A stretch of 64,000 nt of DNA from Deltaproteobacteria bacterium UBA4427 (GTDB lineage Bacteria > Myxococcota_A > UBA9160 > UBA4427): contig DGPZ01000195.1 in the NCBI GenBank assembly GCA_002390675.1, positions 67,095 through 131,094 on the forward strand, given 5' to 3'. How positions within the stretch are numbered: position 1 is the first letter of the stretch; every line of letters begins with the position of its first letter. This document shows positions 1 to 64,000 of this stretch, piece by piece. The notes beneath the pieces were generated by a model. The model ran no database searches and was not told the origin of the DNA. It saw nothing but the letters and a program-made list of their open reading frames with translations. A program made the translations under genes and the position numbers.

Positions 1-1162
1 CGAATCGCTCGACTTGCGCTTCGATCGCTTCGGTTCGGTCGACCGTCGATCCATGGGGAACATGGCAGTAGGCGTACCCTGTATGTTTCCCTTCCGGCGC
101 GCGCGTCGAATCAAACTGACTTTGTTGGCACAAGATGAGATAGGGTCGGTCGCTATGTTGACCGCGATACATGGCTCGTTCGGAGGCAGCGATTTCATCG
201 AGTGTGCCGCCGACATGAACTGTGGAGGCTTCGAGGCAGTTCGGATCCCGCCAAGGGATCGGGCCATCGAGTGCCCAGTCGATCTTGAAGGCCCCGGGGC
301 CGTAGCGATAACGGCCGAGTCGGCGCCGATAGCCTGCGGGAAGTGCGTCACCGGCGATCGTCGAGAGCTGTTCAGGAGACGTATCGAAGATTACGACTGG
401 GGCGTTAGGCAAAGCATCCAGACGGTCGACGCGGTTCCCTGTTTCGATCGTGCCGCCGAGGCTTTCGAAATATCGGCCGAGTGCGCGTGCGATAGATTGA
501 GAGCCGCCGCGAGCGACCGGCCAATTCTCGACGTGGGCCGTGAGTAGGAATAGCGTTCCGAGAGCCGCGGTAAGTGGCTGACTCAGAGGTAGGACTGAAT
601 GCCCACCGCACCCGCCTAATAGGGCGCGCGCTCGTTCTTCTCGGAAGATGATCTTTGCGAGTCGATTGGCCGAGAATGCGGCGCGAAGACCGAAGCGCGC
701 CATCTGAATCGGATGTTTGGGGATTCCGAGCGGCGCCATGGCGTCGGCGAGTAAACCATGCACGTCATGCATGAGTGGTTTAATGAGCCGGATATAGTTC
801 CGTTCGTCCCTGCCGAGGCCTTCCGCTGTCCGCTCAAGCGATTTGTAGAGCATGATCGCATCCCCATCATCGAGGGGATGAGCGACGGAGGCTGGGGGCA
901 GGACCCAATCGAGCCCGAATTCATCGAGCGGAAGTTGTCGATAGAACGGCGAGAGTATGCCCATAGGATGAACTGCAGAGCAGATATCGTGAACGAAGCC
1001 CGGAAGCGTGAGCTCCCCACTTCTCGTGCCTCCACCGATTTCATCAGCGGCTTCGACTATCCGAACGGATGCGCCATTTCGCGCGAGCTCGATTGCTGCG
1101 GCGAGGCCGTTGGGACCTGATCCAATGACGATCGCATCGGGTGTGTTGTCAGCCGTCGACAT
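1..1162 (-). CDS. NAD(P)/FAD-dependent oxidoreductase, phytoene-desaturase (CrtI)-like family; 3' end runs off the left window edge
   Basis: Absent from the ORF track because there is no stop in the window. Manual translation from ATG 1162..1160 gives MSTADNTPDAIVIGSGPNGLAAAIELARNGASVRIVEAADEIGGGTRSGELTLPGFVHDICSAVHPMG..., with a GxGxxG dinucleotide fold. The frame stays open to base 1. Track ORFs 14..547(+), 616..1044(-) and 758..1120(+) are other frames of this gene. Confidence 0.8.
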   Translation of the reverse strand, partial: MSTADNTPDAIVIGSGPNGLAAAIELARNGASVRIVEAADEIGGGTRSGELTLPGFVHDICSAVHPMGILSPFYRQLPLDEFGLDWVLPPASVAHPLDDGDAIMLYKSLERTAEGLGRDERNYIRLIKPLMHDVHGLLADAMAPLGIPKHPIQMARFGLRAAFSANRLAKIIFREERARALLGGCGGHSVLPLSQPLTAALGTLFLLTAHVENWPVARGGSQSIARALGRYFESLGGTIETGNRVDRLDALPNAPVVIFDTSPEQLSTIAGDALPAGYRRRLGRYRYGPGAFKIDWALDGPIPWRDPNCLEASTVHVGGTLDEIAASERAMYRGQHSDRPYLILCQQSQFDSTRAPEGKHTGYAYCHVPHGSTVDRTEAIEAQVERF

Positions 1163-1349
1163 GTTGTTCTTCCTGAATTATTTAGCGACATGTGTCGCAG
1201 GTTGATGAAGACGAGCGAGCCTTCGTAGAGCGTGGACGCGGAACCATGCCCATTCGTTGCGGCTCGAGCCAAACGATAGAACGTATCTCTGCGATGGGCG
1301 CGAAGTGATCAGGCGCTAGCATCTGCCATCCCGTTGACCGAGGTCTCGA

Positions 1350-1910
1350 TTGTCCCGAATTTCAGAATCAGATGAGCGAGCCAAAATTCCGGAGGCTGTT
1401 CTTGTTCGGCCCGTGTTTGGGGTCGGTTTAAGCCCCGGGACGTTGGCGGGCCAAATCGTGTCTGAACGCACGCTGTTCGTGTTTCTTCGCCATTTTGGAT
1501 GCATTTTCTGCCGAGAGGCGATTGCAGATATCCGGGCTGCAAAGGAGGCAGACCCCGATTATCCCGACGTACTCTTCTTCTTCCAGGGGAGTGCCACGGA
1601 GGGGCGAGCGTTTTTGCGTCGCTATTGGCCGGAAGCTCGCGCGGTCGCCGACCCGGAGCTCGAATTGTACGATGCCTTTGGTGTCGGGCGTGCCACCTTA
1701 CTCGAAGCGCTCGGCCCCCAAGTGCTTAAAGCGAATCGCAGGGCAAAGTCCAAGGGGCATTCAAGCGGACCTAGGTCCGGGGATATTTGGCGAATGCCCG
1801 GAATCTTCGCAGTAGAGAGTCTGCACATCGTCTGGTCTCACTCGCCATCTCATGCTGCGGATCACCCTGATTTTGCAGGGTTGCGCGACGTCTTCAGCCC
1901 CGCGACCTGA
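1350..1910 (+). CDS. peroxiredoxin-like (AhpC/TSA-like) thioredoxin-fold redox protein
   Basis: 186 aa. FVFLRHFGCIFCREA carries a CxxC-type motif after a beta-strand, and the length fits AhpC/TSA-like proteins. Divergent from the CrtI-like gene. Confidence 0.65.
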   Translation: MSRISESDERAKIPEAVLVRPVFGVGLSPGTLAGQIVSERTLFVFLRHFGCIFCREAIADIRAAKEADPDYPDVLFFFQGSATEGRAFLRRYWPEARAVADPELELYDAFGVGRATLLEALGPQVLKANRRAKSKGHSSGPRSGDIWRMPGIFAVESLHIVWSHSPSHAADHPDFAGLRDVFSPAT

Positions 1911-1956
1911 ACGGACCCGAAGATATCTGAGCGTGCTGATAAACCGGGCGACGTGA

Positions 1957-2376
1957 TTAGCTGACCTTCGGCGGCTCTTGGGGCAGCGCGCAAACCTTCG
2001 GCGCGCGACCGGTGAGGCGCAATCGATTATTTGCGAACCAGATGTAGGCCAGATCGAAGATCGTTCGGAACCCGGGCCAGCCAGCCGGCGCCGCGAGCCA
2101 ACCGAGTCCGACCGCTCTATATAAATGGATGAATACATCCACTCCTTCGATAATTTCTCCGCTCGGAAGCTGGCCGTGGATTCTCGCTTCGATTGCAGCT
2201 TGTTCGAGTCCGTATATAGAGGCGTCGAAGTCTGTTGCAGAGAGATCGATAAGGTCCACCCGGCCGTTTTTACGATCGAGGCGCCTAATCAGCTGGATTT
2301 CGCGGGCGCAAAGTGGGCATTCGGCGTCATAGAAGACTCGGAAATCCCAATCATTATCGCTGTACGGCATCAGCAC
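1957..2376 (-). CDS. thiol-disulfide oxidoreductase, DCC1-like family (DUF393)
   Basis: 139 aa. N-terminal FYDAECPLCAREIQLIRRLD CxxC motif and size are typical of the DCC family. Confidence 0.8.
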   Translation of the reverse strand: MLMPYSDNDWDFRVFYDAECPLCAREIQLIRRLDRKNGRVDLIDLSATDFDASIYGLEQAAIEARIHGQLPSGEIIEGVDVFIHLYRAVGLGWLAAPAGWPGFRTIFDLAYIWFANNRLRLTGRAPKVCALPQEPPKVS

Positions 2377-2383
2377 CTCCTTC

Positions 2384-3652
2384 CTAACAACAGCCGAGTT
2401 CGCGGCCCAATTCTAGTGCAGTCTTGGACTGGTGCAGGTCTTCTAGCGCACGTCGCTCGATCTGTCGGATGCGTTCTCGGCTGACCCCAATGCGATCTCC
2501 TATTTGCGCAAGCGACGCGGGTTCTTCGCCGTTAAGACCAAAACGGGCTCTAATGACCAACTTCGCACGGTCATCGAGGATGGGAAGCATTTCTTCCACT
2601 CGTCGGCCAATAGCTTCGTTGTCGAATTTTGCGTCGGGATCGGGGTCGGACTCCGCTGCAAAAGTGTCCTCGATTGTGAGGTTTTCGGTTCCGCCCACAA
2701 TACTGTGACTCGAAATTTCGGGACTTAAGCTGCGTCTAAGATCATCTCCCAGTGAGTCGTCGAGCCCCATGATTTCGATCAGATCGAATGGGGTGGGTTC
2801 CGAGGAGGATGCAGTTCGATGCAACTCTTCAAGCCGTCGGAACGCTCGTTGCTGATCCTGAACCGGACTCGGGATTCGAATCGTTCGAGAGTCGTTTGCG
2901 ACTGCTCGTACGAGTGCTTGTTCGATCCACCAGATGGCGTAGGTGGAAAACTTATATCCACGCCGGAAGTCAAACTTCTCCACGGCTCGGATCAGCCCAA
3001 CATTGCCTTCTTGGATGAGATCGATAAATGCAACGCCTCGATTTCGGAAATCCTTGGCACAGACAACGACGAGCCGAAGATTATGCTGAATGAAGAGATT
3101 CTTCGAATCTGTCAGGCGAGCGAGTGCGTCGTTCGCGTCTCGAAGATGAGGTTGGTCCTCTAGAGGCAAGCGTCCGCTGTGTCTCCGGCTGGAAACATTG
3201 AGCTCTTCCTGGATGGCGAGAAGAATCGGAAGAGAGATATCCGAAGCCAAAATCTCTTGGGCAAGCGCTTTACGCTGGCCTCCGGATTTACCTTGTCTGG
3301 CTGCCGAAAGTCGCCGTAGGAGAACTTCCACCCGTCCCATGGCTGCATCGACTCGTTCGTTGATGTTCTTCGTCGTTCCATCGCGGTGAAACTTCGAAAG
3401 GGCCCCGGTGACAAGTCCGCGAGCACGGCGGTCGTTCCAGCGCTCCATCAGTCGTTGCGCGACATCTGGAATTTGAGCGAGTGCCTCGCGCAGACTGGCT
3501 TCCGCACCTTCCATATTTACGAAGAGGCGGTTTTGCTCCTCCGTCTCAAGAACGGGAGTGTCGTAAATATCGTCGAGGTAGCTTTGGAGGATCTGCCGGT
3601 CTCTGGGCTCGAGGTGGGCGGCTTGCGCTTCCGTAGGGTTCTTGGCGAACAT
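2384..3652 (-). CDS. RNA polymerase sigma factor, sigma-70 (RpoD/RpoS-like) family
   Basis: Region 2: DLIQEGNVGLIRAVEKFDFRRGYKFSTYAIWWIEQA. Region 4: LAQIGDRIGVSRERIRQIERRALEDL. The track start is TTG 3688; ATG 3652 (MFAKNPTE) has a GGAGA about 9 nt upstream and is preferred. Confidence 0.9.
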   Translation of the reverse strand: MFAKNPTEAQAAHLEPRDRQILQSYLDDIYDTPVLETEEQNRLFVNMEGAEASLREALAQIPDVAQRLMERWNDRRARGLVTGALSKFHRDGTTKNINERVDAAMGRVEVLLRRLSAARQGKSGGQRKALAQEILASDISLPILLAIQEELNVSSRRHSGRLPLEDQPHLRDANDALARLTDSKNLFIQHNLRLVVVCAKDFRNRGVAFIDLIQEGNVGLIRAVEKFDFRRGYKFSTYAIWWIEQALVRAVANDSRTIRIPSPVQDQQRAFRRLEELHRTASSSEPTPFDLIEIMGLDDSLGDDLRRSLSPEISSHSIVGGTENLTIEDTFAAESDPDPDAKFDNEAIGRRVEEMLPILDDRAKLVIRARFGLNGEEPASLAQIGDRIGVSRERIRQIERRALEDLHQSKTALELGRELGCC

Positions 3653-3676
3653 TTTTTCTGTCTCCGTGTTATCAGC

Positions 3677-3688
3677 TTGTCTAGACAA
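3677..3688. promoter_or_regulatory. perfect 12-bp palindrome TTGTCTAGACAA in the divergent sigma / MerR-like promoter region
   Basis: Read directly from the sequence. It lies 25 nt upstream of the preferred sigma-factor ATG, inside an AT-rich island in a roughly 60% GC window. Confidence 0.45.
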
Positions 3689-3728
3689 TGATACATATAT
3701 TTCGTCCTGTAAAGATAAAATCTGTACA

Positions 3729-3750
3729 TTGTCTAGATATTGTCTAAGTG
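3729..3750. promoter_or_regulatory. two tandem 11-bp direct repeats (TTGTCTAGATA / TTGTCTAAGTG), candidate MerR/LitR/CarH-type operator
   Basis: Exact 11-bp phasing. The reverse complements TATCTAGACAA and CACTTAGACAA both fit nAnnTnnACAn. A related site, CGGTCTAGATG, sits at 3782..3792 over the regulator start codon. Confidence 0.45.
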
Positions 3751-3789
3751 AATTAGTCCCCCGGGGAATTCTCGTTTTGTCCGGTCTAG

Positions 3790-4575
3790 ATGGCCCAGGA
3801 GAACTTCACACTGATGAACGAGGCCCTAGAGTCGGCACCTCTAATATCCGCACTGGGAGGGCGATCGATGAGCGATGAGCAAGACGGACAAGAACGGTTT
3901 CCCGTCCGCCTAGCCGCTCGGCTCTCAGGGATCGCGGCAGAGAGGATTCGCTCCCGGGAGACGCGTCACCATGCTGCCGTCTCGCCCGCTCGAAGCTGCG
4001 GAGAAGGAAGGCAGTATTCAGCCGCCGATCTAAAGCGGCTCCGACTGCTCGGGAGAGCGGTTGCGTCTGGTCGTCGTATTGGAGACATCGCGACGCTGGA
4101 TGATGCAGTATTGACGGACCTGTTAAGAGAAGGAACCGAGCACGATTGGGAGGCTGGGCTGATGCCGATCTCCTCCGAGCGTATGGCCACGGGAATTATT
4201 AGGTCTCTACTCCTTGATCGACTCGACTCAATCCGGAGTTCGGATGGCGTTGGACCTCGGATCATTTTCGCAACGCCGAGTGGTGAGCGCCGCGATCCGG
4301 GGCTTCTCGTCGCGAGCCTGGTCGTAGCAAGCAAAAGATCCGAGGTGGTATTCCGGGGCGCTGAAGTTCCCGTAGAAGACTTTAATCTCGCAGTGGAAGG
4401 AAGCCGAATAAACGTGTTTGATTTGGGGATAGTGACCGAAGATTCGATCGATGTAGCGGGCTGCTTTAGGAATGTTAAGCGAAGGCTCGACAAGCGAGCT
4501 GTTTTCGGGGGCGGGATACGAGGAAACGACTACGCGTCTACCCAGCAGCCATGGGTAAAGGGAGGAACATCATGA
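3790..4575 (+). CDS. MerR-family transcriptional regulator with a C-terminal B12-binding-like (LitR/CarH-like) domain lacking the His ligand
   Basis: HTH segment: FPVRLAARLSGIAAERIRSRETRHHAAVSPARSCGEGRQYSAADLKRLRLLGRAVASGRRIGDIATL. C-terminal Rossmann-like segment: PRIIFATPSGERRDPGLLVASLVVASKRSEVVFRGAEVP, with ExRxxG where ExHxxG is expected. The N-terminal start is uncertain (MNEAL or MSDEQ are possible). Confidence 0.7.
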   Translation: MAQENFTLMNEALESAPLISALGGRSMSDEQDGQERFPVRLAARLSGIAAERIRSRETRHHAAVSPARSCGEGRQYSAADLKRLRLLGRAVASGRRIGDIATLDDAVLTDLLREGTEHDWEAGLMPISSERMATGIIRSLLLDRLDSIRSSDGVGPRIIFATPSGERRDPGLLVASLVVASKRSEVVFRGAEVPVEDFNLAVEGSRINVFDLGIVTEDSIDVAGCFRNVKRRLDKRAVFGGGIRGNDYASTQQPWVKGGTS

Positions 4576-5555
4576 GGGTCGCGGTGATTGGCGCGGGAAT
4601 AGCAGGCCTAAACGCCGCCCGACAACTCGAGGCTGCAGGGATGGAGGCCGTGCTATTCGAAAAGGCGCGCGGGGCCTCCGGGCGACTTTCAACGCGCCGT
4701 TCTGACTTCGGTGCATTCGACCACGGTGCCCAGTACTTCACGGCACGCGATGATGAATTCCGCAACCAGGTCGAAGCGTGGCTCGCCGAAGGGGTTGTGG
4801 AGAGGTGGAACGGTCGAATCGTTCGCCTCTCGGGAGGGGGAGAGTCAACTGAGGGATCGCCGATTGAGCGTTATGTTGGGAGTCCCGGTATGAGCGCGAT
4901 TGCGCGCGACCTTCGCGGTGATCTCAATATATCGCTCGGGGTGCGTATCGAATCAGTGAAGCGGGTCGGGAATCGATGGACGCTGACTGCTCACGATGGA
5001 TCTGAATTTCCTGATTTCGATTCACTTGTTATTGCCGTCCCTGCACCGCAGGCTGTCCCTTTTCTGTCTAGCGTTCCGGAGTTCGATCGCGAGGTGCGAC
5101 TCGTGAACATGGCACCTTGTCACGCGGTGATGGTTCGATTCCAGAAATCCTATGATCCAGAATTCGACGCGGCCTTCGTTGATTCTGAGTCCTTGTCTTG
5201 GGTCGCGAGGAATAGCTCGAAGCCGGGGCGAGGACCGGAGGATTGTTGGGTACTGCATTCAACCGTTGAATGGAGCGCCTCGAATCTTGACGCGGATCCA
5301 AATGACGTGACGAAATCACTGCTTTTAGCGTTCCAAGAGGCCGTCGGAAGCACGCTCCCTCCGACTGATTTTTCCGCGATGCACCGATGGCTTTTGTCCC
5401 GCTCTTTGCACCCTTTACGATCGGGTCCGCTCTGGGATGCCGACCAAAGCTTGGGAGTGTGTGGCGATTGGACCATCGGCGATCGCGTCGAAGATGGATA
5501 TATGAGCGGGTCTAGACTCGTGCGTCGAATCCTCGACGATAAGTGTGCCTCATGA
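4572..5555 (+). CDS. NAD/FAD-dependent oxidoreductase (renalase / amine-oxidase-like, photolyase-associated)
   Basis: MRVAVIGAGIAGLNAARQLEAAGMEAVLFEKARGASGR is a GxGxxG plus acidic-residue motif. AGGGAGGA RBS precedes ATG 4572. The start overlaps the regulator stop. Confidence 0.8.
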   Translation: MRVAVIGAGIAGLNAARQLEAAGMEAVLFEKARGASGRLSTRRSDFGAFDHGAQYFTARDDEFRNQVEAWLAEGVVERWNGRIVRLSGGGESTEGSPIERYVGSPGMSAIARDLRGDLNISLGVRIESVKRVGNRWTLTAHDGSEFPDFDSLVIAVPAPQAVPFLSSVPEFDREVRLVNMAPCHAVMVRFQKSYDPEFDAAFVDSESLSWVARNSSKPGRGPEDCWVLHSTVEWSASNLDADPNDVTKSLLLAFQEAVGSTLPPTDFSAMHRWLLSRSLHPLRSGPLWDADQSLGVCGDWTIGDRVEDGYMSGSRLVRRILDDKCAS

Positions 5556-6967
5556 GTCTTGTTCGCGGTCTGCATTGGTTCCGGAATGATCTCCGGCTTC
5601 GTGACAACACCACACTCTTGGCACTCGCTGATCGAGTAGATGAGTGGCTTCCCGTCTTTATTTTCGATCCCGGTTTCCTCGGCGACGACCCGGATCTGCC
5701 GAGAGTACGTTTTCTGAAGGATTGTGTTTCACGGCTCCGGGATGATTTGAGCAGCAGAGGCGTGGCTCTTTGCATTAGAGAGGGTGACCCGGCTGAAGTT
5801 CTTACGCGACTGGTCGACGAAACGCGATCTGAAATCGTATCGTTCGGCGCAGCGGATACTCCACTCGCCCGGCGCCGGGATGAAGCGGTCGGAGCTGCAA
5901 TCAAAAAGGTTGGGGCGAGCACACTCGTGATCCGAGATCACACGGTCTTCGGTCCCGAGGAGATTCGAACGAAGCAGGACGGCGTTTATTCAGTCTATAC
6001 GCCTTACAAAAACGCTTGGTGGGCCCGATGGTTCGAGGCGCCTCGTCATGCGGCTAAGCGCGTTCGTCTCCCGGCGATCGCTCTCGAGCTCAAATCCGAC
6101 AATCTGCAGATTGCTCTCTCGTCTTCAACATCTTCGACATCGAAGGTTGGGCTCCCGGCAGGAGGTGAGATAGCGGCCGCTCGTCGACTGAAATCATTCC
6201 TCACGGATAGCATTTCGGACTATGAGGTGAGTCGCGACTTCCCCGCGGTTGACGGGACTTCGAGGTTGTCTCCGTATTTGAGATTTGGCGTCATATCGCC
6301 TCGAAGATGCTTCGACGAAGCACTCGCGTTAGGTGCAGCGCAGCCAGCTGCGATGGAGGGGGTTCGGAAATGGCTCGACGAGCTTGTCTGGCGTGAGTTC
6401 TACGCGATGGTGCTGGCGAATTCGCCACGGGTACTGACACAAAATTTCCGGCGTGAATACGATCATCTGGAATGGTCCGGGAGCGATGCCGAATTCGAAG
6501 CATGGCGTTTGGGGAAGACGGGGTACCCGATCGTTGATGCGGGTATGCGGCAACTCGCGCAGACAGGCTGGATGCACAATCGCGTTCGCATGATCGTTGC
6601 GAGCTTTCTTACGAAAGATCTTCTGATCGATTGGCGGAGAGGGGCTCGGCACTTCTTCGATTCGCTGGTCGATGGAGACCCAGCCTCGAATAGCGGTGGC
6701 TGGCAGTGGGCAGCATCGACGGGGACGGATAGCCAGCCCTATTTCCGGATTTTTAATCCGACGCTTCAGGGCCAGAAATGGGACCCTGAGGGTATTTACA
6801 TTCGCCGGTTTATTCCTGAGCTTCGGGGGATTGAGACTCGCTTTATCCACGCGCCGTGGAAGGCGAAAGAGCCTCCGATCGACTACCCGAGCCCGATTGT
6901 AGATCATTCGATTCAACGCGAACGGGCGCTTGATGCATACCGTTCGGCACGTGCGAAGGGTGCATAG
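5552..6967 (+). CDS. phrB: deoxyribodipyrimidine (CPD) photolyase, class I
   Basis: WFRNDLRLRDN, SRLSPYLRFG, WREFY and TGYPIVDAGMRQLAQTGWMHNRVRMIVASFLTKDLLIDWRRGARHFFDSLVDGDPASNSGGWQWAASTG...YFRIFNP. ATGA start/stop overlap with the upstream gene. Confidence 0.95.
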   Translation: MSLVRGLHWFRNDLRLRDNTTLLALADRVDEWLPVFIFDPGFLGDDPDLPRVRFLKDCVSRLRDDLSSRGVALCIREGDPAEVLTRLVDETRSEIVSFGAADTPLARRRDEAVGAAIKKVGASTLVIRDHTVFGPEEIRTKQDGVYSVYTPYKNAWWARWFEAPRHAAKRVRLPAIALELKSDNLQIALSSSTSSTSKVGLPAGGEIAAARRLKSFLTDSISDYEVSRDFPAVDGTSRLSPYLRFGVISPRRCFDEALALGAAQPAAMEGVRKWLDELVWREFYAMVLANSPRVLTQNFRREYDHLEWSGSDAEFEAWRLGKTGYPIVDAGMRQLAQTGWMHNRVRMIVASFLTKDLLIDWRRGARHFFDSLVDGDPASNSGGWQWAASTGTDSQPYFRIFNPTLQGQKWDPEGIYIRRFIPELRGIETRFIHAPWKAKEPPIDYPSPIVDHSIQRERALDAYRSARAKGA

Positions 6968-7033
6968 TTGCAGGATCTAGTGCGCGCCCCGATTTAGCGG
7001 ACGAGTAGACCATTAATGATCTGTCAATTAGAT

Positions 7034-7483
7034 CTACGCCAATAAATCTCGTACGCGTTCGCTTCGATAGGAAAAGATCCGGTTGAGTTGAGGACGAACG
7101 ATCGGATGAACGAGCCCGCCAAATGGGGGAAGTGGCAGGGAGTAGTGGATCGAATCAGTGATTCTCGTTGTGCGCTCATCGATGGCTTGGAAACGATGCT
7201 CATGATGCCAAACCCGAAAGGGGCCGCTAATTTGACGATCGACGAAGCGTCGCCCTTCCTCCCACACCGAAATCTCGGTAAGCCACGAAAAGGGTATGCC
7301 GAAGAGGCTCAGACGATATTCGATAAGCGCCCCCGATCGCATTTCGATAGGCATAGGAGTGACGATACGGAACTTAAGTTCTGGTGGTGTGATCGCCTCA
7401 AGGTTCGATGCGTCAGCGAAGAACTCGAAAACCTCATCGAGTGGCCTTGGAAGTGTTAGGTCTGTGGATATTTGATAGGTCAT
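7034..7483 (-). CDS. SRPBCC (START/polyketide-cyclase-like) family protein
   Basis: 149 aa. The pattern LDEVFEFFADASNLEAITPP...FRVWHHEHRF matches the SRPBCC ligand-binding fold family. Confidence 0.7.
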   Translation of the reverse strand: MTYQISTDLTLPRPLDEVFEFFADASNLEAITPPELKFRIVTPMPIEMRSGALIEYRLSLFGIPFSWLTEISVWEEGRRFVDRQISGPFRVWHHEHRFQAIDERTTRITDSIHYSLPLPPFGGLVHPIVRPQLNRIFSYRSERVRDLLA

Positions 7484-7619
7484 AGTGAGTCCCGTGGGCA
7501 GAATTTATTATTTCGTCCTCTAAACCTTAGGTTTCGAGATCACCGAGGCAATCCAACGCGAAAGAATTTCCCTACCGCGCAGCTTCTCGAACGAAGTTCT
7601 CCAAGAAACGGATCTTGAT

Positions 7620-8612
7620 ATGAATGAATCGAAGCCTGTGTGGCAACGCTGGCATGATCCCACTGAGCCGATTCGGATAGGCGTTTCCGCGTGTCTGCTC
7701 GGCGCGGAAGTCCGCTTTGACGGTGGTCACAAACGGGACCGCTACTTGACGGATGTGTTGGCAGGCGATGTCGAATGGCTCCCTGTTTGTCCCGAGTTGG
7801 AAATTGGTCTGGGGATTCCTCGCCCCGTGATTCAGCTTCGAGGGGGAACTTCGGGCGACCGATTCGTGCTTCGGGAAGCTGGAACTGACCTCTCGGCGCA
7901 AATCGCCGACTACAGCCAGTCCAGGGTTTCTGAGCTCAAAGCTATGGGGCTTGATGGGTTCATTTTCAAGAAGGGCTCTCCTTCTTGCGGTTTGGCTCGG
8001 GTTCGCGTGTACCCCGATGAAGGAGAGATGCCCCTTCGATCCGGCATCGGACATTTTTCTCGTCGTGTCGTCAATGAGTTCCCTGGACTTCCAGTCGAAG
8101 AGGAGGGGAGGCTGAATGACGCGGGGCTTAGAGAGCAGTTTATTGAAGCGATCTTTTGTCACAATCGTTGGCGGGTCTTTGAACGGCGCGGGCTGACTCG
8201 CTCTGGCCTCGTCGCATTTCATGAAGCCCACAAAATGTTGATTCTGTCGCACGATGAACCCATCTACCGAAAATTAGGTCGCATCGTCGCGAGCTTCGGG
8301 CGCGAAGACGATGCGGAGATCTTTTCTCGTTATCAGGAAGGCTTCGTCGCTGCTTTTAACCGACCCACGGCCCGAAAACGACACATCAATGTGCTGGAAC
8401 ACTTGTTCGGACACTTGAAGCGGATGATAGGTCCAGCTGAGAAGAAACAGATCGGCCTTGCGATCGATGACTATCGGGCCGGACGAGTTCCTCTGGTCGT
8501 TCCTATCTCGATTCTACGCTTTCTCGTTGAATCGAAAGAAGTCGAATATGTGCAGGGGCAACTTTACTTGGAGCCGCATCCACGAGAGATGATGTTGCGA
8601 AATCACGCATAA
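7620..8612 (+). CDS. ybgA: YbgA-family protein (DUF523 + DUF1722)
   Basis: IRIGVSACLLGAEVRFDGGHKRD and FIFKKGSPSCG give the DUF523 part. The C-terminal half with LILSHDEPIYRKLGRIV...HINVLEHLFGHLK is DUF1722-like. This family is a classic photolyase neighbour. Confidence 0.85.
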   Translation: MNESKPVWQRWHDPTEPIRIGVSACLLGAEVRFDGGHKRDRYLTDVLAGDVEWLPVCPELEIGLGIPRPVIQLRGGTSGDRFVLREAGTDLSAQIADYSQSRVSELKAMGLDGFIFKKGSPSCGLARVRVYPDEGEMPLRSGIGHFSRRVVNEFPGLPVEEEGRLNDAGLREQFIEAIFCHNRWRVFERRGLTRSGLVAFHEAHKMLILSHDEPIYRKLGRIVASFGREDDAEIFSRYQEGFVAAFNRPTARKRHINVLEHLFGHLKRMIGPAEKKQIGLAIDDYRAGRVPLVVPISILRFLVESKEVEYVQGQLYLEPHPREMMLRNHA

Positions 8613-8666
8613 CACTGTCCTGCCTTCCAAGTGCAGCGGATGGCGCTGGATGACGCTCTGATTTGC

Positions 8667-9998
8667 CTACCGACTGCGACTATCGACTGGTGGTAGGGGG
8701 ACGCGAACGACTCTTGGTCGATAAAGATCTGATCGATGAGTGAGCTCTTCGAGGACCATATATTCTTCTTCTGATGATCGAGCATATAGATTACAGACAT
8801 AGGTGATGATGAGTTCACCTGTCTTCGAGTATTGAGAGTGGGCTTTGGCCGCATAGCAGAAGGTGTTAGTGGCAGTCGTGTCTAGGCCACTGGGCTGCAG
8901 CTCAGGGATTTGGAGCAGGGGGCGTGCAGTTGACCACGGTCCCTCGAGTTTATCCGACTCGCGAAAACGGATGAGTCCGTGCTCACTGGGGTCGCTCTCA
9001 GTATGGGAAGGACTCGCTTCTACGGCGATCCATCGATTGCGGCCTGAGTTCCAATGAACGCTCATTTCCGTTGCGTCCGATGGGATGACGATCGCTGCTG
9101 ATTGTGTGCGGAGGCCCTGTTTCCATGACCCGTTTACTTCGAAGGTTTCGATCCGTTCGGACAACACATTTTCAGAGTCCGACAGCGCTTCGAGTGGCAG
9201 ACGGATTAGTCCGCGCGGTGCGTGCCCGTCATCACGGTCGAAGAATGCGAATGCATAGACGTGCTCACCTAGGACCGCGAAAGCCGTGCCCGGGAAAAAC
9301 ACTGGATCTTCGGACAGCATTGAGATTCGGACACGCCAGTTCTGGGGCGAGTCATTCGGGTTTTCTATGCGTGCTAGGTCCGTTCCTATGATGCGGAACG
9401 GCAAAGAAAATGGGCCGCGCGGCTCGCTGTGTGTAACGCGGAGAAGGCCAACAAATAAGGTGCCATTGACAACGAAGCCGTCCATAGGCCAGTAGTAGGG
9501 CGGTCTCCCCGTTTTCTCGCGAGCTTCTGTTGCCCAGCTGGATTCAGGATTTGGCTGGAAGAACGCCCCTTCAGTTGCTTCGTCTTGAGATTTCCAGAAC
9601 GTTTCTAGTGACCAATCCCCGTTTGCAGCACATCGAGAGATACCAATCGAATTGTGAACGTAGGGGTATGCCCTCCGCCCCGGCTGATCCGCTCGTTCGA
9701 TGAACGTATCGCCGAATAGCCAGACGCTTCGACTGCGGCTTTTGGAGGCGGATGACTGAGGAAGAGGAACTGAGTACGCCGCATCGCCACCGTACCAGCC
9801 GTTCTGATCGGGGAAGTGAACCTGGCACGCGCGGGATCTGAGGGGCGACGAGGGAGGCGAAGAGAGAGGGTCTTTTTGGGTCGTCGTCGAATCGGTCGGC
9901 CGCGTGCTGTGCGCAAAGCATCCAGTCAATATTCCGGTGATCACCAAAAGGATCGCGGCCATAACGGGCGGGTGTTCGAGGGGTCTTGATCGGAGCAT
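8667..9998 (-). CDS. secreted lipoprotein, beta-propeller-like; tentatively DUF4185-like
   Basis: Signal plus lipobox AAILLVITGILTGC. The WLFGDTFI...HNSIGI pattern is reminiscent of DUF4185. The track start 10085 was trimmed to ATG 9998. The product call is weak. Confidence 0.6.
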   Translation of the reverse strand: MLRSRPLEHPPVMAAILLVITGILTGCFAHSTRPTDSTTTQKDPLSSPPSSPLRSRACQVHFPDQNGWYGGDAAYSVPLPQSSASKSRSRSVWLFGDTFIERADQPGRRAYPYVHNSIGISRCAANGDWSLETFWKSQDEATEGAFFQPNPESSWATEAREKTGRPPYYWPMDGFVVNGTLFVGLLRVTHSEPRGPFSLPFRIIGTDLARIENPNDSPQNWRVRISMLSEDPVFFPGTAFAVLGEHVYAFAFFDRDDGHAPRGLIRLPLEALSDSENVLSERIETFEVNGSWKQGLRTQSAAIVIPSDATEMSVHWNSGRNRWIAVEASPSHTESDPSEHGLIRFRESDKLEGPWSTARPLLQIPELQPSGLDTTATNTFCYAAKAHSQYSKTGELIITYVCNLYARSSEEEYMVLEELTHRSDLYRPRVVRVPLPPVDSRSR

Positions 9999-10274
9999 GA
10001 CGAGACCGTAGTCGCTTCTTGGAGCGACTCGCGATTTGGCTAGATACTTTGGGATGAGAAAGGGAAGGATCGCGATGGAGTGCACTTCGCATGAACCTCC
10101 TCAGATCGGCGCTCCTCGCTGCGTGCAAAAGATGCGGTGCCTATCGATGCATCCAGAAGCGTTAGGAACTTCGCTCGCCGCATTTCTCGAGGATGTCTCG
10201 AGTGTCTGGGCCAACTAGCGGGCGTGCTGGCATCGGTCGTGGACCATAACTGGGGCGGCATGGGTGAGTAGATG

Positions 10275-10982
10275 CTAGGCGCTGTGACGTTTTCCTACGT
10301 AGAGCCCGACGAGACGCGCGACGAAAATCGTCAAGTAGAGCTGACCTATGAGCGCTTCGGCCACAACAAACATTTGCGCAATGTCAGATTTTGGCGTGAT
10401 GTCCCCGTAGCCTAGGGTTGTGAGCGTGACGAAGCTAAGATAGAGCAGGCGTGTCGAGTGAAGACTTGGATCAGCCTCTGAGCGCGCAATGGCTTCTCCG
10501 GCGTCGATAAATGTGCCAGGCTGGAGCTCAGTGAGCAGGACAAAGACCATCGTAAAGCACAGGCCGAAGAGGAGATAAACACAGATTCCACCGACGATGG
10601 TGTCGTTCGAGACCTCCTCTGTCTGGATCAGACTATTCAGCATGACAAGCGTCGTGAAAGAGAGAAGGCCGAGCGCCAGGACGTCTGAGGCAACTCGCGC
10701 AGCCGAGGAATTTGTAAGCTCCGCAACGAGAATGACGGCGACCGCTGCGACGCCCACGACTCCAGCGACTGTAAAAATCCACCGCTGGTGGCTGTTCACG
10801 ACGATCGCCGAAACCAACACGAGCGTGAGCAAGATTGTGAACCGCGGAGTCGAGCCCGAGAACATTTGGCCGATTGGAAGCGCCACGAGCAGGAGAATTA
10901 GTGAGGTTAGGAGGGTGCCATGGCGTCCGAGCGCACCGGTCCCTTCGTCACGGTGGGCGATCGTTCGGAGCCAACTCATCAT
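10275..10982 (-). CDS. potassium channel family protein (ion_trans_2)
   Basis: Selectivity filter TLTTLGYGDITP, with several TM helices upstream. Confidence 0.85.
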   Translation of the reverse strand: MMSWLRTIAHRDEGTGALGRHGTLLTSLILLLVALPIGQMFSGSTPRFTILLTLVLVSAIVVNSHQRWIFTVAGVVGVAAVAVILVAELTNSSAARVASDVLALGLLSFTTLVMLNSLIQTEEVSNDTIVGGICVYLLFGLCFTMVFVLLTELQPGTFIDAGEAIARSEADPSLHSTRLLYLSFVTLTTLGYGDITPKSDIAQMFVVAEALIGQLYLTIFVARLVGLYVGKRHSA

Positions 10983-11008
10983 GTCGGTAAGATAGGGAAC
11001 CCTCGGGC

Positions 11009-12046
11009 TTAGGCTAGTTTTCGGTAGGCCGAGACGATGGGTTCGAGTTCTGTGGGCGTGGCGCCGTGCATGATGACGCCGTCACACCCGAGGTCGAGCT
11101 GGTGTCGGATCGAATCGACGCATCGATCGGGGGAGCCCGTTGCCGAGTAGGACAGCCATTCGTCGGGAATCAGCGTGGAGATATGTTCGAGTTCGCTTTG
11201 GCTCGCGGCGGTATCGATGCCGCCGCGAAAGTTAGAGACGAGTTCGTCGGCGCGGAAGCGTTCGAGGACGCTCTTGTCCCAGCCATTAGTGTCGACCAGG
11301 AGATCGCCGTAGCCTTGAAGGTATGTGGCGAGACGCCCCACGCTTTTCATGAGTTGCTTCTCTTCGGAAAGGTGGTCGCCGATCGTTGCGAAGCACGACC
11401 AGACTTTGACGTCATCGGGGTTTCGGCCAGCTTCGAGAGCCGCCCGCTTTACGGTCTTGACCGCATTCTCAGTCGTTTCGTCGCTGAAATAAGTGTGAAG
11501 CACCACTTCGTCAAAAGCACGTCCACCTAACGCGAGCGAGTTTGGGCCAAAGGCAACCAGCATCATCGGGATGTCATCGATCACGTTCGGTCCGAGATGA
11601 AGAAAGGGGAACGACCCGATCGGACCCTCGTGTCCCATGACTGCTTCGCCGGCGAGGAGTCTCCGGGTGACGCCTACGAAATCCTCCATTTGGGCCGTTG
11701 TGATCGGCGGGATGCCATAAGCCTTTTGCATGGGGACGATGCCGCGCCCGATCCCGAGAACGAACCGACCTCCCGTCAGGCCATGCATCGTCAGCGCATA
11801 GCCAGCGGTGACGATGGGATGCCGCGTGTTGTGATTCGTGGCTGCCGTGGCGATGCGAATCGAATCAGTGACCGCTCCGGCAGCACCACTCAAAGTGCAG
11901 ATCTCTTTTGAGTTGTACCGCTCGGAGAGGAAAGCGGTCCCCAGGCCCATAGCCTCGCCCTGCTGAAGCTCTTCTATCAGGTCCCGGGGCGACTTCGGTT
12001 GGCCGGCGAGGGCGTAGAATCCGAGTTCGTGATTTACATCAGGCAT
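11009..12046 (-). CDS. LLM-class (luciferase-like) flavin/F420-dependent oxidoreductase
   Basis: 345 aa. Luciferase-like TIM-barrel pattern (FLSERYNSKE, GRFVLGIGRG, FGPNSLALGGRAFDEVVLH). Confidence 0.8.
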   Translation of the reverse strand: MPDVNHELGFYALAGQPKSPRDLIEELQQGEAMGLGTAFLSERYNSKEICTLSGAAGAVTDSIRIATAATNHNTRHPIVTAGYALTMHGLTGGRFVLGIGRGIVPMQKAYGIPPITTAQMEDFVGVTRRLLAGEAVMGHEGPIGSFPFLHLGPNVIDDIPMMLVAFGPNSLALGGRAFDEVVLHTYFSDETTENAVKTVKRAALEAGRNPDDVKVWSCFATIGDHLSEEKQLMKSVGRLATYLQGYGDLLVDTNGWDKSVLERFRADELVSNFRGGIDTAASQSELEHISTLIPDEWLSYSATGSPDRCVDSIRHQLDLGCDGVIMHGATPTELEPIVSAYRKLA

Positions 12047-12331
12047 GGTGGTGCTCCGGTAGTTTGGTCGTTGGGAAAGGCGCGGAAGAGTAACGAATCC
12101 ACGAGGCTGCGCGCGAGCAAGGTTTCGGTTCAGGCGAGGACATTAGGAAGCAGGTGCTCGCTGAAAAGAGAGAAGGTCTTTTCCACCAGGGGCATAGGCC
12201 TCTGCCGTGGGCCGACGCATAGCACGATTCGCGTATCGCTTCTTTCCGCGCGATCTCGTTAAAAGAAAAATTAGAGGACTCCGAATGGGCCATACTCGAC
12301 GGGGAAACATAGGAGAATCAGGAGTCGAGCA

Positions 12332-13207
12332 ATGGGTGAATGGCAGGTGACGCGTATCGCGGGTGCGCTTGGCGCGGAGGTTCGCGGTCTTGATCTGGCT
12401 GACGTGGGTGCCGAGGCGGCGAGTCAGATCGAAGCACTTTTGATCGAGCATCACGTGCTCTTTTTCCCCGATCAACACCCGAGCGCGGAAACGCATATCA
12501 AATTCGGAGAACATTTCGGCACGCTCGAAAGCCACCCGCATCTCGAAAATCCCACGCCCGGATTGCCCGACAAACTATTCGAGCTTTCAGCGACGCATGG
12601 CGGTGTGGCGGATGAGTGGCACACGGATCTCACATATCTAGAACACCCTGCGCTGTACTCGATTTTGAATATGAAGCGGGTGCCTTCGGTGGGTGGCGAT
12701 ACGATGTGGTCGAATCTGGCTATGGCCTATGACGAACTTTCCCCGCCGATCCAGGCGTTATGCGAGGGGCTGACCGCGCTTCATGACGGAGCGGCGAATA
12801 ATGTACCCGATGAAGAGATGGTTCATCCCGTGGTACGGCTACATCCCGTCACTGGACGCCGTATTCTCTACGTTAATGAACATTTTACTCGCCGAATCGT
12901 TGAACTTTCCTATAAGGAGAGCGCACTCCTATTGGCGCATTTGACGAGTTGGGTTTCAGAGCCGCGATTTACGGTTCGCTACCGATGGGCGGAGGGCACG
13001 CTGGCGATTTGGGACAACCGGGTGACGCAGCATTTCGTGTTGAACGATTTTGATGAGGAGCGCGTGATCCAGAGAGTCACGGTGATGGGGGACCGCGTCG
13101 AAGGGGCATCCGAGCCGCGCTGGCCCGCCTTTGCCTCGGGAGGCGGGGAGACGGACATCAGCCGCCATGACGAAGTTTTGCGAGAGTGGGAAAAGAAAAA
13201 AGCCTAA
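12332..13207 (+). CDS. TauD/TfdA-family Fe(II)/2-oxoglutarate dioxygenase
   Basis: WHTDLTYLEHPALYSILNMKRVPSVGGDTMWSN, later HPVTGRRILYVN and IWDNRVTQH. This gives the HxD...H facial triad context. Confidence 0.9.
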   Translation: MGEWQVTRIAGALGAEVRGLDLADVGAEAASQIEALLIEHHVLFFPDQHPSAETHIKFGEHFGTLESHPHLENPTPGLPDKLFELSATHGGVADEWHTDLTYLEHPALYSILNMKRVPSVGGDTMWSNLAMAYDELSPPIQALCEGLTALHDGAANNVPDEEMVHPVVRLHPVTGRRILYVNEHFTRRIVELSYKESALLLAHLTSWVSEPRFTVRYRWAEGTLAIWDNRVTQHFVLNDFDEERVIQRVTVMGDRVEGASEPRWPAFASGGGETDISRHDEVLREWEKKKA

Positions 13208-13653
13208 CATGATCGCGAAAGACTATTCCTCCGCTTATAGGGCAATCGAGGCTAGGCTTTCATCGATACGAGCCTCGGTTCGTTCCCCAGCCATTCGCAG
13301 AAGACAGTAATCGAAATATTCTCGAGCCCATTCGTGATATTCGACAGGAGAAGCGTCTCGCTCTGATGCTGTGCCAAGGAATTCGAGAAATTGTCACCGA
13401 AGACGTTTTGATAGGTTGGGTTTCGGAAGCGCGACCTGCGCACGCCTTGCTCCCTAAAATAGGTGCTTCGAATCACAAAATGAAATGCTGCGTATCTTTT
13501 GTACGAGGGGCAAAGGCAAGGGGGGCAGGCGGTGATGACTGATAGTTCATTGCCCCGCCAGTGTTCGAGAAGCGGGCAAAATGTCGCTCGGAACTCGTTC
13601 TAAAATAACGGATTTGCCTTCGCGGTTCGGCTCCGTAGACTCCATCCTTCCGT

Positions 13654-14664
13654 TTGCGCATGCATCGAGTCTTTTGGAGAGAGGAGGAACATCCCGTGAA
13701 TCTCGATCGAGGAGCTCTCGAAAGCATCGCGGCGGCGGTAGGACTACTCGTCTTGGTCTATATGCTGGGCGAGCTCGTATTTCTATTTCTCCACAGGGAG
13801 AGGGAGAAGCAGGGCGGTTACGCCCTTGACCTGAGAGTCGTCCGGATGGCGCTTCTCGGGATTGGAAGCACGATCCTGGCGACGGGCATAATCGCAGCAC
13901 TCCTGCGGCCTTTGTCTGCGATGATCGCTGCTTATGCCATGAAGGATGCTGCTTTATTCCAGGTAAATACTGCTTGGTACGGATGGATCTATGGGTTGCT
14001 CGTTTATGAGTTGTTCTATTGGGTTCAGCATTTCCTCGCGCATAAAGTCCGTCTGCTCTGGTGTATCCATTCTCCGCATCACGCGCCGCGAGCAATTCAT
14101 ATGGCGATCGGGACGAATCATCATTTCCTCGAGAGCGTGCTCTACTTCCCACTATTCTTAGGCGCCCTGCCGGTCCTCTTTGGTGTCGATCCGATTGTCG
14201 CTGTGGCGGTTAACGTGATCGACAGCTGTTGGGGAAGTTTTCTGCACATTAGTGATCATTATGTGAGTAGCGGGCGCTACGGAGTGATTGGTCGGTTCAT
14301 GCAGACCCCAGCACATCACAGAGTCCATCACGCGAAGAACTCCAGGTACATGGATCGCAACTACAACTCAATCACGCTTTTCTGGGACGCGGTCTTTGGA
14401 ACGCTGGAGCCGCTTCGCGCGGATGAGCCTGTCGAGTTTGGGATCACGCGTCCCGTCGACGACGGGAGCTTCTGGGATGTGCATTTCGGAGAATTTGTTG
14501 AGCTGCTCCGCGATATGCGAAACGCATCTTCGCTCCACGAATCAATCGCCTACGCACTCCACGCGCCTGGTTGGAAGCCAGGAGACGTGTCGCGGACTGC
14601 TGTCGCGATGCGTTCGAGTTGGCTTGCGGATGAGAGGGAACGAACTGAGGCGAGAGCAGACTAA
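13654..14664 (+). CDS. fatty acid hydroxylase / sterol desaturase family membrane protein
   Basis: His boxes HFLAHKVRLLWCIHSPHHAP and HHRVHH, with multiple TM helices. Confidence 0.8.
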   Translation: MRMHRVFWREEEHPVNLDRGALESIAAAVGLLVLVYMLGELVFLFLHREREKQGGYALDLRVVRMALLGIGSTILATGIIAALLRPLSAMIAAYAMKDAALFQVNTAWYGWIYGLLVYELFYWVQHFLAHKVRLLWCIHSPHHAPRAIHMAIGTNHHFLESVLYFPLFLGALPVLFGVDPIVAVAVNVIDSCWGSFLHISDHYVSSGRYGVIGRFMQTPAHHRVHHAKNSRYMDRNYNSITLFWDAVFGTLEPLRADEPVEFGITRPVDDGSFWDVHFGEFVELLRDMRNASSLHESIAYALHAPGWKPGDVSRTAVAMRSSWLADERERTEARAD

Positions 14665-14695
14665 TCCGGTTGCGACGCGCCCGGCGTCGATTCTC

Positions 14696-15058
14696 TCAGG
14701 ATCGCTCGCGCGCAGTCTGGCACTCTATGCAGTAGAGAGACTCGGGGCGGGCGCGGAGTCTCGCGACCCCGATTTCTTCACCGCAGGCCATGCAGTCTCC
14801 GTACTCGTCTTCGCCGAATCGGTGTCGTGCAGAGCGAGCCAGCTGAAGTTGTGTTTGTTGCGCTACGCGATTTGCTTCAAGCATTTTCTGCTGCTGGATC
14901 GCATCGATTCGAGAGACGCGTCCCATAGCAGGTTGGTCGAGTTCGACGGGCCGCGCCGCGGCCGCTGTCTCCGCCAAAGACGCTTCAAGGTCTTGGATGA
15001 GGTCGCCGAGGGCAGCTGAGAGTTCGCTCCGCTCGAGATCGGATAGGGGCATGGGCAC
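14696..15058 (-). CDS. DksA/TraR-family C4 zinc-finger protein
   Basis: 120 aa. C-terminal CMACGEEIGVARLRARPESLYCIECQ. Confidence 0.85.
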   Translation of the reverse strand: MPMPLSDLERSELSAALGDLIQDLEASLAETAAAARPVELDQPAMGRVSRIDAIQQQKMLEANRVAQQTQLQLARSARHRFGEDEYGDCMACGEEIGVARLRARPESLYCIECQTARERS

Positions 15059-15974
15059 TCCAACGATTCGTGCGGGAACCGTACCGCCGCGCCGTGGCTC
15101 GCCCGGTCAGTTAAGAGTCCATACTCTAACGCTGGAAACTCCTCTGAGCCGCACTACGATCTTCTTCGCTGCTAGCTTCTCGCTTGTGGCTAGAGCGCAG
15201 TCTAAGAGATGGATTTGGGCAGCGGTCGCGTTCCTAGGGACGTGGCCCGGTATCGCATTTTCCGATTCCGCCACGGTCGCCGTCTCCAGCAACTTCGCAG
15301 CGACAGCCCGAGGACTCGTCGAAGTCTTCGAAGCGCAGAATATTCACGAGATTCGAGTGGCGACGGGCTCAAGTGGCAAGCTCTACGCGCAGATTCAAAA
15401 CGGTGCGCCCTTTGATGTTTTTCTCTCCGCGGATATGGCGCGCCCGGAACAGCTGGTGGCCGAGTCGGTGGCCTTGGGAGAAACGCTTCGGGTCTATGCC
15501 CTTGGGAGACTTCTTTTGTGGCGGCCGAAGGTGCGGGCAGCTGGCGGGCGCTCAGAGCTGGGCTCGTCCCCGGGACCCGGATGGCTGAGCAAAAACCGGT
15601 CTCGCCATGTGGCCCTCGCGAATCCGGAACTAGCACCCTACGGTCAGGCTTCTCGTGAAGTGCTTGAGGGCCTCAATCTGATGGACGAGGTCCGACCTAG
15701 AATGGTGTTCGGCGAAAATATCGGACAGACCTACGCGATGGTCGCCACGGGCAATGCGACGGTTGGATTCATAGCGAGGGCGCAGCTACCTACTTCGGAC
15801 CAGCTAGACGGAACGGTTTGGGAGATCCCGTTGGCTCTCCATTTACCGATTGAACAAGGTGTCGTCCAGCTCTCGCGCGCAAAAGAAAATGCAGCTGCGA
15901 AGGCGTTCGTCGCCTATCTAGCGAGTGACGTTGCGAAGGAATTTATTAGGAAGGCGGGGTACGAAGTCGAATGA
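15051..15974 (+). CDS. modA: molybdate ABC transporter substrate-binding protein
   Basis: SSNFAATARGLVEVFEA...ATGSSGKLYAQIQNGAPFDVFLSAD is typical of ModA. The start is uncertain: the track gives 14997, and ATG 15051 or GTG 15186 (before the WIWAAVAFLGTWPGIAFS signal) are more plausible. Confidence 0.8.
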   Translation: MGTPTIRAGTVPPRRGSPGQLRVHTLTLETPLSRTTIFFAASFSLVARAQSKRWIWAAVAFLGTWPGIAFSDSATVAVSSNFAATARGLVEVFEAQNIHEIRVATGSSGKLYAQIQNGAPFDVFLSADMARPEQLVAESVALGETLRVYALGRLLLWRPKVRAAGGRSELGSSPGPGWLSKNRSRHVALANPELAPYGQASREVLEGLNLMDEVRPRMVFGENIGQTYAMVATGNATVGFIARAQLPTSDQLDGTVWEIPLALHLPIEQGVVQLSRAKENAAAKAFVAYLASDVAKEFIRKAGYEVE

Positions 15975-16648
15975 CGATGCCTGATGCTTCCCCGATCTGG
16001 TTGACGATCAAACTCGCGAGCTTGACGACAGCGATTTTGTTCGTCGTTGGAACGCCACTGGCATGGTGGCTGGCGAGTACCAAGTCAAAACTCAGGCCTT
16101 TTGTGGAAGCCGTGACAGCCTTGCCCCTAGTACTCCCTCCGACCGTCTTGGGTTTCTATCTTTTGTTAGTTATGAGCCCTCACTCTCCCCTGGGCGCCTT
16201 TTGGGTGAAAGTCTCCGGCGAGACGCTGACCTTCTCATTTACGGGTCTGGTTTTTGCGTCGATTCTCTACTCGCTGCCGTTCATGGTGCAGCCGCTCACG
16301 AGTGCGTTCGAGGCTGTCGGAAGAGGGCCGATCGAAGCGGCGGCAAGTTTGGGGGCTTCGCCGGTCGATGCGTTCTTTCGAGTCGTGGCGCCGCTCTCCG
16401 CGCGTGGATTTGTTACGGCTGGCGTTCTGACCTTCGCCCACACCCTCGGCGAATTCGGCGTGGTGCTGATGGTTGGTGGGAATATCCCGGGCGAAACCCG
16501 CGTGCTGTCCATCGCGATCTACGACCATGTAGAAACGCTTCAATATGCGGAGGCGCACGCCTTGTCTGCTGGCCTGCTCGCCTTTTCTTTCATAGTTCTA
16601 CTACTCGTATACACCTTCGATCGAAAGGCGCGCGTACGTGTCGGATAG
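15971..16648 (+). CDS. modB: molybdate ABC transporter permease
   Basis: ABC permease EAA-like loop (EAAASLGASPVDAFFRVVAPL). ATGA overlap with modA. Confidence 0.9.
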   Translation: MTMPDASPIWLTIKLASLTTAILFVVGTPLAWWLASTKSKLRPFVEAVTALPLVLPPTVLGFYLLLVMSPHSPLGAFWVKVSGETLTFSFTGLVFASILYSLPFMVQPLTSAFEAVGRGPIEAAASLGASPVDAFFRVVAPLSARGFVTAGVLTFAHTLGEFGVVLMVGGNIPGETRVLSIAIYDHVETLQYAEAHALSAGLLAFSFIVLLLVYTFDRKARVRVG

Positions 16649-17783
16649 CGATCGCATCAAAAAGAGACAGGATGGTGAAGCGTTTGCGCTGAGTCTACGC
16701 GTCGTACTGGCCGAATTTACCCTCGAACTCGACGAAATTCTGACGCCGAGCGGTGTCACAGCAGTTTTTGGAAGAAGTGGGAGTGGGAAGACGACTCTTC
16801 TGCGCGCGATTGCTGGATTCGAGAAGCCCGTTCGAGGCCGTATCGCCTTAGGTGATCAGGTTTGGTTCGACGAGGAGGCCAAGATTTTTGAGCCCCCGAA
16901 TCGACGTTCGATTGGAATGCTCTTTCAGGACGTCCGACTCTTTCCGCACCTCGACGTACGCGCAAATCTAGACTTTGCGTGGAAGCGGCGAAATACGTGG
17001 ACGGCGAAGGCGGGAATGCAGCAGAACATCGCACGTGATGAAGTCATCGAGGCGCTCGACTTAGACATAATGCTAGGTCGAAACGTTACTTCGCTATCAG
17101 GTGGCGAGCAGCAGAGGGTCGCGCTGGCACGAACGCTGCTTACGAGCCCAGATATCCTCTTGCTTGACGAGCCTCTTGCGGCGTTGGATCGCGAGAGGAA
17201 GGCGGAGATTCTTCCCTATCTAGAAGACGTGACCCGGCGCTTTATGATTCCGACGCTCTTCGTGAGTCACGACCTTGACGAAGTGGCCCGCCTCGCGGAT
17301 CGAATGATGGTGCTTTCCGAAGGGCAGGTTCAGATGTACGGCGAGACAGCGGAGATTCTCGAACGTCTTGACCTTGAACCGATAGGGGGACGCTTTGAGG
17401 CCGGGGTGCTCGTCGAAGGAAAGGTTTTGCGCCACGACACGCGGCTTCATCTCACGACCGTCGATCTCGACGGCGATGCGCTCGCGATTCCATTGGCTGA
17501 AGATTCGTCGGTCGGAGATATATTGCGCCTGCGTGTTCGCGCGCGTGACGTGGCACTGGCGACGGAACGGCCCGCAGGACTCAGTATTCGAAACGTATTG
17601 CCGGGCGAGATCACAGACTTGATCCGCACCCCGGGAAGTGGTGAAGTCGAAGCCCGAGTGCAGCTCAGGTCCGCCCATATCCGTGCGCGCTTGACGTTGG
17701 CTGCGGTGGAAGAGCTCGGCCTCGCGCCGGGGCGACGCGTATTCGTGTTAGTGAAGAGCGTGAGTCTCGAAGGTGGTCGTTAG
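16638..17783 (+). CDS. modC: molybdenum ABC transporter ATP-binding protein with C-terminal TOBE/Mop domain
   Basis: Walker A GRSGSGKTTLL, signature LSGGEQQRVALAR, Walker B ILLLDEP, and a C-terminal TOBE-like repeat. Confidence 0.9.
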   Translation: MSDSDRIKKRQDGEAFALSLRVVLAEFTLELDEILTPSGVTAVFGRSGSGKTTLLRAIAGFEKPVRGRIALGDQVWFDEEAKIFEPPNRRSIGMLFQDVRLFPHLDVRANLDFAWKRRNTWTAKAGMQQNIARDEVIEALDLDIMLGRNVTSLSGGEQQRVALARTLLTSPDILLLDEPLAALDRERKAEILPYLEDVTRRFMIPTLFVSHDLDEVARLADRMMVLSEGQVQMYGETAEILERLDLEPIGGRFEAGVLVEGKVLRHDTRLHLTTVDLDGDALAIPLAEDSSVGDILRLRVRARDVALATERPAGLSIRNVLPGEITDLIRTPGSGEVEARVQLRSAHIRARLTLAAVEELGLAPGRRVFVLVKSVSLEGGR

Positions 17784-17829
17784 CCTTGGCATCCATTTCT
17801 CTTTTTGAAGGCAACGGGGCTAGTGCGGG

Positions 17830-18258
17830 CTACTCGCCTTTGGTTACAGCGTCGAAGGAAACGCTTTCGCCGTTCGCGAAATTAAGGGTGATCGGAACGA
17901 CGTCGCCTGCGGCGAGTTTCTCCGCGGACATCATTCGGAGGAAGAGCCCACGAGGTGCAAAGGCGACGGCGCCACCAGGCGGAATCGCCATGCCGTCGGG
18001 CATGGCCTCCGAGCCCCATTGTCCTTCGACGATCGCTGTCCGCCGGATTGAAACGGATTCAGAACGGGGGCTGCTCGCGCCGACGATCGTTCTTGTCTCT
18101 TTGCTTTTGCTTTGAATGACGAAAAAGACCGTCGGGTCTTCTCCGCCGATAGGCATGCTGACGCGACCGTTCGCTATGCGAAGATCATCAGCCGTTGCGA
18201 TAGATGCGAGGGCCGGGAAAGAAATGACGATCAGGAGAATGATCATTCGCAGGGACAT
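17830..18258 (-). CDS. PCu(A)C-like (DUF461) periplasmic protein, degenerate metal site
   Basis: Signal peptide plus PCuAC-like layout (GASSPRSESVSIRR...MPDGMAIPPGGAVAFAPRGLFLRMM...GDVVPITLNF). The protein contains no His at all. Confidence 0.55.
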   Translation of the reverse strand: MSLRMIILLIVISFPALASIATADDLRIANGRVSMPIGGEDPTVFFVIQSKSKETRTIVGASSPRSESVSIRRTAIVEGQWGSEAMPDGMAIPPGGAVAFAPRGLFLRMMSAEKLAAGDVVPITLNFANGESVSFDAVTKGE

Positions 18259-18380
18259 TCAAGGTACCTCGGGTTTGGCGAAGGCAGGTGACAGCGGATT
18301 TGATGTTCGTTCGTGATGGAACGGTTCAACGAAGCTAACGATTCAGCACAGGATGATCGGGGATAGATTGGTGACGGGCG

Positions 18381-20048
18381 TTAAAGCGTAGGCGATTCGT
18401 CTTTCGCGGGAATCAGGCGAAGAATCTGACTTCCTGAACGATGCTCGAGGAGCACGATCAGTTCCCCATTCGAGCCGACCTCTACGTCACGGAACCGGCC
18501 GAGCGCCTTGATCAGAGTCTCACGTTCGATTTCTCCTGTGGCATCGACGTCGTATCGCCATAACTCATTCTTGGCGAGGGTTGCGACGATCATATGATCT
18601 CGCCAAGCGGGGAAGGCATCGCCGCGATAGAAGACGATACTTGAGACGCCTGGGGAAGGCGTCCAATCGATGGTTGTCGGAGTGAGTTCCTCGGGATCGA
18701 ACTCGATGCCGTATTTCTTTGCATACGGAACGGGACGACCATCGTAGTCGACACCAAGACTCATTAGCGGCCACCCGTAGTTCAGCCCGGGCAGCAGTAG
18801 ATTTGCTTCGTCGCCGCCGCGTGGTCCGTGTTCGCTCGCCCAGAGCTGGCCGCTTGAGGGGTCGAAGTCGAGGCCCTGAGCGTTGCGATGTCCGAGAGTC
18901 CAGATCCCCGGCAGTGCATTTTCGACACTGACGAATGGGTTGTCCGCCGGAATGCGTCCGTCATCGTGCATGCGAATTGTCTTGCCATCGGGCCGACTTA
19001 GGTCTTGAACAAAGCGGTACTCGGCAAAGGAGCCGATGGTCATGTAGACGTATCCCGCGTCGTCGAAAGCGATGCGCGCGGAGGCGCCATTTTCGGCTCC
19101 GACTAAGTAGGTTTCCTTAGGCGCTTCCCAAATTGTTTCCTCGTCGACCCAGGTGGTCCCCTCATCAAGTCGGCCCCGTACGAGCTTCAACATGGTGACC
19201 GGAGAGGCTGTTGCGCGGCTCTCGGAGTTGCAGTTGCTGCATCGGTCTCCGAAGGAGAGATAGATCCAGCCGTTCTCTTCGTAGTTCGGATGTAAGGCGA
19301 CTTCGTGCGCCCACCCCGATCCCGTATAGGCCGTGCCGCGCAGCACGCTGTCATCCCAGAATCGAGGCGTTCCCGTGATGAGTGTGGCCGCGCTCCCATC
19401 TGCTTCGACCAAAGATACGCCGCGCATCTTTTCGGTGACGAGGAATCGTCCGTCGGGAAGGGGTGCGACCGAATAGGGTTCGACGAGGCCTGTGTAGACC
19501 GGCTCGATCAAGAACGCGTGATGCTTGGTCTCAATCGGCCCGGTGGGAATCGTCGGGGGATCGCCGACGCCTTGCCCGTCGGCGCCCCGGTCGCCTTCGC
19601 GCTTTTCGAGGAGATAGATGACGAGGCCCCGGATTTCGTGATCCGGGAGGGTGCCTTTCCAGCCTGGCATCCCCTTATCGCGGACTCCTCGTTCAAGGAT
19701 GCTGATGAGATCATCGACGCCTTCTCCATGTTCGAGCGGACGGCCGACGAGCGCCGGACCGAGCGAGGAGCCTTCCTGATTTGCGCCGTGGCAGACCCCG
19801 CATTGCGCCTTGTAGATGCCGCCCATTTCATCGGGAAGGACCCATGCGTCTCGACCGGGATCCCCTTCGTCTTCGTTAGTCGCTCCGCCGAACGTGCCCG
19901 CATGGCAAGCCAGCGTAAGAAGCGCGCAGAGGGCCAGAGCGGCGAGGAGGAAGTGTCGCGAGGGGAGGGCGCGAAACGCTCTTGAATAGGAGGTGAGCGC
20001 AGAATTGGATTCGTGGCGGGTGGGCTTGCGGGATATCATGCGGTCCAA
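18381..20048 (-). CDS. PQQ-dependent sugar dehydrogenase (soluble glucose/sorbosone dehydrogenase-like) with N-terminal cytochrome c domain
   Basis: Heme motif CGVCHG, and beta-propeller signature GHRNAQGLDFDPSSGQLWASEHGPRGGDEANLLLPGLNYGWP. Signal peptide present. Confidence 0.85.
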   Translation of the reverse strand: MDRMISRKPTRHESNSALTSYSRAFRALPSRHFLLAALALCALLTLACHAGTFGGATNEDEGDPGRDAWVLPDEMGGIYKAQCGVCHGANQEGSSLGPALVGRPLEHGEGVDDLISILERGVRDKGMPGWKGTLPDHEIRGLVIYLLEKREGDRGADGQGVGDPPTIPTGPIETKHHAFLIEPVYTGLVEPYSVAPLPDGRFLVTEKMRGVSLVEADGSAATLITGTPRFWDDSVLRGTAYTGSGWAHEVALHPNYEENGWIYLSFGDRCSNCNSESRATASPVTMLKLVRGRLDEGTTWVDEETIWEAPKETYLVGAENGASARIAFDDAGYVYMTIGSFAEYRFVQDLSRPDGKTIRMHDDGRIPADNPFVSVENALPGIWTLGHRNAQGLDFDPSSGQLWASEHGPRGGDEANLLLPGLNYGWPLMSLGVDYDGRPVPYAKKYGIEFDPEELTPTTIDWTPSPGVSSIVFYRGDAFPAWRDHMIVATLAKNELWRYDVDATGEIERETLIKALGRFRDVEVGSNGELIVLLEHRSGSQILRLIPAKDESPTL

Positions 20049-20377
20049 TCTCCGATGTGTTCAAAAAGGAGTGTGATCGGGAGAGGGGAAAGCTCAAGGG
20101 TGTCGCTATGAGTCCGCTCGCCGGAGGTCTGGTTGATTCGATCTCGCATGGCTTCGAGGTCATCGCATTCAATTTGATAGATGGCGAGGAATCGGCGTCC
20201 ATCGATCGAATCGAGTCCCGGAATCAGAGTGTGGGGCGAAGCATCCCAGCGAGAGGCAGACACAATGCCTTCGAGGGAAAGGAGCTCCTGAACGTGCTGC
20301 GCGTACCAAGCGTTGAATTCGTCTACGCGTGCTTCATCCGTCGCATTCGCGGCGACTAACATTATGGCTCGAGGCAT
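20036..20377 (-). CDS. small dimeric alpha/beta-barrel-like (EthD/DUF4286-like) protein
   Basis: 113 aa. Contains DEFNAWYAQHV. Overlaps the dehydrogenase start by 13 nt, suggesting an operon. Family call is tentative. Confidence 0.5.
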   Translation of the reverse strand: MPRAIMLVAANATDEARVDEFNAWYAQHVQELLSLEGIVSASRWDASPHTLIPGLDSIDGRRFLAIYQIECDDLEAMRDRINQTSGERTHSDTLELSPLPITLLFEHIGDWTA

Positions 20378-20390
20378 CGAGACTCCTTTT

Positions 20391-21197
20391 TTAGTTGGGC
20401 CTGAGGGTCGGGTCGCCGGGAATGGGGCCTTTGATCTTCATGCCGGCGGTGATTCCACCATCCAAATTGAAGTCGGCACCGGTGTAGAAGGCGCTGTCGT
20501 CCGACGCGAGAAATGAAATGGTCGCGGCGACATCTTCCACCCGGCCACGACGACCGATGGGCGGGGGATCGTGCTTGTCTTGTGCGGCGCGCATCGCGGC
20601 GATGTCGATCCCTGGCAAGAGGGGTTCGACCATCTCGTTGCTCCCGGCGGCGGGATTCACGCAGTTGACGCGAATGCCGTACCGGCCAAGCTCGAGAGCA
20701 GCCACTTTCGTGAGTCCTCGGACCGCGAATTTACTTGCGCAGTAGGCCGACGTTCCGCCCGCGGCATGATGTGCGTCGATAGAAGCGATATTGATGATAG
20801 ACCCGCCGCCCGCTTCCCTAAGTGGCGCGATGGCGGACCGAATGCCGAGAAAGGTGCCTAGTTCGTTCACACGCGAGACGCGCAGATAGTCCTCGACGGA
20901 TGTGTGCTCGATTGGGGCGATATGAAGGATGGCTGCGTTGTTTACGAGGGTCGTAAGCGGACCGAAAGTAGACCTCGCTACGTCGATCGCGCTTATCCAA
21001 TCGACTTCGCTAGTGATGTCGCAGCGGACATAACGGGCGCGCTCGCCGAGATCCTTCGCAACGGCCTCGCCGAGCTCATCGAGGATATCCACTAGGATCA
21101 CAGAGGATCCGTCTTCGACGAGTCGCCGCGCAATCGCTTCGCCGGTGCCGCGGGATGCACCCGTGACGATGGCAACATTTCCCGATAGTCGAGTCAT
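20391..21197 (-). CDS. SDR-family oxidoreductase
   Basis: TGASRGTGEA (TGxxxGxG), NNAA, and YCASKFAVRGLTK (YxxxK). Confidence 0.9.
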   Translation of the reverse strand: MTRLSGNVAIVTGASRGTGEAIARRLVEDGSSVILVDILDELGEAVAKDLGERARYVRCDITSEVDWISAIDVARSTFGPLTTLVNNAAILHIAPIEHTSVEDYLRVSRVNELGTFLGIRSAIAPLREAGGGSIINIASIDAHHAAGGTSAYCASKFAVRGLTKVAALELGRYGIRVNCVNPAAGSNEMVEPLLPGIDIAAMRAAQDKHDPPPIGRRGRVEDVAATISFLASDDSAFYTGADFNLDGGITAGMKIKGPIPGDPTLRPN

Positions 21198-21382
21198 CGA
21201 TCACTCCTAGCGAGTCCCTTTGGAGGGCGCTCTTTGACTTTTCCTATCCGAGCATGACGCAATCGAAAGCTTCCCGCTTGGCCTGCATTTATCGGCTTCT
21301 GATACGGCGCGGCGCGCGAGGTGGGGCGGTTTTGGTGATGCGTTATGGTTGCGATCTAGATTCTGGGGGGATCGTTTTACGC

Positions 21383-22540
21383 ATGCAGGTTTTGAACCCA
21401 TTCCGCGCGCGAACAGCTCGAAACGGTTCGCCGTCACGCGGCCTCGCTGCGGCCATGCTCGTTTTCCTGTTGAGCATCAGCCTCGGCTGCTGGGGCCGAC
21501 TAGGACCCTCCACGGTTTCTTTGACGCGCACGGACTACAACGTGGCGGCGCAGGAGACGAGTGCACAGGAGCTGCTTCTGAACTTGGTTCGCCTTCGGTA
21601 TCGCGATACGCCGTACTTCCTTCAGATCGCTTCGCTCTCGACCAACATGCGGTGGCGCACCGGCATCGGCGGCGAAGGCAGCTTCCTCACGCGAGGAGCG
21701 GATTTTGGAGGCGTTAGTGCGGGCCTCAGTATCGAAGAGTCGCCGACGGTCACGTATACGCCGCTCGTGGGCGATCGCTTTGTGAGTCAGCTCCTCGAGC
21801 CCGTCGAGCCTGAAATCCTGGTTCTGCTTTCTCACGCAGGCTGGTCGATGGACCGTTTTCTGCGTCTCTTTGTGCAAGAGGTGGGAGGGGTTCCCAACGC
21901 GCCGACCGCTTCGGGGCCGACGCCGCGCGAAGAACCTGTATTCGAAGATTTCCAACGCGTGGCCGAGCTCTTTCGGACCCTGCAATCGGAGCGTCAGGTT
22001 TCCCTTGTGCGCGGCTCTCTACGTGGGCGATCCGCGACGACCGTCGTCCATTCTGCCGACGGAGTTCTGTTGCGCTTCACACAGGATGCTCTCGAAACCG
22101 AGGCATACCGCGAGCTGCGTGAGCGACTGGGACTGGAGCAAGGCCGACTGCTCTTCCAGCTCGTAACAGGAATCGGAGCGCGAGCTCCGGAGCGGATCAA
22201 TGTTGTTTTGCGCTCGGTGTTGTCCGCCATGTTCTACGCGTCGCACGGGATCTCGGTCCCCGAGGAAGACCTTGCAGCGGGCCGCGTGACCACGACCATC
22301 GCCAAGGACGGCGGCGTGTTCGATTGGAGTGAGGTCACGGGGTCGCTTCTCCGCGTGACTTCCAACGAGCTTGAATTCCCGGCCTACGCGAAGGTGGTGT
22401 ACCGCGGCCACGTGTTTTCGATCGACGATGGCGACCTCAATTCAAAGTCGACGTTTTCGATGTTAAACCTGGTGCTGGCTCTTCAAGCCGGGGAGCTTCC
22501 GGCGGGTGGGCCGATCTTAACCCTGCCCGTGTCTCAATGA
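21383..22540 (+). CDS. hypothetical lipoprotein
   Basis: Signal/lipobox AAMLVFLLSISLGC after ATG 21383 (the track start 21254 is probably too early). No recognisable domain. Confidence 0.6.
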   Translation: MQVLNPFRARTARNGSPSRGLAAAMLVFLLSISLGCWGRLGPSTVSLTRTDYNVAAQETSAQELLLNLVRLRYRDTPYFLQIASLSTNMRWRTGIGGEGSFLTRGADFGGVSAGLSIEESPTVTYTPLVGDRFVSQLLEPVEPEILVLLSHAGWSMDRFLRLFVQEVGGVPNAPTASGPTPREEPVFEDFQRVAELFRTLQSERQVSLVRGSLRGRSATTVVHSADGVLLRFTQDALETEAYRELRERLGLEQGRLLFQLVTGIGARAPERINVVLRSVLSAMFYASHGISVPEEDLAAGRVTTTIAKDGGVFDWSEVTGSLLRVTSNELEFPAYAKVVYRGHVFSIDDGDLNSKSTFSMLNLVLALQAGELPAGGPILTLPVSQ

Positions 22541-22637
22541 AGTAGGCTTGTGGCTGACACCGCGCCTCGCTGGCGAATGGCATAGCGCAAGGCGTATCTT
22601 CGCGGATTGCTGAATTCGGCGGGTAGGAACCAGAACG

Positions 22638-24383
22638 TTAGTTCGGGACGCGAATGCGTTCGACGAGATTTCGCACCTCTTGTGAGGGCGGCGGTGTGAG
22701 TGCGCTCACGCCGAGAGCGACCACGAAGTTGAGCCCTGCGCCAACCGTTCCGATTCCTTCGGGCGAAATGCCGAAGAGCCAGTTGTCCGCGACGTTGGCG
22801 GCCATGCTTTCGAAGAATATGCCCTTGAACCAGACTATGTAGCCGAGGGTGAAGAGCAGGCCGGTCAGCATGCCGGCGATCGCGCCGTATTTGTTGACGC
22901 GCAGCGAGAAAATTCCGAGTAGCGTGACCGGGAAGAGGGAAGCCGCGGCCAGTCCGAAAGCCAATGCGACGACTTCCGCGACGAAGCCGGGTGGGTTGTA
23001 GCCAAGGTACCCGGCGCAAAGGATGGCGAAGGCTGCACTCATGCGACCCGCCATGAGCTCGTTCTTCTCGCTGATTTCGCGAGCGAAGATGCCTTTGAGA
23101 AGGTCGTGAGAGACGGCGGCGGAGATGACCAAGAGAAGTCCCGCTGCGGTCGACAATGCAGCTGCGATGCCGCCGGCAGCCACGAGTGCAATTACCCAAT
23201 TCGGGAGTCCGGCAATCTCCGGATTAGCGAGCACAATGATGTCGCGGTCGACGGAGAGTTCGTTGCCCGCCCATCCGTATTCGTCGGCAGTTTTTGTGAA
23301 CGCCGAATTGGCATCGTTGTAGTACTGGATTCGCCCGTCGCCGTTCTTGTCCTCGAACTGCAACAGACCCGTGTCTTCCCAGGTTCGAAACCAGTCCGGT
23401 CGTTCGCCGTAGGCGAGATTACCTTCGGCGGATCCGACTGGACCGGGTTGAATTGTGTTCGTTAGGTTGAGCCTTGCGAGCGCGCCGACCGCGGGAGCAG
23501 TTGTGTAGAGCAGCGCGATAAAGAGCAGCGCCCATCCCGCGGACATCCGCGCGTCGCGAACTTTCGGAACGGTAAAGAAGCGGACGATCACATGCGGGAG
23601 CCCTGCGGTTCCGATCATCAAGGCCATCGTAATAAAGAAGATGTCGATACGACTCTTTGTGCCTGCAGTGTAGGGAGAAAAGCCGAGTGCAGTCACAACC
23701 TGGTCGAGACGCATTAGGAGCGGAATGCCGTCCGTTCCTTCGACTGTGCTCGCCATGGCGAGTTGAGGAATGGGAACGCCTGTAACCTGTAAGGAGATGA
23801 ACACCGCAGGGACCGTATAAGCGAAGATAAGTACGCAGTATTGCGCGACCTGTGTGTACGTGATGCCTTTCATGCCGCCTAATACTGCATAGACGAAGAC
23901 GATCGCCATGCCTATTACCAGGCCGGTCGTAATATCAACGTTCAGGAACCTAGAAAAGACGATGCCTACACCACGCATCTGTCCTGCGACATAGGTAAAG
24001 GAGATGAGAATTAGGCAGACCACTGCCACTATGCGGGCGGCCTGCGACTCATACCGGTCGCCAATGAACTCGGGGACCGTGAATTTCCCAAACTTTCGAA
24101 GGTAGGGTGCAAGGAGCAGAGCAAGTAGGACGTAGCCGCCGGTCCAGCCCATCAGGTAGACGGATCCGTCGTACCCAAGGAACGCAATCAAGCCCGCCAT
24201 CGAGATAAACGAGGCAGCGGACATCCAATCTGCGGCAGTAGCTAGGCCGTTCGCGATAGGATGAACGCCTCCGCCGGCGACATAGAACTCGCCCGTGCTG
24301 CTGGCGCGAGTGGCGACTGCGATTCCGATGTAGAGGGCGAAGGAGGCGCCGACGACGATGTAGGTGAGCGTCTGAAGTTCCAC
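22638..24383 (-). CDS. sodium:solute symporter family transporter (cation/acetate symporter-like)
   Basis: 581 aa with about 13-14 TM helices and SSF-type glycine-rich helices. Immediately downstream of its DUF4212 small subunit. Confidence 0.85.
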   Translation of the reverse strand: MELQTLTYIVVGASFALYIGIAVATRASSTGEFYVAGGGVHPIANGLATAADWMSAASFISMAGLIAFLGYDGSVYLMGWTGGYVLLALLLAPYLRKFGKFTVPEFIGDRYESQAARIVAVVCLILISFTYVAGQMRGVGIVFSRFLNVDITTGLVIGMAIVFVYAVLGGMKGITYTQVAQYCVLIFAYTVPAVFISLQVTGVPIPQLAMASTVEGTDGIPLLMRLDQVVTALGFSPYTAGTKSRIDIFFITMALMIGTAGLPHVIVRFFTVPKVRDARMSAGWALLFIALLYTTAPAVGALARLNLTNTIQPGPVGSAEGNLAYGERPDWFRTWEDTGLLQFEDKNGDGRIQYYNDANSAFTKTADEYGWAGNELSVDRDIIVLANPEIAGLPNWVIALVAAGGIAAALSTAAGLLLVISAAVSHDLLKGIFAREISEKNELMAGRMSAAFAILCAGYLGYNPPGFVAEVVALAFGLAAASLFPVTLLGIFSLRVNKYGAIAGMLTGLLFTLGYIVWFKGIFFESMAANVADNWLFGISPEGIGTVGAGLNFVVALGVSALTPPPSQEVRNLVERIRVPN

Positions 24384-24387
24384 GTAT

Positions 24388-24648
24388 TTACTCCCGCGCC
24401 TGTTCTTCGTTCACGCCGTGTTTACGGTCGAGTGCGGCCATACGGCGGGCATAGAAGAAGATCAGCGCGACAAATACGTAGATCGAGCCTTGTTGTGCGA
24501 AGAAAAAACCGAGCTGAAATCCACCGATCTGGATTTGGTTCAGCCAATCGAGGCCTATGATTCCGAAGCCGAAGGAGACGAGAAACCAGATCGCCAAACA
24601 AAAAGCGACGAGACGCAAATTGTCCTGCCAGTATGTGCGTTTGGACAT
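24388..24648 (-). CDS. DUF4212 small membrane protein (putative solute symporter small subunit)
   Basis: 86 aa with 2 TM helices. FWQDNLRLV...GFQLGFFFAQQGSIYVFVALIFFY is typical of DUF4212. There is a 4-nt gap to the symporter gene. Confidence 0.8.
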   Translation of the reverse strand: MSKRTYWQDNLRLVAFCLAIWFLVSFGFGIIGLDWLNQIQIGGFQLGFFFAQQGSIYVFVALIFFYARRMAALDRKHGVNEEQARE

Positions 24649-24793
24649 TGGCGAGTGCTCTCCTGATGAGGATTTCGGGAGGGAGTCCAGCGGATTACAG
24701 GCACGGAAGCAACCCTCGTGGCGTCTGCGGATTGGATTCGAAGGACTACACTCGAGTCTCCCTCGCTTCGAGAAATATACGGAGATTCGATCG

Positions 24794-25990
24794 ATGTCTG
24801 AGCTGCTCTCGTTTAATCCTTTCGCCTACGAGATGCATGAGGATCCCTATCCGACCTACGCGCGACTTCGCGAAGAAGCACCCTGCTACCACAATAAAGA
24901 GATGGGCTTCTGGGCTCTGTCGCGTTTCGACGACGTTCTTGAGGGGTACCGAGATTGGGAGAACTTCACTTCGACTCGCGGAATCGCTTTGGAGGAGGTT
25001 GGGCGCGGGAGCGCGCCGTCTATGATCGGGATGGATCCGCCGCGGCAAACGAAACTCCGCAAGCTCATCGTTAGTGCCTTCAATCCGAAGCGTGTCGGGG
25101 CACTTGAGCCGAGAGTGCGCGCGCTCACGACTGGCTTCCTTGACCAACTAGTCGAGGAAGGTGAATGCGATTTAATCGAGCGGTTCGCGGCACTCCTTCC
25201 CTCGGATGTGATTTCAACTTTGCTAGGCGTGCCGCAGGAAGATCACAGTTCACTTCGAATTTGGACCGAGACCATGATGCACCGCGAAGACGGCGTGTCG
25301 GCGATTCCGCCTGCCGCGAACGAAGCCTCGGGGAATCTTCTCCGCTACTTCGCAGGCCTTATCAAGGCGAAGCGAAAGCAACCGGCGGAGGATCTGGTCT
25401 CAGCACTCACCGGAGCGGAACTCGACGGGCGACGACTCGAGGACAGCGAGATCCTGGGCTTTTGTTTCCTGTTGATCTCCGGCGGGAACGAGACAACTGA
25501 AAAGCTGATTGCGAACACCATTCACCAGCTGTCGAGACATCCCGATCAGCGCTCGGAGATCATCTCGGACCCAAGCAAGATTCCCGGGGCGATCGAAGAG
25601 TCCCTTCGTTTTCGGAGCCCGACGCAATATATGGTTCGCGCAACGACCCGTGACGTCGAGCGGCACGGTTTGACGATTCCAGAAGGAGATCGCGTCTTAC
25701 TTTCAATTGGCGCTGCGAATCATGATCCCAGGCGTTTCGAGGACCCAGGCCGCTTCGATATCAATCGTGTGATGAGTCAGCACCTAGCCTTCGGTTTCGG
25801 CGTTCACTTTTGTTTGGGTGCTCGTCTCGCGCGGTTGGAAGCACGGGTCGCGATGGAAGAGATTCACAAGCGACTTCCGGACTACGAAGTTGATGAGTCA
25901 GGCGTGAGTGTTGTGCACGCGGGGAATGTCGCCGGGCTCGCCACGCTGCCTATCCGGTTCACCCCGAGCGGCCCGGTTGGCGAAGGTTGA
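24794..25990 (+). CDS. cytochrome P450
   Basis: Heme loop FGFGVHFCLGARLARLE, I-helix LLISGGNETT, and ExxR (EESLRF). The start was trimmed from 24557 to ATG 24794 (MSELLSFNPF). Confidence 0.9.
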   Translation: MSELLSFNPFAYEMHEDPYPTYARLREEAPCYHNKEMGFWALSRFDDVLEGYRDWENFTSTRGIALEEVGRGSAPSMIGMDPPRQTKLRKLIVSAFNPKRVGALEPRVRALTTGFLDQLVEEGECDLIERFAALLPSDVISTLLGVPQEDHSSLRIWTETMMHREDGVSAIPPAANEASGNLLRYFAGLIKAKRKQPAEDLVSALTGAELDGRRLEDSEILGFCFLLISGGNETTEKLIANTIHQLSRHPDQRSEIISDPSKIPGAIEESLRFRSPTQYMVRATTRDVERHGLTIPEGDRVLLSIGAANHDPRRFEDPGRFDINRVMSQHLAFGFGVHFCLGARLARLEARVAMEEIHKRLPDYEVDESGVSVVHAGNVAGLATLPIRFTPSGPVGEG

Positions 25991-26922
25991 GAAGTTTCGC
26001 GACTAACTCGATCTCTCCGGTCATGCACATGCTGCTTTCGCTGCGAGGGGATCCCGCTTTATAGACGAGCGCTGTCTCGACGATGTGGGTAGATGGGGAA
26101 GTCGCCATCGTGATGCCCAAACCCGACGCGATGATCGCTTTCAAACTCGCTCGTGGGCGTGCAGGTTCGCTCATGGCAATTCCACTCGGTGACTTGCTCG
26201 CCCATTTATTGCGGCGGATTCCGCTGAGGCAATGGAGGGGCCGGCTAAGCAGGCAAGGAGGAGGCCGAGCAACCGAAAAGAATGCAGGCGGATGATTGGA
26301 CTGCGACATACCCTCCTTTCGCTTTTCGTCGGCGATTTCGGACACGCGGTTCGAGTATCATTATTCCCTCCGGGGCTCCGCCGCAGGCTCCCTCGACTTC
26401 TAAACTATGGCGTCCTGACTACGTTTTTGAAGCCTTCTCATCCCGAGCGATTTGCCCCGGGGGATTCCGGTTCTTAAATTTATAAGCAAACAGCCGATAA
26501 TTTTCCCCCACGGACCGGGCTGTTCGTAGTAGGGTGATTGTGATCTGGGAAGGTCGCGCGCCGGGGCAGCAGCTTCGAGCGCACGGGAGGATATCGGCAA
26601 GGCAGGGCTCGTTCGAGCCAAATCATCCAAATCAAGTTTGAGAATCGCGGAGCGTTGGGAAGCGCTCTAGTCGCTGCAGTATTTCAGATTCGCAGCTGAG
26701 TCTGAATCGGTGCCAGCAAACACGAATTTCGAACACGGACTGCAAGATGCCTTGTGCATAGTTCGTTCTTGGATTGACGCCTTTTCCCTCTACCAGATCA
26801 GACAGTTGGCACGAATCGAGTGGACCACAAGTAGTGGTGACTCGGGAGTGCTGCGCCTCGCAATAGCGGTGGCGACGCTCGGCATTTTCGCTGTGGCACT
26901 ACTGAAGTAGAGGTAGATTAAA

Positions 26923-27630
26923 ATGATTCGATTCACCAAGGCCCTCGCGCTGGCCGCGACCCTCTTGGCCATACCGTCAATGGCATCCGCCCTAGGGATT
27001 GAACTGGTCGGCACAAATGGAAGTGGCGGTAGTGCTACTCTGGCCCCCGGCGGTACGATCACGTTCGACCTTCGCATGACCTTCACCGGAACGGAGCCCC
27101 AGATCTTCGGCCTCTCCGCCGACGTTACGGGTATGGACTTGGCGGACGCGACCGGCGTGCGCGACTTTGGCCTTCAACTTGCGGGCGGTACTTCCGTCAG
27201 TGAATCTCTTGGAACCGACCCGGCACCCGGAATTGTCCCCGTGCAAGGGGCGATCCAAAACAACAATGGTACGTCTCCAGTTGAACGATACAGCATTAAC
27301 CATCTCAGTCCGCAGGCCTATACAGTCAACATGTTCGACGGCATAACGGCCAGCGGCGCGGATGGCGACGGCTCCACCGACTACGGTATCGGTGGGACCT
27401 ACGTAACGGGTGGCGACATCCACTTTCAGGTCACGCTCCAAAACGTAGGTAACGGCTCCGCCGCTTCATCCCTCGCGAACCTGCAGTTCTCGCTTCTCGC
27501 TTTGGACTTCCAGGGCGGCACGATCGCCGCAACTGGTGACACCTTCGCGCTGACGGTCATCCCGGAGCCGGGCACCGCCCTGCTCATGGGTCTCGGTCTC
27601 GCTGGCCTGGCCACGGTTCGCCGACGCTAG
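26923..27630 (+). CDS. PEP-CTERM sorting-domain secreted protein
   Basis: N-terminal signal peptide. C terminus VIPEPGTALLMGLGLAGLATVRRR is a PEP motif plus TM plus basic tail. Confidence 0.85.
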   Translation: MIRFTKALALAATLLAIPSMASALGIELVGTNGSGGSATLAPGGTITFDLRMTFTGTEPQIFGLSADVTGMDLADATGVRDFGLQLAGGTSVSESLGTDPAPGIVPVQGAIQNNNGTSPVERYSINHLSPQAYTVNMFDGITASGADGDGSTDYGIGGTYVTGGDIHFQVTLQNVGNGSAASSLANLQFSLLALDFQGGTIAATGDTFALTVIPEPGTALLMGLGLAGLATVRRR

Positions 27631-27712
27631 ACCTGACTGGCACGGCAGACGGGCACGGGATCCATTTCGGCTTCTGTAACTGTAATAGAGCCCGAGCCCG
27701 TCAAAAAACGAA

Positions 27713-27742
27713 GGGCCGCTTTCTCGCAAGAGAAAGCGGCCC
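27713..27742. terminator. bidirectional intrinsic terminator hairpin
   Basis: GGGCCGCTTTCTC-GCAA-GAGAAAGCGGCCC forms a 13-bp perfect stem. It is followed by TTTCGCGTTT on the + strand and TTCGTTTTTT on the - strand. It lies between the convergent PEP-CTERM and UGSC genes. Confidence 0.75.
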
Positions 27743-27835
27743 TTTCGCGTTTGGGGCTTCGGGCAGTCCGGGGCGCTGCCACGGGAGTTCCGGGGCTGCT
27801 CAGGAATTTTGGTTTTGGGCGGGGGCGAGGGCGAA

Positions 27836-28363
27836 CTAACGCAGCTGTTCGAGGATCGCGTCCAATGCCGCGTCTGCCCATGAATCCAGGGTTGCGCCGG
27901 GTGTGCCGCCGATCGGGTGCGGGACGATGATTCGGCGCGCATCAGGAAAGAGTAGCTCCCTCGCCATCTGATCTGCGAGATCGCGAAAGGCTTCGCTCGC
28001 GACGACGACGGTGGCTACGCCTCGGGCTTCAAGGGATTTGGTGTCGTGGAGACTCCACGACGTGCAGCTCCCTCAATCCGCGGTACCCGTAAGGACGACC
28101 TCGACTTCTTTGGCGAGGCGATCGATTAGCTCGGTCTCACAGGGCGTGGCGGCGGTCTGCTTGCGGAAGCAGCCAACGTAAATTCCATCCGTCTTCTTGG
28201 CGAGCTCTACGCCCATCCTGCCTAATAGGTGATCCGCGCCTGCCTTCCCGTTGTCGAGGACGCCAATACGAAGACCTACGAGCTCTTTGATAGAGGTTCG
28301 CGGCGTGCATTCGAGGAGTGCGTCCGTATGTCCCTCGGGAGAGTAGATCAAGGTTGACGACAT
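27836..28363 (-). CDS. UGSC-motif selenoprotein candidate (175 aa, Sec at codon 97 encoded by in-frame TGA 28075..28073)
   Basis: Track ORF 28073..28489 stops at a TGA. Codon-by-codon translation shows the frame stays open 78 more codons to TAG 27838..27836. The context is VVLTGTAD-U-GSCTSWSLHD. A stem-loop lies 11 nt downstream, and a paralog at 49978..50541 has the TGA at the same aligned position. ATG 28363 (MSSTLIYSPEGH) is the preferred start. Confidence 0.8.
28043..28061 (-). promoter_or_regulatory. SECIS-like stem-loop downstream of UGA (locus 1)
   Basis: The mRNA reads UGA-GGGAGCUGCAC-GUCGUGGA-GUC-UCCACGAC: an 8-bp stem and a GU-containing apical loop, starting 11 nt after the UGA. 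Confidence 0.55.
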
Positions 28364-28431
28364 GCTTTGGTCTCTTTCTTCGCCCACGCGCCGGGTGCCG
28401 ATGCCCGGGACGGGGAGGATGTAGCGCCCTG

Positions 28432-29553
28432 TTAGGGCTCTAGGGGCAGAGTGGCGCTTTCGGTCATGCCCCAGCTCGGCATTACGCAAGAGTGTTTTCC
28501 AGCACCGCCTACAACCATCACTTTGATGAGGTCGCGATCGCGCATGATCGGCTTCATGCCGTCATCCGGGAGCGCATCTTCCCATTCAGCGTATTGAGTG
28601 ACTTCGAAGGCGCGCCGGAATCGCGACATGGGAAGCCGCGCGTGTTCGAAGAGAAAATCCTGCACGTCTTTTCGTGAAAAGCCGCCGGCTGCGATTGCCT
28701 CGGCGTGCTCGGGGCCGAGAAAGACGAACCATTCGGCACTCGAGACCGGAGCATTATTCGAGCCAAGGGTCAGCATCGTGCTCGCGATTTGCTCGAGCGT
28801 ATGAATCGGCGAGCGAACATCGTGATCCTGGACGTTATGCGGATTCTCACCGCAAGCGACGGTGACAGCGCTCGGCGCTCGAAGGCCAAGGCTTTCCGGA
28901 TAGCTTTCCCAGGGGCTCTCGGCGCAATTCTCGGCGGCGCAGTAGCTGTATTTCGAGGGCTGTCCTTGAGTGGCGGCATCGCCGGCTCCTGGGCGCGCGC
29001 CCGCGATGTTCATGAGGACGAGTCTAAGCGCTCGGCCGACGGAGGCATTCGCGCGACAGCCGGGGCCGAAGGCGCCTAGCCCGGCATTGAAGCCGAGCTC
29101 GTCCGTCGCGGCGCCATGAACCAGGATGAGCGGAGCCACCGGATGAGTCGTCGCGTTGATGCCGCGAAGATTGATTTCCGGGAAGGCGAGTCCGCGGACG
29201 GCGGTCGTGAGAACTGGGAGCATGTTGGGGCGACAGCCAGCCATTACGGCGTTGACTGCGAGGAGTCGTCGCGTGACGAGTCCGCCGCGGGGCGGCAGGA
29301 CTGCGACGACTGCATCAGGATCAATCTGCCGGGGCAGTTTTTCGAGGAAGGCTTCGACCCGAGCCTCGGTCGGAGGCACGAGGGGAAGGCCGTCCCCCCA
29401 GCCCCGTGTGTCGGCGAGATCCATCCACGCCTCGAAATCACCTTCGGGAATTTTAACGTCCGGCGAGACCCGCGCCGATTCGAAGGATTCGAGAGTCGCA
29501 CCCGGGAGGGCGCAAACGTCGTCCTCACATTCGATTTCGACCGAATCGGCCAT
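28432..29553 (-). CDS. uncharacterised conserved protein, partner of the UGSC gene (paralog of 50588..51589)
   Basis: 373 aa from ATG 29553 (AAGGAGA RBS; the track start is 29580). Shares the blocks WGDGLPLVPPT, AVMAGCRP and GPGCRANASVGRALRLV with the 333-aa protein at 50588..51589. I could not assign a domain. Confidence 0.8.
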   Translation of the reverse strand: MADSVEIECEDDVCALPGATLESFESARVSPDVKIPEGDFEAWMDLADTRGWGDGLPLVPPTEARVEAFLEKLPRQIDPDAVVAVLPPRGGLVTRRLLAVNAVMAGCRPNMLPVLTTAVRGLAFPEINLRGINATTHPVAPLILVHGAATDELGFNAGLGAFGPGCRANASVGRALRLVLMNIAGARPGAGDAATQGQPSKYSYCAAENCAESPWESYPESLGLRAPSAVTVACGENPHNVQDHDVRSPIHTLEQIASTMLTLGSNNAPVSSAEWFVFLGPEHAEAIAAGGFSRKDVQDFLFEHARLPMSRFRRAFEVTQYAEWEDALPDDGMKPIMRDRDLIKVMVVGGAGKHSCVMPSWGMTESATLPLEP

Positions 29554-29585
29554 GCCATCTCCTTGGTCGACTATGTGCATGCGGA

Positions 29586-29605
29586 CCGACGTGCATGCAC
29601 GTCGG
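29586..29605. promoter_or_regulatory. perfect 20-bp palindrome CCGACGTGCATGCACGTCGG upstream of the UGSC-partner gene
   Basis: Read directly from the sequence. It lies 33-52 nt upstream of ATG 29553. An extra GTGCATGC copy sits at 29574..29581. Confidence 0.5.
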
Positions 29606-29677
29606 CGCGACTGCCTAACATTTTACAACTGTGCGTCCTCAGTTGAGGCATCGCCCCTAGAAAAGAGGAGAGAAATC

Positions 29678-30883
29678 TCAGTCGAGTGTGCGGAACGCGT
29701 TCGTGTGGGTGTCCTTCGGAAACTCGTCGGGCGCGAGCGGCACGCTCAGTTCGTCCCAAGTCGGTCCGCACTTGTCCGAGATTGGCTTGAGGGCTTCGAG
29801 ATCGAAGTCATAGAGCTTGGCGGCATTTAGCCCGAGCATCGCTCGCGTATCGTCCTCGCCGCAGGTGTTGAACGTGTGCCGCAACGCCAAGCGCGTATCG
29901 GGGTAGGTGCCTTCGTAGTGGGGATAATCGCTGCCCCAGAGAATACGCTCTGTGCCGATCACGTCGCGATCCTTGAGCTCCGGCGGGGACGCCGAACTCG
30001 CGCCGTAGTAGCAGTTCTGCTTTGCGTAGAAGCTCGGCGGCTCGGGCGTCGTGACACCCTCAGCGAATTGGAACTCGCCGACCGCGCCTGAAGAGATGCG
30101 CTTCCAGGCCATGTCGAGGCGCTGCAGGGTTTCCGGTACCCAGGCGCACCCGGACTCGGTGATGATGTACTTGAGCTTCGGGAAGCGGTGGAAGACGCCG
30201 GACAGAAGTAACTGGCTATAGCTTCGGGTTGAGAAGAAGCCGGTTTCGATCAGCCGAATCGGAAGGGAGACGGGAAGGCGTCCGTAGTCTGGGGAGCCTG
30301 TGCCGCCGTGGTGATTCACGACGAGGCCCGTCTCTTCGAGAAGCGCCCACATAGGGTCGTAGTCCGGGTGATAGAGCGGCTTGATGTAGCCCGTGCAGTC
30401 GTCGGGAACGTGCGGGAGCAGGACACCGCCGCGCAAGTTGTTCTTGGCGATCCACTCGATGTCTTTAATCGCTTCGTCGATGTCGTTCAGATAGACGAGG
30501 CCGATGCCGGCGCGCTGGGCTGGAAATTCGCCGCACCATTCGCTGAGCCATCTGTTATGCGCGCGAATACCTTCGAGGCGCATCAAATAGTCTTCGGGGC
30601 GAGGGTTGCCGCAGATGAGCACGCTCGAGCGGAAGAAGGGCGGAACAGTATTCGGAAAGACGATCTCGCCGACGACGCCTTCTGTCTGCATGTCGCTCAT
30701 GCGCTCGGCATCGTCCCAGTTCTTGTGCTTCTTGGATCCGATGTGCTTCTTCTGCGGGTTCTTGTACGAACCTCGCCACTCGTCGAAGAGCGCCTGGTGT
30801 TTGGTGTCGAGGTATTCGCGGTAGCCCGCGACGGAGTTGCCGGCGTGGGTGTCGGAGGAAATGACGATGATCGGATCGCTCAT
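29678..30883 (-). CDS. amidohydrolase-2 family metal-dependent hydrolase/decarboxylase
   Basis: MSDPIIVISSDTHAG provides the HxH-type metal motif region, followed by WGSDYPHYEG. The start was trimmed from 31060 to ATG 30883. Confidence 0.85.
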   Translation of the reverse strand: MSDPIIVISSDTHAGNSVAGYREYLDTKHQALFDEWRGSYKNPQKKHIGSKKHKNWDDAERMSDMQTEGVVGEIVFPNTVPPFFRSSVLICGNPRPEDYLMRLEGIRAHNRWLSEWCGEFPAQRAGIGLVYLNDIDEAIKDIEWIAKNNLRGGVLLPHVPDDCTGYIKPLYHPDYDPMWALLEETGLVVNHHGGTGSPDYGRLPVSLPIRLIETGFFSTRSYSQLLLSGVFHRFPKLKYIITESGCAWVPETLQRLDMAWKRISSGAVGEFQFAEGVTTPEPPSFYAKQNCYYGASSASPPELKDRDVIGTERILWGSDYPHYEGTYPDTRLALRHTFNTCGEDDTRAMLGLNAAKLYDFDLEALKPISDKCGPTWDELSVPLAPDEFPKDTHTNAFRTLD

Positions 30884-31198
30884 GAAATGCCTTTCGTTTC
30901 GTATGGAGGCGCTTGCGGGTGAGTTCGAAGAGTTCCTTCGAATGATGGCGGGTGCTCTCGGATGCACCCGACACACCGGCGTTTGGGATGGCCCTGCCGG
31001 GGCTGATCCGCAATCGGCTCGGCCGATTGTGTCAAATTCAGAGCATTTAGTCAGCTCCAATCATGTCATTCGCAGGAGAGAAAAATGCGCCATTTGGAGT
31101 CCTTCGCGAAGCGATTCTCTAGGCTGGCGCGATCGCTCTGGGCCAGCGAACCTACGCTCCAGCTGACCCTCTTCTCAATCCCAAAAGGACCCGACAAA

Positions 31199-31645
31199 AT
31201 GGCCACTTTCGCCGAAGTACCTTGGATCGCAAAGCACATCGAGCTCTATCGCACAGACCCGGAGAAGGCGCATATGTGGGATTCGGCGGAGGCCGGGGGC
31301 GAGGGAATGCTGCCCACGCTTCTGATCACGACGACTGGACGAAAGAGTGGCGAGCCAAGGTCGATTCCATTGATCTACAAAGCGATCGACGGCAATTACG
31401 TGATCATCGCCTCGAAGGGGGGCATGCCGAACCACCCGATCTGGTTCCTAAACCTCGAAGCGAATCCCGCTTGCGAATTGATGGTTGGGGCGAAGCCCGT
31501 CTCTGCTCGTGCGCGGATCGCCGAGGGCGACGAGCGCGAACGACTTTGGGCAGAACTCCAAGAAATCTATCCGCCCTACGCGGCTTACAAGGTGAGCGCG
31601 GGGGATCGGGTGATTCCCGTCGTGGTCCTCGAGCCTGTCGAATAG
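31199..31645 (+). CDS. nitroreductase-family deazaflavin-dependent oxidoreductase (DUF385-like)
   Basis: 148 aa. TTGRKSGEPRSIPLIY...ASKGGMPNHPIWFLNLEANP is typical of the DUF385/PNPOx-like split barrel. The start was trimmed to ATG 31199. Confidence 0.75.
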   Translation: MATFAEVPWIAKHIELYRTDPEKAHMWDSAEAGGEGMLPTLLITTTGRKSGEPRSIPLIYKAIDGNYVIIASKGGMPNHPIWFLNLEANPACELMVGAKPVSARARIAEGDERERLWAELQEIYPPYAAYKVSAGDRVIPVVVLEPVE

Positions 31646-31699
31646 CAGCCTAACAGGTACGCGGTTGCCGAGCACCACGCTCGTACCGTCCCTTTACTG

Positions 31700-32626
31700 C
31701 TAAGAGAACGCGTCGGACGCGGCTGTGAGTCCGAGAAATGCAACCGTGTCTTCGATTGCATTTCCGGCATCGCAGCCCGCGACGCGCCTGAAATTTCGTG
31801 CGCCTTCGGACGGAGGACATGCGTCGCGCGCGTGCTGGACGCCGAGGTTGTCCCATATAACCAAGTCGCCCACTTCCCATTGGTGGACGTATTCGTTCTC
31901 AGGGACATACAAATATTCGTCGAAGATTCTCGTGAGCATCGCCCGACTTTTCGGATCGCCGCGCTCTTCGTCCGAGAGTTCCATGATGCGTTCTGTCTGT
32001 TGCAGCGTACACACAAGAGTCTTGTAGTCGCGGCGCTTCGGGTGTGAGCGAACCATTGGCCAGATGTGGCTTTGCGTTGGCGCCGCCGGATCCGTTCGGC
32101 CTTCGAAGGCCGGGCGAGCGTCGGGTTTCATGGCGGCCAGATCATGGGCGCAAAAGATCGTGTAGGCCTCGATCTGGGCCCTGAGTGCCCGCGGCATTAT
32201 TTTGAGAGGCCGCGCGTTGTCATAGAAACGCGTCGTCGTTCCATTCTGTGGGACGTCGACAGCGAAGAGCGAAATCACGTCTGCCGGAAAGGGCGTGTAG
32301 GTGTAGTCCATATGCGGCGTGAGAGGGCCCTCGCGGTAGCCCTCGGTCATGCTGTCGACCCCGTGGCCATCTTGATTAGACACGAAGGAATGCTGATCCC
32401 CGGGGAGGCGCTCTTCGATCACCTTCGCAAAACCCTCGACGAATGCGACCTGGGCTTCCGTGGTGAGTGCATTTTGATCCCCGAAGACGAGGATCGGATG
32501 TTGTTGCCACGCAGCCTCGATCTGTGTGTCGACTTGCTTCTCGAGGCTGCCCGCCAGCTCTGAGGCCAGATCAATGCCATGTATTCGAGCGGCGATGCCG
32601 TTCGTGAGGGGCTCTATCTCGATCAT
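31700..32626 (-). CDS. TauD/TfdA-family Fe(II)/2-oxoglutarate dioxygenase
   Basis: 308 aa. HMDYTYTPFPADVISLFAVDVPQNGTTTRF and IWDNLGVQHAR. Confidence 0.8.
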   Translation of the reverse strand: MIEIEPLTNGIAARIHGIDLASELAGSLEKQVDTQIEAAWQQHPILVFGDQNALTTEAQVAFVEGFAKVIEERLPGDQHSFVSNQDGHGVDSMTEGYREGPLTPHMDYTYTPFPADVISLFAVDVPQNGTTTRFYDNARPLKIMPRALRAQIEAYTIFCAHDLAAMKPDARPAFEGRTDPAAPTQSHIWPMVRSHPKRRDYKTLVCTLQQTERIMELSDEERGDPKSRAMLTRIFDEYLYVPENEYVHQWEVGDLVIWDNLGVQHARDACPPSEGARNFRRVAGCDAGNAIEDTVAFLGLTAASDAFS

Positions 32627-32651
32627 TCCGTTTCCCTCTCACTCGACCCTG

Positions 32652-33989
32652 TTAGGCAGGTCCGCCAGTTATTTCGCTGGGCTCGATTCCTAAGTAGTGC
32701 TCGAGATTTCTGTGAGTATTCACGACACGCGCTTCTTCGCAGGACAAGCTGATATGTGTGAGGCCCGGCTGGTTTACGCCGCGCTGCGCATTTTTAAGAA
32801 TATCGACGTCCTGGTTGAGCACGAAGCCAAAGCCAGCTTGATCCGCAGGCATATCGAGATCGAAGGGTCTCGCCCTCGGAACATCTTTGATCTCTCTCTC
32901 GAAACTCATCCCGATCAACTCCGAAGTGTCAGCGGTCGCGCCGGGGCGTGCGGATAACACTTGGAGTAGGTCTGCGGAGATGAGGACCGTGAGGTTCGGG
33001 AAGATGTTGTATTGATGGAGGAGCAACATCTCATGATTGCTAAAGCCCGAGAGATCGATTCCCTTCTCATCCTTTTGGTAGGCGCGAATTCGTTCGCCGA
33101 TCACGTCGACCATGGTCTCGCCTTCGGCGGGCATAGGCGCCGGGCAACTTTCCGTAATCCCCATTCTCTCACCCTGGGTGACGATGAACGAGTCCCAGAT
33201 CAGTTGATTGTCACTCTTAATGAGACGTGGGCTGGCAACGCCGTAGAGCTGTCGAGAGACGCCGGTACGGCCCCATATTTCCTGCCCGGAGTTGATGTCA
33301 TCAATCGATCCGAGCATTTCGCGATGCAAGGTCTGGACGTGGTAGGTCTCAGAAAAACTGTCGGCGACGAGTTTCCAATTGGCCGGCATCTCAGTTCGAA
33401 TCTTTGCATAACAACGAAAGTCATCGACTTTGAGAGCCTTTGCATCTTGCGGAACCACCTCTAGGAACTCGGAGAGGGTCATCGCTTCGGGATCGAGGTT
33501 CACGAAAACGATCGGTCCCCAGGTGTCGACTTGGACGGGGGTGAGGCCGAGCTCGGATTTGTCGACGTTCTCGCCAAGGCCCTTATGTGAGGGCATCCCT
33601 GTGAGCTGACCCCGTAAATCGTACATCCAGCCGTGATAGGGACATCGGAGATGTTTGAGTCCCTGAGCCGACCCGCTGCAGAGAGCGATTCCGCGGTGTT
33701 TGCAGGCGTTTTGGAACGCGCGTAGCTCTCCGTCGCGGCCCCGGACGACGAGCACTGAGTAGCGGCCTATCCGCACTTCGTAGAGATCGCCGGGCGCAGC
33801 GACATGGTCGATACTGCACGCGACGATCCACGCTTTCTGCCACACATGCTCGTGTTCGCGTTCGGCGAAGGCTTCGCTGCGATAGCGGTCCGCGGGAATT
33901 CGAAAGGGGGTTCCCTGTGAATTTCCGACTGAGCTAATTGCGGTTCCGAGAAGATCTTCCCGGGTACCACCGACATCGGCCAGGCTCAT
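32652..33989 (-). CDS. aromatic ring-hydroxylating (Rieske 2Fe-2S) oxygenase, alpha subunit
   Basis: Rieske motif CKHRGIALC...CPYHGW. The C-terminal catalytic domain carries SETYHVQTLH. Confidence 0.9.
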   Translation of the reverse strand: MSLADVGGTREDLLGTAISSVGNSQGTPFRIPADRYRSEAFAEREHEHVWQKAWIVACSIDHVAAPGDLYEVRIGRYSVLVVRGRDGELRAFQNACKHRGIALCSGSAQGLKHLRCPYHGWMYDLRGQLTGMPSHKGLGENVDKSELGLTPVQVDTWGPIVFVNLDPEAMTLSEFLEVVPQDAKALKVDDFRCYAKIRTEMPANWKLVADSFSETYHVQTLHREMLGSIDDINSGQEIWGRTGVSRQLYGVASPRLIKSDNQLIWDSFIVTQGERMGITESCPAPMPAEGETMVDVIGERIRAYQKDEKGIDLSGFSNHEMLLLHQYNIFPNLTVLISADLLQVLSARPGATADTSELIGMSFEREIKDVPRARPFDLDMPADQAGFGFVLNQDVDILKNAQRGVNQPGLTHISLSCEEARVVNTHRNLEHYLGIEPSEITGGPA

Positions 33990-34052
33990 GGCATTTCCTT
34001 TGCTGCTTGGGGCTGGATTTTGTTAGGGGGTCGCGTGTGGGCGAGCCCAGCC

Positions 34053-34799
34053 TTAGGTCGTGACGTTGCCGCCATTCAGCTGCAGCGTTTGGCCAGTCAT
34101 CCACTTGGCTTCATCTGAGGCGAGGTAGACGACAAGGGCCGCGATGTCTTCGGGTTGTCCGAGTGCACCGACGGGAACTGTCTTCGCCATATGGGCCGTG
34201 ATTTCGGGCTCGGAATGATTGTCGATGAGGCCGATCGCAATCGTATTCGCAGTGACGCCCGTCTTTGCGACTTCCATCGCAAGATGGCGCATGAAGGCGA
34301 TGCCGCCGCCCTTGCCTGCGCCATAGGCGGAGATGCCAAGAGGAATGCCAACTGTTCCAGCACCGGAGGAAATCGTTATGATTCGCCCCTTGCCGCGGTT
34401 GCACATCCCGTCGACAACGGCATGCACGCAGTTCATCACGCCGTAGGTGTTAAGGTCGATGAAGGGGCGCCAGTCTGCGGGCTTTGTGTCACGAAATTGT
34501 GTCACGCCCATGTCGGGCGGCACGCCTGCGTTATTGACTAAAATATCGAGTGGGCCGAGGGTCGCTTCGGCACGGGCGATTCCTGCGACAGTCGCTTCAT
34601 AATCACAGACATCGAAAGCGGCTGTGACGGCTTTGCCGCCGGCCGCCTCGATTGCGGCGACGGTTTCTGCTGCACGCTCCTCGCGAAGATCATTGATTGC
34701 CACACTCGCACCGAGATCTGCGAGTGCGCGAGCGATTCCTGCTCCAACGCCTTGGCCGGCGCCCGTAATCAGGGCCGATCGGCCCGTGAGATCGAACAT
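34053..34799 (-). CDS. SDR-family oxidoreductase (FabG-like)
   Basis: TGAGQGVGAG, NNAG, and YGAGKGGGIAFMRHLA. Confidence 0.9.
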   Translation of the reverse strand: MFDLTGRSALITGAGQGVGAGIARALADLGASVAINDLREERAAETVAAIEAAGGKAVTAAFDVCDYEATVAGIARAEATLGPLDILVNNAGVPPDMGVTQFRDTKPADWRPFIDLNTYGVMNCVHAVVDGMCNRGKGRIITISSGAGTVGIPLGISAYGAGKGGGIAFMRHLAMEVAKTGVTANTIAIGLIDNHSEPEITAHMAKTVPVGALGQPEDIAALVVYLASDEAKWMTGQTLQLNGGNVTT

Positions 34800-34940
34800 G
34801 TCATGCCTCCTAGTCTAGAGTCTAAACGCTAACCAATTGCTCGGGCGTCCGCGTCGGCCACGGCAGAGTCCGTTGGGCGATCGCGAACACTCATTTCGAC
34901 TCGCGTTTGCGCAATGCGGGTGAGGTAAGGAACGGAAACG

Positions 34941-35804
34941 ATGCGAATCGGAATCTCGCTACCCGTACGAGAGCTTGCGAATGACCTCGGGGCGATCCGA
35001 GAATTTGCGGAGGCCGCGGACGACCTGGGGCTCGCGCATCTCCGCGTGCCGGATCTCGTGATGCGGCCAAAGAGTGGCCATTTGCATGAGCCGATGACGT
35101 TGCTTTCTTGGGTTGCGGGATTCACGAAACAGATCGAGCTTGTTCCTTCAGTGATTGTCCTGCCATCGCGTCAGACGCCACTCTTTGCGAAGCAGGCGGC
35201 GGAGCTCGACTTGCTCTCCGGTGGGCGTGTTCGAATCGGTGTAGGGGTCGGAGGGAGTCGTGAGGAATATCAGGTCCAGGGCCACGACTATCATCAGCGA
35301 GGCGCACGATGTGATGAACAGATCGACCTCTTACGGGCGCTTTGGACGGAAGAGGCGCCGATATTCGAAGGCCGCTTCGATTCCGTCTCGGGTTTCGGTC
35401 TCGATCCGCTCCCGATCCAGCGCCCCATTCCGATTTGGGTCGGCGGGGGCTCGGGCTTCATGAAGGAGCGCTCGAAGGACGCTTTGCTGCGTCGAATAGG
35501 GGAACGCTCGGATGGATGGTTCGCGGTTGTTCCGATTGAATCGACCTTCGCGATGCGAGAAAAAATTGAAGGCTATGCCCGCGCTATTAATCGCGATCCC
35601 GACGTCATTGGGATGGAAGGCGGCTGCGGCATGGCTGGGAAGTCGACGAAAGAGTGGTTGGGGCGGCTGCGCGATTGGGAATCTGCCGGCGCCTCCCATC
35701 TTTGTCTGCGCACCCTGGGCGGGGCGCTTTCCGCTCGCGAACAGCTCGATCTGATGCAGGACGCACATAGGACACTGGGTCTCGAAGGGATTCGCTGCAC
35801 CTGA
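34941..35804 (+). CDS. LLM-class F420/flavin-dependent oxidoreductase
   Basis: 287 aa. Luciferase-like pattern (RVRIGVGVGGSREEY, PIWVGGGS). Confidence 0.8.
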   Translation: MRIGISLPVRELANDLGAIREFAEAADDLGLAHLRVPDLVMRPKSGHLHEPMTLLSWVAGFTKQIELVPSVIVLPSRQTPLFAKQAAELDLLSGGRVRIGVGVGGSREEYQVQGHDYHQRGARCDEQIDLLRALWTEEAPIFEGRFDSVSGFGLDPLPIQRPIPIWVGGGSGFMKERSKDALLRRIGERSDGWFAVVPIESTFAMREKIEGYARAINRDPDVIGMEGGCGMAGKSTKEWLGRLRDWESAGASHLCLRTLGGALSAREQLDLMQDAHRTLGLEGIRCT

Positions 35805-35860
35805 GGGCGAACTTCTGGAGATGGATCCTGCGCGCGCGCGGGTGTATACCTGAAGAACTC

Positions 35861-35885
35861 GGCCGCACGATTTTCTAGTGCGGCC
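35861..35885 (+). terminator. stem-loop between the LLM and SDR genes (possible terminator/attenuator)
   Basis: GGCCGCAC-(9 nt)-GTGCGGCC forms an 8-bp stem. It is followed by TCTCT and then the RBS AGGAGG of the next gene. The U-tract is weak. Confidence 0.35.
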
Positions 35886-35904
35886 TCTCTAGGAGGACGG
35901 ATGA

Positions 35905-36756
35905 ATGGGTCGATGTGAAGGCAAGGTGGCTCTAGTTACGGGCGCGAGCCGCGGAATTGGAAAAGCAATCGCACAGCGGTTGGTTTCAGAAGGGGCTTCG
36001 GTCATCGTAAACGCTTCGCGAATGGGCGCGCACGGGCCACTGCCCGGAACGCTTGAAGCAGTCGCTGCAGATATTCAGGCGGCAGGGGGCGGGGCCGCAG
36101 CGATCGCATGTGATCTCGCAGACCCGGTGGCGCGTGAAGGGTTAGTTGAGCGCGCGAGCGAATTTTTCGGACCGATCGACATCCTCGTGAATAACGCCGC
36201 CTCAGGGATCATGAAACTCCCGAGTCAAACGACGAACGCCGACCGCTCCTTCATGTTCGAGCTGAATGTGAATGCCCCGGTCGACCTGGCACAGCAATGC
36301 ATTCCCGCCATGAAAGAAAACGGCGGGGGGTGGATTCTGAATATCGGCAGCGCGACGTCGTCGCAGCCTGAAATCCCGTACCGCGATTCGAAGATGTCTG
36401 CCTGGGTCATCGGCGCGTACGGTGCGACGAAAGCTGCGCTCGATCGCTACACGGAAGCCCTGGCGCACGAAGTCCAGGAGCACGAAATCTTCGTGAATTG
36501 CATGATGCCCACTTCAATCGTACTCACGAGCGGCGCCGACTATGTGAGAGATATCGCACGCAAAAACCCCGATTGGGTCGAGCCGGTCGAGATGATGGCG
36601 GAGGGAGCGCTGGAACTCTGTAGCGGTCGCCACGTGGGACGCGTGATCGCGAGTCGCGACATCGTTCATTATGCGGCTCGCAAAGTTCATAGCCTCGACG
36701 GCAAGGAAGTGCTGGGAGACGCGTTCTTGGCTGCGGATGTCGAATCGACTGCGTGA
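35905..36756 (+). CDS. SDR-family oxidoreductase
   Basis: TGASRGIGKA, NNAA, and YGATKAALDRY. Confidence 0.85.
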   Translation: MGRCEGKVALVTGASRGIGKAIAQRLVSEGASVIVNASRMGAHGPLPGTLEAVAADIQAAGGGAAAIACDLADPVAREGLVERASEFFGPIDILVNNAASGIMKLPSQTTNADRSFMFELNVNAPVDLAQQCIPAMKENGGGWILNIGSATSSQPEIPYRDSKMSAWVIGAYGATKAALDRYTEALAHEVQEHEIFVNCMMPTSIVLTSGADYVRDIARKNPDWVEPVEMMAEGALELCSGRHVGRVIASRDIVHYAARKVHSLDGKEVLGDAFLAADVESTA

Positions 36757-36761
36757 GTGCG

Positions 36762-36816
36762 GAATCGTGAGTACTGAATCGTGGTATCGAGTTGTGAGTA
36801 CTGAGTCGTGAGTACG
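36762..36816. repeat. four tandem 13-14-nt repeats GA(A/G)T(C/T)GTGAGTAC(T/G), plus a degenerate copy at 36742..36761
   Basis: Units in order: GAATCGTGAGTACT, GAATCGTGGTATC, GAGTTGTGAGTACT, GAGTCGTGAGTACG. The array spans the SDR stop to the GTG start (36808) of the sulfotransferase gene. Confidence 0.7.
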
Positions 36817-37413
36817 GGATCAGCGAGCGAGCCGGCCTTCGTGACGGTTGTTTCGGGACTGCCGCGTTCCGGGACGTCGATGATGATGCAGATGATCGCG
36901 GCTTCGGGGGTGCCGATTCTCACGGACGACGCGCGCGCGCCGGACCGAAGTAATCCGCGAGGCTACTTCGAGCACGAAGCGGTGAAGCGTCTTGCGCGGG
37001 AGAGCGGTTTCGTAAGCAGCGCGAGTGGCATGGCGCTCAAGGTTGTCTCGCCCCTGCTTCCGAGGCTGCCCTCCGGGCCGCATTACCGCATTGTCTTGAT
37101 GAAACGAGACCTGGATGAGGTGCTGCGTTCGCAGGCGCGGATGATGGGGGGCACCGCCGCGAACTCCCCTGCCGAGCGCAAAGGAGAGGACGGTATTCTC
37201 CGAGCGGCATTCACGAAGTCGGTTGCACAGGCACGCGCTTGGATTGAAAACGATCCGAATACGCTCGGTCTCGAAATCGAGCACGGCGAAGCTCTGTGCG
37301 AGCCCCTTCAAGTCGCTCGTCGCGTCGCCGAATTTCTCGGAAGATCCAGTGAGACCGACGCGCTCGCAGGCATGGCCGCGGCTGTCGATACTTCGCTGTA
37401 CCGAACTCGTTAG
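36808..37413 (+). CDS. sulfotransferase-family protein
   Basis: PAPS 5'-phosphosulfate loop VSGLPRSGTSMMMQM. 201 aa. GTG start lies inside the last tandem repeat, so the start is uncertain. Confidence 0.65.
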   Translation: MSTGSASEPAFVTVVSGLPRSGTSMMMQMIAASGVPILTDDARAPDRSNPRGYFEHEAVKRLARESGFVSSASGMALKVVSPLLPRLPSGPHYRIVLMKRDLDEVLRSQARMMGGTAANSPAERKGEDGILRAAFTKSVAQARAWIENDPNTLGLEIEHGEALCEPLQVARRVAEFLGRSSETDALAGMAAAVDTSLYRTR

Positions 37414-37425
37414 GCGAAGTCTAGG

Positions 37426-38037
37426 CTAGACCGATGCGGCCTTTTGAAAGGCGGGACGTGCGGCGAGCCGGTCGAGATAGGCATCGCACCTCGGTGTGTC
37501 CGGTCCGACAAAGCCAAGATAGCGTCCGATATTCAGGCCAAAGGCGAGCATGATGTCGGCGGCGCTAAATTGACTGCCGAGAATATACGGTTCGTCTCCG
37601 AGCGCGCGCTCTACGACGCTGACCAGGGCCGGAGCGATTTCTTTCCCTCGATCCACTAGGGCCGGGATCCGCATTTCTTCGGGCATAGGTCCGCCGTGTG
37701 CTGCGACTTCGCCCATGATGATTGTCAGCGGGTTCTCGCCGTAGGCCATCCACTGGGAGGCTCGTGCTCCCTGCTTCGTCTCACGCGGGGGGATGAGTTC
37801 AGAGTCGCCGTGTTTGCCGACGAGATATTCGAAGATCGCATGGGTCTCCCATAGAATGAAACCGTCGTCGTCGATCGCCGGAACTTTCCCGAGCGGGTGA
37901 ATTTGTAGGTAGTCCTTCGTCTTCATCTCGGGCGTGAACATCGCGAGATGCGAAAGCGTGTAATCGAGACGGAGCTCTTCGCAGAGCCAAACCACGCGCA
38001 TGGAGCGCGACTGTTTCGAATGGTAAATCGTGAGCAT
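37426..38037 (-). CDS. glutathione S-transferase
   Basis: 203 aa. N-terminal thioredoxin-like part (IYHSKQSRSMRVVWLCEEL, PLGKVPAIDDDGFILWETHAI) and a C-terminal GST helix bundle. Confidence 0.9.
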   Translation of the reverse strand: MLTIYHSKQSRSMRVVWLCEELRLDYTLSHLAMFTPEMKTKDYLQIHPLGKVPAIDDDGFILWETHAIFEYLVGKHGDSELIPPRETKQGARASQWMAYGENPLTIIMGEVAAHGGPMPEEMRIPALVDRGKEIAPALVSVVERALGDEPYILGSQFSAADIMLAFGLNIGRYLGFVGPDTPRCDAYLDRLAARPAFQKAASV

Positions 38038-38088
38038 CGGGACAGTCTAGCGCCGAGCGGTGCGAGGTCGATCGCCGCGCGAAGACGG

Positions 38089-38119
38089 CCCTTACGGCTG
38101 CGCTTCGCTGCCGTAAGGG
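38089..38119 (-). terminator. strong hairpin downstream of the alcohol dehydrogenase gene (possible terminator, no clear U-tract)
   Basis: CCCTTACGGC...GCCGTAAGGG gives 10 bp, plus 3 further inner bp. Confidence 0.35.
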
Positions 38120-38159
38120 ACGAGAGTCTTCGCAATTGCGCTTTGGCGATCGCCGGCGA

Positions 38160-39242
38160 TCAGTCGAAGACGATGACCGAGCGAGCCACCTCGCCCGCTT
38201 TCATCGCATCGAAGGCCGGATTGATTTCCTCGAGCGGAATGCGCTTGGAAATCATTTCGTCGAGCCGCAAGCGACCGTCGAGGTAGTAGTCGACGTATTG
38301 AGGCATGTCGCGTCGGAACGCGTTCGAGCCCATGAACGATCCAAGGATGCGCTTTTCTTGCAGCGTGATGTCGGCTGCGCTGAACTCTACAGTCTCGGTG
38401 ACTGCTAGGACGCCGACGAGGACCGCGGCGCCCCCCTTGGCGGCCATCCCAACCGCTTGCTGGATCGTCGGCTTAAGCCCAATGCATTCGAACGCGTAGT
38501 CGACTCCGCCGCCCGTTAGTTCCTGGATTTGCGCGACGGGATCTCCATTCGATGCGTTAATGACGTCGGTGGCACCGAGCTCTCGGGCGAGCTCGAGCTT
38601 CCAGTCCATCGTATCAACTGCGATGATCCGACTGGCACCCGCGATTCGACATCCCTGAAGCGTCGAAAGGCCAACGCCGCCACAGCCTATGACGGCACAG
38701 ACCGCGCCGGGCTCTACCTTGGCCGTTCGAAGCGCCGCGCCGATGCCGGTTGTCACACCACAGCCGATCAGCGATGCGCGATCCAGCGGCATATCGTCGC
38801 GAATTTTCACGAGCGAGCGCTCATGCGTAAGCATTTGCTCTGCGAAGGAAGATAGTGCGAACTGCATGATCGGGCCGCCATCTTTGGTGAGTCGAGAACT
38901 TCCGTCGAGGCGTGCCAGCATTTCGGGAGGCATGCAGAGATGCGGCCGTCCTGTTAGGCAGTAGTTGCATTTGCCGCACCATGCATTCAAACAGCCGATC
39001 ACATGATCACCGGGCTTGAAATCAGTCACCTCGGATCCAACGGCTTCGACGATGCCAGCGGGCTCGTGGCCTAGCACACAGGGCGTCGGCATCGGAATGC
39101 CGCCTTCGATCACGTGAAGGTCGCTGTGACAGATGCCGGAGGCGGCGGTCCGGGTCAGTACTTCGTAGGGCCCAGGTTTGTCGATTTGGATCTCTTCGAT
39201 TTCGAGCGGGGCGTTGTATTCGCGAAGTACGGCTGCCTTCAT
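38160..39242 (-). CDS. zinc-dependent alcohol dehydrogenase (MDR family)
   Basis: MKAAVLREYNAPLEIEE, GICHSDLH, GHEPAGIVEAVG, the structural Zn cysteines CGKCNYCLTG, and GCGGVGLS. The start was trimmed from 39434 to ATG 39242. Confidence 0.9.
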   Translation of the reverse strand: MKAAVLREYNAPLEIEEIQIDKPGPYEVLTRTAASGICHSDLHVIEGGIPMPTPCVLGHEPAGIVEAVGSEVTDFKPGDHVIGCLNAWCGKCNYCLTGRPHLCMPPEMLARLDGSSRLTKDGGPIMQFALSSFAEQMLTHERSLVKIRDDMPLDRASLIGCGVTTGIGAALRTAKVEPGAVCAVIGCGGVGLSTLQGCRIAGASRIIAVDTMDWKLELARELGATDVINASNGDPVAQIQELTGGGVDYAFECIGLKPTIQQAVGMAAKGGAAVLVGVLAVTETVEFSAADITLQEKRILGSFMGSNAFRRDMPQYVDYYLDGRLRLDEMISKRIPLEEINPAFDAMKAGEVARSVIVFD

Positions 39243-39439
39243 GTGTCTGGATCTCCAGGATAGGGGCGGGTTGAATAAGTGGTGGGCGGCAAACGCCCAA
39301 TCGGCGTGAAGTTGAGCCTTTGATTCTAGCCCCGCCGACGCGCGGGGCGAGGCGCAAAAAGTTCGAAAAATATGCCCGTCTCTAAAGGGCAATTCGGTTG
39401 CTACGGTCGTCCGGGACGCATGAATAGGGAGCACCAGCG

Positions 39440-40231
39440 ATGAAAGATGTCCCGATCGAAATTGGAAGCATGTTGCTGACTTTGGTCGACCCCGAGCCCG
39501 GGCACGAGGTTGCGTATAACCGTTGGTACGAGCGCGACCACTTCTATGCCGGCTGCATGGTTGGGCCGTGGCTCTTTTCGGGGGGACGTTTTGTCGCGAC
39601 GCGAGCGCTCAAATCGCTTCGGCGCTCCGATGGTCGCGGGGAAGTCGCGAAGCCTATTGATGCGGGGTCTTATGTTGCAATCTATTGGGTGCATGCGGGC
39701 AAGGATCGCGAGCATTGGGAATGGGCTGGGGATCAGGTTCATTGGCTCTACGAAAAGGGCCGCGGGTTCTCGGAGCGGCGCCACGTGCATACGGTGCTCT
39801 TCGATTATCTGACAACCGCGTATCGCGATGCCGACCCGGTGCCGATTCAGCTCGCACTTGATCATGGTTATGCGGGGGTGGCGATGATTGCGACAGATCG
39901 AGCGGCCGGCGTGAGCGAAGACGATTTCTCGGCCTGGACGGAAACGTGCGACGTCCTGGCGGGAAGTGCGATGGCCAATATCTCTACATGGCGCGCGCAG
40001 CCGCGCGACGAAATTACCGCGAATGCACCGATGGATTTGGGAACTGGAACCGGAGGTCCGGAGCGCACCATGCAGCTCGCGTTTCTCGAAGGGGATGTCC
40101 AGTCGGCGTGGTCGGACGTATCGCGTTATGCGGAGGCGATCGACGCGTCGGGTCTCGGTCGGGTCTGCTTCGTCGGTCCCTTTCATAAGACCGTCGTCGG
40201 TACGGACAAATACGCGGATCAGCTCTGGTAG
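39440..40231 (+). CDS. hypothetical protein (tandem EthD/dimeric alpha-beta-barrel-like)
   Basis: 263 aa. VAYNRWYERDHFYAG resembles the NxWYxxH motif of 20036..20377. Coding-like composition. The antisense 378-aa track ORF is rejected. Confidence 0.65.
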   Translation: MKDVPIEIGSMLLTLVDPEPGHEVAYNRWYERDHFYAGCMVGPWLFSGGRFVATRALKSLRRSDGRGEVAKPIDAGSYVAIYWVHAGKDREHWEWAGDQVHWLYEKGRGFSERRHVHTVLFDYLTTAYRDADPVPIQLALDHGYAGVAMIATDRAAGVSEDDFSAWTETCDVLAGSAMANISTWRAQPRDEITANAPMDLGTGTGGPERTMQLAFLEGDVQSAWSDVSRYAEAIDASGLGRVCFVGPFHKTVVGTDKYADQLW

Positions 40232-40233
40232 AG

Positions 40234-40827
40234 CTAGGACTTCCGCAGTGACGCCAGCCAGGCCGCTAGATCCGCGGGAGAGAGATTGCGTGCCGCGCCG
40301 CTCGAGACTTCGAGAGTGCGACGTGAAAGGCGGGTCCACCGCGTAATCGGTTCTGTGCAGTTCATAGGCGCAAAGATCGACCAGTGCGCAATTTTCTCGA
40401 TTTGGAGTGCGTCGAGCAGAGAGCGATGTTGGTCGAAGCGGCCGACATTGATTGTCAGGTGCGGCAGCGCTTCGAGTGTTTCGGAAAGAGGTGACGCTTG
40501 TTTCATGCCGTGGAGCTTTCGGCAGTCGCTGCACCATGAGGCTGAGAACTCCACAAGGGCGAGTCCACGTTCGCTTGCTTCTGCCCTGGTGCAGAGGTTC
40601 TGGAGCTCGTTGGCGAGCTCTGCGTCCGAACGAAGCGGAACGCCGTACGGCTGCCGGACGGATTTAGATGTGGCTGTGCTGGCTTCGGTATTTTGTTCGA
40701 CGCATCCAAGCGAGAAAGCGAACGCGCTCGTCAAGAAAAAGACCACGAAGCGGCGGACGCTCGGACGTCGCCTCCCTGGTATCTCGGGTGGGCGCTTTGC
40801 GGCGCAGAAGCGATACGAGAGGGTCAT
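40234..40827 (-). CDS. thioredoxin-fold lipoprotein (WCxxC)
   Basis: Lipobox FAFSLGC, and redox motif FSASWCSDCRKL. Confidence 0.75.
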   Translation of the reverse strand: MTLSYRFCAAKRPPEIPGRRRPSVRRFVVFFLTSAFAFSLGCVEQNTEASTATSKSVRQPYGVPLRSDAELANELQNLCTRAEASERGLALVEFSASWCSDCRKLHGMKQASPLSETLEALPHLTINVGRFDQHRSLLDALQIEKIAHWSIFAPMNCTEPITRWTRLSRRTLEVSSGAARNLSPADLAAWLASLRKS

Positions 40828-40950
40828 AGGGGCTCCGGCGTTTTCGATTGATCCATCGATGCGAGGGATGACGTGAGAGTCTAGGCTTGCTGGCTCGTGA
40901 GTGCTGCTAGCGGTATTTAGAGCCCGAGAACAAGAGAGGTTGACTTAGAC

Positions 40951-42030
40951 ATGACATCGAGTGCAAACGCTACGGGTTCATCTCGTCCGCTCCGAATCGT
41001 GCAGTGGGCAACGGGCAGCATAGGTCGTTATGCGATTGGTGCGATCGCCGAGGATCCCGCCCTCGAGCTGGCAGGCGTTTGGGTTCATAGTGCCACGAAG
41101 CATGGGATCGATGCAGGGACGCTCGCGGGAATCGAGAAGCTAGGCGTGGCTGCGACGACGGACGTAAATGAAATCCTTGAGTGCGACGCGGATTGCGTGC
41201 TCTATGCGCCGCTGCTTTCCGACGTTGATGAGATGTGCCGGATTCTTGAGTCGGGAAAAAATGTAGTGACGCCGACGGGATTCTCTTTCGTGAAGGACCC
41301 CTCGCTCGCAGCACGGATTGATGCGGCCTGCAAAAAAGGCGGTAGCTCTTTCCACGGAAGTGGAATTCATCCGGGTTTTGCCGGAGATCGATTGCCCCTC
41401 GTGGTGAGCGCCCTGTGTCGGCGAATCGATAAGGTGACCGTGACCGAAGTCTGCGATCTTTCGCAGGGCAGCGAGAGCCCTGAGATGGTGATGGATCAGC
41501 TCGGATTTGGGATGTCTGCCGAAGATGCGTCCGCGTCGCCGCCGGCGCTCATGGAAGTCATGAGCACGATCTTCAACGAATCGATGGACATGATCGCGGC
41601 GGGTCTCGGTTTCGAACTCGACGGCTACGAGCATCATCACGAATTCGCACTCGCGACGCGTGATGTCGAGATCCACGCGGGTACGATCAAGAAAGATCAC
41701 GTAGCTGGACAGCATTTCGAGTACATCGGAAAGGTCGGCGATCACCGCGTCATCGAATTTCAGACCTACTGGAAGATGACTCGTGACATCGATCAGGACT
41801 GGCCCTACGATGCGCCGCTCGAATACACTGTCGAGGTCGAAGGTGACCCGTCGGTACGCTGCACTTTGTCCCCGATCGGCTCGGATACGTCAGAGCCGGG
41901 GCTTGTGTGGACCGCAATGAATTGCATCAATGCGCTGCGCCCGGTTTGCATGGCGGAACCCGGCATTCGAACCTCCCTCGATCTCCCGATCGTGCGTGCA
42001 GAGGGTCGATTTCCGACCGCGTCTCACTGA
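40951..42030 (+). CDS. NAD(P)-binding dihydrodipicolinate-reductase-like / amine dehydrogenase family protein
   Basis: LRIVQWATGSIGRYAIGAIAEDPALELAGVWVHS is a Rossmann N terminus typical of the DapB-N-like family. 359 aa. Confidence 0.7.
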   Translation: MTSSANATGSSRPLRIVQWATGSIGRYAIGAIAEDPALELAGVWVHSATKHGIDAGTLAGIEKLGVAATTDVNEILECDADCVLYAPLLSDVDEMCRILESGKNVVTPTGFSFVKDPSLAARIDAACKKGGSSFHGSGIHPGFAGDRLPLVVSALCRRIDKVTVTEVCDLSQGSESPEMVMDQLGFGMSAEDASASPPALMEVMSTIFNESMDMIAAGLGFELDGYEHHHEFALATRDVEIHAGTIKKDHVAGQHFEYIGKVGDHRVIEFQTYWKMTRDIDQDWPYDAPLEYTVEVEGDPSVRCTLSPIGSDTSEPGLVWTAMNCINALRPVCMAEPGIRTSLDLPIVRAEGRFPTASH

Positions 42031-42117
42031 TCGCTGCCAGTCTCTCTCTTTAGCTCTACCCGATTGCTCCTTCTGACCGACCGCTCCCCTCTACCTCATC
42101 GATTAAGGAAAAACGAA

Positions 42118-42399
42118 ATGCTTAAGGTCAACGAATATTTCGACGGCAACGTCAAGTCGATCGGCTTCCAAGGTGCGGATCTCGCTTCCTCGGTCGGTGT
42201 TATGGCGCCGGGAGAATACGAATTCGGAACGAGCCAGAAGGAAGTGGTGACGGTCGTCGCAGGCGAGCTTGTAGTTTGCTTGCCGGGCGAATCCGAGTTC
42301 CGAGCGTACGGCGCAGGGGCCAGCTTTGAAGTGGAGGCCAATCAGAGCTTTCAGCTTCGAGTCGCGACGGCGACCGCCTATCTCTGCACCTACGAGTAG
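42118..42399 (+). CDS. ppnP: pyrimidine/purine nucleoside phosphorylase PpnP (DUF1255 cupin)
   Basis: [17 protein letters not shown]...[20 protein letters not shown]. 93 aa. AAGGAA RBS. The track TTG start 42064 is rejected. Confidence 0.85.
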
Positions 42400-42634
42400 T
42401 CGTTCCGCCTAGCGCCTAACTGGGATGAAGCTCTGCGGGAAGTGCATCGAATCCGTAAAGCGTGTTGTTGTTTGAAATGATGGGCTTGCCGGGAATTCCA
42501 TCGCCTCGAATTTTCCGCGACCGATGACGCTATAGACGCATTCCTCTGCTTGTTCGCGGATCCTATCGCGCAGGCTCTCGAGGGCGCGGGGGCGCATGGG
42601 GGCCTGGGTAGCCGGGGTCCTTTAAGTCCCGCGA

Positions 42635-43486
42635 TCAGATGCGCTTCGCCCATTCGCGGCGAATAAAATCGTGGCCCTCGCGCGCAAGCGTCTCTTCGTC
42701 TTCGAACATCTGACGCCAAATCTTGGTCGCAGCAGCCAGGGAGGGCAGGGTGCCGCCAAAAGCTTCGATGGTTAGCCATCCGTCGTAGCCGCTCTGGACG
42801 AGGGCGTCGAAGGTGCTGTCCCAGGCAACCTGGCCACGCCCGGGGGTACTTCGATCATTCTCTGAAATGTGTACGTGTGTGATCGCGTCCGCATGGGTGC
42901 GGATTGCGTGGGGTGAATCTTTTTCTTCGATGTGGGCGTGGAACGTGTCATAGTGGATTCCGACGTTAGGCCGGTCCAACTCCTTCACGTACCTGGCAGT
43001 GTCTTCGGTTGAATTGAGCAGGTAGATCTCGAATCGATTGAGGAATTCGAAACTCAGCTTAATGTTCGCGCGGGCAGCGTAATCGGCGACACCGCCTATC
43101 ACCGAGAGGCTGCGTTCCCATTCAGCTTCGGTTGCGCCGGCGCCACTGAATTGCCCGATTGCGGCGTAGAGTGGTCCGCCAAGGAGAGAGGATCCGACGG
43201 CTTCGCAGCTGTCCACGACGCGCTCGAGTCGCTCGCTCGCAGCTTTCCGGATGGAGGCGTCTGGAGAAATGGGGTCGTTCTCGGGATTGCAGATGGTGAT
43301 CGCAGTTCGCTCGAGTCCAAGGTCGTCTAGTCGTGCGCCGAGCTGCGCGAATTTCTCTGGATCCGGATTAAAGATCGGCAACTCGATGCCATCGAAGCCC
43401 ATATCCTTCAAACGGGCGTAGAGCGGTAGGTGGGCCTCATCGGCCGGGTCATCGGTCCAGAGGAAAAGATTCATTCCGACCTTCAT
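42635..43486 (-). CDS. sugar phosphate isomerase/epimerase (xylose-isomerase-like TIM barrel)
   Basis: MKVGMNLFLWTD...GFDGIELP...HVHISENDRSTPGRG. GGAG RBS precedes ATG 43486. Confidence 0.85.
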   Translation of the reverse strand: MKVGMNLFLWTDDPADEAHLPLYARLKDMGFDGIELPIFNPDPEKFAQLGARLDDLGLERTAITICNPENDPISPDASIRKAASERLERVVDSCEAVGSSLLGGPLYAAIGQFSGAGATEAEWERSLSVIGGVADYAARANIKLSFEFLNRFEIYLLNSTEDTARYVKELDRPNVGIHYDTFHAHIEEKDSPHAIRTHADAITHVHISENDRSTPGRGQVAWDSTFDALVQSGYDGWLTIEAFGGTLPSLAAATKIWRQMFEDEETLAREGHDFIRREWAKRI

Positions 43487-43543
43487 AGGAGCTCCTGTGT
43501 GCTGGGGTTCGCTTGCTCTCGGATGAGACTCTACACTTCCTCG

Positions 43544-43822
43544 ATGCGGATCAGTTTTTATGCGACGCTCCGAAAAATCGTCGGACAGAAACATGTCGAG
43601 ATCGATTTACCAGAAACGTGCACGCTTGAGCAGATTCTCGAGGCTGTGGTCGCCGCCTATCCAGACCTGCGAGAAGAGGTCCTCGACGAGGATGGAAAGC
43701 TCGACCGCTACATCCATCTTTTCGTGGATGGGCGTAGTTCGAAGTTTCTTCCGGATGGAATCGCGACCAAAGTCGACGCATCCCGCACGATCGAGTTCTT
43801 CCCCGCTGTCGCGGGTGGTTAG
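43544..43822 (+). CDS. MoaD/ThiS-family ubiquitin-like sulfur-carrier protein
   Basis: 92 aa, ending ...IEFFPAVAGG-stop (C-terminal GG). Convergent with the AOR gene. Confidence 0.8.
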   Translation: MRISFYATLRKIVGQKHVEIDLPETCTLEQILEAVVAAYPDLREEVLDEDGKLDRYIHLFVDGRSSKFLPDGIATKVDASRTIEFFPAVAGG

Positions 43823-43837
43823 GGCATTGCGACGAGC

Positions 43838-45652
43838 TTAGGGAATTTGAAGCTCATCGAGTTTCGCCTGGGGAACGACGCCGTTCTTCCAGCCGCGGAC
43901 GTCGTAGTATTCGACAAGCATCTGGTCGAGTTCAGAAACATGGCCCTTGGAGCCGGAGAGCGTTGAAGCTTCCTCGGTGAAGCGCTTTGGCAAGGTGTCG
44001 CTGCCTTCGCCGAAGCCAGCCAAGTTGTTGTAGTAGCGCTCGAGATTGTAGACGCGCTCCCCCGCCTGCATGACGTCTTCGGCGGTGCACTCAATCCCCA
44101 TGGCGCCGCTCCACTGAGCAGCATACTCGTCCGCGCCCTGCGCGAATGCGCTGAACTTGCAGAGGTCTAGGCTGTCGGAGAAGGCTGCGAGGTCCTGGAA
44201 AATCATGACTAGTTCGCCTTTGCCTCTCCATTCAAGCGGGTCCGCTTCGATGCCAACCACTCCGAGTTCCGCTGCTGCGACATACGCGCGCAGATGGCAG
44301 GCGCCGCGATTACTCGTCGCATAACCCAGTCCCATACCCTTGAGTCCCCGGGGGTCATAGGCCGCAACCGCTTGGCCCTTGCAGGCCATCGCCGCTTCGG
44401 GACGTCCGAAATTCTGAGCCGTGATGACGGCCCCGTCTGCGAGCTTGTCCCCGATGCCTTCTCGGAGCGCGAGCTTTTCAGTCAGCGCCACCATGGCCGC
44501 ATCGTCGCCCCAATCGAGCGATTCCCCGTTAGTTAGGCCTTTTTCGGTGCACTCCATGAAGACGGAATAGACATTGCCGAGTTCGATCGGGTCGAGGCCG
44601 TAGTCGTTGCACTGATCGATCAGCTTCGCGACCGAGCGAATATCATCGACGTCGCAATTCGAGCCCAGCGCCCAGGCCGGCTCGTATTCGACACTTTCCA
44701 TCTTTAGGCCTTTCCACGGGCCGTCTTTGATCTCGACTTCCTTCTTACAGGCGACGGGGCAGGCGTGACACGTCGGGTTTCCTACAAGGATATTTTCCTC
44801 GACGTATTCGCCGGAGAGGGACTCTGCGCGCTCGCCGAAGGAAGTGAGCTGGCTATTCCGGACGCCTAACGCGCCGATACTATTAGTGACGTTCATGAGC
44901 ACATTCGTGCCGTAGACCGAAAGCCCTCCTTTTTTGGGGCTCGTGATATTTTTCTCGTCGCGGATTGTGTTGAGTGCCAATTTTCGAGCGGCTTGCCAGG
45001 CATCCTTGTCCGGGACATCGCTCTTCTTGTTGGCTGCGCGAACGATGATCGCCTTGAGGTTCTTGCTACCACCGACGGCACCGGTGCCGCCGCGACCAAA
45101 GGCTCGATCATCTTCGTTGACCCAAGCGGCGAAGCGGGAGAGATTTTCGCCGGCCTGGCCGATGGCGTTGATGGAGAGATTCTTTTTTCCGTAGCGTTCC
45201 TGATAGAAGGCAACAGTTTCATGGATGCCCATGCCCCAGGTGTCACTGGCATCACGAATCGAAATTTCGCCGTCTTCGATGAACACATAGACGGGTGCAT
45301 CGGCTCGACCTTCAAAAATAAGGCCATCGAATCCAGCCCAGCGGACCCGTGCCGCGCTCCAGCCACCCTGATGGCTATCCGTCACCGTATTCGTGAGCGG
45401 ACTCTTGGTGACCGCGGCCCATCGGCCACTCATGCTCATCTCGCTTCCGGAGAGCGGGCCGTTCATGAAGCAGAGGATATTTTCCGGGGAGAGCGGCTCG
45501 ACGTTGGGGCCGTTCTCAAGGACATAACGTACACCGAGCCCGCGTGCGCCGATATATTTCTCAACCCACTCGGGCGGGGCGGGACGATTCTCGACGGTTC
45601 CCTCGGAGAGATTGATATGAGCGATGTCGCGTCCAAAGGTCCTGGCGTCCAT
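43838..45652 (-). CDS. aldehyde:ferredoxin oxidoreductase family (tungsto/molybdopterin) enzyme
   Basis: 604 aa from ATG 45652 (AGGAGA RBS). N-terminal AOR domain IAHINLSEGTVENRP...GARGLG, and 4Fe-4S ligands CHACPVAC. Confidence 0.9.
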   Translation of the reverse strand: MDARTFGRDIAHINLSEGTVENRPAPPEWVEKYIGARGLGVRYVLENGPNVEPLSPENILCFMNGPLSGSEMSMSGRWAAVTKSPLTNTVTDSHQGGWSAARVRWAGFDGLIFEGRADAPVYVFIEDGEISIRDASDTWGMGIHETVAFYQERYGKKNLSINAIGQAGENLSRFAAWVNEDDRAFGRGGTGAVGGSKNLKAIIVRAANKKSDVPDKDAWQAARKLALNTIRDEKNITSPKKGGLSVYGTNVLMNVTNSIGALGVRNSQLTSFGERAESLSGEYVEENILVGNPTCHACPVACKKEVEIKDGPWKGLKMESVEYEPAWALGSNCDVDDIRSVAKLIDQCNDYGLDPIELGNVYSVFMECTEKGLTNGESLDWGDDAAMVALTEKLALREGIGDKLADGAVITAQNFGRPEAAMACKGQAVAAYDPRGLKGMGLGYATSNRGACHLRAYVAAAELGVVGIEADPLEWRGKGELVMIFQDLAAFSDSLDLCKFSAFAQGADEYAAQWSGAMGIECTAEDVMQAGERVYNLERYYNNLAGFGEGSDTLPKRFTEEASTLSGSKGHVSELDQMLVEYYDVRGWKNGVVPQAKLDELQIP

Positions 45653-45769
45653 GATTCGATGATCTCCTAATGGGATTGACTGAAAAGCGAAACAGGATCC
45701 CGCCAAAGGGCTCCGGTCCTCTATTCTAGACCGATCGAGTGGCATTCCGGAAGTCAATCCGCAGGGAGT

Positions 45770-46141
45770 TTGGGTGTGGGCAGCAGAGATCTGAGAGATG
45801 GACCTGAGGCAGCGTTCGCAGCCTATCTCAAGCGCCATGCATCCAACGATCTGGAGGGCGTCCTTGAGTTATTCTCAGCCTCCGCCGTGGTCGAAGATCC
45901 CGTGGGCACGCCGGCCTGGACGGGTCTTGCGGCAATCCGGTCCTTCTATTCGGGGACTTATCTCCGGAACGGGACTATGCGGGTCGATCCAGTAGGCCCA
46001 GCGCTCGTCGGCGGCTTTGAGTTAGTGGCACACGTGCGTGCTGCGTTGGACGCGCCGGGGAGTCCTCCGGCGATGGACGTAATTTATGTCATTCGTTTTG
46101 CTGCGGATGGGAAAATCGAAAGTCTCCGGGCCTGGTATTAA
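45770..46141 (+). CDS. SnoaL / ketosteroid-isomerase-like (NTF2 fold) protein
   Basis: 123 aa. The pattern AAFAAYLKRHASNDLEGVLELFSASAVVEDPVG fits this fold. Confidence 0.65.
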   Translation: MGVGSRDLRDGPEAAFAAYLKRHASNDLEGVLELFSASAVVEDPVGTPAWTGLAAIRSFYSGTYLRNGTMRVDPVGPALVGGFELVAHVRAALDAPGSPPAMDVIYVIRFAADGKIESLRAWY

Positions 46142-46213
46142 GCTACTCCGGGGCAGGCGATTGCGGGATCAGGCCGGCTTTTCCGCGTCTATAGAGTCGG
46201 CGAAGGAATGCGA

Positions 46214-46288
46214 ATGGAGAGGTTGGGAATCGTTGTAGCTGTCGTTGGCGGCTTCTTCATTGGATTGCCACTACTCATTTCGCTTTAG
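46214..46288 (+). CDS. possible 24-aa hydrophobic micropeptide
   Basis: MERLGIVVAVVGGFFIGLPLLISL, with GAAGGAA 6-7 nt upstream. There is no other support. Confidence 0.2.
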   Translation: MERLGIVVAVVGGFFIGLPLLISL

Positions 46289-46506
46289 GCGCGAATGATA
46301 AATCCCGACGTGGCGCAGGACGTGTACGCGAATCCGACGGGAGAGCCCGCGGCGAAAGTTAGGTTATTGACCCTGCCGAGCGCTCGGAGGATCCCTTTCG
46401 CCCCAATGCCGTTCCTGGATTCGGAACGTTGATCGATTTCCTGCTCGATCCGGAAGATCGTCCGGGCTTCGTTCGATAGGCGCCTCATGAGTGGCCTAAT
46501 AGATAG

Positions 46507-47556
46507 TCAGATCTCTCTTGCGCGGGCTGTTGCCTGCTTGAGCATTCCGTCGATTCGCTGGCGAACGATGTCGCCCTGGCCTCCGCCCGCAAGTCCTCCG
46601 CCCGCACCTGCCCGAAGCCGCGCGGCGACGCCTTCGAGGAGACACGCCATCTTCCACCAGCTGAACGTTTCGTAGTAGGCGAGGGCCGAAAGATCGAAGC
46701 CTGACCGTTCCGTGTAGAGCGCGATCGCATCTTCTCGTCGGGGGAAGGCGGGATGGCGAGTCGGGGAGGGCGATCCGAAATCGTGTTCTTCGTCGGGATT
46801 CGTCCAGTAGAGGACGGACCATACGAAGTCGGCGACGGGATCTCCTAAGGTGCAAAGTTCCCAGTCGAGCACGGCGATGATTCGCTGGTCGGGTCCGAGG
46901 ACCGTATTGTCGAAGCGGTAGTCGCCGTGGACCAGGCCGCATGCTTGTTGCGCGGGTACGGATTTCAAGAGCTGTTCGTGGAGTTCGTAGATTTGCGGTG
47001 TTCCCGCTTGGCCTTCAGGAATCGACGCTTCGAATTGCCTGAGCCAGCGCGCGAGTTGCCGCTCTACATAGGCTTCCTTGCGGCCAAGGTCGCCTAGTCC
47101 CACCGCATCTACGTCGAGCTTTGCCATAGCGACCTGAACATCGATCAAGGATTCGGCTGCGCGTCGACACTGCGACTCGTCGAGTCCCTTTGCTTCCTCG
47201 GGGCCGCGTAAGATGAGTCCGTCCGCAAAGCCCATCACGTAGAATTCGGCCCCATTGACCGCATCGTCGTCGCAGAAGGCAACCGCTTTGGGTACGGGAA
47301 TGCCGCATTCTGGATGCGCGGCGAGCGCCGAGATGATTTTCCATTCGCGACTCATCTCGTGGGCGGTCGCAATCCGCGCTCGTTCAGGCGGTCGCCGTAG
47401 CGCCCATCGCGTGCCGTCTTCCCGCGTCACGATATAGGTGAGATTAGAGCCGCCGGCGGCGACTAACTCGAAGGTGAGTGGACCTTGAGCTTCAGGAATA
47501 TTTGTGTGGAGCCAGTCTGTGACGGAAGGGGCATCGAGACCTCTGAGTTCGGTCAT
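46507..47556 (-). CDS. phosphotransferase (APH / choline-kinase-like) family protein
   Basis: GGSNLTYIV nucleotide loop and catalytic LVHGDYRFDNTVL. The start was trimmed from 47793 to ATG 47556. Confidence 0.85.
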   Translation of the reverse strand: MTELRGLDAPSVTDWLHTNIPEAQGPLTFELVAAGGSNLTYIVTREDGTRWALRRPPERARIATAHEMSREWKIISALAAHPECGIPVPKAVAFCDDDAVNGAEFYVMGFADGLILRGPEEAKGLDESQCRRAAESLIDVQVAMAKLDVDAVGLGDLGRKEAYVERQLARWLRQFEASIPEGQAGTPQIYELHEQLLKSVPAQQACGLVHGDYRFDNTVLGPDQRIIAVLDWELCTLGDPVADFVWSVLYWTNPDEEHDFGSPSPTRHPAFPRREDAIALYTERSGFDLSALAYYETFSWWKMACLLEGVAARLRAGAGGGLAGGGQGDIVRQRIDGMLKQATARAREI

Positions 47557-47638
47557 GTCTTGTCTTTCGTGGTAGCCATTATTTTGTGGATTAGATTGGC
47601 GATGTGGCGTTACGGCGTCGTAGGTCGAGGCGCGGTTC

Positions 47639-48559
47639 TTAGAACCCGCTTGTCGGTTCGTCGGGGTTAAGCGCGGCTCCGAGTGCCGCGTTGTAGATCT
47701 GGAAGGAGAGACCCGCTGTACGTGGATCAAGGGGGGGGGCGCCATGATAGGCGCCCGGGCAGTTGTAGAGCTCGACAGGGATGCCCGCGGCAAGCAGCTT
47801 TAAGCCGTACTCGATCCCTTCGTCTCGAAGCGGATCGAGACCGTTCGTCTGGATGAAGGCCGGGGGGAGATCCTCAAAGTTTTCCGCCCTCGCCGGGGCT
47901 GCATAGGGCGAAGTTGAGGACCGATCGTAGTCCTCTCCGAGATAGTGAAGCCACATCCCTACCGCGGCCACGGAATTGAAGCCCGGCGTGTCCGCACCGG
48001 ATTGGGCCATGGAAGGCGTCTCCATGCGGTCGTCGGTCACCGGGATAAGAAGCGCTTGGTAGGCGATTTTGGGGCCCCCGCGATCGCGCACCATCATGGC
48101 GAGTGCGGCGGTGAGGGCACCTCCGGCACTGCCCCCGGTGACGACCAGGCGGTTTAGGTCGATGCCTAGTTCATCCGCGTTCTTCCCGACCCATTGCAGA
48201 GCGGCATAACAATCGTCCGGTGCCGCGGGGAAGGGATGTTCTGGTGCCAATCGATAGTCGACGGAAACGACGACGCAGCCATGGCCCAGAGCCCAGTTGG
48301 CTTCCATGCCAGCAAAGGACTCGGGGTGCATGATGCAGAACGCGCCGCCGTGAATGTGGAACAGGATCGGTAGTCGTCCTTCTAGGGCGCGAGGTCGATA
48401 GACTACGACGCGGACGTCGGGCTCGCCCGTAGGGCCGGGGACGAAACGTTCGCCGATCTCGAGCTCGGAGTGGTGCCTATCCGTTAGCTCGAGGCCAGGC
48501 ATAGGCTCTTCGGGCAAGTTGCGGTCGGGAATCGGGAGCAGTTCATGGGCGCGGGACAT
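47639..48559 (-). CDS. alpha/beta hydrolase, hormone-sensitive-lipase-like esterase
   Basis: Oxyanion HGGAF and nucleophile elbow GGSAGG. Confidence 0.9.
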   Translation of the reverse strand: MSRAHELLPIPDRNLPEEPMPGLELTDRHHSELEIGERFVPGPTGEPDVRVVVYRPRALEGRLPILFHIHGGAFCIMHPESFAGMEANWALGHGCVVVSVDYRLAPEHPFPAAPDDCYAALQWVGKNADELGIDLNRLVVTGGSAGGALTAALAMMVRDRGGPKIAYQALLIPVTDDRMETPSMAQSGADTPGFNSVAAVGMWLHYLGEDYDRSSTSPYAAPARAENFEDLPPAFIQTNGLDPLRDEGIEYGLKLLAAGIPVELYNCPGAYHGAPPLDPRTAGLSFQIYNAALGAALNPDEPTSGF

Positions 48560-48879
48560 GTTTGTACCTCCGGCTCGATCCTATCACGCTTACGCGATCT
48601 TCTTCCGGGAGAGATCGAGAGAGTTGCCAGCAATTATAATCATCTCTTTGAATAACCGACGCTCTTCTACGTGGTTGTCTTGATGATTGCTGTGCTCGGC
48701 GAAGCTGATTCGCTCTTTGTTACCTGCGCATCGGCATTCACGCCTTTACGGATCACTCATTCCTGTGTGCAAGCGACCGGCGATATCGTGATGGTGTGCT
48801 TTTCACTATTGTTTGCGAGCTGGCTTGCGCTCGCGACCATGGTTGTGCGCGCGCGTGCGAGCCTTCTAGCTCGATGCGC

Positions 48880-49677
48880 CTAACGGCACGAGTACCCGCC
48901 GTCGACCGGAAGCGTGTGTCCCGTGATGAAGGACGCGGCATCGCTCGATAGGAATACCGCTGCCGTTGCGATTTCATCCGCTTGGCCGAGACGGCCCATC
49001 GGATGGAGCTGCTCGTATTCGTGCTGGACCTGCAGATCCTCGCGCAACAATGAGGTCATAGGCGTTTCGATATAGCCGGGGGCGACGGCGTTTACGCGAA
49101 CGCCAAGCTTGGCGTACGAAATCGCGAACTGAGCTGTCATGCCGACGACAGCATGCTTTGACGCGATATAAGCGATGCCCCCGCCTTCGGTCATAGAAGC
49201 GGGGCCCCCTTCGGAATGGTCGGAAAGAGGTGAGACGAGGCCTTGCAGGCCGGCGATCGAGGCGGTGTTGACGATCGCGCCTCCGCCACGCTCCGCCAAG
49301 AGAGTCGCTCCGTGCTTGAGGCCGTAGTAGACGCCGTTCTGGTTGACTTCGATGGTCTGTTGATAGTCGTCGCCGCCGACGCCCGCATTATTGAAGAGGA
49401 TGTCGAACCCACCGAGGGCGTCGATGGTTTGTATGAGGCTTTTTTCGACCGCGCTTTCGTCGGTCACGTCGAGTCCTAGGGAAGCGGCGTTCCCGCCGTC
49501 GGCAAGGATCGACTCGCTTGTTTGTTTCGCGCCGTCGGCGTCGATGTCCGCGCACATGACGCGGGCTCCGGCTTCGGCATAACGGCGCGCGGCCGCACGG
49601 CCAATACCGGAGGCCGCTCCTGTGACGAGGGCGACGCGGTCGGTGAGATCTATGGTCGGAGATGGGATTGGCATCAT
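48880..49677 (-). CDS. SDR-family oxidoreductase
   Basis: TGAASGIGRA, NNAG, and YIASKHAVVGMT. The start overlaps the NifU-like gene's stop by 4 nt. Confidence 0.9.
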   Translation of the reverse strand: MMPIPSPTIDLTDRVALVTGAASGIGRAAARRYAEAGARVMCADIDADGAKQTSESILADGGNAASLGLDVTDESAVEKSLIQTIDALGGFDILFNNAGVGGDDYQQTIEVNQNGVYYGLKHGATLLAERGGGAIVNTASIAGLQGLVSPLSDHSEGGPASMTEGGGIAYIASKHAVVGMTAQFAISYAKLGVRVNAVAPGYIETPMTSLLREDLQVQHEYEQLHPMGRLGQADEIATAAVFLSSDAASFITGHTLPVDGGYSCR

Positions 49678-49919
49678 GATTCCTTTTCAGTTTCGACTTC
49701 GACGCGCAATACGTCGTCGCTCAGTCCTTTGAGCATGTCATGCATCATGGCGCCGAGTGCTTCCGGCTCCATCACGCACTCCGCGCATTCTTCGTTCACT
49801 CCAGGTCGATAGCTCACGCGCAGCACACCGCCGTCGAATTCGCAGAGACGAACCTGTCCGCCATCGGGTTTAACGATCTCGTTGAATTGCTCGACAACTT
49901 GTTGCACGGCTTCTGACAT
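49674..49919 (-). CDS. NifU-like (C-terminal-domain type) CxxC protein
   Basis: 81 aa. The layout ...PDGGQVRLCEFDGGVLRVSYRPGVNEECAECVMEPEALGAMMHDML resembles the Nfu/NifU C-domain with its CxxC. Confidence 0.65.
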   Translation of the reverse strand: MSEAVQQVVEQFNEIVKPDGGQVRLCEFDGGVLRVSYRPGVNEECAECVMEPEALGAMMHDMLKGLSDDVLRVEVETEKES

Positions 49920-49977
49920 GGCTCTTCCTATATTTTATTTCGAGCTCGGAGCAATGGTAGACGGAGTTTCTGGAGGT

Positions 49978-50541
49978 TCAGCTCGTCAGACGGGCACGCA
50001 CTTTGGGAGCAACCTCTCGTGCCAGATCGCGAATTTCATCTTGATTCCAGATGGCTGTCGGAATGGCCGGGTAGTCGATCAGGATGAACTCAAAATCAGG
50101 CACTCCCGATAGTCGAGCCATCGCTTGGGCAGAGCCCTCGACGGCTTTGTGGATGATGGCGGCGGTCGGAATACCCGCCCACTCGAGCTCGATCGCGTCG
50201 CGCAAACTGCGCGCAGAGCAGCTGCCTCAACCCCCGAAGCCGGCGATTGCCAGCGAGGTCTCCGAGGTGAGCCGAGCCCAATCCGGTCCCTCTGGCGCGA
50301 CGGAGACACTCGGCTTCAGCACACGCACCGCGGCGAGGGTGTCGTCTGCGCTCGTGAGCTCCCCGTACACGGCGTCGAGGAAGGACTTGGATTCACCGAG
50401 TCCATTGGCCACGAGGCCGAGTACATGCCCCGAAAGCGAAGCGACGCGGGCGGGAAGCGCCCGGTCGTCTTTGCGCTCGAGGGGGCCGCTCGTAGGATCG
50501 AGGGCGATCAGTGTTTTTTCGTCCATGGCTAATTCCTTCAT
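49978..50541 (-). CDS. UGSC-motif selenoprotein candidate, second copy (in-frame TGA 50229..50227)
   Basis: Track ORFs 50227..50541 and 49978..50205 are the same frame separated only by a TGA. Joined, they read ...SLAIAGFGG-U-GSCSARSLRDAIELEW... A stem-loop lies 13 nt after the UGA. ATG 50526 (AAGGAA RBS) may be the true start. Confidence 0.8.
50199..50213 (-). promoter_or_regulatory. SECIS-like stem-loop downstream of UGA (locus 2)
   Basis: The mRNA reads UGA-GGCAGCUGCUCUG-CGCGCA-GUU-UGCGCG: a 6-bp GC-rich stem and a GU-containing triloop. Confidence 0.5.
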
Positions 50542-50587
50542 GAAGTTGACGGAAATATTGGCTTTCCGGCGACGGCTAATGTGCGTA

Positions 50588-51589
50588 TTAGTTCGGTACG
50601 TCGATCGCTTCTGTTATGGCGACAGCGAGGTGTGGCAACAAGACCCAAGTCTGAGCCATGCCGTCGCCGCCGGCCGCAGCAATCAGAATTCCGTCCTTGC
50701 GCGGGATCCCGACGATTCGTCCAGTCGGCCCCGGGTCTTCTGCGAACCGGGGGAAGAGGTAGTCGCGCATGTCTTCTTTTGACCAACCGGCACGGTCGAA
50801 ATAGCGGCGATGTTCTGGGCCGACGACGAGCATCACGTTGGCGTCGTCGCCGACGAAGTCGTCCCCTGCAATTCCGTTCTGCCTAAGAGTGTGGAGCATC
50901 GAATCGAGCAGGGCTTCCGGGGTGCGGGAGGTGAAGTCGATCGTCGAGGTCACGGTCATGACGGAGTGAACAGTGACTGTGCTCTGAGCAAGTTGATAGC
51001 CACGTTCGACGTGGAGAGGCGTCCAGTCGCTCTCTTCTTCGTTCTCACCAAAACAGAAGCTGAAGCGATGGGGACTCGAAAAACTTGCGCGGTCCAGTAC
51101 ACCGGGGATGGCGCGACACACGTTGCGAATCACGAGGCGGAGTGCGCGTCCGATTGTGGCGTTGGCGCGGAAGCCCGGGCCCATGCATCCAGCACCGCAT
51201 TCGATGCCAATTCTCGTTCTAATGGGGCCATTGACTAACACGGTCTGTACTGCACCGGACAGCGTGCCGGTCGTGCTATGGCAGTTACCCTTCTCGTGGA
51301 GGTGCGCGCGAAGGGCGGCCACGACGACGGGGAAAAATTCGGGGCGGCAACCCGCCATCACTGCATTAATGGCGGCGTGTTCAGCCGTGACCCGAACTTC
51401 GCGGGTTGGGACTTCACCCAGGAGGAGATCTGGGGCCAGGCCCGCTTCCGCGAGGAAGGCTTCGACGCGATCCGGCGTAGGGGCGACGATCGGGAGACCG
51501 TCGGTCCAACCCTGTGCGTGGTACTGCTCTTGGAGATCTTCTTCGCTGCGGTAGCTATGGCTGGGTGCAGCGAGTGTGGTTGATGACAT
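50588..51589 (-). CDS. uncharacterised conserved protein, partner of the UGSC gene (paralog of 28432..29553)
   Basis: 333 aa with a GGAGGG RBS. Carries the blocks WTDGLPIVAPT, AVMAGCRP and GPGFRANATIGRALRLV, shared with the locus-1 partner. Confidence 0.8.
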   Translation of the reverse strand: MSSTTLAAPSHSYRSEEDLQEQYHAQGWTDGLPIVAPTPDRVEAFLAEAGLAPDLLLGEVPTREVRVTAEHAAINAVMAGCRPEFFPVVVAALRAHLHEKGNCHSTTGTLSGAVQTVLVNGPIRTRIGIECGAGCMGPGFRANATIGRALRLVIRNVCRAIPGVLDRASFSSPHRFSFCFGENEEESDWTPLHVERGYQLAQSTVTVHSVMTVTSTIDFTSRTPEALLDSMLHTLRQNGIAGDDFVGDDANVMLVVGPEHRRYFDRAGWSKEDMRDYLFPRFAEDPGPTGRIVGIPRKDGILIAAAGGDGMAQTWVLLPHLAVAITEAIDVPN

Positions 51590-51678
51590 AGGCCCTCCAT
51601 GAATGACCTTTCCACAAAATGGCGAAGCTGACCAGCGCTACCGGATTGGGAGTCGCGGTATGACTTCAGAGGATACCC

Positions 51679-53130
51679 GTGCGACGATTCGGTACTAAGA
51701 CCGTATCCCGCGGTGCCGGAGCCCTAGTGATCTCATTAAGTGCGTTTACGAGCCGATTTCTGTTTTTGATGGCTTTCGGATCGCTTCTGTTTATTTTCGG
51801 AGGCTGCGCAATGCTCGCTCAGTCGGGCGACGAGGATGAGATGTTGAAGGGGGCCGCAGCCGATGAAGTGGACCCCGCGATCTACACAGCGATCAATGAC
51901 CCAAACGATCCCTACGGCTATAAATACGCTGAATTCAGGGAGCGCCGCGAACGCGACATGGCGGATCCTGATTCGCCGCGGCCCCTTCCGCGCTACGGCG
52001 CGCGTCATCAAACGACGGGGACGCCATGGGGCGATTTGGAAAATCTGTTCCCAATCGATTGGGACGGGCTTCGAGAGTCGACACCGAAGCGTGTCGAGCA
52101 GCTTAAAGGCGCGATGCGCTTGCGGGTGGCCTTCGATCATCCCGATCTCAAAATCAGTCAGCTGGTGCTTGGACCAGAGGCCGTCCTGCCGGGGCATGCC
52201 GATGGCGCCCCGGGTGCGTATATCGTGATCTCGGGGCGCGGAGAGATTCGTGTCGGGAGCGAAAACGCTCGCGTGACGACGGGATCTACAGTGAAGCTCG
52301 AGCCTTATGTCGTGCGAAGTTTGAAAGCCTCGGCGGAGGAACCTCTTCGTTTGTTGTGGATCCGTTGGGCTCCGGGAGGCGACCAGTCGTATGTTGATGC
52401 TGGCTACTACCTAACAGGCGCGAATCAGCATATTCAGCCCGAGCAGGCGAAATTCGAAGACGGCTATCTTTTCTGGGGCGGAGTGGATGAGGCCTATGGT
52501 CCCGTCGAAACTGCTGTGAACCCCACGCCTTCGGGAGCGGTTCCGGTATACGCTGATGCGGCGGTCGGTCTTCGCGCAGCGAAAGCGACCTTCAATGCGA
52601 ATGAGCCGCTCTATCCCGGCGTTTCCGTGTTTGCGCACGACAGCAAAATTTCTTGGCTTTCGGCCGAGACTCTTAAGAAGGGCGGATTCTTTTTCTCGGA
52701 TGATCTTGGCTCGCTCTTGGACGTCGCGGAGCAGATGATTCAGATCGCGCGTCACAAGGCGATTTTTCGAGCAAGCCGGCCCGATGGGCGTTGGGATTTT
52801 AACTTCTCTGAATCTGCGTGGGGCGCGCGGTCGACCTATGTCGAACATAGTCACGTGATTCCCGAATTCTACTATGTGTTAAGCGGCCCCGTAATCTACG
52901 GAGTCGATGGCGAACGGTATGAGAGCATGCCTGGCGATATCCTTTTCAATAATAGCTACTCGCCGCATCTCGCCCAGGGGATCGTTGAGGGCCTCGTCTT
53001 TCGTTCCTTCTCGTCGACCTTCGCGCCGAATGGCGACCGAAGTGTCTTTGAACGCCCCTATTTCATGATCGAGCCTCTGACCGATCAAGCTGCGGGATCG
53101 GTGCTTCCCGACGGCATCGAGTTCCACTGA
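51679..53130 (+). CDS. bicupin lipoprotein
   Basis: Lipobox LLFIFGGC. Two cupin-like cores: LPGHADGAPGAYIVISGRGEIRVG and HSHVIPEFYYVLSGPVIYGVDGERYESMPGDILF. Confidence 0.7.
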   Translation: MRRFGTKTVSRGAGALVISLSAFTSRFLFLMAFGSLLFIFGGCAMLAQSGDEDEMLKGAAADEVDPAIYTAINDPNDPYGYKYAEFRERRERDMADPDSPRPLPRYGARHQTTGTPWGDLENLFPIDWDGLRESTPKRVEQLKGAMRLRVAFDHPDLKISQLVLGPEAVLPGHADGAPGAYIVISGRGEIRVGSENARVTTGSTVKLEPYVVRSLKASAEEPLRLLWIRWAPGGDQSYVDAGYYLTGANQHIQPEQAKFEDGYLFWGGVDEAYGPVETAVNPTPSGAVPVYADAAVGLRAAKATFNANEPLYPGVSVFAHDSKISWLSAETLKKGGFFFSDDLGSLLDVAEQMIQIARHKAIFRASRPDGRWDFNFSESAWGARSTYVEHSHVIPEFYYVLSGPVIYGVDGERYESMPGDILFNNSYSPHLAQGIVEGLVFRSFSSTFAPNGDRSVFERPYFMIEPLTDQAAGSVLPDGIEFH

Positions 53131-53166
53131 TACGTAGACTCATTCGCGAAAAGGCCAGATCTCTCG

Positions 53167-54066
53167 ATGAACCGCTTACCGACCACAGTAGATGGACTCC
53201 GGAAAGTACTTGCGGGCTTCGCAACCCGTGAGGGCATGCTCGCGGGGCTTTCGTTTCGGCCGCGGCCGACGGACGTGTTCATAGCTACCTTCGCGAAAAG
53301 CGGAACGACGCTCTTGCAGCAGATCGTGCATGGGCTGCGCACGGGGGGCGATATGGACTTCGAAGACATCTCGGAAGTCGTTCCTTGGATTGAGATGGCC
53401 GTCGATACAGGGATCGATGCGACGGCTTCACAGCGCGCCGAGCCGCGTGCCTTCAAGACCCATCTCGACTGGGGTGCTTTGCCGAAGGGAGGCCGCGCGA
53501 TTTGGGTTGTCCGAGATCCTGAATCCGTGATCGTCTCGCATTACCACTTCTTTTCGGGCTGGTTTTTCGAACCCGGCAGTATTGGGTTTGAAGAGTTCGC
53601 GCTGGACTTCGTTCTGTCCCGCGATGGCCGACATCAGTATTGGGATCACCTCGTCTCGTGGTGGGCGCACAAGGACGATCCCGAGGTGCTGCCACTTTGC
53701 TATGAGACGGTGGTCGAGGATCTTGCTGTTGCGGTTCAACAAGTGAGCGATTTCTTGGATCTTGCTTGCGATGAACAGAGAATCGAACTTGCGACGCGCC
53801 AAGCTGAGCTCGATTTTATGAAGGGGTACCCGACGCTCTGGGAGGATGTTCTTCTTAGGAGGCACCGTAACTCCGCGATGAACCTGCCAGAGGGTGCAGG
53901 CAGCACGAAGGTTCGCGAGGGAAAAACCTTGGGGCCCCGGGCCGAGATGACGCCAGCGGTTCGAGAGGCGTGGACGTCGCGATGGAACGAAATCGTGACT
54001 CCGGCCACGGGATGCGAGGACTACCCGGCTCTTCGGCGGGCGATGAAAAGCTCTACTGAGAGCTAG
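53167..54066 (+). CDS. sulfotransferase-domain protein
   Basis: PAPS loop ATFAKSGTTLLQQIV, followed by KTHL and the RDP...VS region. Confidence 0.85.
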   Translation: MNRLPTTVDGLRKVLAGFATREGMLAGLSFRPRPTDVFIATFAKSGTTLLQQIVHGLRTGGDMDFEDISEVVPWIEMAVDTGIDATASQRAEPRAFKTHLDWGALPKGGRAIWVVRDPESVIVSHYHFFSGWFFEPGSIGFEEFALDFVLSRDGRHQYWDHLVSWWAHKDDPEVLPLCYETVVEDLAVAVQQVSDFLDLACDEQRIELATRQAELDFMKGYPTLWEDVLLRRHRNSAMNLPEGAGSTKVREGKTLGPRAEMTPAVREAWTSRWNEIVTPATGCEDYPALRRAMKSSTES

Positions 54067-54102
54067 TCGAAGCGTCTATGCTCACGCTTTCCCTGAGCCG
54101 GA

Positions 54103-55371
54103 GTGTTCTTGTCCCCGAATTCGAATGATGACCCAAATCCCTCCGAGACGGAGGTGTCCGCAAGTGGGACGGCGCAAGCAATAGCGACCTTTCGGTTGCC
54201 GCATTACGGGATGCTCTGGTCCTCGAACCTAATCCAGTTCATTTGTTTCCACGTGCTCTTCTTGGCGATGCAGTGGTTGGTGACCTCGCTAACCGATCTG
54301 CGCATAGCGGTGGGCTTCTTAGCGTTCGTGCAAGGCGGAACAATCGCGCTCGCATCGCCCTTTGCAGGCGTGATCGTCGATCGCCATCCAAAGCGGAACC
54401 TAATGATCTTTGGCCGACTAGGTGTCGCCGTGGTTGCAATATCCATGGGACTTCTGTCCTACGGCGGTTTGATCGAATACTGGCATCTGCTGGTGATGGC
54501 GATCGTTGGGGGCACCTTAGCGGCGCTCTTAGGCCCGGCGGCGCAGACCTATGTCGTGGACGTTGTGGGCCGCAAACGAACCGATCACGCAATTTCGCTG
54601 AACGCGATCGGAGGCTCCGTCGGGACGATAGGCGGCGCCGCGCTTGCAGGGCTTTTGATCAAGGAACTTGGTGTCGTGTCGACGTATTTCGCGGCCGCGG
54701 CCGGCGTCGTTCTGGCGGGACTATTGCTGCTTACGATCCCCATTCCGGGGCATGCCGAACGGAAGGAGCGCACCTCGCTGCGATCAGATCTGGTTGAGGG
54801 CCTCGCATATGTTAGGGCACGCCCGCATCTGCTATTGGCGCTCGCGGCTTGTGCGATGGCGCTCTTCAATGGAGCGATCAGCCCGATGCGGGTGATCTAT
54901 GCTCGGCATGTCTTTGGGGCGGGTGCGGATGCGTTCGGCATGATGTCCGTGTTTCACGGAGGCGGCACCATGCTCGCGGCTCTTTTCCTGACGCTGCGGC
55001 CGCCGAGTCGAAATTTCGGCGTGCTGATCACAGGGACTATGCTGCTCTACGCGCTCGGCGTCCTGATGTATTCCTTCGCGTTCTCGTTCGAATACATCCT
55101 GGCAGTCGAGTTCTGGCTCGGCATTTCCGGGCAGGCGTGGCATATATGCGCACTGATCGGGTTCCAGCTCGCGGTCCCCGAGGAAATGCGGGGCCGCGTA
55201 TTGAGTATGGTGTTCACCCTCGCTCAGCTTGGCTTTGTGGGGGGATTCATAGTAGGTGGCCTGGCTGACCAGCTCGGCGATCAGGTTGCAGTTGGCGTAT
55301 TTGGAGCGATTCCAACGATCCTGCTCTCCTGCATGCTGGTCTTTGGATGGAAGAGCTTGCGCAAGATGTGA
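54103..55371 (+). CDS. MFS transporter
   Basis: About 12 TM helices, with a D-R-x-x-K-R-like loop (VDRHPKRNL) between TM2 and TM3. Confidence 0.85.
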   Translation: MFLSPNSNDDPNPSETEVSASGTAQAIATFRLPHYGMLWSSNLIQFICFHVLFLAMQWLVTSLTDLRIAVGFLAFVQGGTIALASPFAGVIVDRHPKRNLMIFGRLGVAVVAISMGLLSYGGLIEYWHLLVMAIVGGTLAALLGPAAQTYVVDVVGRKRTDHAISLNAIGGSVGTIGGAALAGLLIKELGVVSTYFAAAAGVVLAGLLLLTIPIPGHAERKERTSLRSDLVEGLAYVRARPHLLLALAACAMALFNGAISPMRVIYARHVFGAGADAFGMMSVFHGGGTMLAALFLTLRPPSRNFGVLITGTMLLYALGVLMYSFAFSFEYILAVEFWLGISGQAWHICALIGFQLAVPEEMRGRVLSMVFTLAQLGFVGGFIVGGLADQLGDQVAVGVFGAIPTILLSCMLVFGWKSLRKM

Positions 55372-55402
55372 TTGAGTTTGAGCCGGATGAAATCGCGAGT
55401 TG

Positions 55403-56281
55403 TTAGTCCGAATCCTTGATTGCTGAGGCATCTCCTAGAGTCACGCGGGTGCCGTCGGTTTTTTCGACCCAGACATCACAATGGACACGGGTCTCGGTGC
55501 CTTCGGGAGTTTCGTCCCGCACGCGGGCATGGGCCGTCACGGTTTCATCGACCCAAAGAACGTTGGTGAGCTTGACGGACATTCGCCCACCCGCGAGCCA
55601 GCCCATTCCGAAGTGATCCTGCATGACTTGGGAGATAAAGCAGGTTGACATCATGCCTTGGACTACGATGGTCGGGAAGCCAAGCTTCTTCGCCTCTTCC
55701 CGGTCCGTGTGATAGTTCTTGGCCGGTCCCGAGAACATCCAACAGCGTCGATCGTCGATGACTTTCTCGACGGAGCCTAGGTCGGGACCTTCGGTGGTAG
55801 GGAAGGGCGGTCGAGTGGGCTTCTTGGCGGCACTCTTTTCGTCGACAACGAATCCGCCGACCTCCTGATCATCCTTCGGAGGAAGGAAGGACTGAAATGT
55901 GCGGCCGCGCACGAGCAGCTTTCCCTCTTCGCCGGGTTCGTCGCTCATGAGGTCGGTCTCGTTAACGACCCAGTCGCGACCGCGGCGTGAATAACGGTCG
56001 ATGATCGTGGATCGTGTCCGGACGCGAGAGCCTATGGGGATCGGTGCGAACATCGACCAGTCCTGTTGGCCGTGGAGGTTTCCGAACAGATTCGCGAGAT
56101 ACCAGTCGCCGACAAACTCGTAGCATTCAGAATGATGAAGCAGAGGCGGCGCATAACGCTCATGAAGCGGATGTTCGTCACCGAGAGCACTTTGATAAAA
56201 AGCGACAGTCTCTTTGTCGATGGTGTAGATGTTCGAGCCGCAGTGTTTGCCAACGAGTGCCGGTTCGCCTTTGATGTTCAT
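55403..56281 (-). CDS. MaoC-family (double hot-dog) dehydratase
   Basis: 292 aa. N-terminal hot-dog with DEHPLH, and C-terminal FPTIVVQGMMSTCFISQVM. Confidence 0.8.
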   Translation of the reverse strand: MNIKGEPALVGKHCGSNIYTIDKETVAFYQSALGDEHPLHERYAPPLLHHSECYEFVGDWYLANLFGNLHGQQDWSMFAPIPIGSRVRTRSTIIDRYSRRGRDWVVNETDLMSDEPGEEGKLLVRGRTFQSFLPPKDDQEVGGFVVDEKSAAKKPTRPPFPTTEGPDLGSVEKVIDDRRCWMFSGPAKNYHTDREEAKKLGFPTIVVQGMMSTCFISQVMQDHFGMGWLAGGRMSVKLTNVLWVDETVTAHARVRDETPEGTETRVHCDVWVEKTDGTRVTLGDASAIKDSD

Positions 56282-56319
56282 GGAGGTCCCTCGCGTTCTG
56301 GAATGGTCGGGTTTACGGA

Positions 56320-57378
56320 CTAGCGAAGATGGCTGAAGAGTTCGCCCCGCACCTTTGGGTTGCTGAGCTTCCAGATTGCGCCGTCGATGAAGTAGTGATG
56401 AATCGCGACGCAGGCGATAAATCCCCGAAACAGCAGGCGTGCCGTATCGTTCGAATACCAGCCTTCACCAAGGGCCATCGCCGCGAGTGGCGGTCCGTGA
56501 AGAAAGATCCCGCCGGCGAGAGCGATCCCAGCGAAGGTGAGCGCTACATGGCGACGAATCTGCGAGGGCGAGCGCGGTTCATCCGATGACGCCGAATATC
56601 GATTCGCTTCGATCCGCAGAGGGAACGCTAGGTATTGCAGCGCGTGCGAGATCTGCACCCAGAGAAATCCGCCCGGGACGAAATACCAGAACGGATACCA
56701 GATATAGAGTGCGAGCCAGGGGAAGATGATGCGAGGGGACAAGCTCTGCCCTCGTCGTGCGGCGGAGACAAAGGCCCAGCCCCCCGCGAAGAGGCTGAGT
56801 ATTGCCATGCCGACAATCCCTTGGAAAACGACCCCGTAGGCGGCGATATAGCGGGCGGGCTCGATCCACTCTGCGGGTGGAAGCCGACCGGATAGCGAGA
56901 AGAGCACGTGCAGAGCGAGCAGGATCCGCATTCCGCCGCGGATCGCGTAACGCTCGTTTTGGGTGAACTTGACGCCAAGGATCCGACCGAAGGCGGAGAC
57001 CATGCCCCAGGCTTGACCTGTGTAGTGCCAGGCCAGATAGACGGAGCTCGCGAAGACGAGATTCTGGATGATTTCGTTGCGGGCGAAACCTACTGCGGCG
57101 ATTGCGAGAATACCTAGGAGCGCGACCGGGACAAAGATTGCGGACCAGCGATTGAGCAACACCTCTTCGCGAGAGACGTAGAGGAGTCGGTAGGATGCCA
57201 TGAAATGGGTCGAATTGATGAGCACCATCAACACGATCCAGTCGCCATCCACAAACTCGAGGGACCCGCCCCAAGCTGCCCACCAAAGCAGAAGTAATCC
57301 CATCGCGAAGGTCGATAGGCCGCCGGTAATGACCAGGTCGAGAGTGGGTGTCGTGATCGAGGGCGAGCGTACTTGCAT
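56320..57378 (-). CDS. polytopic membrane protein of unknown function with four His motifs
   Basis: About 9 TM helices. His-containing motifs NSTHFMASY, LAWHYTGQAWG, QISHALQYLAFP and AIHHYFIDGAIWKL. No family recognised. Confidence 0.7.
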   Translation of the reverse strand: MQVRSPSITTPTLDLVITGGLSTFAMGLLLLWWAAWGGSLEFVDGDWIVLMVLINSTHFMASYRLLYVSREEVLLNRWSAIFVPVALLGILAIAAVGFARNEIIQNLVFASSVYLAWHYTGQAWGMVSAFGRILGVKFTQNERYAIRGGMRILLALHVLFSLSGRLPPAEWIEPARYIAAYGVVFQGIVGMAILSLFAGGWAFVSAARRGQSLSPRIIFPWLALYIWYPFWYFVPGGFLWVQISHALQYLAFPLRIEANRYSASSDEPRSPSQIRRHVALTFAGIALAGGIFLHGPPLAAMALGEGWYSNDTARLLFRGFIACVAIHHYFIDGAIWKLSNPKVRGELFSHLR

Positions 57379-57523
57379 AGTGGAGCACCAGTCTAGCGAA
57401 CTTGGCTCCGCGCCCAGGCTGGGCCTACTTCTTCTGCGCTTCGACCTTCTTTCGATACTAAGTGGCTCGTTCCCGCCAGAAATGACAGAGCTCGCAAACG
57501 GTCACAATGTCGATCGGAGGCTG

Positions 57524-60500
57524 CTATTTCGCGAGCTCGCGAATCTTGATGTTCCGAAACCAAACGGGGTCGCCGTGGTCTTGCAACACGATGTGGCCGG
57601 ACCGGGCGCGCCCGAATCCTTCCGTGCCATCGAATTTGCTCGCGGCTATGGCTTCGTCCCAGGCTGGGCTGCCGCGTACGATGTCGGCGAGGAGGACGTC
57701 ATTCAGCCAATGCTGGAGGCGTTCGCCTTCGACTCGGATACGCGCGGTATTCCATTCACCTACTGGACGCGCCGCAGCCTGTGCGAAGGATTGCAGATCG
57801 TAGAGATCGCCCGCGCGATGCAAATCGATCTGACCATCGGGATGTGCGGCGTCATCCAAGACCTGCATCTCGACTGCGTAATCCCAGGAGAGCGAACTTT
57901 CTTCGTTGGGGACCAGGTAGAAGATGCCGCTATTGCCGCCGGCAGAGATGCGCCAATCGATCGCGAGTTCGAAGTCGCTGAATTTTTCGCGGGTCATGAG
58001 GTCGATCGCGCCCGGCGTAAAGGGATTGATGTGATTCCAGATAAGACCCGCGAACGAAACATCCCGCGTGAAGTGAAACGCTTCGTCGTCGATCTCCCAA
58101 TACGGGGTCGCATCGTCCTTGGCGCCGTAAATTTTCCACCCTTCGAAGTTCTCACCATCAAATAACAGGCGCCAACCCATTTTCCGCTCCTCGTCGCTGA
58201 GCTGGTTGGCAGTCGCAGGCAGTTCGTCATTCAGGTCCGAGGAGACATCGTTAGGCGGAATGGCGTTGACGGTGTACCAGGCCTCACGAACCCAGAGCGT
58301 CTCTCCCGATTCGGACCGAATGGACTCGGGGAGTCGTAGGTAGACGATGCGATCCGTTTTCAGGTCGGGCACAACGAGGCGGAGCTGCTTCCGATCTTCG
58401 GAAAGCCGCACATGCGTAATTGAGAGGTCTCGGAGATCGTATTTGGGCCCGCCATAGATCTGGGACGGGATGTAGAACCAATCGCGCAAGACGATGTCCG
58501 AAGCCGCGAGTTCGCCCTCCTTTGCGAGAGGCCTCGTGAATTCGATCTCAAAACCATCCGACTGGATCGACATACGTAGGGGCTCGAAGGCTTTGTCTTG
58601 ACCCATGTCGACGATTTCGATCCCGAAATGGCGTTTATCCGATTCGCCCCAATTGCCATGGCTACCGACCTGGCCGACGACGAATCCGTCGCCCTCGGGC
58701 TTCGCGAGCAGACGATTGACCGGGCCTAAGAGTCCAGCAGAAAAGTGGAATGCGGCTCCTTGCATAGTGTCGTCGATTCGTTCGAGAGCGGCGCGCTTAA
58801 GGCCACCGTTGTAGATGTCGCCGAAGATGACCTGTCCCGCGTAGGGGCCTCGGGTGAGGAAGAGGGGCTCGGTCGGGGAGTTGCCGATTTCACTTTGAGG
58901 GAGCCAGAGTGCTGGGGGTGAAACTTCTTCGTCGGAGATCTCGACGCCGGGCCCGCGCCATCCGTAGTGCCGGCCCTTTTCCACATGAATGAGCTTGCTC
59001 GAGGGTAGCCAGTCGCCTTGATTATCTGTTGCGAAGAGTTCCCCGTCCGGCGAGAAGCCGAGGCCATTGGGTGTGCGAAAGCCCGATGCGAGATACTCGA
59101 TTGCTTTAGGTTGATTCTCATCTTCGTCGAGCGCCACGCGAAAAACGCGACCCCGCGCCGAGGTCTGTTCGCGGCAGCTCTTGCCTCCGTTCAGGACACA
59201 GGCCGAAAGGGAGCCGTAGAGTGCTCCGTCCCGGGCTTCTAGGCCAAAGCCAAATTCGTGAAAGTTGGACGTGACGGGCCAATCGTTCGCGACGGTCCGG
59301 TACTCATCGATCCAATCGTCTCCGTTGTGATCGAGGAGGCGAGTCACCTCGTGCTTTTGCATGACGTAGATGCCGTCGTCGACGACCGCGAGCCCGAGCG
59401 GCTCGTGGAGACCTTCTGCTATTCGAACGATGCTCGGGGACGCTTTCGGATCTGCCCAGCCGTCGATGGCGAAGACCGCGCCGTCGGGATCCCAAGTCGA
59501 CACGCCGAGGCGCCCGTCCGGAAGCCAGGCGAGCCCGCCCACCAGAGGAGTGAAGTCGGGGGATTTGATTTCGTGGGACCGGAGGCTCGGGTGTAGTGAT
59601 TCCGGAGGAGCCAATGAGTCTCCGCGGAAGCTCCAAGTCGCCTCGGCGCCATCGGTCTCTGCGGGGCTCGTGGGGGCATCTGCCGGAGGTGTGTCGAGGA
59701 TGCTCCTCGCGAGAGTCGCGGCCACTTCGAGTGAAATGTCAGGATGGGCCGGCATCTCTGCTCCGCCCCAGCGACCTTTGCTGCCTTCGCGAATGCGTAT
59801 GGCGAGCATCTTCGTTGCGATGTCTCGATTGGACCCGGTTTCGCGGAGAGCAACTTCGCTCCAAGCCGGACCGACGATCCGCTCTCGAGTGCTGTGACAG
59901 GTGCTGCAGTCGTAGTCGGCGAAGAGAGAGGCGGCGGCAGTGAGCTGATCGGGCGGCGCTAAGTCGACCATCGCGCCGGCGAAGTCCCTACGGATCGACG
60001 CGTTCTTGATCTTAGGCGGGAAGACATAGAGATCTTCTCGCTTCGTTAGGCCCATTGTCGTGGCAGGGGTGAGAATTATGTTATTCAGGATGAGCGCAAC
60101 GGGAGGCCCATCTGTAATTTCGAATCGCCGGGTTAGCGTGGCGCCCGGGAGTTTGACTGCAATTTCTCGTTCCGGCCATTCTGTGATCGTTCGTTTCGGC
60201 CCGTTGGGAGCGAATACGTCGAAGCGAATCCAAAGCGCATCGCCGTCGGGCGAGAACCCGTGCCCTCGCCACTGAATCTCCGCGGGCTTCCATTCTCCTT
60301 CTTGCTGGATGCGCCAGGCGGTTTCCAAAGGGGCACGCAGGTAGGCGCTTCCGCGACTTGTCGGCTCCCGACCATGGCGGGCATCGTAGACCGGGCCTGT
60401 GTAGTCAATGTCACCATTCCAGAATTGATGGATCGATGCAGTCTCTGTGCTGTAGGCGAGCCATAGCTCGGGGGCGAGCGCGGCCGCGAGGATTCTGGGG

Positions 60501-60772
60501 CGACCGTCTAGACTGCTTCGGATCACCCACGGAGAGTTCCCCCGGCCAAGATGCGGACGGCGATCGAAGCCGGCGCGATCGATGACCGCAGAGGGGAAGA
60601 CCTGATTCTTCACAAGGACCAAAAATTCTAAGGTTGGATACTGTTCGATCTGTGCTCGGAAGTCTTCGGGTTGCTGCGCGAGCCAGAGTCGAAATCCAGC
60701 GAATGTGAGGAGGGGGAATGTGATCAGGAAGATCGCGCAAATAACGACCAGGCGTTGAATGACGGTCTTCAA
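57524..60772 (-). CDS. 1082-aa membrane-anchored multidomain protein: cytochrome c + PQQ/SGL-type beta-propeller + DUF1080 (3-keto-disaccharide hydrolase-like) domain
   Basis: N-terminal TM helix and heme motif CSTCHS. The propeller region carries GLAVVDDGIYV...NGLGFSPDGELFATDNQGDW. The C-terminal DUF1080 pattern is GWRLLFDGENFEGWK...GNSGIFYLV...GHIVLQDHGDPVWFRNIKIREL. Confidence 0.85.
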   Translation of the reverse strand: MKTVIQRLVVICAIFLITFPLLTFAGFRLWLAQQPEDFRAQIEQYPTLEFLVLVKNQVFPSAVIDRAGFDRRPHLGRGNSPWVIRSSLDGRPRILAAALAPELWLAYSTETASIHQFWNGDIDYTGPVYDARHGREPTSRGSAYLRAPLETAWRIQQEGEWKPAEIQWRGHGFSPDGDALWIRFDVFAPNGPKRTITEWPEREIAVKLPGATLTRRFEITDGPPVALILNNIILTPATTMGLTKREDLYVFPPKIKNASIRRDFAGAMVDLAPPDQLTAAASLFADYDCSTCHSTRERIVGPAWSEVALRETGSNRDIATKMLAIRIREGSKGRWGGAEMPAHPDISLEVAATLARSILDTPPADAPTSPAETDGAEATWSFRGDSLAPPESLHPSLRSHEIKSPDFTPLVGGLAWLPDGRLGVSTWDPDGAVFAIDGWADPKASPSIVRIAEGLHEPLGLAVVDDGIYVMQKHEVTRLLDHNGDDWIDEYRTVANDWPVTSNFHEFGFGLEARDGALYGSLSACVLNGGKSCREQTSARGRVFRVALDEDENQPKAIEYLASGFRTPNGLGFSPDGELFATDNQGDWLPSSKLIHVEKGRHYGWRGPGVEISDEEVSPPALWLPQSEIGNSPTEPLFLTRGPYAGQVIFGDIYNGGLKRAALERIDDTMQGAAFHFSAGLLGPVNRLLAKPEGDGFVVGQVGSHGNWGESDKRHFGIEIVDMGQDKAFEPLRMSIQSDGFEIEFTRPLAKEGELAASDIVLRDWFYIPSQIYGGPKYDLRDLSITHVRLSEDRKQLRLVVPDLKTDRIVYLRLPESIRSESGETLWVREAWYTVNAIPPNDVSSDLNDELPATANQLSDEERKMGWRLLFDGENFEGWKIYGAKDDATPYWEIDDEAFHFTRDVSFAGLIWNHINPFTPGAIDLMTREKFSDFELAIDWRISAGGNSGIFYLVPNEESSLSWDYAVEMQVLDDAAHPDGQIDLHRAGDLYDLQSFAQAAARPVGEWNTARIRVEGERLQHWLNDVLLADIVRGSPAWDEAIAASKFDGTEGFGRARSGHIVLQDHGDPVWFRNIKIRELAK

Positions 60773-60835
60773 GGTTGGATCCTGAGGAGAGGTGTGTTGC
60801 TTAACTGATTCGCTGAAGCATGTCGCGCGGTTTGG

Positions 60836-61735
60836 CTAGAGGGCTTCGGCACGGGCATAAGATGGATCCTCTAGTCGATTGGGGTCAAAAAACGGTACTT
60901 CCCCGTCGATCGTGCATCGACGGATGACCCGGCGAAGCGGATAGTGATCCGATACGCCGCGATGGAGCGTTGTCCGCTCATCCCAAATGGCGAGCTGGCT
61001 GAGGCCCCATCGCCAGCGCACCTGAAAACGTGGTTCGGCGACATGAGCATCCAGGAAGTCGAGGAGCGCATCGCTTTCGCTCTTCGGGAGACCCGCGATA
61101 CATCGCATAACGCCGCGGTCGGTGACAAAGAGGCTTCGTCTTCCACTTTCGGGATGGGTGCGTACGAGCGGATGGGTCTGCTCGGGATAGGCTTCTCTAA
61201 TGCGCTCGCCTAGCTCGGGGATGCCACTCTTGCGGGTGGCGATCTCGACGAAATCTCCGTGGCATGAATGGATACATTCAAGGCCACTTAGCAACTCCTG
61301 CATAGAGGGCGAAAGCGCTTCGTAGGCCAAGCTTGTCGATGACCACATCGTATCGCCGCCGTAGGCCGGTGCTTCGAGGCAGCTCAGGAATGCCGCACTC
61401 GGGGGGCGCGGAAGCCAAGAGACGTCGGTATGCCACAGATCGACTTCTGGCGGATTGTCCGCGTCATCGACGATGACCTGAAGGCCGGGTTCGGCGGAGC
61501 CGAAGAGCGCCTCGATTGGATAGAGCGAGATTTCACCGAAGCCGCGGGCCAAGTTCAGTTGGCCTTCGGCATCAAAGCTCTGCTTTTGAAAGAAGAGCAC
61601 TTCGTTCGCAGCAAGCGCGTGTCGCAATTCCTCGAGGGCACCCGGGGCCAGCGGCTTCCCTACGTCGATTCCTGAGATCTCCGCGCCAACGGCGCTGATA
61701 CGTCGGGCCGAAAAATGGTTGTACGACGTCGACAT
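60836..61735 (-). CDS. TauD/TfdA-family Fe(II)/2-oxoglutarate dioxygenase
   Basis: WHTDVSWLPRPPSAAFLSCLEAPAYGGDTMWSS, HPESGRRSLFV and IWDERTTLHR. Confidence 0.85.
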   Translation of the reverse strand: MSTSYNHFSARRISAVGAEISGIDVGKPLAPGALEELRHALAANEVLFFQKQSFDAEGQLNLARGFGEISLYPIEALFGSAEPGLQVIVDDADNPPEVDLWHTDVSWLPRPPSAAFLSCLEAPAYGGDTMWSSTSLAYEALSPSMQELLSGLECIHSCHGDFVEIATRKSGIPELGERIREAYPEQTHPLVRTHPESGRRSLFVTDRGVMRCIAGLPKSESDALLDFLDAHVAEPRFQVRWRWGLSQLAIWDERTTLHRGVSDHYPLRRVIRRCTIDGEVPFFDPNRLEDPSYARAEAL

Positions 61736-61799
61736 AGCTTGTCTCCCGTCTAGGTTAATAATCTCGGCCTAACGCAAATACGTCGCCTGGCGAGTCTTC

Positions 61800-62696
61800 T
61801 CAGGAGAGTCCGAGTTTTTGGTCCAGCTTCAGAACGCGAATCGCATTCTCGCGCAGGAACTTCGGCCACACGGTGTCCTTGAAGGGATTGAATTCACGCA
61901 TCTCCGTGAACTGTCGCTCGAGAGAAATGCCGGCAGGGAAATAGCCGCAGTACAGAATCTTCTCGGCGCCGCGAGTATTCGCATACTTCACAATATCCTC
62001 GGGATAGTGCTTCGGTGCGAAGGCGCTCGTGCAGTAATGCAGCCCAGGCCACTTCAGCATGAGCTTCATGGCAAGCTTTTCCCAAGGCTCGCAGCCGTGG
62101 CGCGTGACGAGCGTGAGTTCCGGGAAGTCGTAACAAACACGGTCGAGATGCTCGACGTGCTGGGGGTAGCTCGGCATGCGCGGGCCGACGATGCCCGCGT
62201 TCATGAAGAGTGGGATATCCTCTTCGACGCAGGTTGCATAGACCGGGTACATCTTCGGATCGTTGATCGGGACCTGCGGGAATTGTCCGCACGGGAAGCA
62301 GCCGACGGCGACGATGTCATGTTCGGCTTTGGCTTCTTTGATCGAGCGCACAGAACCGATCACGTCGTTCGTGTTCTTAAGCTCCATGGTCAGCATGAAA
62401 CGATCCGGGTACCGGCGCTTCGCTTCGATGCCGTCTTCGCTCATGCCGCACATACCGACTTGAACGCCCCATTTGTCCATCTCGTGAAGGGTCCATTCGA
62501 TCGGGTCGATGTCCGGGGAGACCACGTCGGGCACGTTCTTGAACATGTACTCCGCGGGGAATTCCATCTCTTCGAGCGAAGCTTGATCCTTGTAGAGCGG
62601 CCGCATGAACTGATAGGCGGCTTTTTTCTTTTCGACGTCCGTGTACGGAAAGCCGATGCCGAGGTCGATGATGCCGATGTCGTCTGGGAAGCCCAT
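61800..62696 (-). CDS. amidohydrolase-2 family protein
   Basis: 298 aa from ATG 62696 (GGAGG RBS; the track start is 62882). TIM-barrel hydrolase pattern with ...VTRHGCEPW... and YCGYFP. Confidence 0.8.
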   Translation of the reverse strand: MGFPDDIGIIDLGIGFPYTDVEKKKAAYQFMRPLYKDQASLEEMEFPAEYMFKNVPDVVSPDIDPIEWTLHEMDKWGVQVGMCGMSEDGIEAKRRYPDRFMLTMELKNTNDVIGSVRSIKEAKAEHDIVAVGCFPCGQFPQVPINDPKMYPVYATCVEEDIPLFMNAGIVGPRMPSYPQHVEHLDRVCYDFPELTLVTRHGCEPWEKLAMKLMLKWPGLHYCTSAFAPKHYPEDIVKYANTRGAEKILYCGYFPAGISLERQFTEMREFNPFKDTVWPKFLRENAIRVLKLDQKLGLS

Positions 62697-63295
62697 GGCC
62701 GCCTCCAACTCGCCGACGCGTTTTTGCGCGTCGGGAAAAAGTGGAGGTGTGATTGTGTCGCGTTTTTGGCCGTTTGGGCAGGTGTCTATTCTCGGTTCCT
62801 GAAGATTACGTGAATAGTCCTGGCGCGCGGAGAGTGGGGCATGCAGGAGCGATGTTGTGGCTCCGTGCTGAAGTCGAACCACGAACGCGGAGTGGCAAAT
62901 CGGTTCCGCCGAATGGGAGCGATCTGGAGGGCGATCAGCCCCGTGAGGTGTTGCCCTAGAGCGGGGGACGCCTGGAATCCGAGATCAGGATGCCCATGAG
63001 GACGACGATCGCCAGGAGTAAAAGAAACGTCACGAGAGTGTGAATATGAGTGACAAATGCCCAGCTTCAGCTGGATTTTCTCTACCCGGATCGGGATTCG
63101 AGTCACCACGATCCCGGCCATGATTAGCCCGACTCAAAGCCGGCCTTCGGGAAGCCAGCCTGTCAGATCGCCACGAAAAACGGACTCGATCGCGAGGAAG
63201 CCAAGCTAACCCGTATGAATTTCAGCGGATTCCAGCATATGGGTGTGACTTCCATGGCATCCACCAGGGATTCGGCGTCGGCCAGGGTCTCGATG

Positions 63296-64000
63296 TCAGG
63301 TACCGACTTCGCGATCGGTCAGGATCGGGTCGGGAGTCATCTGCAAGGGATCGCATAAGGTGACACCGGCTTCTTTAAAACTGACTAGCTTTTGCCGGTC
63401 TTCGTCCCAGAGTGCGAGGGTTGCTGTCGATATGCTCTCGCGGAGGGATAAGACGTATGCCGGTTTGCGGAGTTCGGGGGTCTCGGCGTGGCACGTAGGC
63501 AGCCGATAGTTTGGGACCTTCGGATTGAGGTGATGAATATGGTGGTAGCCGATATTCGCGCAGCACCAATGAAGGAAGGGGCCGATATCGTAGAAGGAAC
63601 TGCCTTCGAGCGCGGCGTCCTGGTATCGCCATCCCGACTGCCGCTCAAAATACGTCCCCTCGTACTGATGTTGCACGTAGAAGAGCCAGACGGCGCCGGC
63701 CGCGGATAGCCAGACGACGGGGACATAGACCTGCAGGAACGCGCTCCATCCGAAAGCCGCGATCAAGCCGCCGTAGTAGAGCAGAATTCCTAAATTCGTA
63801 CCAAGCACCGACCGCCAGCCCGAAAGGGTCTTGGATTGATGACCAAAGGGATATCGCTGGAGAAAAACGAAGTGCACAGGGGCGGCGACGAAGAAAAGAA
63901 AGAAGGGGTTTCGATATATGCGATACCCGATGCGCTGGCCGACGGACGCGGTGCGAAACTCTTCGACCGTCATCATTTGGACATCGCCGTCCCCGCGCTT
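63296..64000 (-). CDS. fatty acid desaturase (membrane di-iron); 5' end beyond the right window edge
   Basis: C-terminal His box HHIHHLNPKVPNYRL. The frame stays open upstream of the track Met (…KRGDGDVQMMTVEEF) to base 64000. Confidence 0.85.
   Translation of the reverse strand, partial: KRGDGDVQMMTVEEFRTASVGQRIGYRIYRNPFFLFFVAAPVHFVFLQRYPFGHQSKTLSGWRSVLGTNLGILLYYGGLIAAFGWSAFLQVYVPVVWLSAAGAVWLFYVQHQYEGTYFERQSGWRYQDAALEGSSFYDIGPFLHWCCANIGYHHIHHLNPKVPNYRLPTCHAETPELRKPAYVLSLRESISTATLALWDEDRQKLVSFKEAGVTLCDPLQMTPDPILTDREVGT

Follow-up and report, generated by a model that had tools for sequence, protein, structure and literature searches.

The UGSC selenoprotein family (Pfam PF24696, NCBIfam NF041046) was described by Zhang and Gladyshev in 2007/2008, and a 2026 review still lists it as uncharacterized, in agreement with the original prediction that the system reported here may be functionally undescribed. 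In the literature on the family, UGSC appears as a stand-alone protein, probably with a thioredoxin fold, which was assumed for it in PMC2398784. The part of that 2008 paper dealing with UGSC also names a “UGSC/Unknown_1 fusion” to an unnamed conserved Cys-containing domain; this report matches fusions that we found, and Unknown_1 is putatively the partner protein analyzed here. The link between UGSC and the partner is therefore not wholly new. A near-obligate partner gene, the size of the partner family, a fusion to thioredoxin reductase, and co-divergence of the two proteins are not described in the UGSC literature consulted.

Among the closest described enzymes are glycine/sarcosine/betaine reductase (GrdB+GrdE, GrdF+GrdG, GrdH+GrdI) and D-proline reductase (PrdB+PrdA), each of which combines a UxxC selenoprotein with a larger substrate-binding subunit, the role that we infer for the partner. 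They occur in paralogous versions for different substrates, comparable to the paralogs of the partner/UGSC pair, and they are re-reduced via thioredoxin or a dedicated electron-transfer system, similar to what we propose for UGSC. The UxxC motif is common to UGSC and selenoprotein B, and the two align weakly around Sec. However, GrdE and PrdA are pyruvoyl proproteins (Pfam Gly_reductase) that are self-cleaved at a Cys, whereas no similarity of the partner to either could be detected; the pair is therefore not a member of the Grd/Prd systems. In addition, GrdB is much longer than UGSC, and clustering of the ORFs at ~200 partner/UGSC loci revealed no conserved neighbor that might represent GrdA, GrdC, or GrdD. 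Grd/Prd hosts are Stickland fermenters, whereas the hosts and contexts of the partner/UGSC pair are aerobic and oxygenase-rich.

The 64,000-nt stretch of DNA analyzed here (the window) contains two copies of a two-gene module, A1-U1 and A2-U2, in which paralogous partner genes each adjoin a UGSC gene (Table 1). As originally predicted, the module is duplicated as a unit, and both UGSC genes lie downstream of their partners on the same strand, separated by exactly 68 and 46 nt. An alternative upstream ATG at 29580 would lengthen the A1 product to 382 aa; a database protein (P0121) with 99% identity to A1 is 373 aa long. A1 and A2 are homologous, with 35% identity over 279 aa (E 5e-48); the three motif blocks on which the homology had been proposed were found in both sequences and belong to the columns that are best conserved across the family.

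Table 1. Features of the two partner/UGSC modules in the window
Feature	Position (nt)	Strand	Description
Partner gene A1	28432..29553	minus	ORF; 373 aa from ATG at 29553
UGSC selenoprotein gene U1	27836..28363	minus	175 aa; starts 68 nt past A1 stop
U1 Sec codon TGA	28073..28075	minus	codon 97, motif ADUGSC
Candidate bacterial SECIS hairpin	28031..28074	minus	directly 3' of U1 UGA; from folding
Partner gene A2	50588..51589	minus	ORF; 333 aa; A1 paralog
UGSC selenoprotein gene U2	49978..50541	minus	187 aa; starts 46 nt past A2 stop
U2 Sec codon TGA	50227..50229	minus	codon 105, motif GGUGSC
Small NifU-like ORF	49674..49919	minus	follows U2 directly; 81 aa with CxxC; Pfam NifU E 8e-6, slightly below gathering score

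Protein searches identified 3781 homologs of A1 and 7893 homologs of A2, every one of the latter named “hypothetical,” and A1 scored 548 bits against the family HMM. The family is unnamed, comprises ~7,000 clusters at 50% identity, and has a typical length of ~340 aa, with conserved blocks GWxDGLPxxPPT, NAVxAGC, and GPGxRANAxxGRAxRL. Neither A1 nor A2 matched any Pfam or NCBIfam model, and a sequence search of the PDB with the partner returned no match, bearing out the earlier statement that the protein cannot be assigned to a known domain. When 17 diverse partners were searched against Pfam, even at E 10, nothing consistent was found, with no Grd/Prd model and no Fumerase among the matches. 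The partner family is thus one without a Pfam or NCBIfam model and without a close PDB structure.

Both downstream genes clearly belong to the UGSC family, as U1 and U2 scored 131.6 and 131.1 bits, respectively, against PF24696 (cut-off 25). Their NF041046 scores (121.3 bits for U1, 86.3 bits for U2) are both under the equivalog cut-off of 125; we therefore regard them as family members that are divergent from the NCBIfam seed. Among ~180 homologous loci, most have TGA in the Sec column and a few have Cys, and the second Cys of U-G-S-C is invariant in an alignment of 16 UGSC sequences. For U1, the 60 nt from the UGA fold with a free energy of -24.5 kcal/mol (z -3.1), and 1 of 200 shuffled sequences was equally stable; the 60 nt after the UGA of U2 folded no better than shuffles. 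A search for tRNA-Sec found none within the window.

Linkage of the two families was assessed from both sides. Seeding on the partner gave 80 genome loci spanning many phyla, of which 60 had an adjacent same-strand UGSC gene and 6 more had a UGSC gene within 6 kb; about 15% of genome partners had no UGSC inside 6 kb and may therefore use other reductants. In the opposite direction, the seed was a degenerate pattern for the DNA on either side of the Sec codon, blind to the partner, which yielded 120 metagenome loci with 124 UGSC copies (two copies at some loci). The partner was adjacent and on the same strand for 90 of these copies and nearby for 4; 25 copies were interrupted by contig ends, and the partner was absent with both flanks visible in a single case (L096). 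Among informative metagenome loci, then, the partner was adjacent in 90 of 95, with one clear absence. The linkage is near-obligate, and the gene-neighborhood census, as originally proposed, shows the pairing to be general from either direction. It spans Chloroflexota, Actinomycetota, Myxococcota, Proteobacteria, Binatia, Rokubacteria, and others; the remaining neighbors vary. Within the window, the partner does always precede UGSC, as claimed, but the order is not universal: the partner was upstream in 66 of the 90 adjacent UGSC-seeded pairs and downstream in the other 24. Partners also accompany UGSC proteins of the Cys type (CGSC); only a few such copies were found, and Sec is kept in nearly all.

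Natural fusions of the two proteins occur in both orders. In P0252, P0263, and P0366, UGSC precedes the partner, whereas P0248 and P0281 have the partner first and are truncated at the Sec codon. A third architecture was found in P0260, in which the partner is joined to a genuine low-Mr thioredoxin reductase domain with the motif CAVCDA, and a Sec-UGSC gene lies directly upstream. Fusion of thioredoxin reductase to a redox client, as in AhpF/AhpC and NTRC, is the architecture of a reductase dedicated to one client; however, the client in P0260 has neither a peroxiredoxin nor a thioredoxin fold, and the fusion is rare, being confined to a single cluster among the best 150 representatives. The two families also diverge together. 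Across 117 pairs, the identity matrices of partner and UGSC correlate with r 0.82, a value reached by none of 500 permutations, and the nearest relatives of both A2 and U2 come from the same two loci (L001 and L002). The structure predicted for a natural partner/UGSC fusion has a pLDDT of 86 and a pTM of 0.88 despite a disordered linker, although the underlying alignment holds only 17 sequences; by our estimate, this pTM exceeds the expectation for two independently placed domains, and the model would thus represent one rigid body. Together with the two-way censuses, the fusions in both orders, the co-divergence, and this confidently packed model uphold the prediction of a dedicated two-gene module. 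Because the two proteins are adjacent, co-evolving, and sometimes fused, they almost certainly function as one selenium-dependent redox enzyme.

The partner sequence contains near-invariant Cys84, Asn146, Arg151, Glu185, and His260 (family-profile numbering), and its conserved polar and Cys residues resemble those of an active site. There are two conserved Cys columns only, Cys84 (97-98%) and Cys182 (91-95%), and none of the Cys columns of the partner contained a TGA. Among UGSC-linked partners, Cys84, the Cys of AVMAGC, is replaced by Ala, Gly, or Ser in 5 of ~150, and Cys182 is Val or Leu in ~10% (13 of about 130 lack it); therefore, neither Cys is absolutely required. Loss of Cys84 showed no correlation with loss of UGSC or of Sec. 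The AlphaFold2 model of A2 has a pLDDT of 83 and a pTM of 0.86. Using Foldseek, we recovered only low-TM matches of the partner model in the PDB, namely class I fumarate hydratase, cyanuric acid hydrolase, and YjgF; no well-characterized family emerged from the profile-HMM searches and structure prediction that had been suggested for the partner.

Within the fusion model, the UGSC domain is predicted to be flavodoxin-like, a (beta-alpha)5 unit with U-G-S-C located where a helix begins. Its PDB matches are the FMN domain of flavorubredoxin, WrbA, MsuE, and NQO1 (target-normalized TM-score 0.4 to 0.5); the fusion model gave matches to the UGSC domain only and none to the complex. The thioredoxin fold assumed earlier is thus replaced, in the model, by a flavodoxin-like one. 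UGSC members matched the GrdB, GrdF, GrdH, and PrdB models weakly and below threshold (E 0.0014 to 0.08). Three of 16 UGSC members matched TIGR01917 and two matched TIGR01918 (best E 0.0014), and U1 scored 14.5 bits (E 0.018) with the NCBIfam PrdB model, for which the cut-off is 300. In a profile alignment with hhalign, UGSC and a GrdB read from the GOS data aligned Sec on Sec and Cys on Cys (E 0.018). A sequence search of the PDB with the UGSC profile returned no PrdB or GrdB chain, and no experimentally determined Prd structure is described in PMC11229817, a paper on the proline reductase system. Based on these alignments, a remote relationship of UGSC to the Sec-bearing part of GrdB/PrdB is plausible. 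Membership of UGSC in the selenoprotein B family itself (PF07355, TIGR01917, TIGR01918, TIGR04483) was rejected, as the scores lie far below the thresholds. The analogy with glycine and proline reductases drawn in the original prediction therefore stands in part: the weak matches, the Sec-on-Sec alignment, and the thioredoxin reductase fusion favor it, but it does not reach the partner, which is not detectably related to GrdE or PrdA.

Our leading reading, held tentatively and at slightly less than an even chance, is that the pair is a two-subunit, Sec-dependent reductase fed by the thioredoxin system, with the partner as the substrate-specific subunit, and that it is an aerobic analogue of the Stickland “protein B” outside that family. 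The partner and UGSC would be two subunits of one cytoplasmic Sec-dependent oxidoreductase. The partner would bind the substrate and determine specificity, a role assigned to it because it has diversified into thousands of subfamilies and within-genome paralogs. Docked rigidly on the partner, UGSC would place its selenol, presumably located at the interface, in a shared active site. There, the selenol would attack either the bound substrate or a partner-Cys84 adduct, and the Cys of UxxC would resolve the intermediate to give a selenenylsulfide, which thioredoxin reductase/thioredoxin would re-reduce with NAD(P)H. Electrons would accordingly flow toward the substrate in what would be a reduction, both points being part of the proposal.

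It is unlikely, in our judgment, that UGSC serves only as a relay, such that the partner would be a complete thiol enzyme cycling via Cys84 (with Cys182 resolving where present) and UGSC its private thioredoxin-like electron carrier that never touches the substrate. Both Cys are kept in 24 of 24 partners without a nearby UGSC, as opposed to the loss of Cys182 among UGSC-linked partners noted above, which hints that Sec can replace the resolving Cys; the difference is not statistically significant. The orphan partners themselves and the thioredoxin reductase fusion, which recalls the logic of AhpF or NTRC, also fit such a carrier. However, neither the strength of the co-divergence nor a rigid-body fusion would be needed for a generic carrier, Sec is retained in nearly all UGSC copies, and, based on weak sequence matches and the predicted flavodoxin-like fold, UGSC resembles the substrate-attacking selenoprotein B and not thioredoxin.

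Strict adjacency and fusion likewise characterize chaperone-client pairs, and the proline reductase system has PrdH-type maturation factors (PMC11229817); instead of being an enzyme subunit, the partner could serve to assemble, mature, or protect UGSC, or UGSC the partner, for example as a chaperone shielding the reactive selenol. We consider this quite improbable, as the partner is twice as large as UGSC, carries invariant Arg, Glu, Asn, His, and Cys residues resembling those of an active site, has expanded into paralogs and tandem copies, occurs without UGSC at ~15% of loci, and also pairs with CGSC proteins.

The best PDB fold matches of the partner were Leishmania class I fumarate hydratases (E 5e-4, probability 0.72), enzymes of the class I fumarate hydratase/tartrate dehydratase type whose two-domain or two-subunit organization can be likened to that of the pair. 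On this basis, the partner might be the large domain of an Fe-S hydro-lyase-like enzyme and UGSC the small subunit, with an interface cluster bound by the partner Cys and by the Sec and Cys of UGSC; the NifU-like gene after U2 and its orthologs and a weak match of one UGSC member to LeuD would fit. However, the fold match has a TM-score of only 0.26 and an rmsd of 16 A, and comparison of the partner profile with E. coli FumA by hhalign gave a probability of 0.2%. Together with the lack of any Fumerase or Fumerase_C match, even at E 10 for Fumerase, this led us to reject the partner as a fumarate hydratase relative. In class I fumarate hydratase, three invariant Cys ligate the [4Fe-4S] cluster, whereas the partner has no three-Cys cluster motif, and one of its two conserved Cys is itself replaced in some UGSC-linked members. 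Furthermore, the NifU-like gene is absent from 200 other census loci, the thioredoxin reductase fusion favors dithiol chemistry, and the UGSC model is flavodoxin-like and not a swivelling beta/beta/alpha domain. We therefore regard an Fe-S hydro-lyase as very improbable. That the two genes adjoin by chance or mere synteny, without being functionally coupled, has a negligible probability: the two families are both common in genomes of the same kinds, but the pairing persists over many phyla while other neighbors change, and the fusions in both gene orders, the census, and the co-divergence refute an uncoupled adjacency.

A bolder form of the Sec-dependent reductase reading has, we think, a modest chance of being right. 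The pair would then represent an unrecognized class of selenium-dependent reductive bond-cleaving enzymes, the aerobic and widely radiated counterpart of glycine and proline reductases; the partner would be a substrate subunit with a new fold, possibly a proenzyme activated at the NAVMAG-C Cys in the manner of PrdA/GrdE, and its subfamilies, numbering in the thousands, would each be adapted to their own small organic substrate. If this were true, SAR202-type Chloroflexota, Binatia, marine Myxococcota, and others would use the pair to catabolize dissolved organic matter, and the high rank of UGSC among the selenoproteins abundant in natural waters would be accounted for. The results suggest that chemistry of the selenoprotein B type extends beyond anaerobic Stickland fermenters. 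Since UGSC is nearly always accompanied by one specific protein of 340 aa, likewise uncharacterized, and natural fusions of the two exist, the question of its function becomes experimentally approachable.

The context of the modules in the window is oxygenase-rich, as described in the original prediction, with genes for a P450, a Rieske oxygenase, and TauD. No third conserved gene was found in ~200 loci, where 250 flanking ORFs fell into 210 clusters, and most modules have no reductase gene nearby; the absence of a conserved third gene indicates that the pair is self-sufficient apart from general reductants. Lineage-specific neighbors include Amidohydrolase_2, NifU, SDR, and P450 genes, among others, and the gene contexts suggest a role in breaking down small organic acids, amides, and CoA thioesters in heterotrophs with an aerobic lifestyle. 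The NifU-like ORF after U2 is kept after the A2-type module in three further loci (L204-L206), and it is possibly a lineage-specific accessory of the A2-type module that stands outside the general module.

Both genes that the original prediction placed upstream of UGSC selenoprotein genes are present in the window, on the minus strand, and their products (the partner proteins A1 and A2) are indeed homologous, as paralogs with 35% identity over 279 aa (E 5e-48). The three motif blocks quoted for the pair occur in both proteins, and the same-strand gaps to the UGSC genes are short (68 nt from A1 to U1; 46 nt from A2 to U2). U1 and U2 match the Pfam family "UGSC" (PF24696) at ~131 bits each; against NCBIfam NF041046, they score 121 and 86 bits, respectively, both below the strict equivalog cut-off of 125. 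Based on folding against shuffled sequences, a stable hairpin lies 3' of the U1 UGA (z -3.1), and the 60 nt 3' of the U2 UGA fold no better than shuffles. The nearest database proteins belong to MAGs of marine Myxococcota. In A1-type partners, the N-terminus is extended by a stretch with a semi-conserved C-x-D-D-x-C-x-L-P-G motif (window 29480..29553 in A1); A2-type partners lack it.

Coordinates of the module genes and their neighbors in the window
Feature	Position	Strand	Remarks
P450	24557..25990		
Secreted protein, PEP-CTERM-type C-terminus	26923..27630	+	235 aa; adjoins U1
U1 UGSC gene	28363..27836	-	TGA = codon 97 in ADUGSC
A1 partner gene	28432..29553	-	373 aa; 382 aa from upstream ATG at 29580
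Amidohydro_2	29678..31060		upstream of A1
F420H2-dependent quinone-reductase-like protein	31085..31645		
TauD-family dioxygenase	31700..32626		
Rieske oxygenase alpha subunit	32652..33989		
alpha/beta hydrolase	47639..48559		
NifU-like ORF	49674..49919	-	81 aa, CxxC; directly 3' of U2
U2 UGSC gene	50541..49978	-	TGA = codon 105 in GGUGSC
A2 partner gene	50588..51589	-	333 aa
Bicupin	51679..53130		weak DMSP-lyase match
Sulfotransferase	53167..54066		

The partner had been described as unassignable to any known domain, and this description held: A1, A2, and 17 diverse relatives gave no consistent Pfam or NCBIfam match, even at E 10, and a PDB sequence search returned no match. The partner family is very large and unnamed. 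Word-indexed searches identified 7893 homologs of A2 and 3781 of A1, all named "hypothetical"; at E ≤1e-3, a profile search of 1.84 billion representatives identified 7071 clusters (50% identity), 1957 of which reach E ≤1e-30. Scored over about 385 sequences in family-profile numbering, the conserved residues are G30, W31, D33, G34, L35, P36, P40, and T41; N78, A79, V80, A82, G83, and C84 (the Cys of AVMAGC); G140, G142, R144, N146, A147, G150, R151, A152, R154, and L155; D169; C182 and E185; W192; H260; and G326, G327, and G329. Virtually no variation is seen at R151, E185, G83, and G150; conservation is 97-98% at C84 and 91-95% at C182, and no TGA was found at the Cys columns in any member checked.

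The AF2 model of A2, although confident (pLDDT 83, pTM 0.86), has no good structural neighbor in the PDB; its top matches are Leishmania class I fumarate hydratases (E 5e-4, TM-score 0.26, rmsd 16 Å), followed by weaker matches to cyanuric acid hydrolase and YjgF. Kinship with class I fumarate hydratases was rejected, as profile comparison with E. coli FumA was negative (probability 0.2%).

We used a six-frame HMM scan reading through TGA to survey 80 partner-seeded loci from species-representative genomes of Dehalococcoidia and other Chloroflexota, Acidimicrobiia, Rokubacteria, Binatia, Poribacteria, Myxococcota, Alpha-, Beta-, and Gammaproteobacteria, and the cultured Sheuella amnicola. A same-strand UGSC gene, mostly TGA (Sec) with a few CGSC, lies ≤600 nt from the partner at 60 of the 80 loci (52 downstream, 8 upstream) and elsewhere within 6 kb at six; 12 loci have none, and two are too short to tell. 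The partners without UGSC within 6 kb are at L019, L020, L054, and L056 (Poribacteria) and at L008, L024, L029, L045, L048, L061, L071, and L077. All of these orphans keep both conserved Cys; the four from Poribacteria are a shorter, 315-aa variant in which the family-profile match ends at about position 285.

The gene-neighborhood census of UGSC homologs that the original prediction had proposed was run blind to the partner; metagenome contigs were searched for a degenerate DNA pattern encoding [G/A]-D-U-G-[S/T]-C plus the next residues. All but one of the 120 loci found contain a full-scoring UGSC gene (L197 has short weak matches only), and some hold two, so that the tally comprises 124 UGSC copies. 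A partner is adjacent upstream in 66 and downstream in 24, giving 90 adjacent partners; it is nearby in four, and the contig ends on the relevant side in 25. The one clear absence, with both flanks visible, is L096, whose Sec-type UGSC gene (2586-3083, minus strand; flanks >2.5 kb each) is the only partnerless one of 95 informative metagenome loci. Seen from UGSC, then, the two genes occur together almost without exception; seen from the partner, they do so in about 80-85% of cases. The statement that the partner always precedes UGSC is correct within the window; because the census counted both gene orders, this is a property of the window and not of the family.

The two proteins also occur as natural fusions. 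P0252, P0263, and P0366 are UGSC-partner fusions with Cys-type UGSC, P0247 and P0251 have the same order but are called from just after the Sec codon, and P0248 and P0281 are partner-UGSC fusions whose sequence stops right at Sec. Several proteins of ~710 aa (P0242, P0244, P0271, P0278, and P0291) are probable partner-partner tandems, judged by two to three matched stretches and no Pfam domain, and some loci have two or three partner copies beside one UGSC (L005, L132:2466-4500, L178, and L198); these proteins and loci suggest one selenoprotein shared by homo- or hetero-oligomers of the partner. P0260 joins the partner to a bona fide low-Mr thioredoxin reductase domain (FCAVCDAPLF), and its contigs carry a Sec-type UGSC gene ending at the P0260 start. 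At L207:4660-7313 and L208:487-3140, a Sec-UGSC gene, split by gene calling into ORFs of 99 and 78 aa, is followed by a partner-thioredoxin reductase fusion (CAVCDA); both loci are flanked by acyl-CoA dehydrogenase, acyl-CoA ligase, and NAD-dependent epimerase/SDR genes.

Partner and UGSC pairwise identity matrices correlate with r 0.82 across 117 adjacent pairs, a value reached in 0 of 500 permutations, and the nearest relatives of A2 and U2 are at the same loci, L001 and L002, from other phyla. The genes thus form a duplicated two-gene module, as predicted, that is inherited, duplicated, and transferred as a unit. A model of the P0263 fusion built from 17 fusion sequences scores pLDDT 86 and pTM 0.88 even with a disordered linker at residues 186-198. 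For confidently folded domains of 175 and 360 residues placed independently, we estimate a pTM of roughly 0.6; the modeled value implies that partner and UGSC would share a defined interface.

In the literature, UGSC is a functionally uncharacterised selenoprotein, abundant in GOS samples and "likely thioredoxin-fold" (PMC2398784). In the P0263 model (me830c5b22a2b), however, the UGSC domain forms a (beta-alpha)5 unit whose redox motif sits where a helix starts, and Foldseek matched residues at about 40-185 to the flavorubredoxin FMN domain, WrbA, MsuE, and NQO1. UGSC, including U1 and U2, is predicted to be flavodoxin-like, contradicting the assumed fold. Around Sec, U1 weakly matches PrdB (E 0.018) and GrdH (E 0.12); among 16 diverse UGSC sequences, three match TIGR01917 (GrdB), two TIGR01918, and two GrdF (best E 0.0014). 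Using hhalign, the UGSC profile and a GOS GrdB read align Sec on Sec and UxxC Cys on Cys (E 0.018), also pairing the E-x-x-G-I-x-T strand after the UxxC. These signals are weak and agree with one another, and we read UGSC as a shortened protein probably distantly related to the Sec-bearing part of selenoprotein B, not as a family member.

The best-supported reading of the observed linkage, fusions, co-divergence, Sec site, and thioredoxin reductase fusion, which we hold tentatively, is that partner and UGSC form a two-subunit Sec-dependent oxidoreductase. We infer the subunit roles, Sec position, and reaction direction as follows: the partner would bind the substrate and supply most of the active site (R151, E185, N146, H260, and C84), UGSC would dock on it and deliver the selenol, and the UxxC Cys would resolve the intermediate to a selenenylsulfide, to be regenerated by a thioredoxin reductase/thioredoxin system. 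As the main alternative, UGSC could be a mere private electron carrier for a Cys84-based enzyme, which we consider unlikely; Cys182 is always kept in orphan partners and lost in ~10% of UGSC-linked ones, a non-significant hint in its favor. A maturation-factor role fits the evidence poorly and is quite improbable, and an Fe-S hydro-lyase-like enzyme is very improbable, given that the conserved pattern has two Cys, Cys182 is dispensable, the comparison with FumA was negative, and a partner is fused to thioredoxin reductase.

The working proposed for the two-subunit oxidoreductase most resembles that of the substrate-specific "protein B" units of glycine/sarcosine/betaine reductase and D-proline reductase. 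The original analogy to these reductases gains some support from the weak selenoprotein B signals and the thioredoxin reductase fusion; it fails for membership, as UGSC scores far below the selenoprotein family thresholds and the partner is not a proprotein of the GrdE/PrdA type. Across about 200 module loci, no third neighbor of any kind is conserved. The module is built on an undescribed subunit family, and its hosts, unlike those of protein B systems, are aerobic heterotrophs. It may represent a new class of selenium-dependent reductases that cleave bonds during the aerobic catabolism of organic matter, a speculative and somewhat doubtful proposal. The partner-UGSC link was partly anticipated in 2008 by a UGSC fusion to a conserved Cys-containing domain, "Unknown_1," possibly the partner (PMC2398784); compared with the literature searched, what seems to be new is how widely the module recurs, how large the partner family is, the tie to thioredoxin reductase, and the flavodoxin-like or selenoprotein-B-like character of UGSC.

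No conserved third gene emerged when all ORFs from the 80 genome loci were clustered, nor from the 250 ORFs directly beside the module at 200 loci, which fall into 210 clusters (185 singletons); the module is thus self-contained and set in changing catabolic contexts. The largest flanking groups, with six members each, are family III CoA-transferases and thiolases; others are SDRs, MFS, ABC, and TTT transport components, luciferase-like oxygenases, amidases, acyl-CoA ligases, enoyl-CoA hydratases, and P450s. Several module copies often occur per genome or per locus.

The oxygenase-rich context noted for the window was confirmed by the P450, Rieske oxygenase, and TauD genes, together with the F420H2-quinone-reductase-like protein and SDRs; oxidative and catabolic genes are dense at 24557..36756 and 47639..54066. 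The window-type neighbors (Amidohydrolase_2 5' of A1 and the NifU-like ORF 3' of U2) are not conserved across module loci. The NifU-like ORF, whose stop overlaps the start of an SDR gene (48880..49677) by 4 nt, was not found at 200 other partner/UGSC loci; related TARA/Myxococcota contigs (L204-L206) keep it 3' of their A2-type module. In P0187, an A1-type protein is fused to Amidohydro_2. Like the window, where a PEP-CTERM-type protein adjoins U1, L201-L203 encode a PEP-CTERM-domain protein 3' of the A1-type module, so close relatives conserve this arrangement.

Follow-up and report, generated by a model that had tools for sequence, protein, structure and literature searches.

The UGSC family of selenoproteins (PF24696, NF041046) was first reported in 2007-2008, in Olavius symbionts and the GOS metagenomes. 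A thioredoxin-like fold was guessed for these proteins in 2008 (PMC2398784), and a 2026 review still assigns them no function (PMC2398784, PMC9312934, PMC13188914). The literature that we searched treats the family on its own, the sole hint of a partner being the mention of a "UGSC/Unknown_1 fusion". Here we analyze a 64-kb stretch of DNA from the deltaproteobacterium UBA4427 (hereinafter, the window), in which one gene shows the features of this family, namely, a full-length Pfam match, a TGA-encoded U-G-S-C motif, a SECIS-like hairpin and Cys-containing homologues, but departs from the published picture in its predicted flavodoxin-like fold and in the presence of a near-obligate, unannotated partner.

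Among the reductases of the selenoprotein B type, the PrdB/PrdA pair of D-proline reductase and the GrdB/GrdE pair of glycine reductase, in which the larger non-Sec subunit binds the substrate, offer a parallel for such an arrangement. As in these systems, the gene for a small Sec subunit that carries a U-x-x-C motif adjoins that for a larger non-Sec subunit (for the PrdB motif, see PMC2398784, Table 2), and the genomic contexts are often those of amino-acid or organic-acid catabolism. Unlike GrdB and PrdB, however, the proteins described here show no match to PF07355 at E <= 0.01; GrdA, GrdC, GrdD and thioredoxin genes are not found next to the pair; and the hosts, judged from taxon names, are mostly not known strict anaerobic fermenters. 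A pyruvoyl-type partner (NCHSTTG) was considered and rejected, because no more than 11% of the 107 family members have the candidate precursor residue, C103.

Two further described groups are relevant to the neighboring genes. The Fe-S carriers with a Nfu/NifU C-terminal domain (plant CnfU, NfuA and human NFU1) resemble an 81-aa protein of the window in the length of the domain, in its DGG motif and in where the CxxC falls. In contrast to these carriers, the subfamily to which the 81-aa protein belongs consists of stand-alone proteins of 76-108 aa with the signature CxxC[VIL][MIVL]xx[EDRQ] and with scores that do not exceed the Pfam gathering threshold, and is linked to the loci of UGSC and its partner instead of isc, suf or nif genes. 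The short-chain dehydrogenase/reductase (SDR) of the window resembles classical FabG-like enzymes in possessing the TGxxxGxG motif, the catalytic Ser and YxxxK, with strong Pfam and NCBIfam matches, but differs from them in having about 20 extra residues inserted between the catalytic Ser and Tyr.

The partner and UGSC genes as a conserved pair

The four genes are encoded on the minus strand in the order partner (50588..51589; 333 aa, with GGAGG 9 nt 5' of the ATG), UGSC-family selenoprotein (49978..50541; 187 codons including an in-frame TGA), stand-alone protein of the Nfu type, i.e. a NifU C-terminal domain (49674..49919; 81 aa, with CAEC), and classical SDR (48880..49677; 265 aa, with TGAASGIG and YIASK). 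The partner and UGSC genes are separated by 46 nt, and the UGSC and Nfu-like genes by 58 nt; the Nfu-like and SDR genes share a 4-nt ATGA overlap. The packing, coordinates, gaps, overlap and motifs given in the original prediction were all reproduced, and its family assignments hold as well (131 bits for UGSC against PF24696, 26.4 bits for the NifU-like protein against PF01106, a strong adh_short match for the SDR, and a partner without a family). The original prediction named separate promoters or terminators between the genes as evidence against it; a scan of the gaps found no terminator-like or sigma-70-like sites, although the sigma-70 consensus is possibly invalid for this phylum. A second ATG of the UGSC gene, at 50526, is preceded by AAGGA 8 nt upstream and agrees with the N-termini of the homologues; the true start may lie there, making the first gap 61 nt.

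The conserved core of this arrangement is a two-gene module that consists of the partner and the UGSC selenoprotein. Among 88 partner genes from 80 species-level genomes or loci representing many phyla, 72 have a UGSC gene on the same strand at most 400 nt away, which lies downstream in 55 cases and upstream in 17. About 10% of the partner genes lack a UGSC gene within 10 kb, and therefore the partner appears to be able to act alone or with something else. The pairwise identities of the partner and UGSC proteins are strongly correlated (r = 0.85, a value reached in none of 500 Mantel permutations). The two pairs encoded in the window are only 32% (partner) and 23% (UGSC) identical to each other, whereas pair 2 is 64% (partner) and 59% (UGSC) identical to a pair from Dehalococcoidia. 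Across many phyla, the two genes have stayed together through inheritance, duplication and movement. A universal third gene was not detected among 119 immediate neighbors, the commonest of their 156 Pfam families being MFS (8) and thiolase (7). Thus, comparison of the loci bears out the claim that the core pair is constant and the accessory genes are variable. Fusion of the two genes was considered for the loci with gaps of 3-10 nt (L001, L061, L064 and L086) and rejected, the genes being separate and in different frames.

The second pair in the window, locus 1 (27836-29580, minus strand), lies downstream of an Amidohydro_2 gene and ends at an intrinsic terminator (27711..27744, minus strand) with a 15-bp stem followed by a T-run, both as originally described. 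Its partner paralogue (28432..29580, minus strand) is 35% identical to the 50588-51589 protein, and its true start may lie downstream of 29580. The UGSC selenoprotein of locus 1 (27836..28363, minus strand) contains the motif TAD-U-GSC, with the TGA at 28073-28075.

The partner was not assigned to any family in Pfam and NCBIfam searches; a match to ComJ (E = 0.008) was judged spurious. It has at least 7893 homologues, all unnamed or annotated as "hypothetical", and the family shares the motifs GWTDGLPxVxPT, AxNAVMAGC(81), GPGxRANxxIGRALRL and FC(179)FGENEE. C81 and C179 are the sole Cys residues conserved across the family, and Arg, Asp, Asn and Glu residues are conserved as well. A comparison of the partner profile with PDB sequences yielded nothing below E = 0.36. 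The AF2 model of the partner (pLDDT 83) produced weak Foldseek matches in the PDB, the top ones being Fe-S-dependent class I fumarate hydratases (TM <= 0.33, E about 2e-3). With TM-scores no higher than 0.33, class I fumarate hydratase, cis-aconitate decarboxylase, Toblerone-fold amidohydrolase and YjgF were all rejected as guides to function. Because neither a fold relative nor a cofactor motif is recognizable in the profile and Foldseek searches of the PDB, an enzymatic role of the partner is a guess from conservation.

The UGSC protein matches PF24696 with 131.1 bits (gathering score 25) over positions 3-171 of 172, and scores 86.3 bits against NF041046, under the 125-bit equivalog cut-off; therefore it belongs to the family at the Pfam level and represents a divergent subfamily with respect to NCBIfam. 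For a Cys homologue with 61% identity, AF2 gives a model (pLDDT 91) with five parallel strands in a flavodoxin-like alpha/beta/alpha arrangement, where the Sec position falls at the junction of a beta-strand end and a helix N-terminus. The best PDB matches of this model are TIR, flavodoxin-like and vWA domains, with no thioredoxin-fold protein among the top 50, and a thioredoxin fold was accordingly rejected. A U-X5-R phosphatase or ArsC-like loop was rejected as well, given that subfamily 2 (UGSCSAR) is compatible with such a loop and subfamily 1 (UGSCTSW) is not.

The Nfu-like protein and the proposed enzyme

The 81-aa protein scores 26.4 bits against PF01106, for which the gathering score is 27, and 7 of the 8 subfamily members match this model at E <= 0.1. 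The subfamily profile matches five CnfU/Nfu structures (2z51, 2jnv, 1xhj, 1veh and 2m5o; best E = 2.6e-7), and the C45-x-x-C48 motif, invariant in the subfamily, aligns with the cluster-binding CxxC of 2z51. The 81-aa gene is thus confidently predicted to encode an Nfu-type domain. The subfamily is small, with 231 database matches.

Co-occurrence of the NifU-like gene with the core pair, which the original prediction had proposed to examine by comparative genomics, is evident when the loci are fetched from the Nfu side: UGSC adjoins the Nfu-like gene in 25 of the 26 loci, and the 26th ends at a contig edge. Six protein look-ups from the Nfu side, covering 11 loci (L087-L097), have both UGSC and the partner adjacent in every case, the partner being fragmented in L094; in 17 metagenome loci, UGSC is adjacent in 16 of the 16 with upstream sequence. 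In the Nfu-subfamily loci generally, the partner is present wherever the contig extends to it, and in the Myxococcota relatives (L081-L086), the Nfu-like gene directly follows UGSC in all cases. Viewed from the pair, the association is rarer: the Nfu-like gene is adjacent in only 3 of the 80 diverse species loci (L006, L008 and L063), in three gene orders and in other phyla, and was not detected elsewhere in about 1.1 Mb of DNA flanking those loci. The 81-aa protein is therefore a dedicated but optional third component, an accessory of the pair in some lineages, and its absence from 77 of the 80 loci implies that it is inessential to the chemistry of the module.

In this region the conserved two-gene module has a third gene added to it, and we consider it moderately probable that the two core proteins form a selenol/thiol enzyme of two subunits, with the Nfu-like protein as an optional accessory. 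The conservation of C81, C179 and the Arg, Asp, Asn and Glu residues suggests that the partner would be the substrate-binding subunit. UGSC would contribute a redox-active or nucleophilic U-x-x-C selenenylsulfide center, probably recycled by general cellular thiol reductants, and the Nfu-like CxxC protein, present in a minority of lineages, could serve there as a dedicated thiol relay or as a carrier of Fe-S clusters or metal. For the partner, UGSC and Nfu-like genes and their products, we infer co-transcription and physical interaction from the sequence data.

A different, rather unlikely possibility is a metalloenzyme or Fe-S enzyme, in which the Nfu-type protein would deliver a cluster or metal ligated at the subunit interface jointly by C81 and C179 of the partner and by the U and C of UGSC. 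The alignment of the 81-aa CxxC with the cluster-binding CxxC of characterized Nfu domains is compatible with such a scheme, as is the fact that the partner has exactly two Cys residues conserved family-wide, and UGSC two chalcogen residues. The resemblance of the partner model to Fe-S-dependent fumarate hydratases points in the same direction, but these Foldseek matches are not significant. Further, the Nfu-like gene is missing from the great majority of the loci, and a search for a Cys pattern specific to the partners with an Nfu-like neighbor found none. The U-x-x-C motifs of other selenoproteins are redox centers, and we know of no natural Fe-S cluster ligated by Sec, both of which count against this scheme. 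We regard as doubtful also a reading under which UGSC, the partner and the Nfu-type protein form an unrecognized three-component selenoenzyme, with the Nfu-like protein either installing an Fe-S or metal center that Sec helps to ligate or shuttling redox equivalents to the U-x-x-C.

The SDR and the surrounding gene island

Apart from the two-subunit enzyme with its optional accessory that we favor, the four genes had been proposed to form a single redox chain leading from NAD(P)H through the SDR and a thiol/selenol relay (the CxxC of the Nfu-like protein and the U-x-x-C of UGSC) to the partner. The SDR is a clear member of its superfamily, with 186 bits against adh_short_C2 and 148 bits against adh_short, and carries TGxxxGxG, the catalytic Ser and YxxxK; its scores fall below every NCBIfam equivalog cut-off, and the Ser-Tyr insertion splits the Pfam match at residues 147-168. 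Because the SDR start overlaps the Nfu-like stop, the gene is probably co-transcribed with the others in this genome, and this tight packing speaks for a common chain. So does the location of SDR orthologues within 0-3.5 kb of the trio in many close relatives, and of unrelated SDRs directly upstream of the pair in five loci (L058, L095-L097 and L107).

The comparison across genomes nevertheless makes this chain very unlikely. In the 80 species loci, SDRs are depleted near the pair (0.08-0.10 per 10 kb at a distance of 0.5-3 kb, compared to 0.21-0.28 farther out in the same loci), and the 25 commonest families of the 119 immediate neighbors do not include adh_short. The close relatives tell the same story: the orthologous SDRs, with 77-83% identity, are located 1.1-3.5 kb downstream of the trio or are missing (L082 and L086 have none; in L081 and L083, a Rieske or P450 gene intervenes), and the 4-nt overlap appears to be confined to the lineage of the window. 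The window itself contains three SDR-like ORFs below E = 1e-10, and therefore chance adjacency could easily arise. Classical SDRs oxidize or reduce alcohol or carbonyl substrates, and to our knowledge, there is no precedent for an SDR that reduces disulfides or selenenylsulfides.

The SDR, then, is a lineage-specific neighbor and not a component of the module. Other genomes did not bear out the prediction that the SDR accompanies the core pair, and its role as the point where NAD(P)H would enter is unsupported because the gene is a local neighbor; of the proposed four-gene unit, the partner, UGSC and Nfu-like genes belong together, whereas the SDR lies outside. A looser link at the pathway level is conceivable, given that the orthologues stay within 0-3.5 kb and unrelated SDRs are found upstream elsewhere. 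The genome is that of a marine member of the Myxococcota, and the module lies in a variable island of catabolic genes, which in the relatives includes Rieske, P450, SDR, alpha/beta-hydrolase and APH genes; we take the SDR to be a substrate-level dehydrogenase of this island rather than the electron donor of the selenoprotein.

Selenocysteine in the UGSC genes and biological implications

On the evidence of its sequence, the UGSC gene at 49978..50541 is a true Sec gene, with a SECIS-like hairpin downstream of the TGA. The in-frame TGA, read as selenocysteine, is located at 50227..50229 (minus strand) within GFGG-U-GSC. In 32 motif-matched genes of related loci, the codon at the U position is TGA in 26 and TGC or TGT in 6, and in 22 Cys homologues, FGGCGSC is invariant, with the Cys aligned to the U position. 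The putative hairpin (50185..50225, minus strand) comprises a core stem, CGCGCA/UGCGCG, capped by the apical loop GUU (50199-50213); this core lies 16 nt after the U of the UGA. In both copies in the window, the loop occupies nt 23-25 from the UGA, and the register and the GU[UC] loop agree between this gene and locus 1. Compensatory synonymous changes are seen in the orthologues (GCGCGCA/UGCGCG, GCCCGCA/UGCGGG and GCACGCA/UGCGUG). The fold energy of the GC-rich 50185..50225 hairpin is no better than that of shuffled sequences (z = +1.7 to +2.2), unlike that of locus 1, where an 8-bp hairpin with a GUC loop after the TGA is significant (z = -3.6). Scans of the 64-kb window for tRNAs and Rfam families gave no matches, and neither tRNA-Sec nor sel genes are found there.

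That the TGA is a real stop, with the apparent UGSC gene being two small ORFs or a pseudogene and no selenoprotein, is extremely improbable: public gene calls do split UGSC into parts of 99-107 aa and 76-77 aa, and the window does lack tRNA-Sec and sel genes, but both halves match one Pfam model end to end, the Cys-containing homologues are continuous, the hairpin after the TGA is conserved in position with compensatory changes, the TGA is retained in 26 independent loci, and the literature accepts UGSC as a selenoprotein family (PMC2398784, PMC13188914).

Natural trios in which Cys replaces Sec throughout are present in several loci (L006, L008 and L087-L093), and expression in E. coli should therefore be possible without the Sec machinery. 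A cultured bacterium, Hyphomonas neptunium, reportedly encodes a UGSC protein (PMC1976440). The present analysis removes the misleading lead of the SDR as an electron donor and shows that UGSC travels, across many phyla, with one specific unannotated protein of about 330 aa, and in some lineages also with a dedicated Nfu-type CxxC protein. [quoted passage not shown]

The four-gene array and its selenoprotein

Four minus-strand open reading frames (ORFs) occupy positions 48880-51589, in the arrangement described in the original prediction, the positions of which were confirmed. The partner gene (50588-51589), which is preceded by a GGAGG Shine-Dalgarno-like site, encodes a 333-aa protein without a family match. 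It is followed by the UGSC gene (49978-50541; 187 codons), with a single in-frame TGA at 50227-50229 (...AIAGFGG-U-GSCSARSLRD...); by a gene for an 81-aa Nfu-like protein (49674-49919; ...NEECAECVM...; AGGAAG Shine-Dalgarno-like site); and by a gene for a 265-aa SDR (48880-49677; VTGAASGIG and YIASK motifs; AAGGA Shine-Dalgarno-like site). The UGSC and SDR proteins match PF24696 (UGSC, 131 bits) and adh_short_C2 (186 bits), respectively, and the Nfu-like protein matches PF01106 (NifU) with 26.4 bits, the gathering score being 27. The partner and UGSC genes are 46 nt apart, the UGSC and Nfu-like genes 58 nt apart, and the Nfu-like and SDR genes share an ATGA start/stop overlap; no terminator-like or sigma-70-like sites were seen in the intergenic gaps. 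The UGSC gene contains two in-frame ATGs 5 codons apart (50541 and 50526), and because only the second has an AAGGA Shine-Dalgarno-like site and agrees with homologue N-termini, both the annotated start and the 46-nt gap that follows from it may be wrong by 15 nt.

The SDR carries some 20 extra residues (LVSPLSDHSEGGPASMTEGGG; residues ~147-168, 49174-49239) located between its catalytic Ser and the Tyr of YxxxK; this insertion divides the Pfam match in two and is unusual for classical SDRs. A divergent plus-strand set (51679-55371), which begins 89 nt from the partner gene, encodes a double-cupin protein with a borderline DMSP_lyase match (28.7 bits; gathering score 27), a sulfotransferase and an MFS transporter. 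In the Myxococcota relatives L081 and L082, the latter two genes are syntenic with the partner-UGSC-Nfu-like trio; in L083, only the MFS gene is. The minus strand of this Myxococcota window also encodes a 666-aa aldehyde:ferredoxin oxidoreductase (43838-45838; AFOR_N and AFOR_C, E = 1e-123), a kind of tungsten/molybdopterin enzyme that is typically found in anaerobes and archaea. Its neighbor is a xylose-isomerase-like TIM-barrel gene.

Both UGSC genes of the window carry a hairpin 3' of the TGA in the same register, with the stem starting 14-16 nt after the U of UGA and an apical GU[UC] loop at nt 23-25. In related loci, the stem varies (GCGCGCA/UGCGCG, GCCCGCA/UGCGGG, GCACGCA/UGCGUG) through compensatory changes that are synonymous in the conserved S-A-R-S-L-R-D codons, and the hairpin is degraded in two of the three Cys-encoding relatives. 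The codon is TGA in 26 of 32 motif-matched UGSC genes and TGC or TGT in the other six; FGGCGSC is invariant among full-length Cys homologues. An AF2 model of a Cys homologue 61% identical to UGSC (pLDDT 91) adopts a flavodoxin-like alpha/beta/alpha fold with five parallel strands, in which the U position falls between beta-3 and the next helix. The thioredoxin-like fold guessed for UGSC in 2008 is not supported because the PDB matches of this model are generic, with no thioredoxin fold in the top 50.

A mobile two-gene module

The partner family comprises at least 7893 database matches, all unnamed or annotated as "hypothetical", in which no Pfam domain was found; the closest match, from a Myxococcota MAG, is 99% identical. 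Scanning a single genome for each GTDB species yielded 80 loci with 88 partner genes, from Dehalococcoidia, Acidimicrobiia, Binatia, Rokubacteria/Methylomirabilota, Poribacteria, Alpha-, Beta-, Gamma- and "Delta"-proteobacteria, Spirochaetes and others. A same-strand UGSC gene lies within 400 nt of 72 of the 88 partner genes (55 downstream, 17 upstream). Measured between hit ends, the spacing has a median of 99 nt; none of the closest-spaced loci contains a fusion.

The window also contains a second pair, locus 1, which had been predicted to sit downstream of an amidohydrolase gene and to end at a terminator, and all three elements were found. An Amidohydro_2 gene lies upstream of the minus-strand pair, which consists of a partner paralogue (28432-29580; 35% identical to the 333-aa partner) and a UGSC gene (27836-28363; motif TAD-U-GSC) and is followed by a terminator with a 15-bp stem (27711-27744). 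Just past the terminator, a gene for a PEP-CTERM-anchored secreted protein (26923-27630, plus strand) converges with locus 1. Compared with each other, the two pairs are 32% (partner) and 23% (UGSC) identical, whereas the pair at 49978-51589 shares 64% and 59% identity with a Dehalococcoidia pair. Given that paralogous pairs from the same genome have diverged from each other far more than from pairs of other phyla, the partner and UGSC genes are, to judge from these identities, duplicated and moved together. The pairwise identities of the partners correlate with those of the adjacent UGSC proteins (r = 0.85; none of 500 Mantel permutations was as high).

For 10 of the 88 partner genes, the locus contains no same-strand UGSC gene; an HMM search of these loci detected no UGSC in eight and an opposite-strand UGSC in one (L080). 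Partner genes without UGSC inside 10 kb occur in 8 of the 80 loci, so part of this family is a branch independent of UGSC. A 2152-nt Chloroflexota contig (L009, 11-2150) carries three tandem partner paralogues with no UGSC between them.

The Nfu-like gene and the SDR as neighbors

A profile of the Nfu-like protein and its relatives, a small subfamily with 231 database matches, matches solved Nfu/CnfU domains (2z51, 2jnv, 1xhj, 1veh, 2m5o; best E = 2.6e-7), and its two invariant cysteines align with their cluster-binding CxxC. The predicted co-occurrence of this gene with the core pair in other genomes was borne out. The Nfu-like gene lies directly 3' of UGSC in every Myxococcota relative examined (L081-L086) and adjoins the pair in three unrelated GTDB loci with other gene orders, Nfu-partner-UGSC (L006) or UGSC-partner-Nfu (L008, L063). 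Conversely, all six look-ups of Nfu-like proteins (11 loci, L087-L097) led to adjacent UGSC and partner genes, and UGSC adjoins the Nfu-like gene in 16 of 16 metagenome loci with upstream sequence. No Nfu-like gene was found elsewhere in ~1.1 Mb of flanks around pair loci. Because it lies beside UGSC or the partner in every locus examined with upstream sequence whereas no other neighbor is constant (these include Rieske, GGDEF-EAL protein, alpha/beta-hydrolase, fatty-acid hydroxylase and transposase genes), gene order marks the Nfu-like gene as a dedicated accessory of the core pair. It is dispensable to the pair, being missing in 77 of 80 diverse pair loci.

In L094 (3162-4447), the partner appears split into several short ORFs, a pseudogene or an assembly error; the locus retains calls for UGSC and for an Nfu-like ORF of 148 aa that is extended at the N-terminus. 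ORFs of 82-83 aa without Pfam matches directly follow the Nfu-like gene in L095-L097 (4250-4498) and L083 (6936-7187); similarity between the two is not obvious.

The SDR, proposed originally as the NAD(P)H entry point of a redox chain, is not supported in this role because SDRs are rarer near the pair and, in relatives, the distance varies or the gene is missing. Across the 80 loci, the density of SDR-like ORFs is 0.08-0.10 per 10 kb at 0.5-3 kb from the pair and 0.21-0.28 per 10 kb further out, and the 25 commonest families of the 119 immediate neighbors, led by MFS (8), thiolase (7), AlaDH (4) and IMPDH-like (3), do not include adh_short. In close relatives, orthologues of the window SDR (77-83% identical) lie 1.1-3.5 kb downstream, preceded by a Rieske gene in L081 and by an 83-aa ORF and an opposite-strand P450 in L083 and L084; L082 and L086 lack the orthologue. 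In the junction alignment, the Nfu-like stop of L081 is overlapped by a Rieske gene that is absent from the window, where the SDR ribosome-binding region abuts the stop instead. Outside the window, the SDR/Nfu-like overlap was found only in L098, which is 99% identical to the window. The window itself encodes three SDR-like ORFs below E = 1e-10 and a weaker fourth (tblastn), and unrelated SDRs directly upstream of the pair (L058, L095-L097, L107) are in keeping with how common SDRs generally are in catabolic islands.

Rieske or SnoaL-Rieske genes follow the Nfu-like gene in L081 (7850-8830; 4-nt ATGA overlap, like that of the window SDR) and L082 (7010-8416), and this site seems to be a hotspot for exchange of oxidoreductase genes.

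Functional implications

Taken together, these results show that the partner and UGSC genes form a mobile module, with the Nfu-type gene as a dedicated, optional third member, within a variable catabolic neighborhood of genes for CoA-transferases, thiolases, acyl-CoA dehydrogenases, amidohydrolases, P450 and Rieske oxygenases, and MFS or TTT transporters. We infer that the two proteins form a two-subunit enzyme in which the partner would bind the substrate and UGSC would supply the reactive U-x-x-C center; the Nfu-like protein could be a private CxxC relay or else an Fe-S/metal donor. The only family-wide cysteines of the partner are C81 (AVMAGC) and C179 (FCFGENEE), along with conserved Asp30, Asn75, Arg141, Arg148, Asp166 and Glu182, and no solved structure matches its AF2 model (pLDDT 83) convincingly (TM-scores ≤ 0.33). 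The nearest functional analogy is with selenoprotein-B type reductases (PrdB/PrdA, GrdB/GrdE); membership in the PrdB/GrdB type fails on homology and because no pyruvoyl-precursor Cys is conserved in the partner.

UGSC is an already known, accepted selenoprotein family without an assigned function and among the most abundant in the GOS samples (PMC1976440, PMC2398784, PMC9312934, PMC13188914). Neither a conserved partner nor a dedicated Nfu-like protein is described in open-access papers mentioning UGSC; the sole hint of a partner there is a fusion domain reported as "Unknown_1" in 2008. The links to the partner and the Nfu-like protein make the long-open function of UGSC approachable by experiment, above all through natural all-Cys trios.

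Follow-up and report, generated by a model that had tools for sequence, protein, structure and literature searches.

The minus-strand gene at 49978..50541 of the window (the whole 64-kb stretch of DNA that was analysed), referred to below as locus 2, belongs to the UGSC family and carries an in-frame TGA that most probably specifies selenocysteine (Sec); we put the probability that it is a Sec-encoding UGSC-family gene at about 0.92. Recoding of this TGA had been proposed in a first-pass annotation of the sequence, and the proposal is supported by three sets of observations: TGA and Cys codons alternate at this position among related loci (40 of each), purifying selection continues downstream of the TGA, and a hairpin following it is kept in the TGA forms. 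The gene at locus 2 was thus identified correctly, but it is of a kind already known and not a discovery.

Structure of the locus 2 gene

On the minus strand, the open reading frame 50541..50230 and the frame that continues down to the terminal stop (TGA 49980..49978, 82 codons past the internal TGA) form one gene of 187 codons, whose sole interruption is the TGA at 50229..50227 (Table 1). Its translation reads ...SETSLAIAGFGG-TGA-GSCSARSLRDAIELEWAGIPTAAIIHKAVEGSAQAM...LIDYPAIPT...RARLTS-TGA. Around the internal TGA the minus strand encodes ...AIAGFGG-TGA-GSCSARSLRDAIELEW..., and the residues flanking the predicted Sec are ...LTSETSLAIAGFGG-U-GSCSAR. According to the first-pass annotation, two listed ORFs, 50227..50541 (104 aa) and 49978..50205 (75 aa, TTG start), share a frame, are separated by this TGA alone and constitute a single selenoprotein gene. 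The first part is true, the seven codons from the TGA to TTG 50205 (GSCSARS) being free of stops, and the second is supported by the fit of the joined protein to the UGSC family from end to end. An alternative start, ATG 50526, is preceded by AAGGA at a distance of about 7 nt. Scanning for promoters and terminators gave nothing useful between the partner, UGSC and NifU-like genes.

Table 1. Features of the window that are discussed in the text
Feature	Coordinates	Strand	Remarks
UGSC-family selenoprotein gene (locus 2), complete	49978..50541	-	187 codons from ATG 50541; translation, Pfam PF24696, full-length Cys homologs
In-frame UGA, predicted Sec (U105 of the U-G-S-C motif)	50227..50229	-	TGA/Cys alternation at the codon
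Putative bacterial SECIS	50195..50219	-	RNAalifold consensus; +11..+35
Upper hairpin of the putative SECIS, C17-G31...A22-U26	50213..50199	-	loop G23 U24 U25 at 50207..50205
Partner gene, 333 aa	50588..51589	-	46 nt upstream of the locus 2 UGSC gene; no Pfam/NCBIfam family
NifU/Nfu-like gene, 81 aa, C-A-E-C motif	49674..49919	-	58 nt downstream of the UGSC gene; Pfam NifU 26.4 bits
Locus 1, paralogous UGSC selenoprotein gene	27836..28363	-	TGA 28075..28073; NF041046 125 bits; hairpin with G23 U24 loop
Partner-gene paralog, 382 aa	28432..29580	-	upstream of locus 1; shares 35% identity (E=5e-48) with the 333-aa protein
Tungsten-type aldehyde:ferredoxin oxidoreductase	43838..45838	-	
AhpC/TSA_2 (peroxiredoxin-like) ORF ending in TGA	1350..1910	+	

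Family membership and the paralogous locus

With U replaced by C, the joined locus 2 protein matches Pfam PF24696 ('UGSC family') at 131.1 bits (threshold 25), residues 14-186 spanning profile positions 3-171 of 172. Against NCBIfam NF041046 ('UGSC family (seleno)protein') the same protein scores 86.3 bits. Since this is less than the cut-off of 125, locus 2 falls into a sister clade inside the Pfam family and not into the NF041046 equivalog, and for the same reason the NCBI pipeline would leave its clade unnamed. The N-terminal half alone has no NCBIfam match, and the C-terminal half alone matches the second half of the profile only. Locus 2 displays the features by which the family is recognized, namely, the U/C-G-S-C motif at the conserved column and Cys-containing homologs. 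The signature of its clade is GFGG-U-GSCSARS[LM]RDAIELEW, and 17 full-length sequences all have F102 G103 G104 C105 G106 S107 C108. Searched with a profile, a set of 1.84 billion representative proteins yielded 1,329 members of the UGSC family at E <= 0.001. Permissive Pfam scans of the UGSC and partner families revealed no second family, a sequence-profile search of the PDB with UGSC detected no relative, and a literature search for PF24696 found no papers.

The UGSC family has been known since 2005, and its identification as a selenoprotein family is reportedly due to Zhang, Gladyshev and co-workers. In the GOS metagenomes, the UGSC-containing protein, which has a UxxC motif, was among the most abundant selenoproteins in both marine and freshwater samples (255 Sec versus 21 Cys forms) and was especially frequent in non-marine ones; it was sometimes fused to a domain named Unknown_1 (PMC2398784). 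Reviews from 2022 (PMC9312934) and 2026 (PMC13188914) both list the protein as functionally uncharacterised. Because UGSC is an established selenoprotein family (PMC2398784, PMC9312934, PMC13188914), locus 2 is an added member rather than a novel kind. With the known family it shares the U-G-S-C motif, a size of ~150-190 aa, Sec/Cys alternation, a putative SECIS directly 3′ of the UGA and an environmental (aquatic) distribution, and it differs in belonging to a sister clade (86 bits against the NF041046 cut-off of 125).

The window contains a second gene of this family. A six-frame scan of the 64 kb for '*GSC' returned four sites, two of which are locus 2 and locus 1 (28075..28073); for the protein of locus 1, the NF041046 score equals the cut-off. 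When U is replaced by C in both, the joined proteins of the two loci align without gaps over 126 residues at 28% identity (BLASTP E=1e-12). The first-pass annotation had aligned the paralogs across the stop and in two later blocks, and the full alignment agrees with it: both TGA codons occupy the same column, as do GVATVVVASEAF and GIPTAAIIHKAV, and PHPIGG and DYPAIP.

Alternation of TGA and Cys codons among relatives

The search for protein homologs covered 5.8 billion proteins and yielded two types of sequences: full-length proteins of 180-198 aa with GFGG-C-GSCS, and products of 102-109 aa, all of which end in ...GFGG. Aligned with locus 2, a comparison that had been suggested as a check, the full-length homologs have Cys at the TGA column and the others stop at GFGG. 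At the DNA level, a scan of one genome per species produced 80 related loci; three metagenomic contigs carrying one truncated homolog were also included in the comparison. The codon at the TGA column is TGA in 40 of the related loci and TGC or TGT in the other 40. In every TGA locus the two halves adjoin and share a frame, in every Cys locus they make up a single ORF, and nowhere among the related loci are they found as separately conserved genes, which the first-pass annotation had named as an outcome that would speak against recoding. After the TGA, 82-102 in-frame codons are open in every TGA form except L039, where the contig ends. The TGA forms come from MAGs labelled Myxococcota/Deltaproteobacteria, Dehalococcoidia, a few Acidimicrobiia and three Spirochaetaceae/Spirochaetales, and the Cys forms mostly from Acidimicrobiia or Actinomycetota. 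The protein of one TGA form, L004 (Myxococcota MAG, contig JASDVF010000050.1), is 99% identical to that of locus 2, but the two genes differ at synonymous sites (dS ~0.1); the window thus derives from a close relative of this MAG and from a different assembly.

A conserved hairpin downstream of the TGA

For consensus folding with RNAalifold we took 73 nt from each of 39 distinct TGA forms, beginning 3 nt ahead of the TGA, with the U of UGA numbered +1. The resulting structure is a 6-bp hairpin (+17..+22 / +26..+31) with a 3-nt loop, G23-U24-(U/A)25, and a lower helix formed by +11,+12 and +34,+35, which in locus 2 consists of the two base pairs G11-C35 and C12-G34. G23 and U24 are present in the loop in all 39 TGA forms. 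The cells of the hairpin are paired in 99.7% of cases in these sequences, and shifting the 3′ partner by 1-3 nt reduces the value to 6-74%. The pair +18/+30 is GC in 28 sequences, AU in 6 and CG in 5, and is broken in none; its two bases are the synonymous third positions of an Ala and an Arg codon. Among 38 Cys forms, the helix cells are paired in 76.8% of cases, with no excess over shuffles, and the pairs +18/+30 and +21/+27 are broken in 17 and 24 sequences, respectively. G23 U24 come from a Ser codon, which is AGT in 39/39 TGA forms versus 2/38 Cys forms; the Arg codon preceding it is CGC in 38/39 versus 15/38, and the Asp codon closing the stem is GAC in 38/39 versus 21/38.

Folded alone, the locus 2 hairpin does not exceed shuffled versions of its G+C-rich sequence in stability (z = +0.1 to +2.2), and we therefore refer to it as a putative SECIS on comparative rather than energetic grounds, with one covarying pair in a set of related sequences. 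The hairpin of locus 1 is unlike that of locus 2 in sequence, again has G23 U24 in the loop and folds well (z = -3.6). Virtually no structure (-0.8 kcal/mol) lies 3′ of the terminal TGA of locus 2, so that of the two TGA codons the internal one alone has a hairpin. In Rfam, neither the locus (E <= 10) nor the complete window (gathering thresholds) matched a SECIS or tRNA-Sec family. The E. coli fdhF SECIS has an upper stem-loop in the interval +15..+31, G23/U24 in its loop and a bulged U17 (PMC8659212). The locus 2 hairpin resembles it in being located inside the ORF right 3′ of the UGA and in presenting G23 and U24 in the apical loop, but it has a perfect 6-bp stem with a 3-nt loop and lacks the bulged U17. 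Its nearest unpaired U, mostly conserved, is at +15, in an internal loop before the 2-bp lower helix.

Selection downstream of the TGA and alternative readings

We estimated Nei-Gojobori dN/dS between the window gene and each of the 40 TGA forms, with the segments split at the TGA. Upstream of the TGA the ratio is 0.11-0.51 over all 40 and 0.11-0.18 for the seven closest informative relatives (L005-L011), and downstream it is 0.05-0.33 and 0.05-0.15, respectively; dS for L005-L011 is ~0.9-1.9, and with saturation in most pairs all these ratios are rough. Purifying selection thus continues past the TGA, in line with what the first-pass annotation had expected of this comparison. Constraint on the downstream segment is plainly no weaker than on the upstream one, and a decaying tail is therefore ruled out.

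These data bear directly on the possibility that the TGA is a real stop, in a split or decaying gene giving at most a 104-aa N-terminal fragment and possibly a C-terminal piece from TTG 50205. Public gene callers annotate the TGA forms in just this way, as products of 102-104 aa and 51-79 aa on the same contigs, and Sec machinery is not seen in the 64-kb window: Pfam scans of 40 large ORFs detected no selA, selB or selD, and the window contains no tRNA genes, selC included. However, 40 loci belonging to no fewer than three phyla have retained the TGA and an intact downstream frame although synonymous divergence is saturated (dS > 1), with the low downstream dN/dS given above; the Cys forms are single ORFs; the hairpin is conserved in the TGA forms; and a protein starting at TTG 50205 would lose the invariant GSC motif. 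Termination at this codon is accordingly very improbable.

Marginally less probable still is that the UGA is read through without Sec, either by near-cognate insertion of Trp or Cys or owing to lineage-wide reassignment of UGA. In its favour, half of the family functions with Cys at this position. On the other hand, about one in three of the window's other large ORFs end in TGA, as does locus 2 itself, and for this reason the codon is not reassigned genome-wide; the conserved structure with GU at +23/+24 corresponds to SelB-binding geometry (PMC8659212), and the family is a documented selenoprotein family (PMC2398784). Finally, although MAG-derived sequence can carry errors, nothing specific suggests that the TGA is an error of sequencing or assembly in what is really a Cys-form gene, and this reading is effectively refuted by the recurrence of the TGA in 40 independent assemblies, including the long-read chromosomes OZ253453.1, OZ242299.1 and OZ244810.1, and by its presence in the second paralog, locus 1.

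Recoding of the TGA as Sec is thus the reading that we retain. Two TGA-bearing UGSC paralogs with SECIS-like hairpins in one 64-kb window suggest, indirectly and at the level of sequence, that the organism decodes Sec. When the whole window was scanned for further TGAs lying in frame between open stretches, 122 candidates came up, which were dropped as noise of a G+C-rich genome. Peroxiredoxin-like proteins are a common selenoprotein class, and one AhpC/TSA_2 ORF of the window ends in TGA (Table 1).

Partner gene, neighbours and natural fusions

In 74 of the 80 instances the UGSC gene is adjoined by a co-oriented partner gene, which lies upstream in 35 TGA forms and 4 Cys forms and downstream in 35 Cys forms; the order of the two genes thus varies between clades. 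In the protein database the partner family accounts for over 7,800 homolog clusters, every one of them labelled 'hypothetical'. It matched no model of Pfam or NCBIfam, and a sequence-profile search of the PDB detected no relative. A Foldseek resemblance to the class I fumarate hydratase fold was limited to TM < 0.3 and was discarded as untrustworthy. Strongly conserved motifs in the partner alignment are GWTDGLPVVPPT, NAVMAGC, GNCHSTTGT, GPGxRANATIGRALRL and FCFGENEE. The family is probably identical to the Unknown_1 domain of the 2008 GOS paper.

The small NifU-like gene on the other side of locus 2 scores just below the Pfam NifU threshold of 27 bits, and such a gene follows UGSC in ~19 related TGA-form loci, mostly labelled Myxococcota/Deltaproteobacteria. 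Both neighbours also occur in natural fusions with UGSC: four proteins of 549-630 aa (P0188, P0204, P0274 and P0293) join UGSC to the partner, and two of ~275 aa each (P0205, with a NifU match of 32.4 bits, and P0216) join it to NifU. These fusions mirror the gene order in the window, namely, partner, UGSC, NifU-like. In addition, UGSC is fused to Pyr_redox_2, a thioredoxin-reductase-like flavoprotein (pyridine-nucleotide-disulphide oxidoreductase), in P0315 (502 aa), and a single protein, P0272 (345 aa), joins it to a TetR N-terminal domain. The Pyr_redox_2, NifU-like and TetR fusions are all Cys forms (GDCGSC), none containing Sec. A further candidate, P0050 (152 aa, from a 674-bp ENA contig), in which a glutathione-peroxidase N-terminus precedes a UGSC N-terminal half ending in GMGG, is most likely a chimeric short contig and was rejected.

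Locus 1 is accompanied by a paralog of the partner gene (Table 1). In a Dehalococcoidia MAG from Lake Baikal (L033), two partner+UGSC(TGA) modules, at 2863 and 6283, are ~3.4 kb apart on one contig; duplication of the module into paralogs, as in the window, therefore recurs in another phylum. In a TGA-form clade of Acidimicrobiaceae-like contigs (L001-L003 and L035), the partner is not adjacent and UGSC is located between Amidohydro_2 and SDR genes.

The window as a whole (1..64000) is rich in catabolic oxidoreductases, including three TauD-family dioxygenases, two luciferase-like monooxygenases, a Rieske oxygenase, a P450 and several SDRs, together with two Amidohydro_2 genes; it has no Rfam matches. 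Genes for SDR, Amidohydro_2, TauD, Rieske oxygenase, P450 and aldehyde:ferredoxin oxidoreductase surround locus 2 and offer no specific clue to a substrate.

Predicted fold and proposed mechanism

The AlphaFold2 model of a Cys homolog, P0001, which is 61% identical to the locus 2 protein, has a pLDDT of 90.9 and consists of five parallel beta-alpha units, with Sec/Cys located where strand 3 ends and helix 3 begins. In a Foldseek comparison of this model with the PDB, the best matches were flavodoxin-like or TIR domains, and they were weak (TM 0.4-0.5). Among the best 50 of 1,346 PDB matches (E <= 10), none was described as having a thioredoxin (Trx), peroxiredoxin (Prx) or glutaredoxin fold. 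The UGSC protein is accordingly predicted by the model to be flavodoxin-like and not Trx-like, whereas the 2008 paper considered the fold 'likely' Trx-like (PMC2398784). With the Trx-fold UxxC/CxxU selenoproteins (Trx-like, Prx-like and DsbA-like) UGSC has in common a U-x-x-C redox-type motif at a helix N-terminus and, through P0315, a natural fusion to a Trx-reductase-like flavoprotein; it differs from them in that their core is beta-alpha-beta-alpha-beta-beta-alpha, whereas the UGSC model has five parallel beta-alpha units.

By analogy with established bacterial Sec decoding, the UGA at 50229..50227 would be decoded as Sec by SelB and tRNA-Sec under the direction of the hairpin at +11..+35 inside the coding sequence, with SelB·GTP·Sec-tRNA-Sec binding G23/U24 of the loop as the ribosome reaches the UGA. 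The product would be a ~20-kDa alpha/beta protein of five beta-alpha units with Sec in the turn between strand 3 and helix 3 (G-G-U-G-S-C). Judging from the motif, its position in the fold, synteny and the fusions, U105 and C108, three residues later, may cycle between the selenol/thiol and selenenylsulfide states, and the UGSC protein may serve the adjacent 333-aa protein as a reductant or as a nucleophilic subunit. The small Nfu-like CxxC protein might join the electron path in the locus 2 lineage, and in some lineages a Trx-reductase-like flavoprotein might recycle the U/C pair. Both the redox mechanism and the partnership are proposals drawn from motif, synteny and fusions. Somewhat short of even odds, in our estimate, is the broader proposal that UGSC, rather than being a free-standing Trx-like protein, is the redox subunit of a widespread multi-component enzyme in which the ~330-aa partner would be catalytic and the Nfu-like protein and, in some lineages, a flavoprotein disulfide reductase would complete the path.

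A comparable arrangement is found in D-proline reductase, PrdA/PrdB, where a small UxxC selenoprotein subunit is encoded beside a larger catalytic subunit (PMC11229817), the UxxC motif being carried by PrdB (PMC2398784). PrdA/PrdB and GrdE/GrdB of glycine reductase may be likened to UGSC and its partner in that a small UxxC selenoprotein gene lies next to that of a larger protein. However, UGSC has no sequence or Pfam relation to PF07355, and the partner none to PrdA/GrdE. As the folds of UGSC and PrdA/PrdB are also unrelated, the analogy is architectural only.

Implications for the family

The identification of locus 2 as such is textbook selenoprotein bioinformatics, and the parts of specialist interest are the conserved unannotated partner, the fusions and the predicted non-Trx fold. 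With the clade below the NCBI cut-off and its genes split by gene callers into a ~102-aa stump and a further fragment, counts of Sec use are too low for MAGs of Myxococcota, Dehalococcoidia and some Acidimicrobiia. UGSC ranks with the most abundant environmental selenoproteins, and its near-obligate neighbour, three kinds of natural fusion and predicted non-thioredoxin fold provide experimental handles on it.
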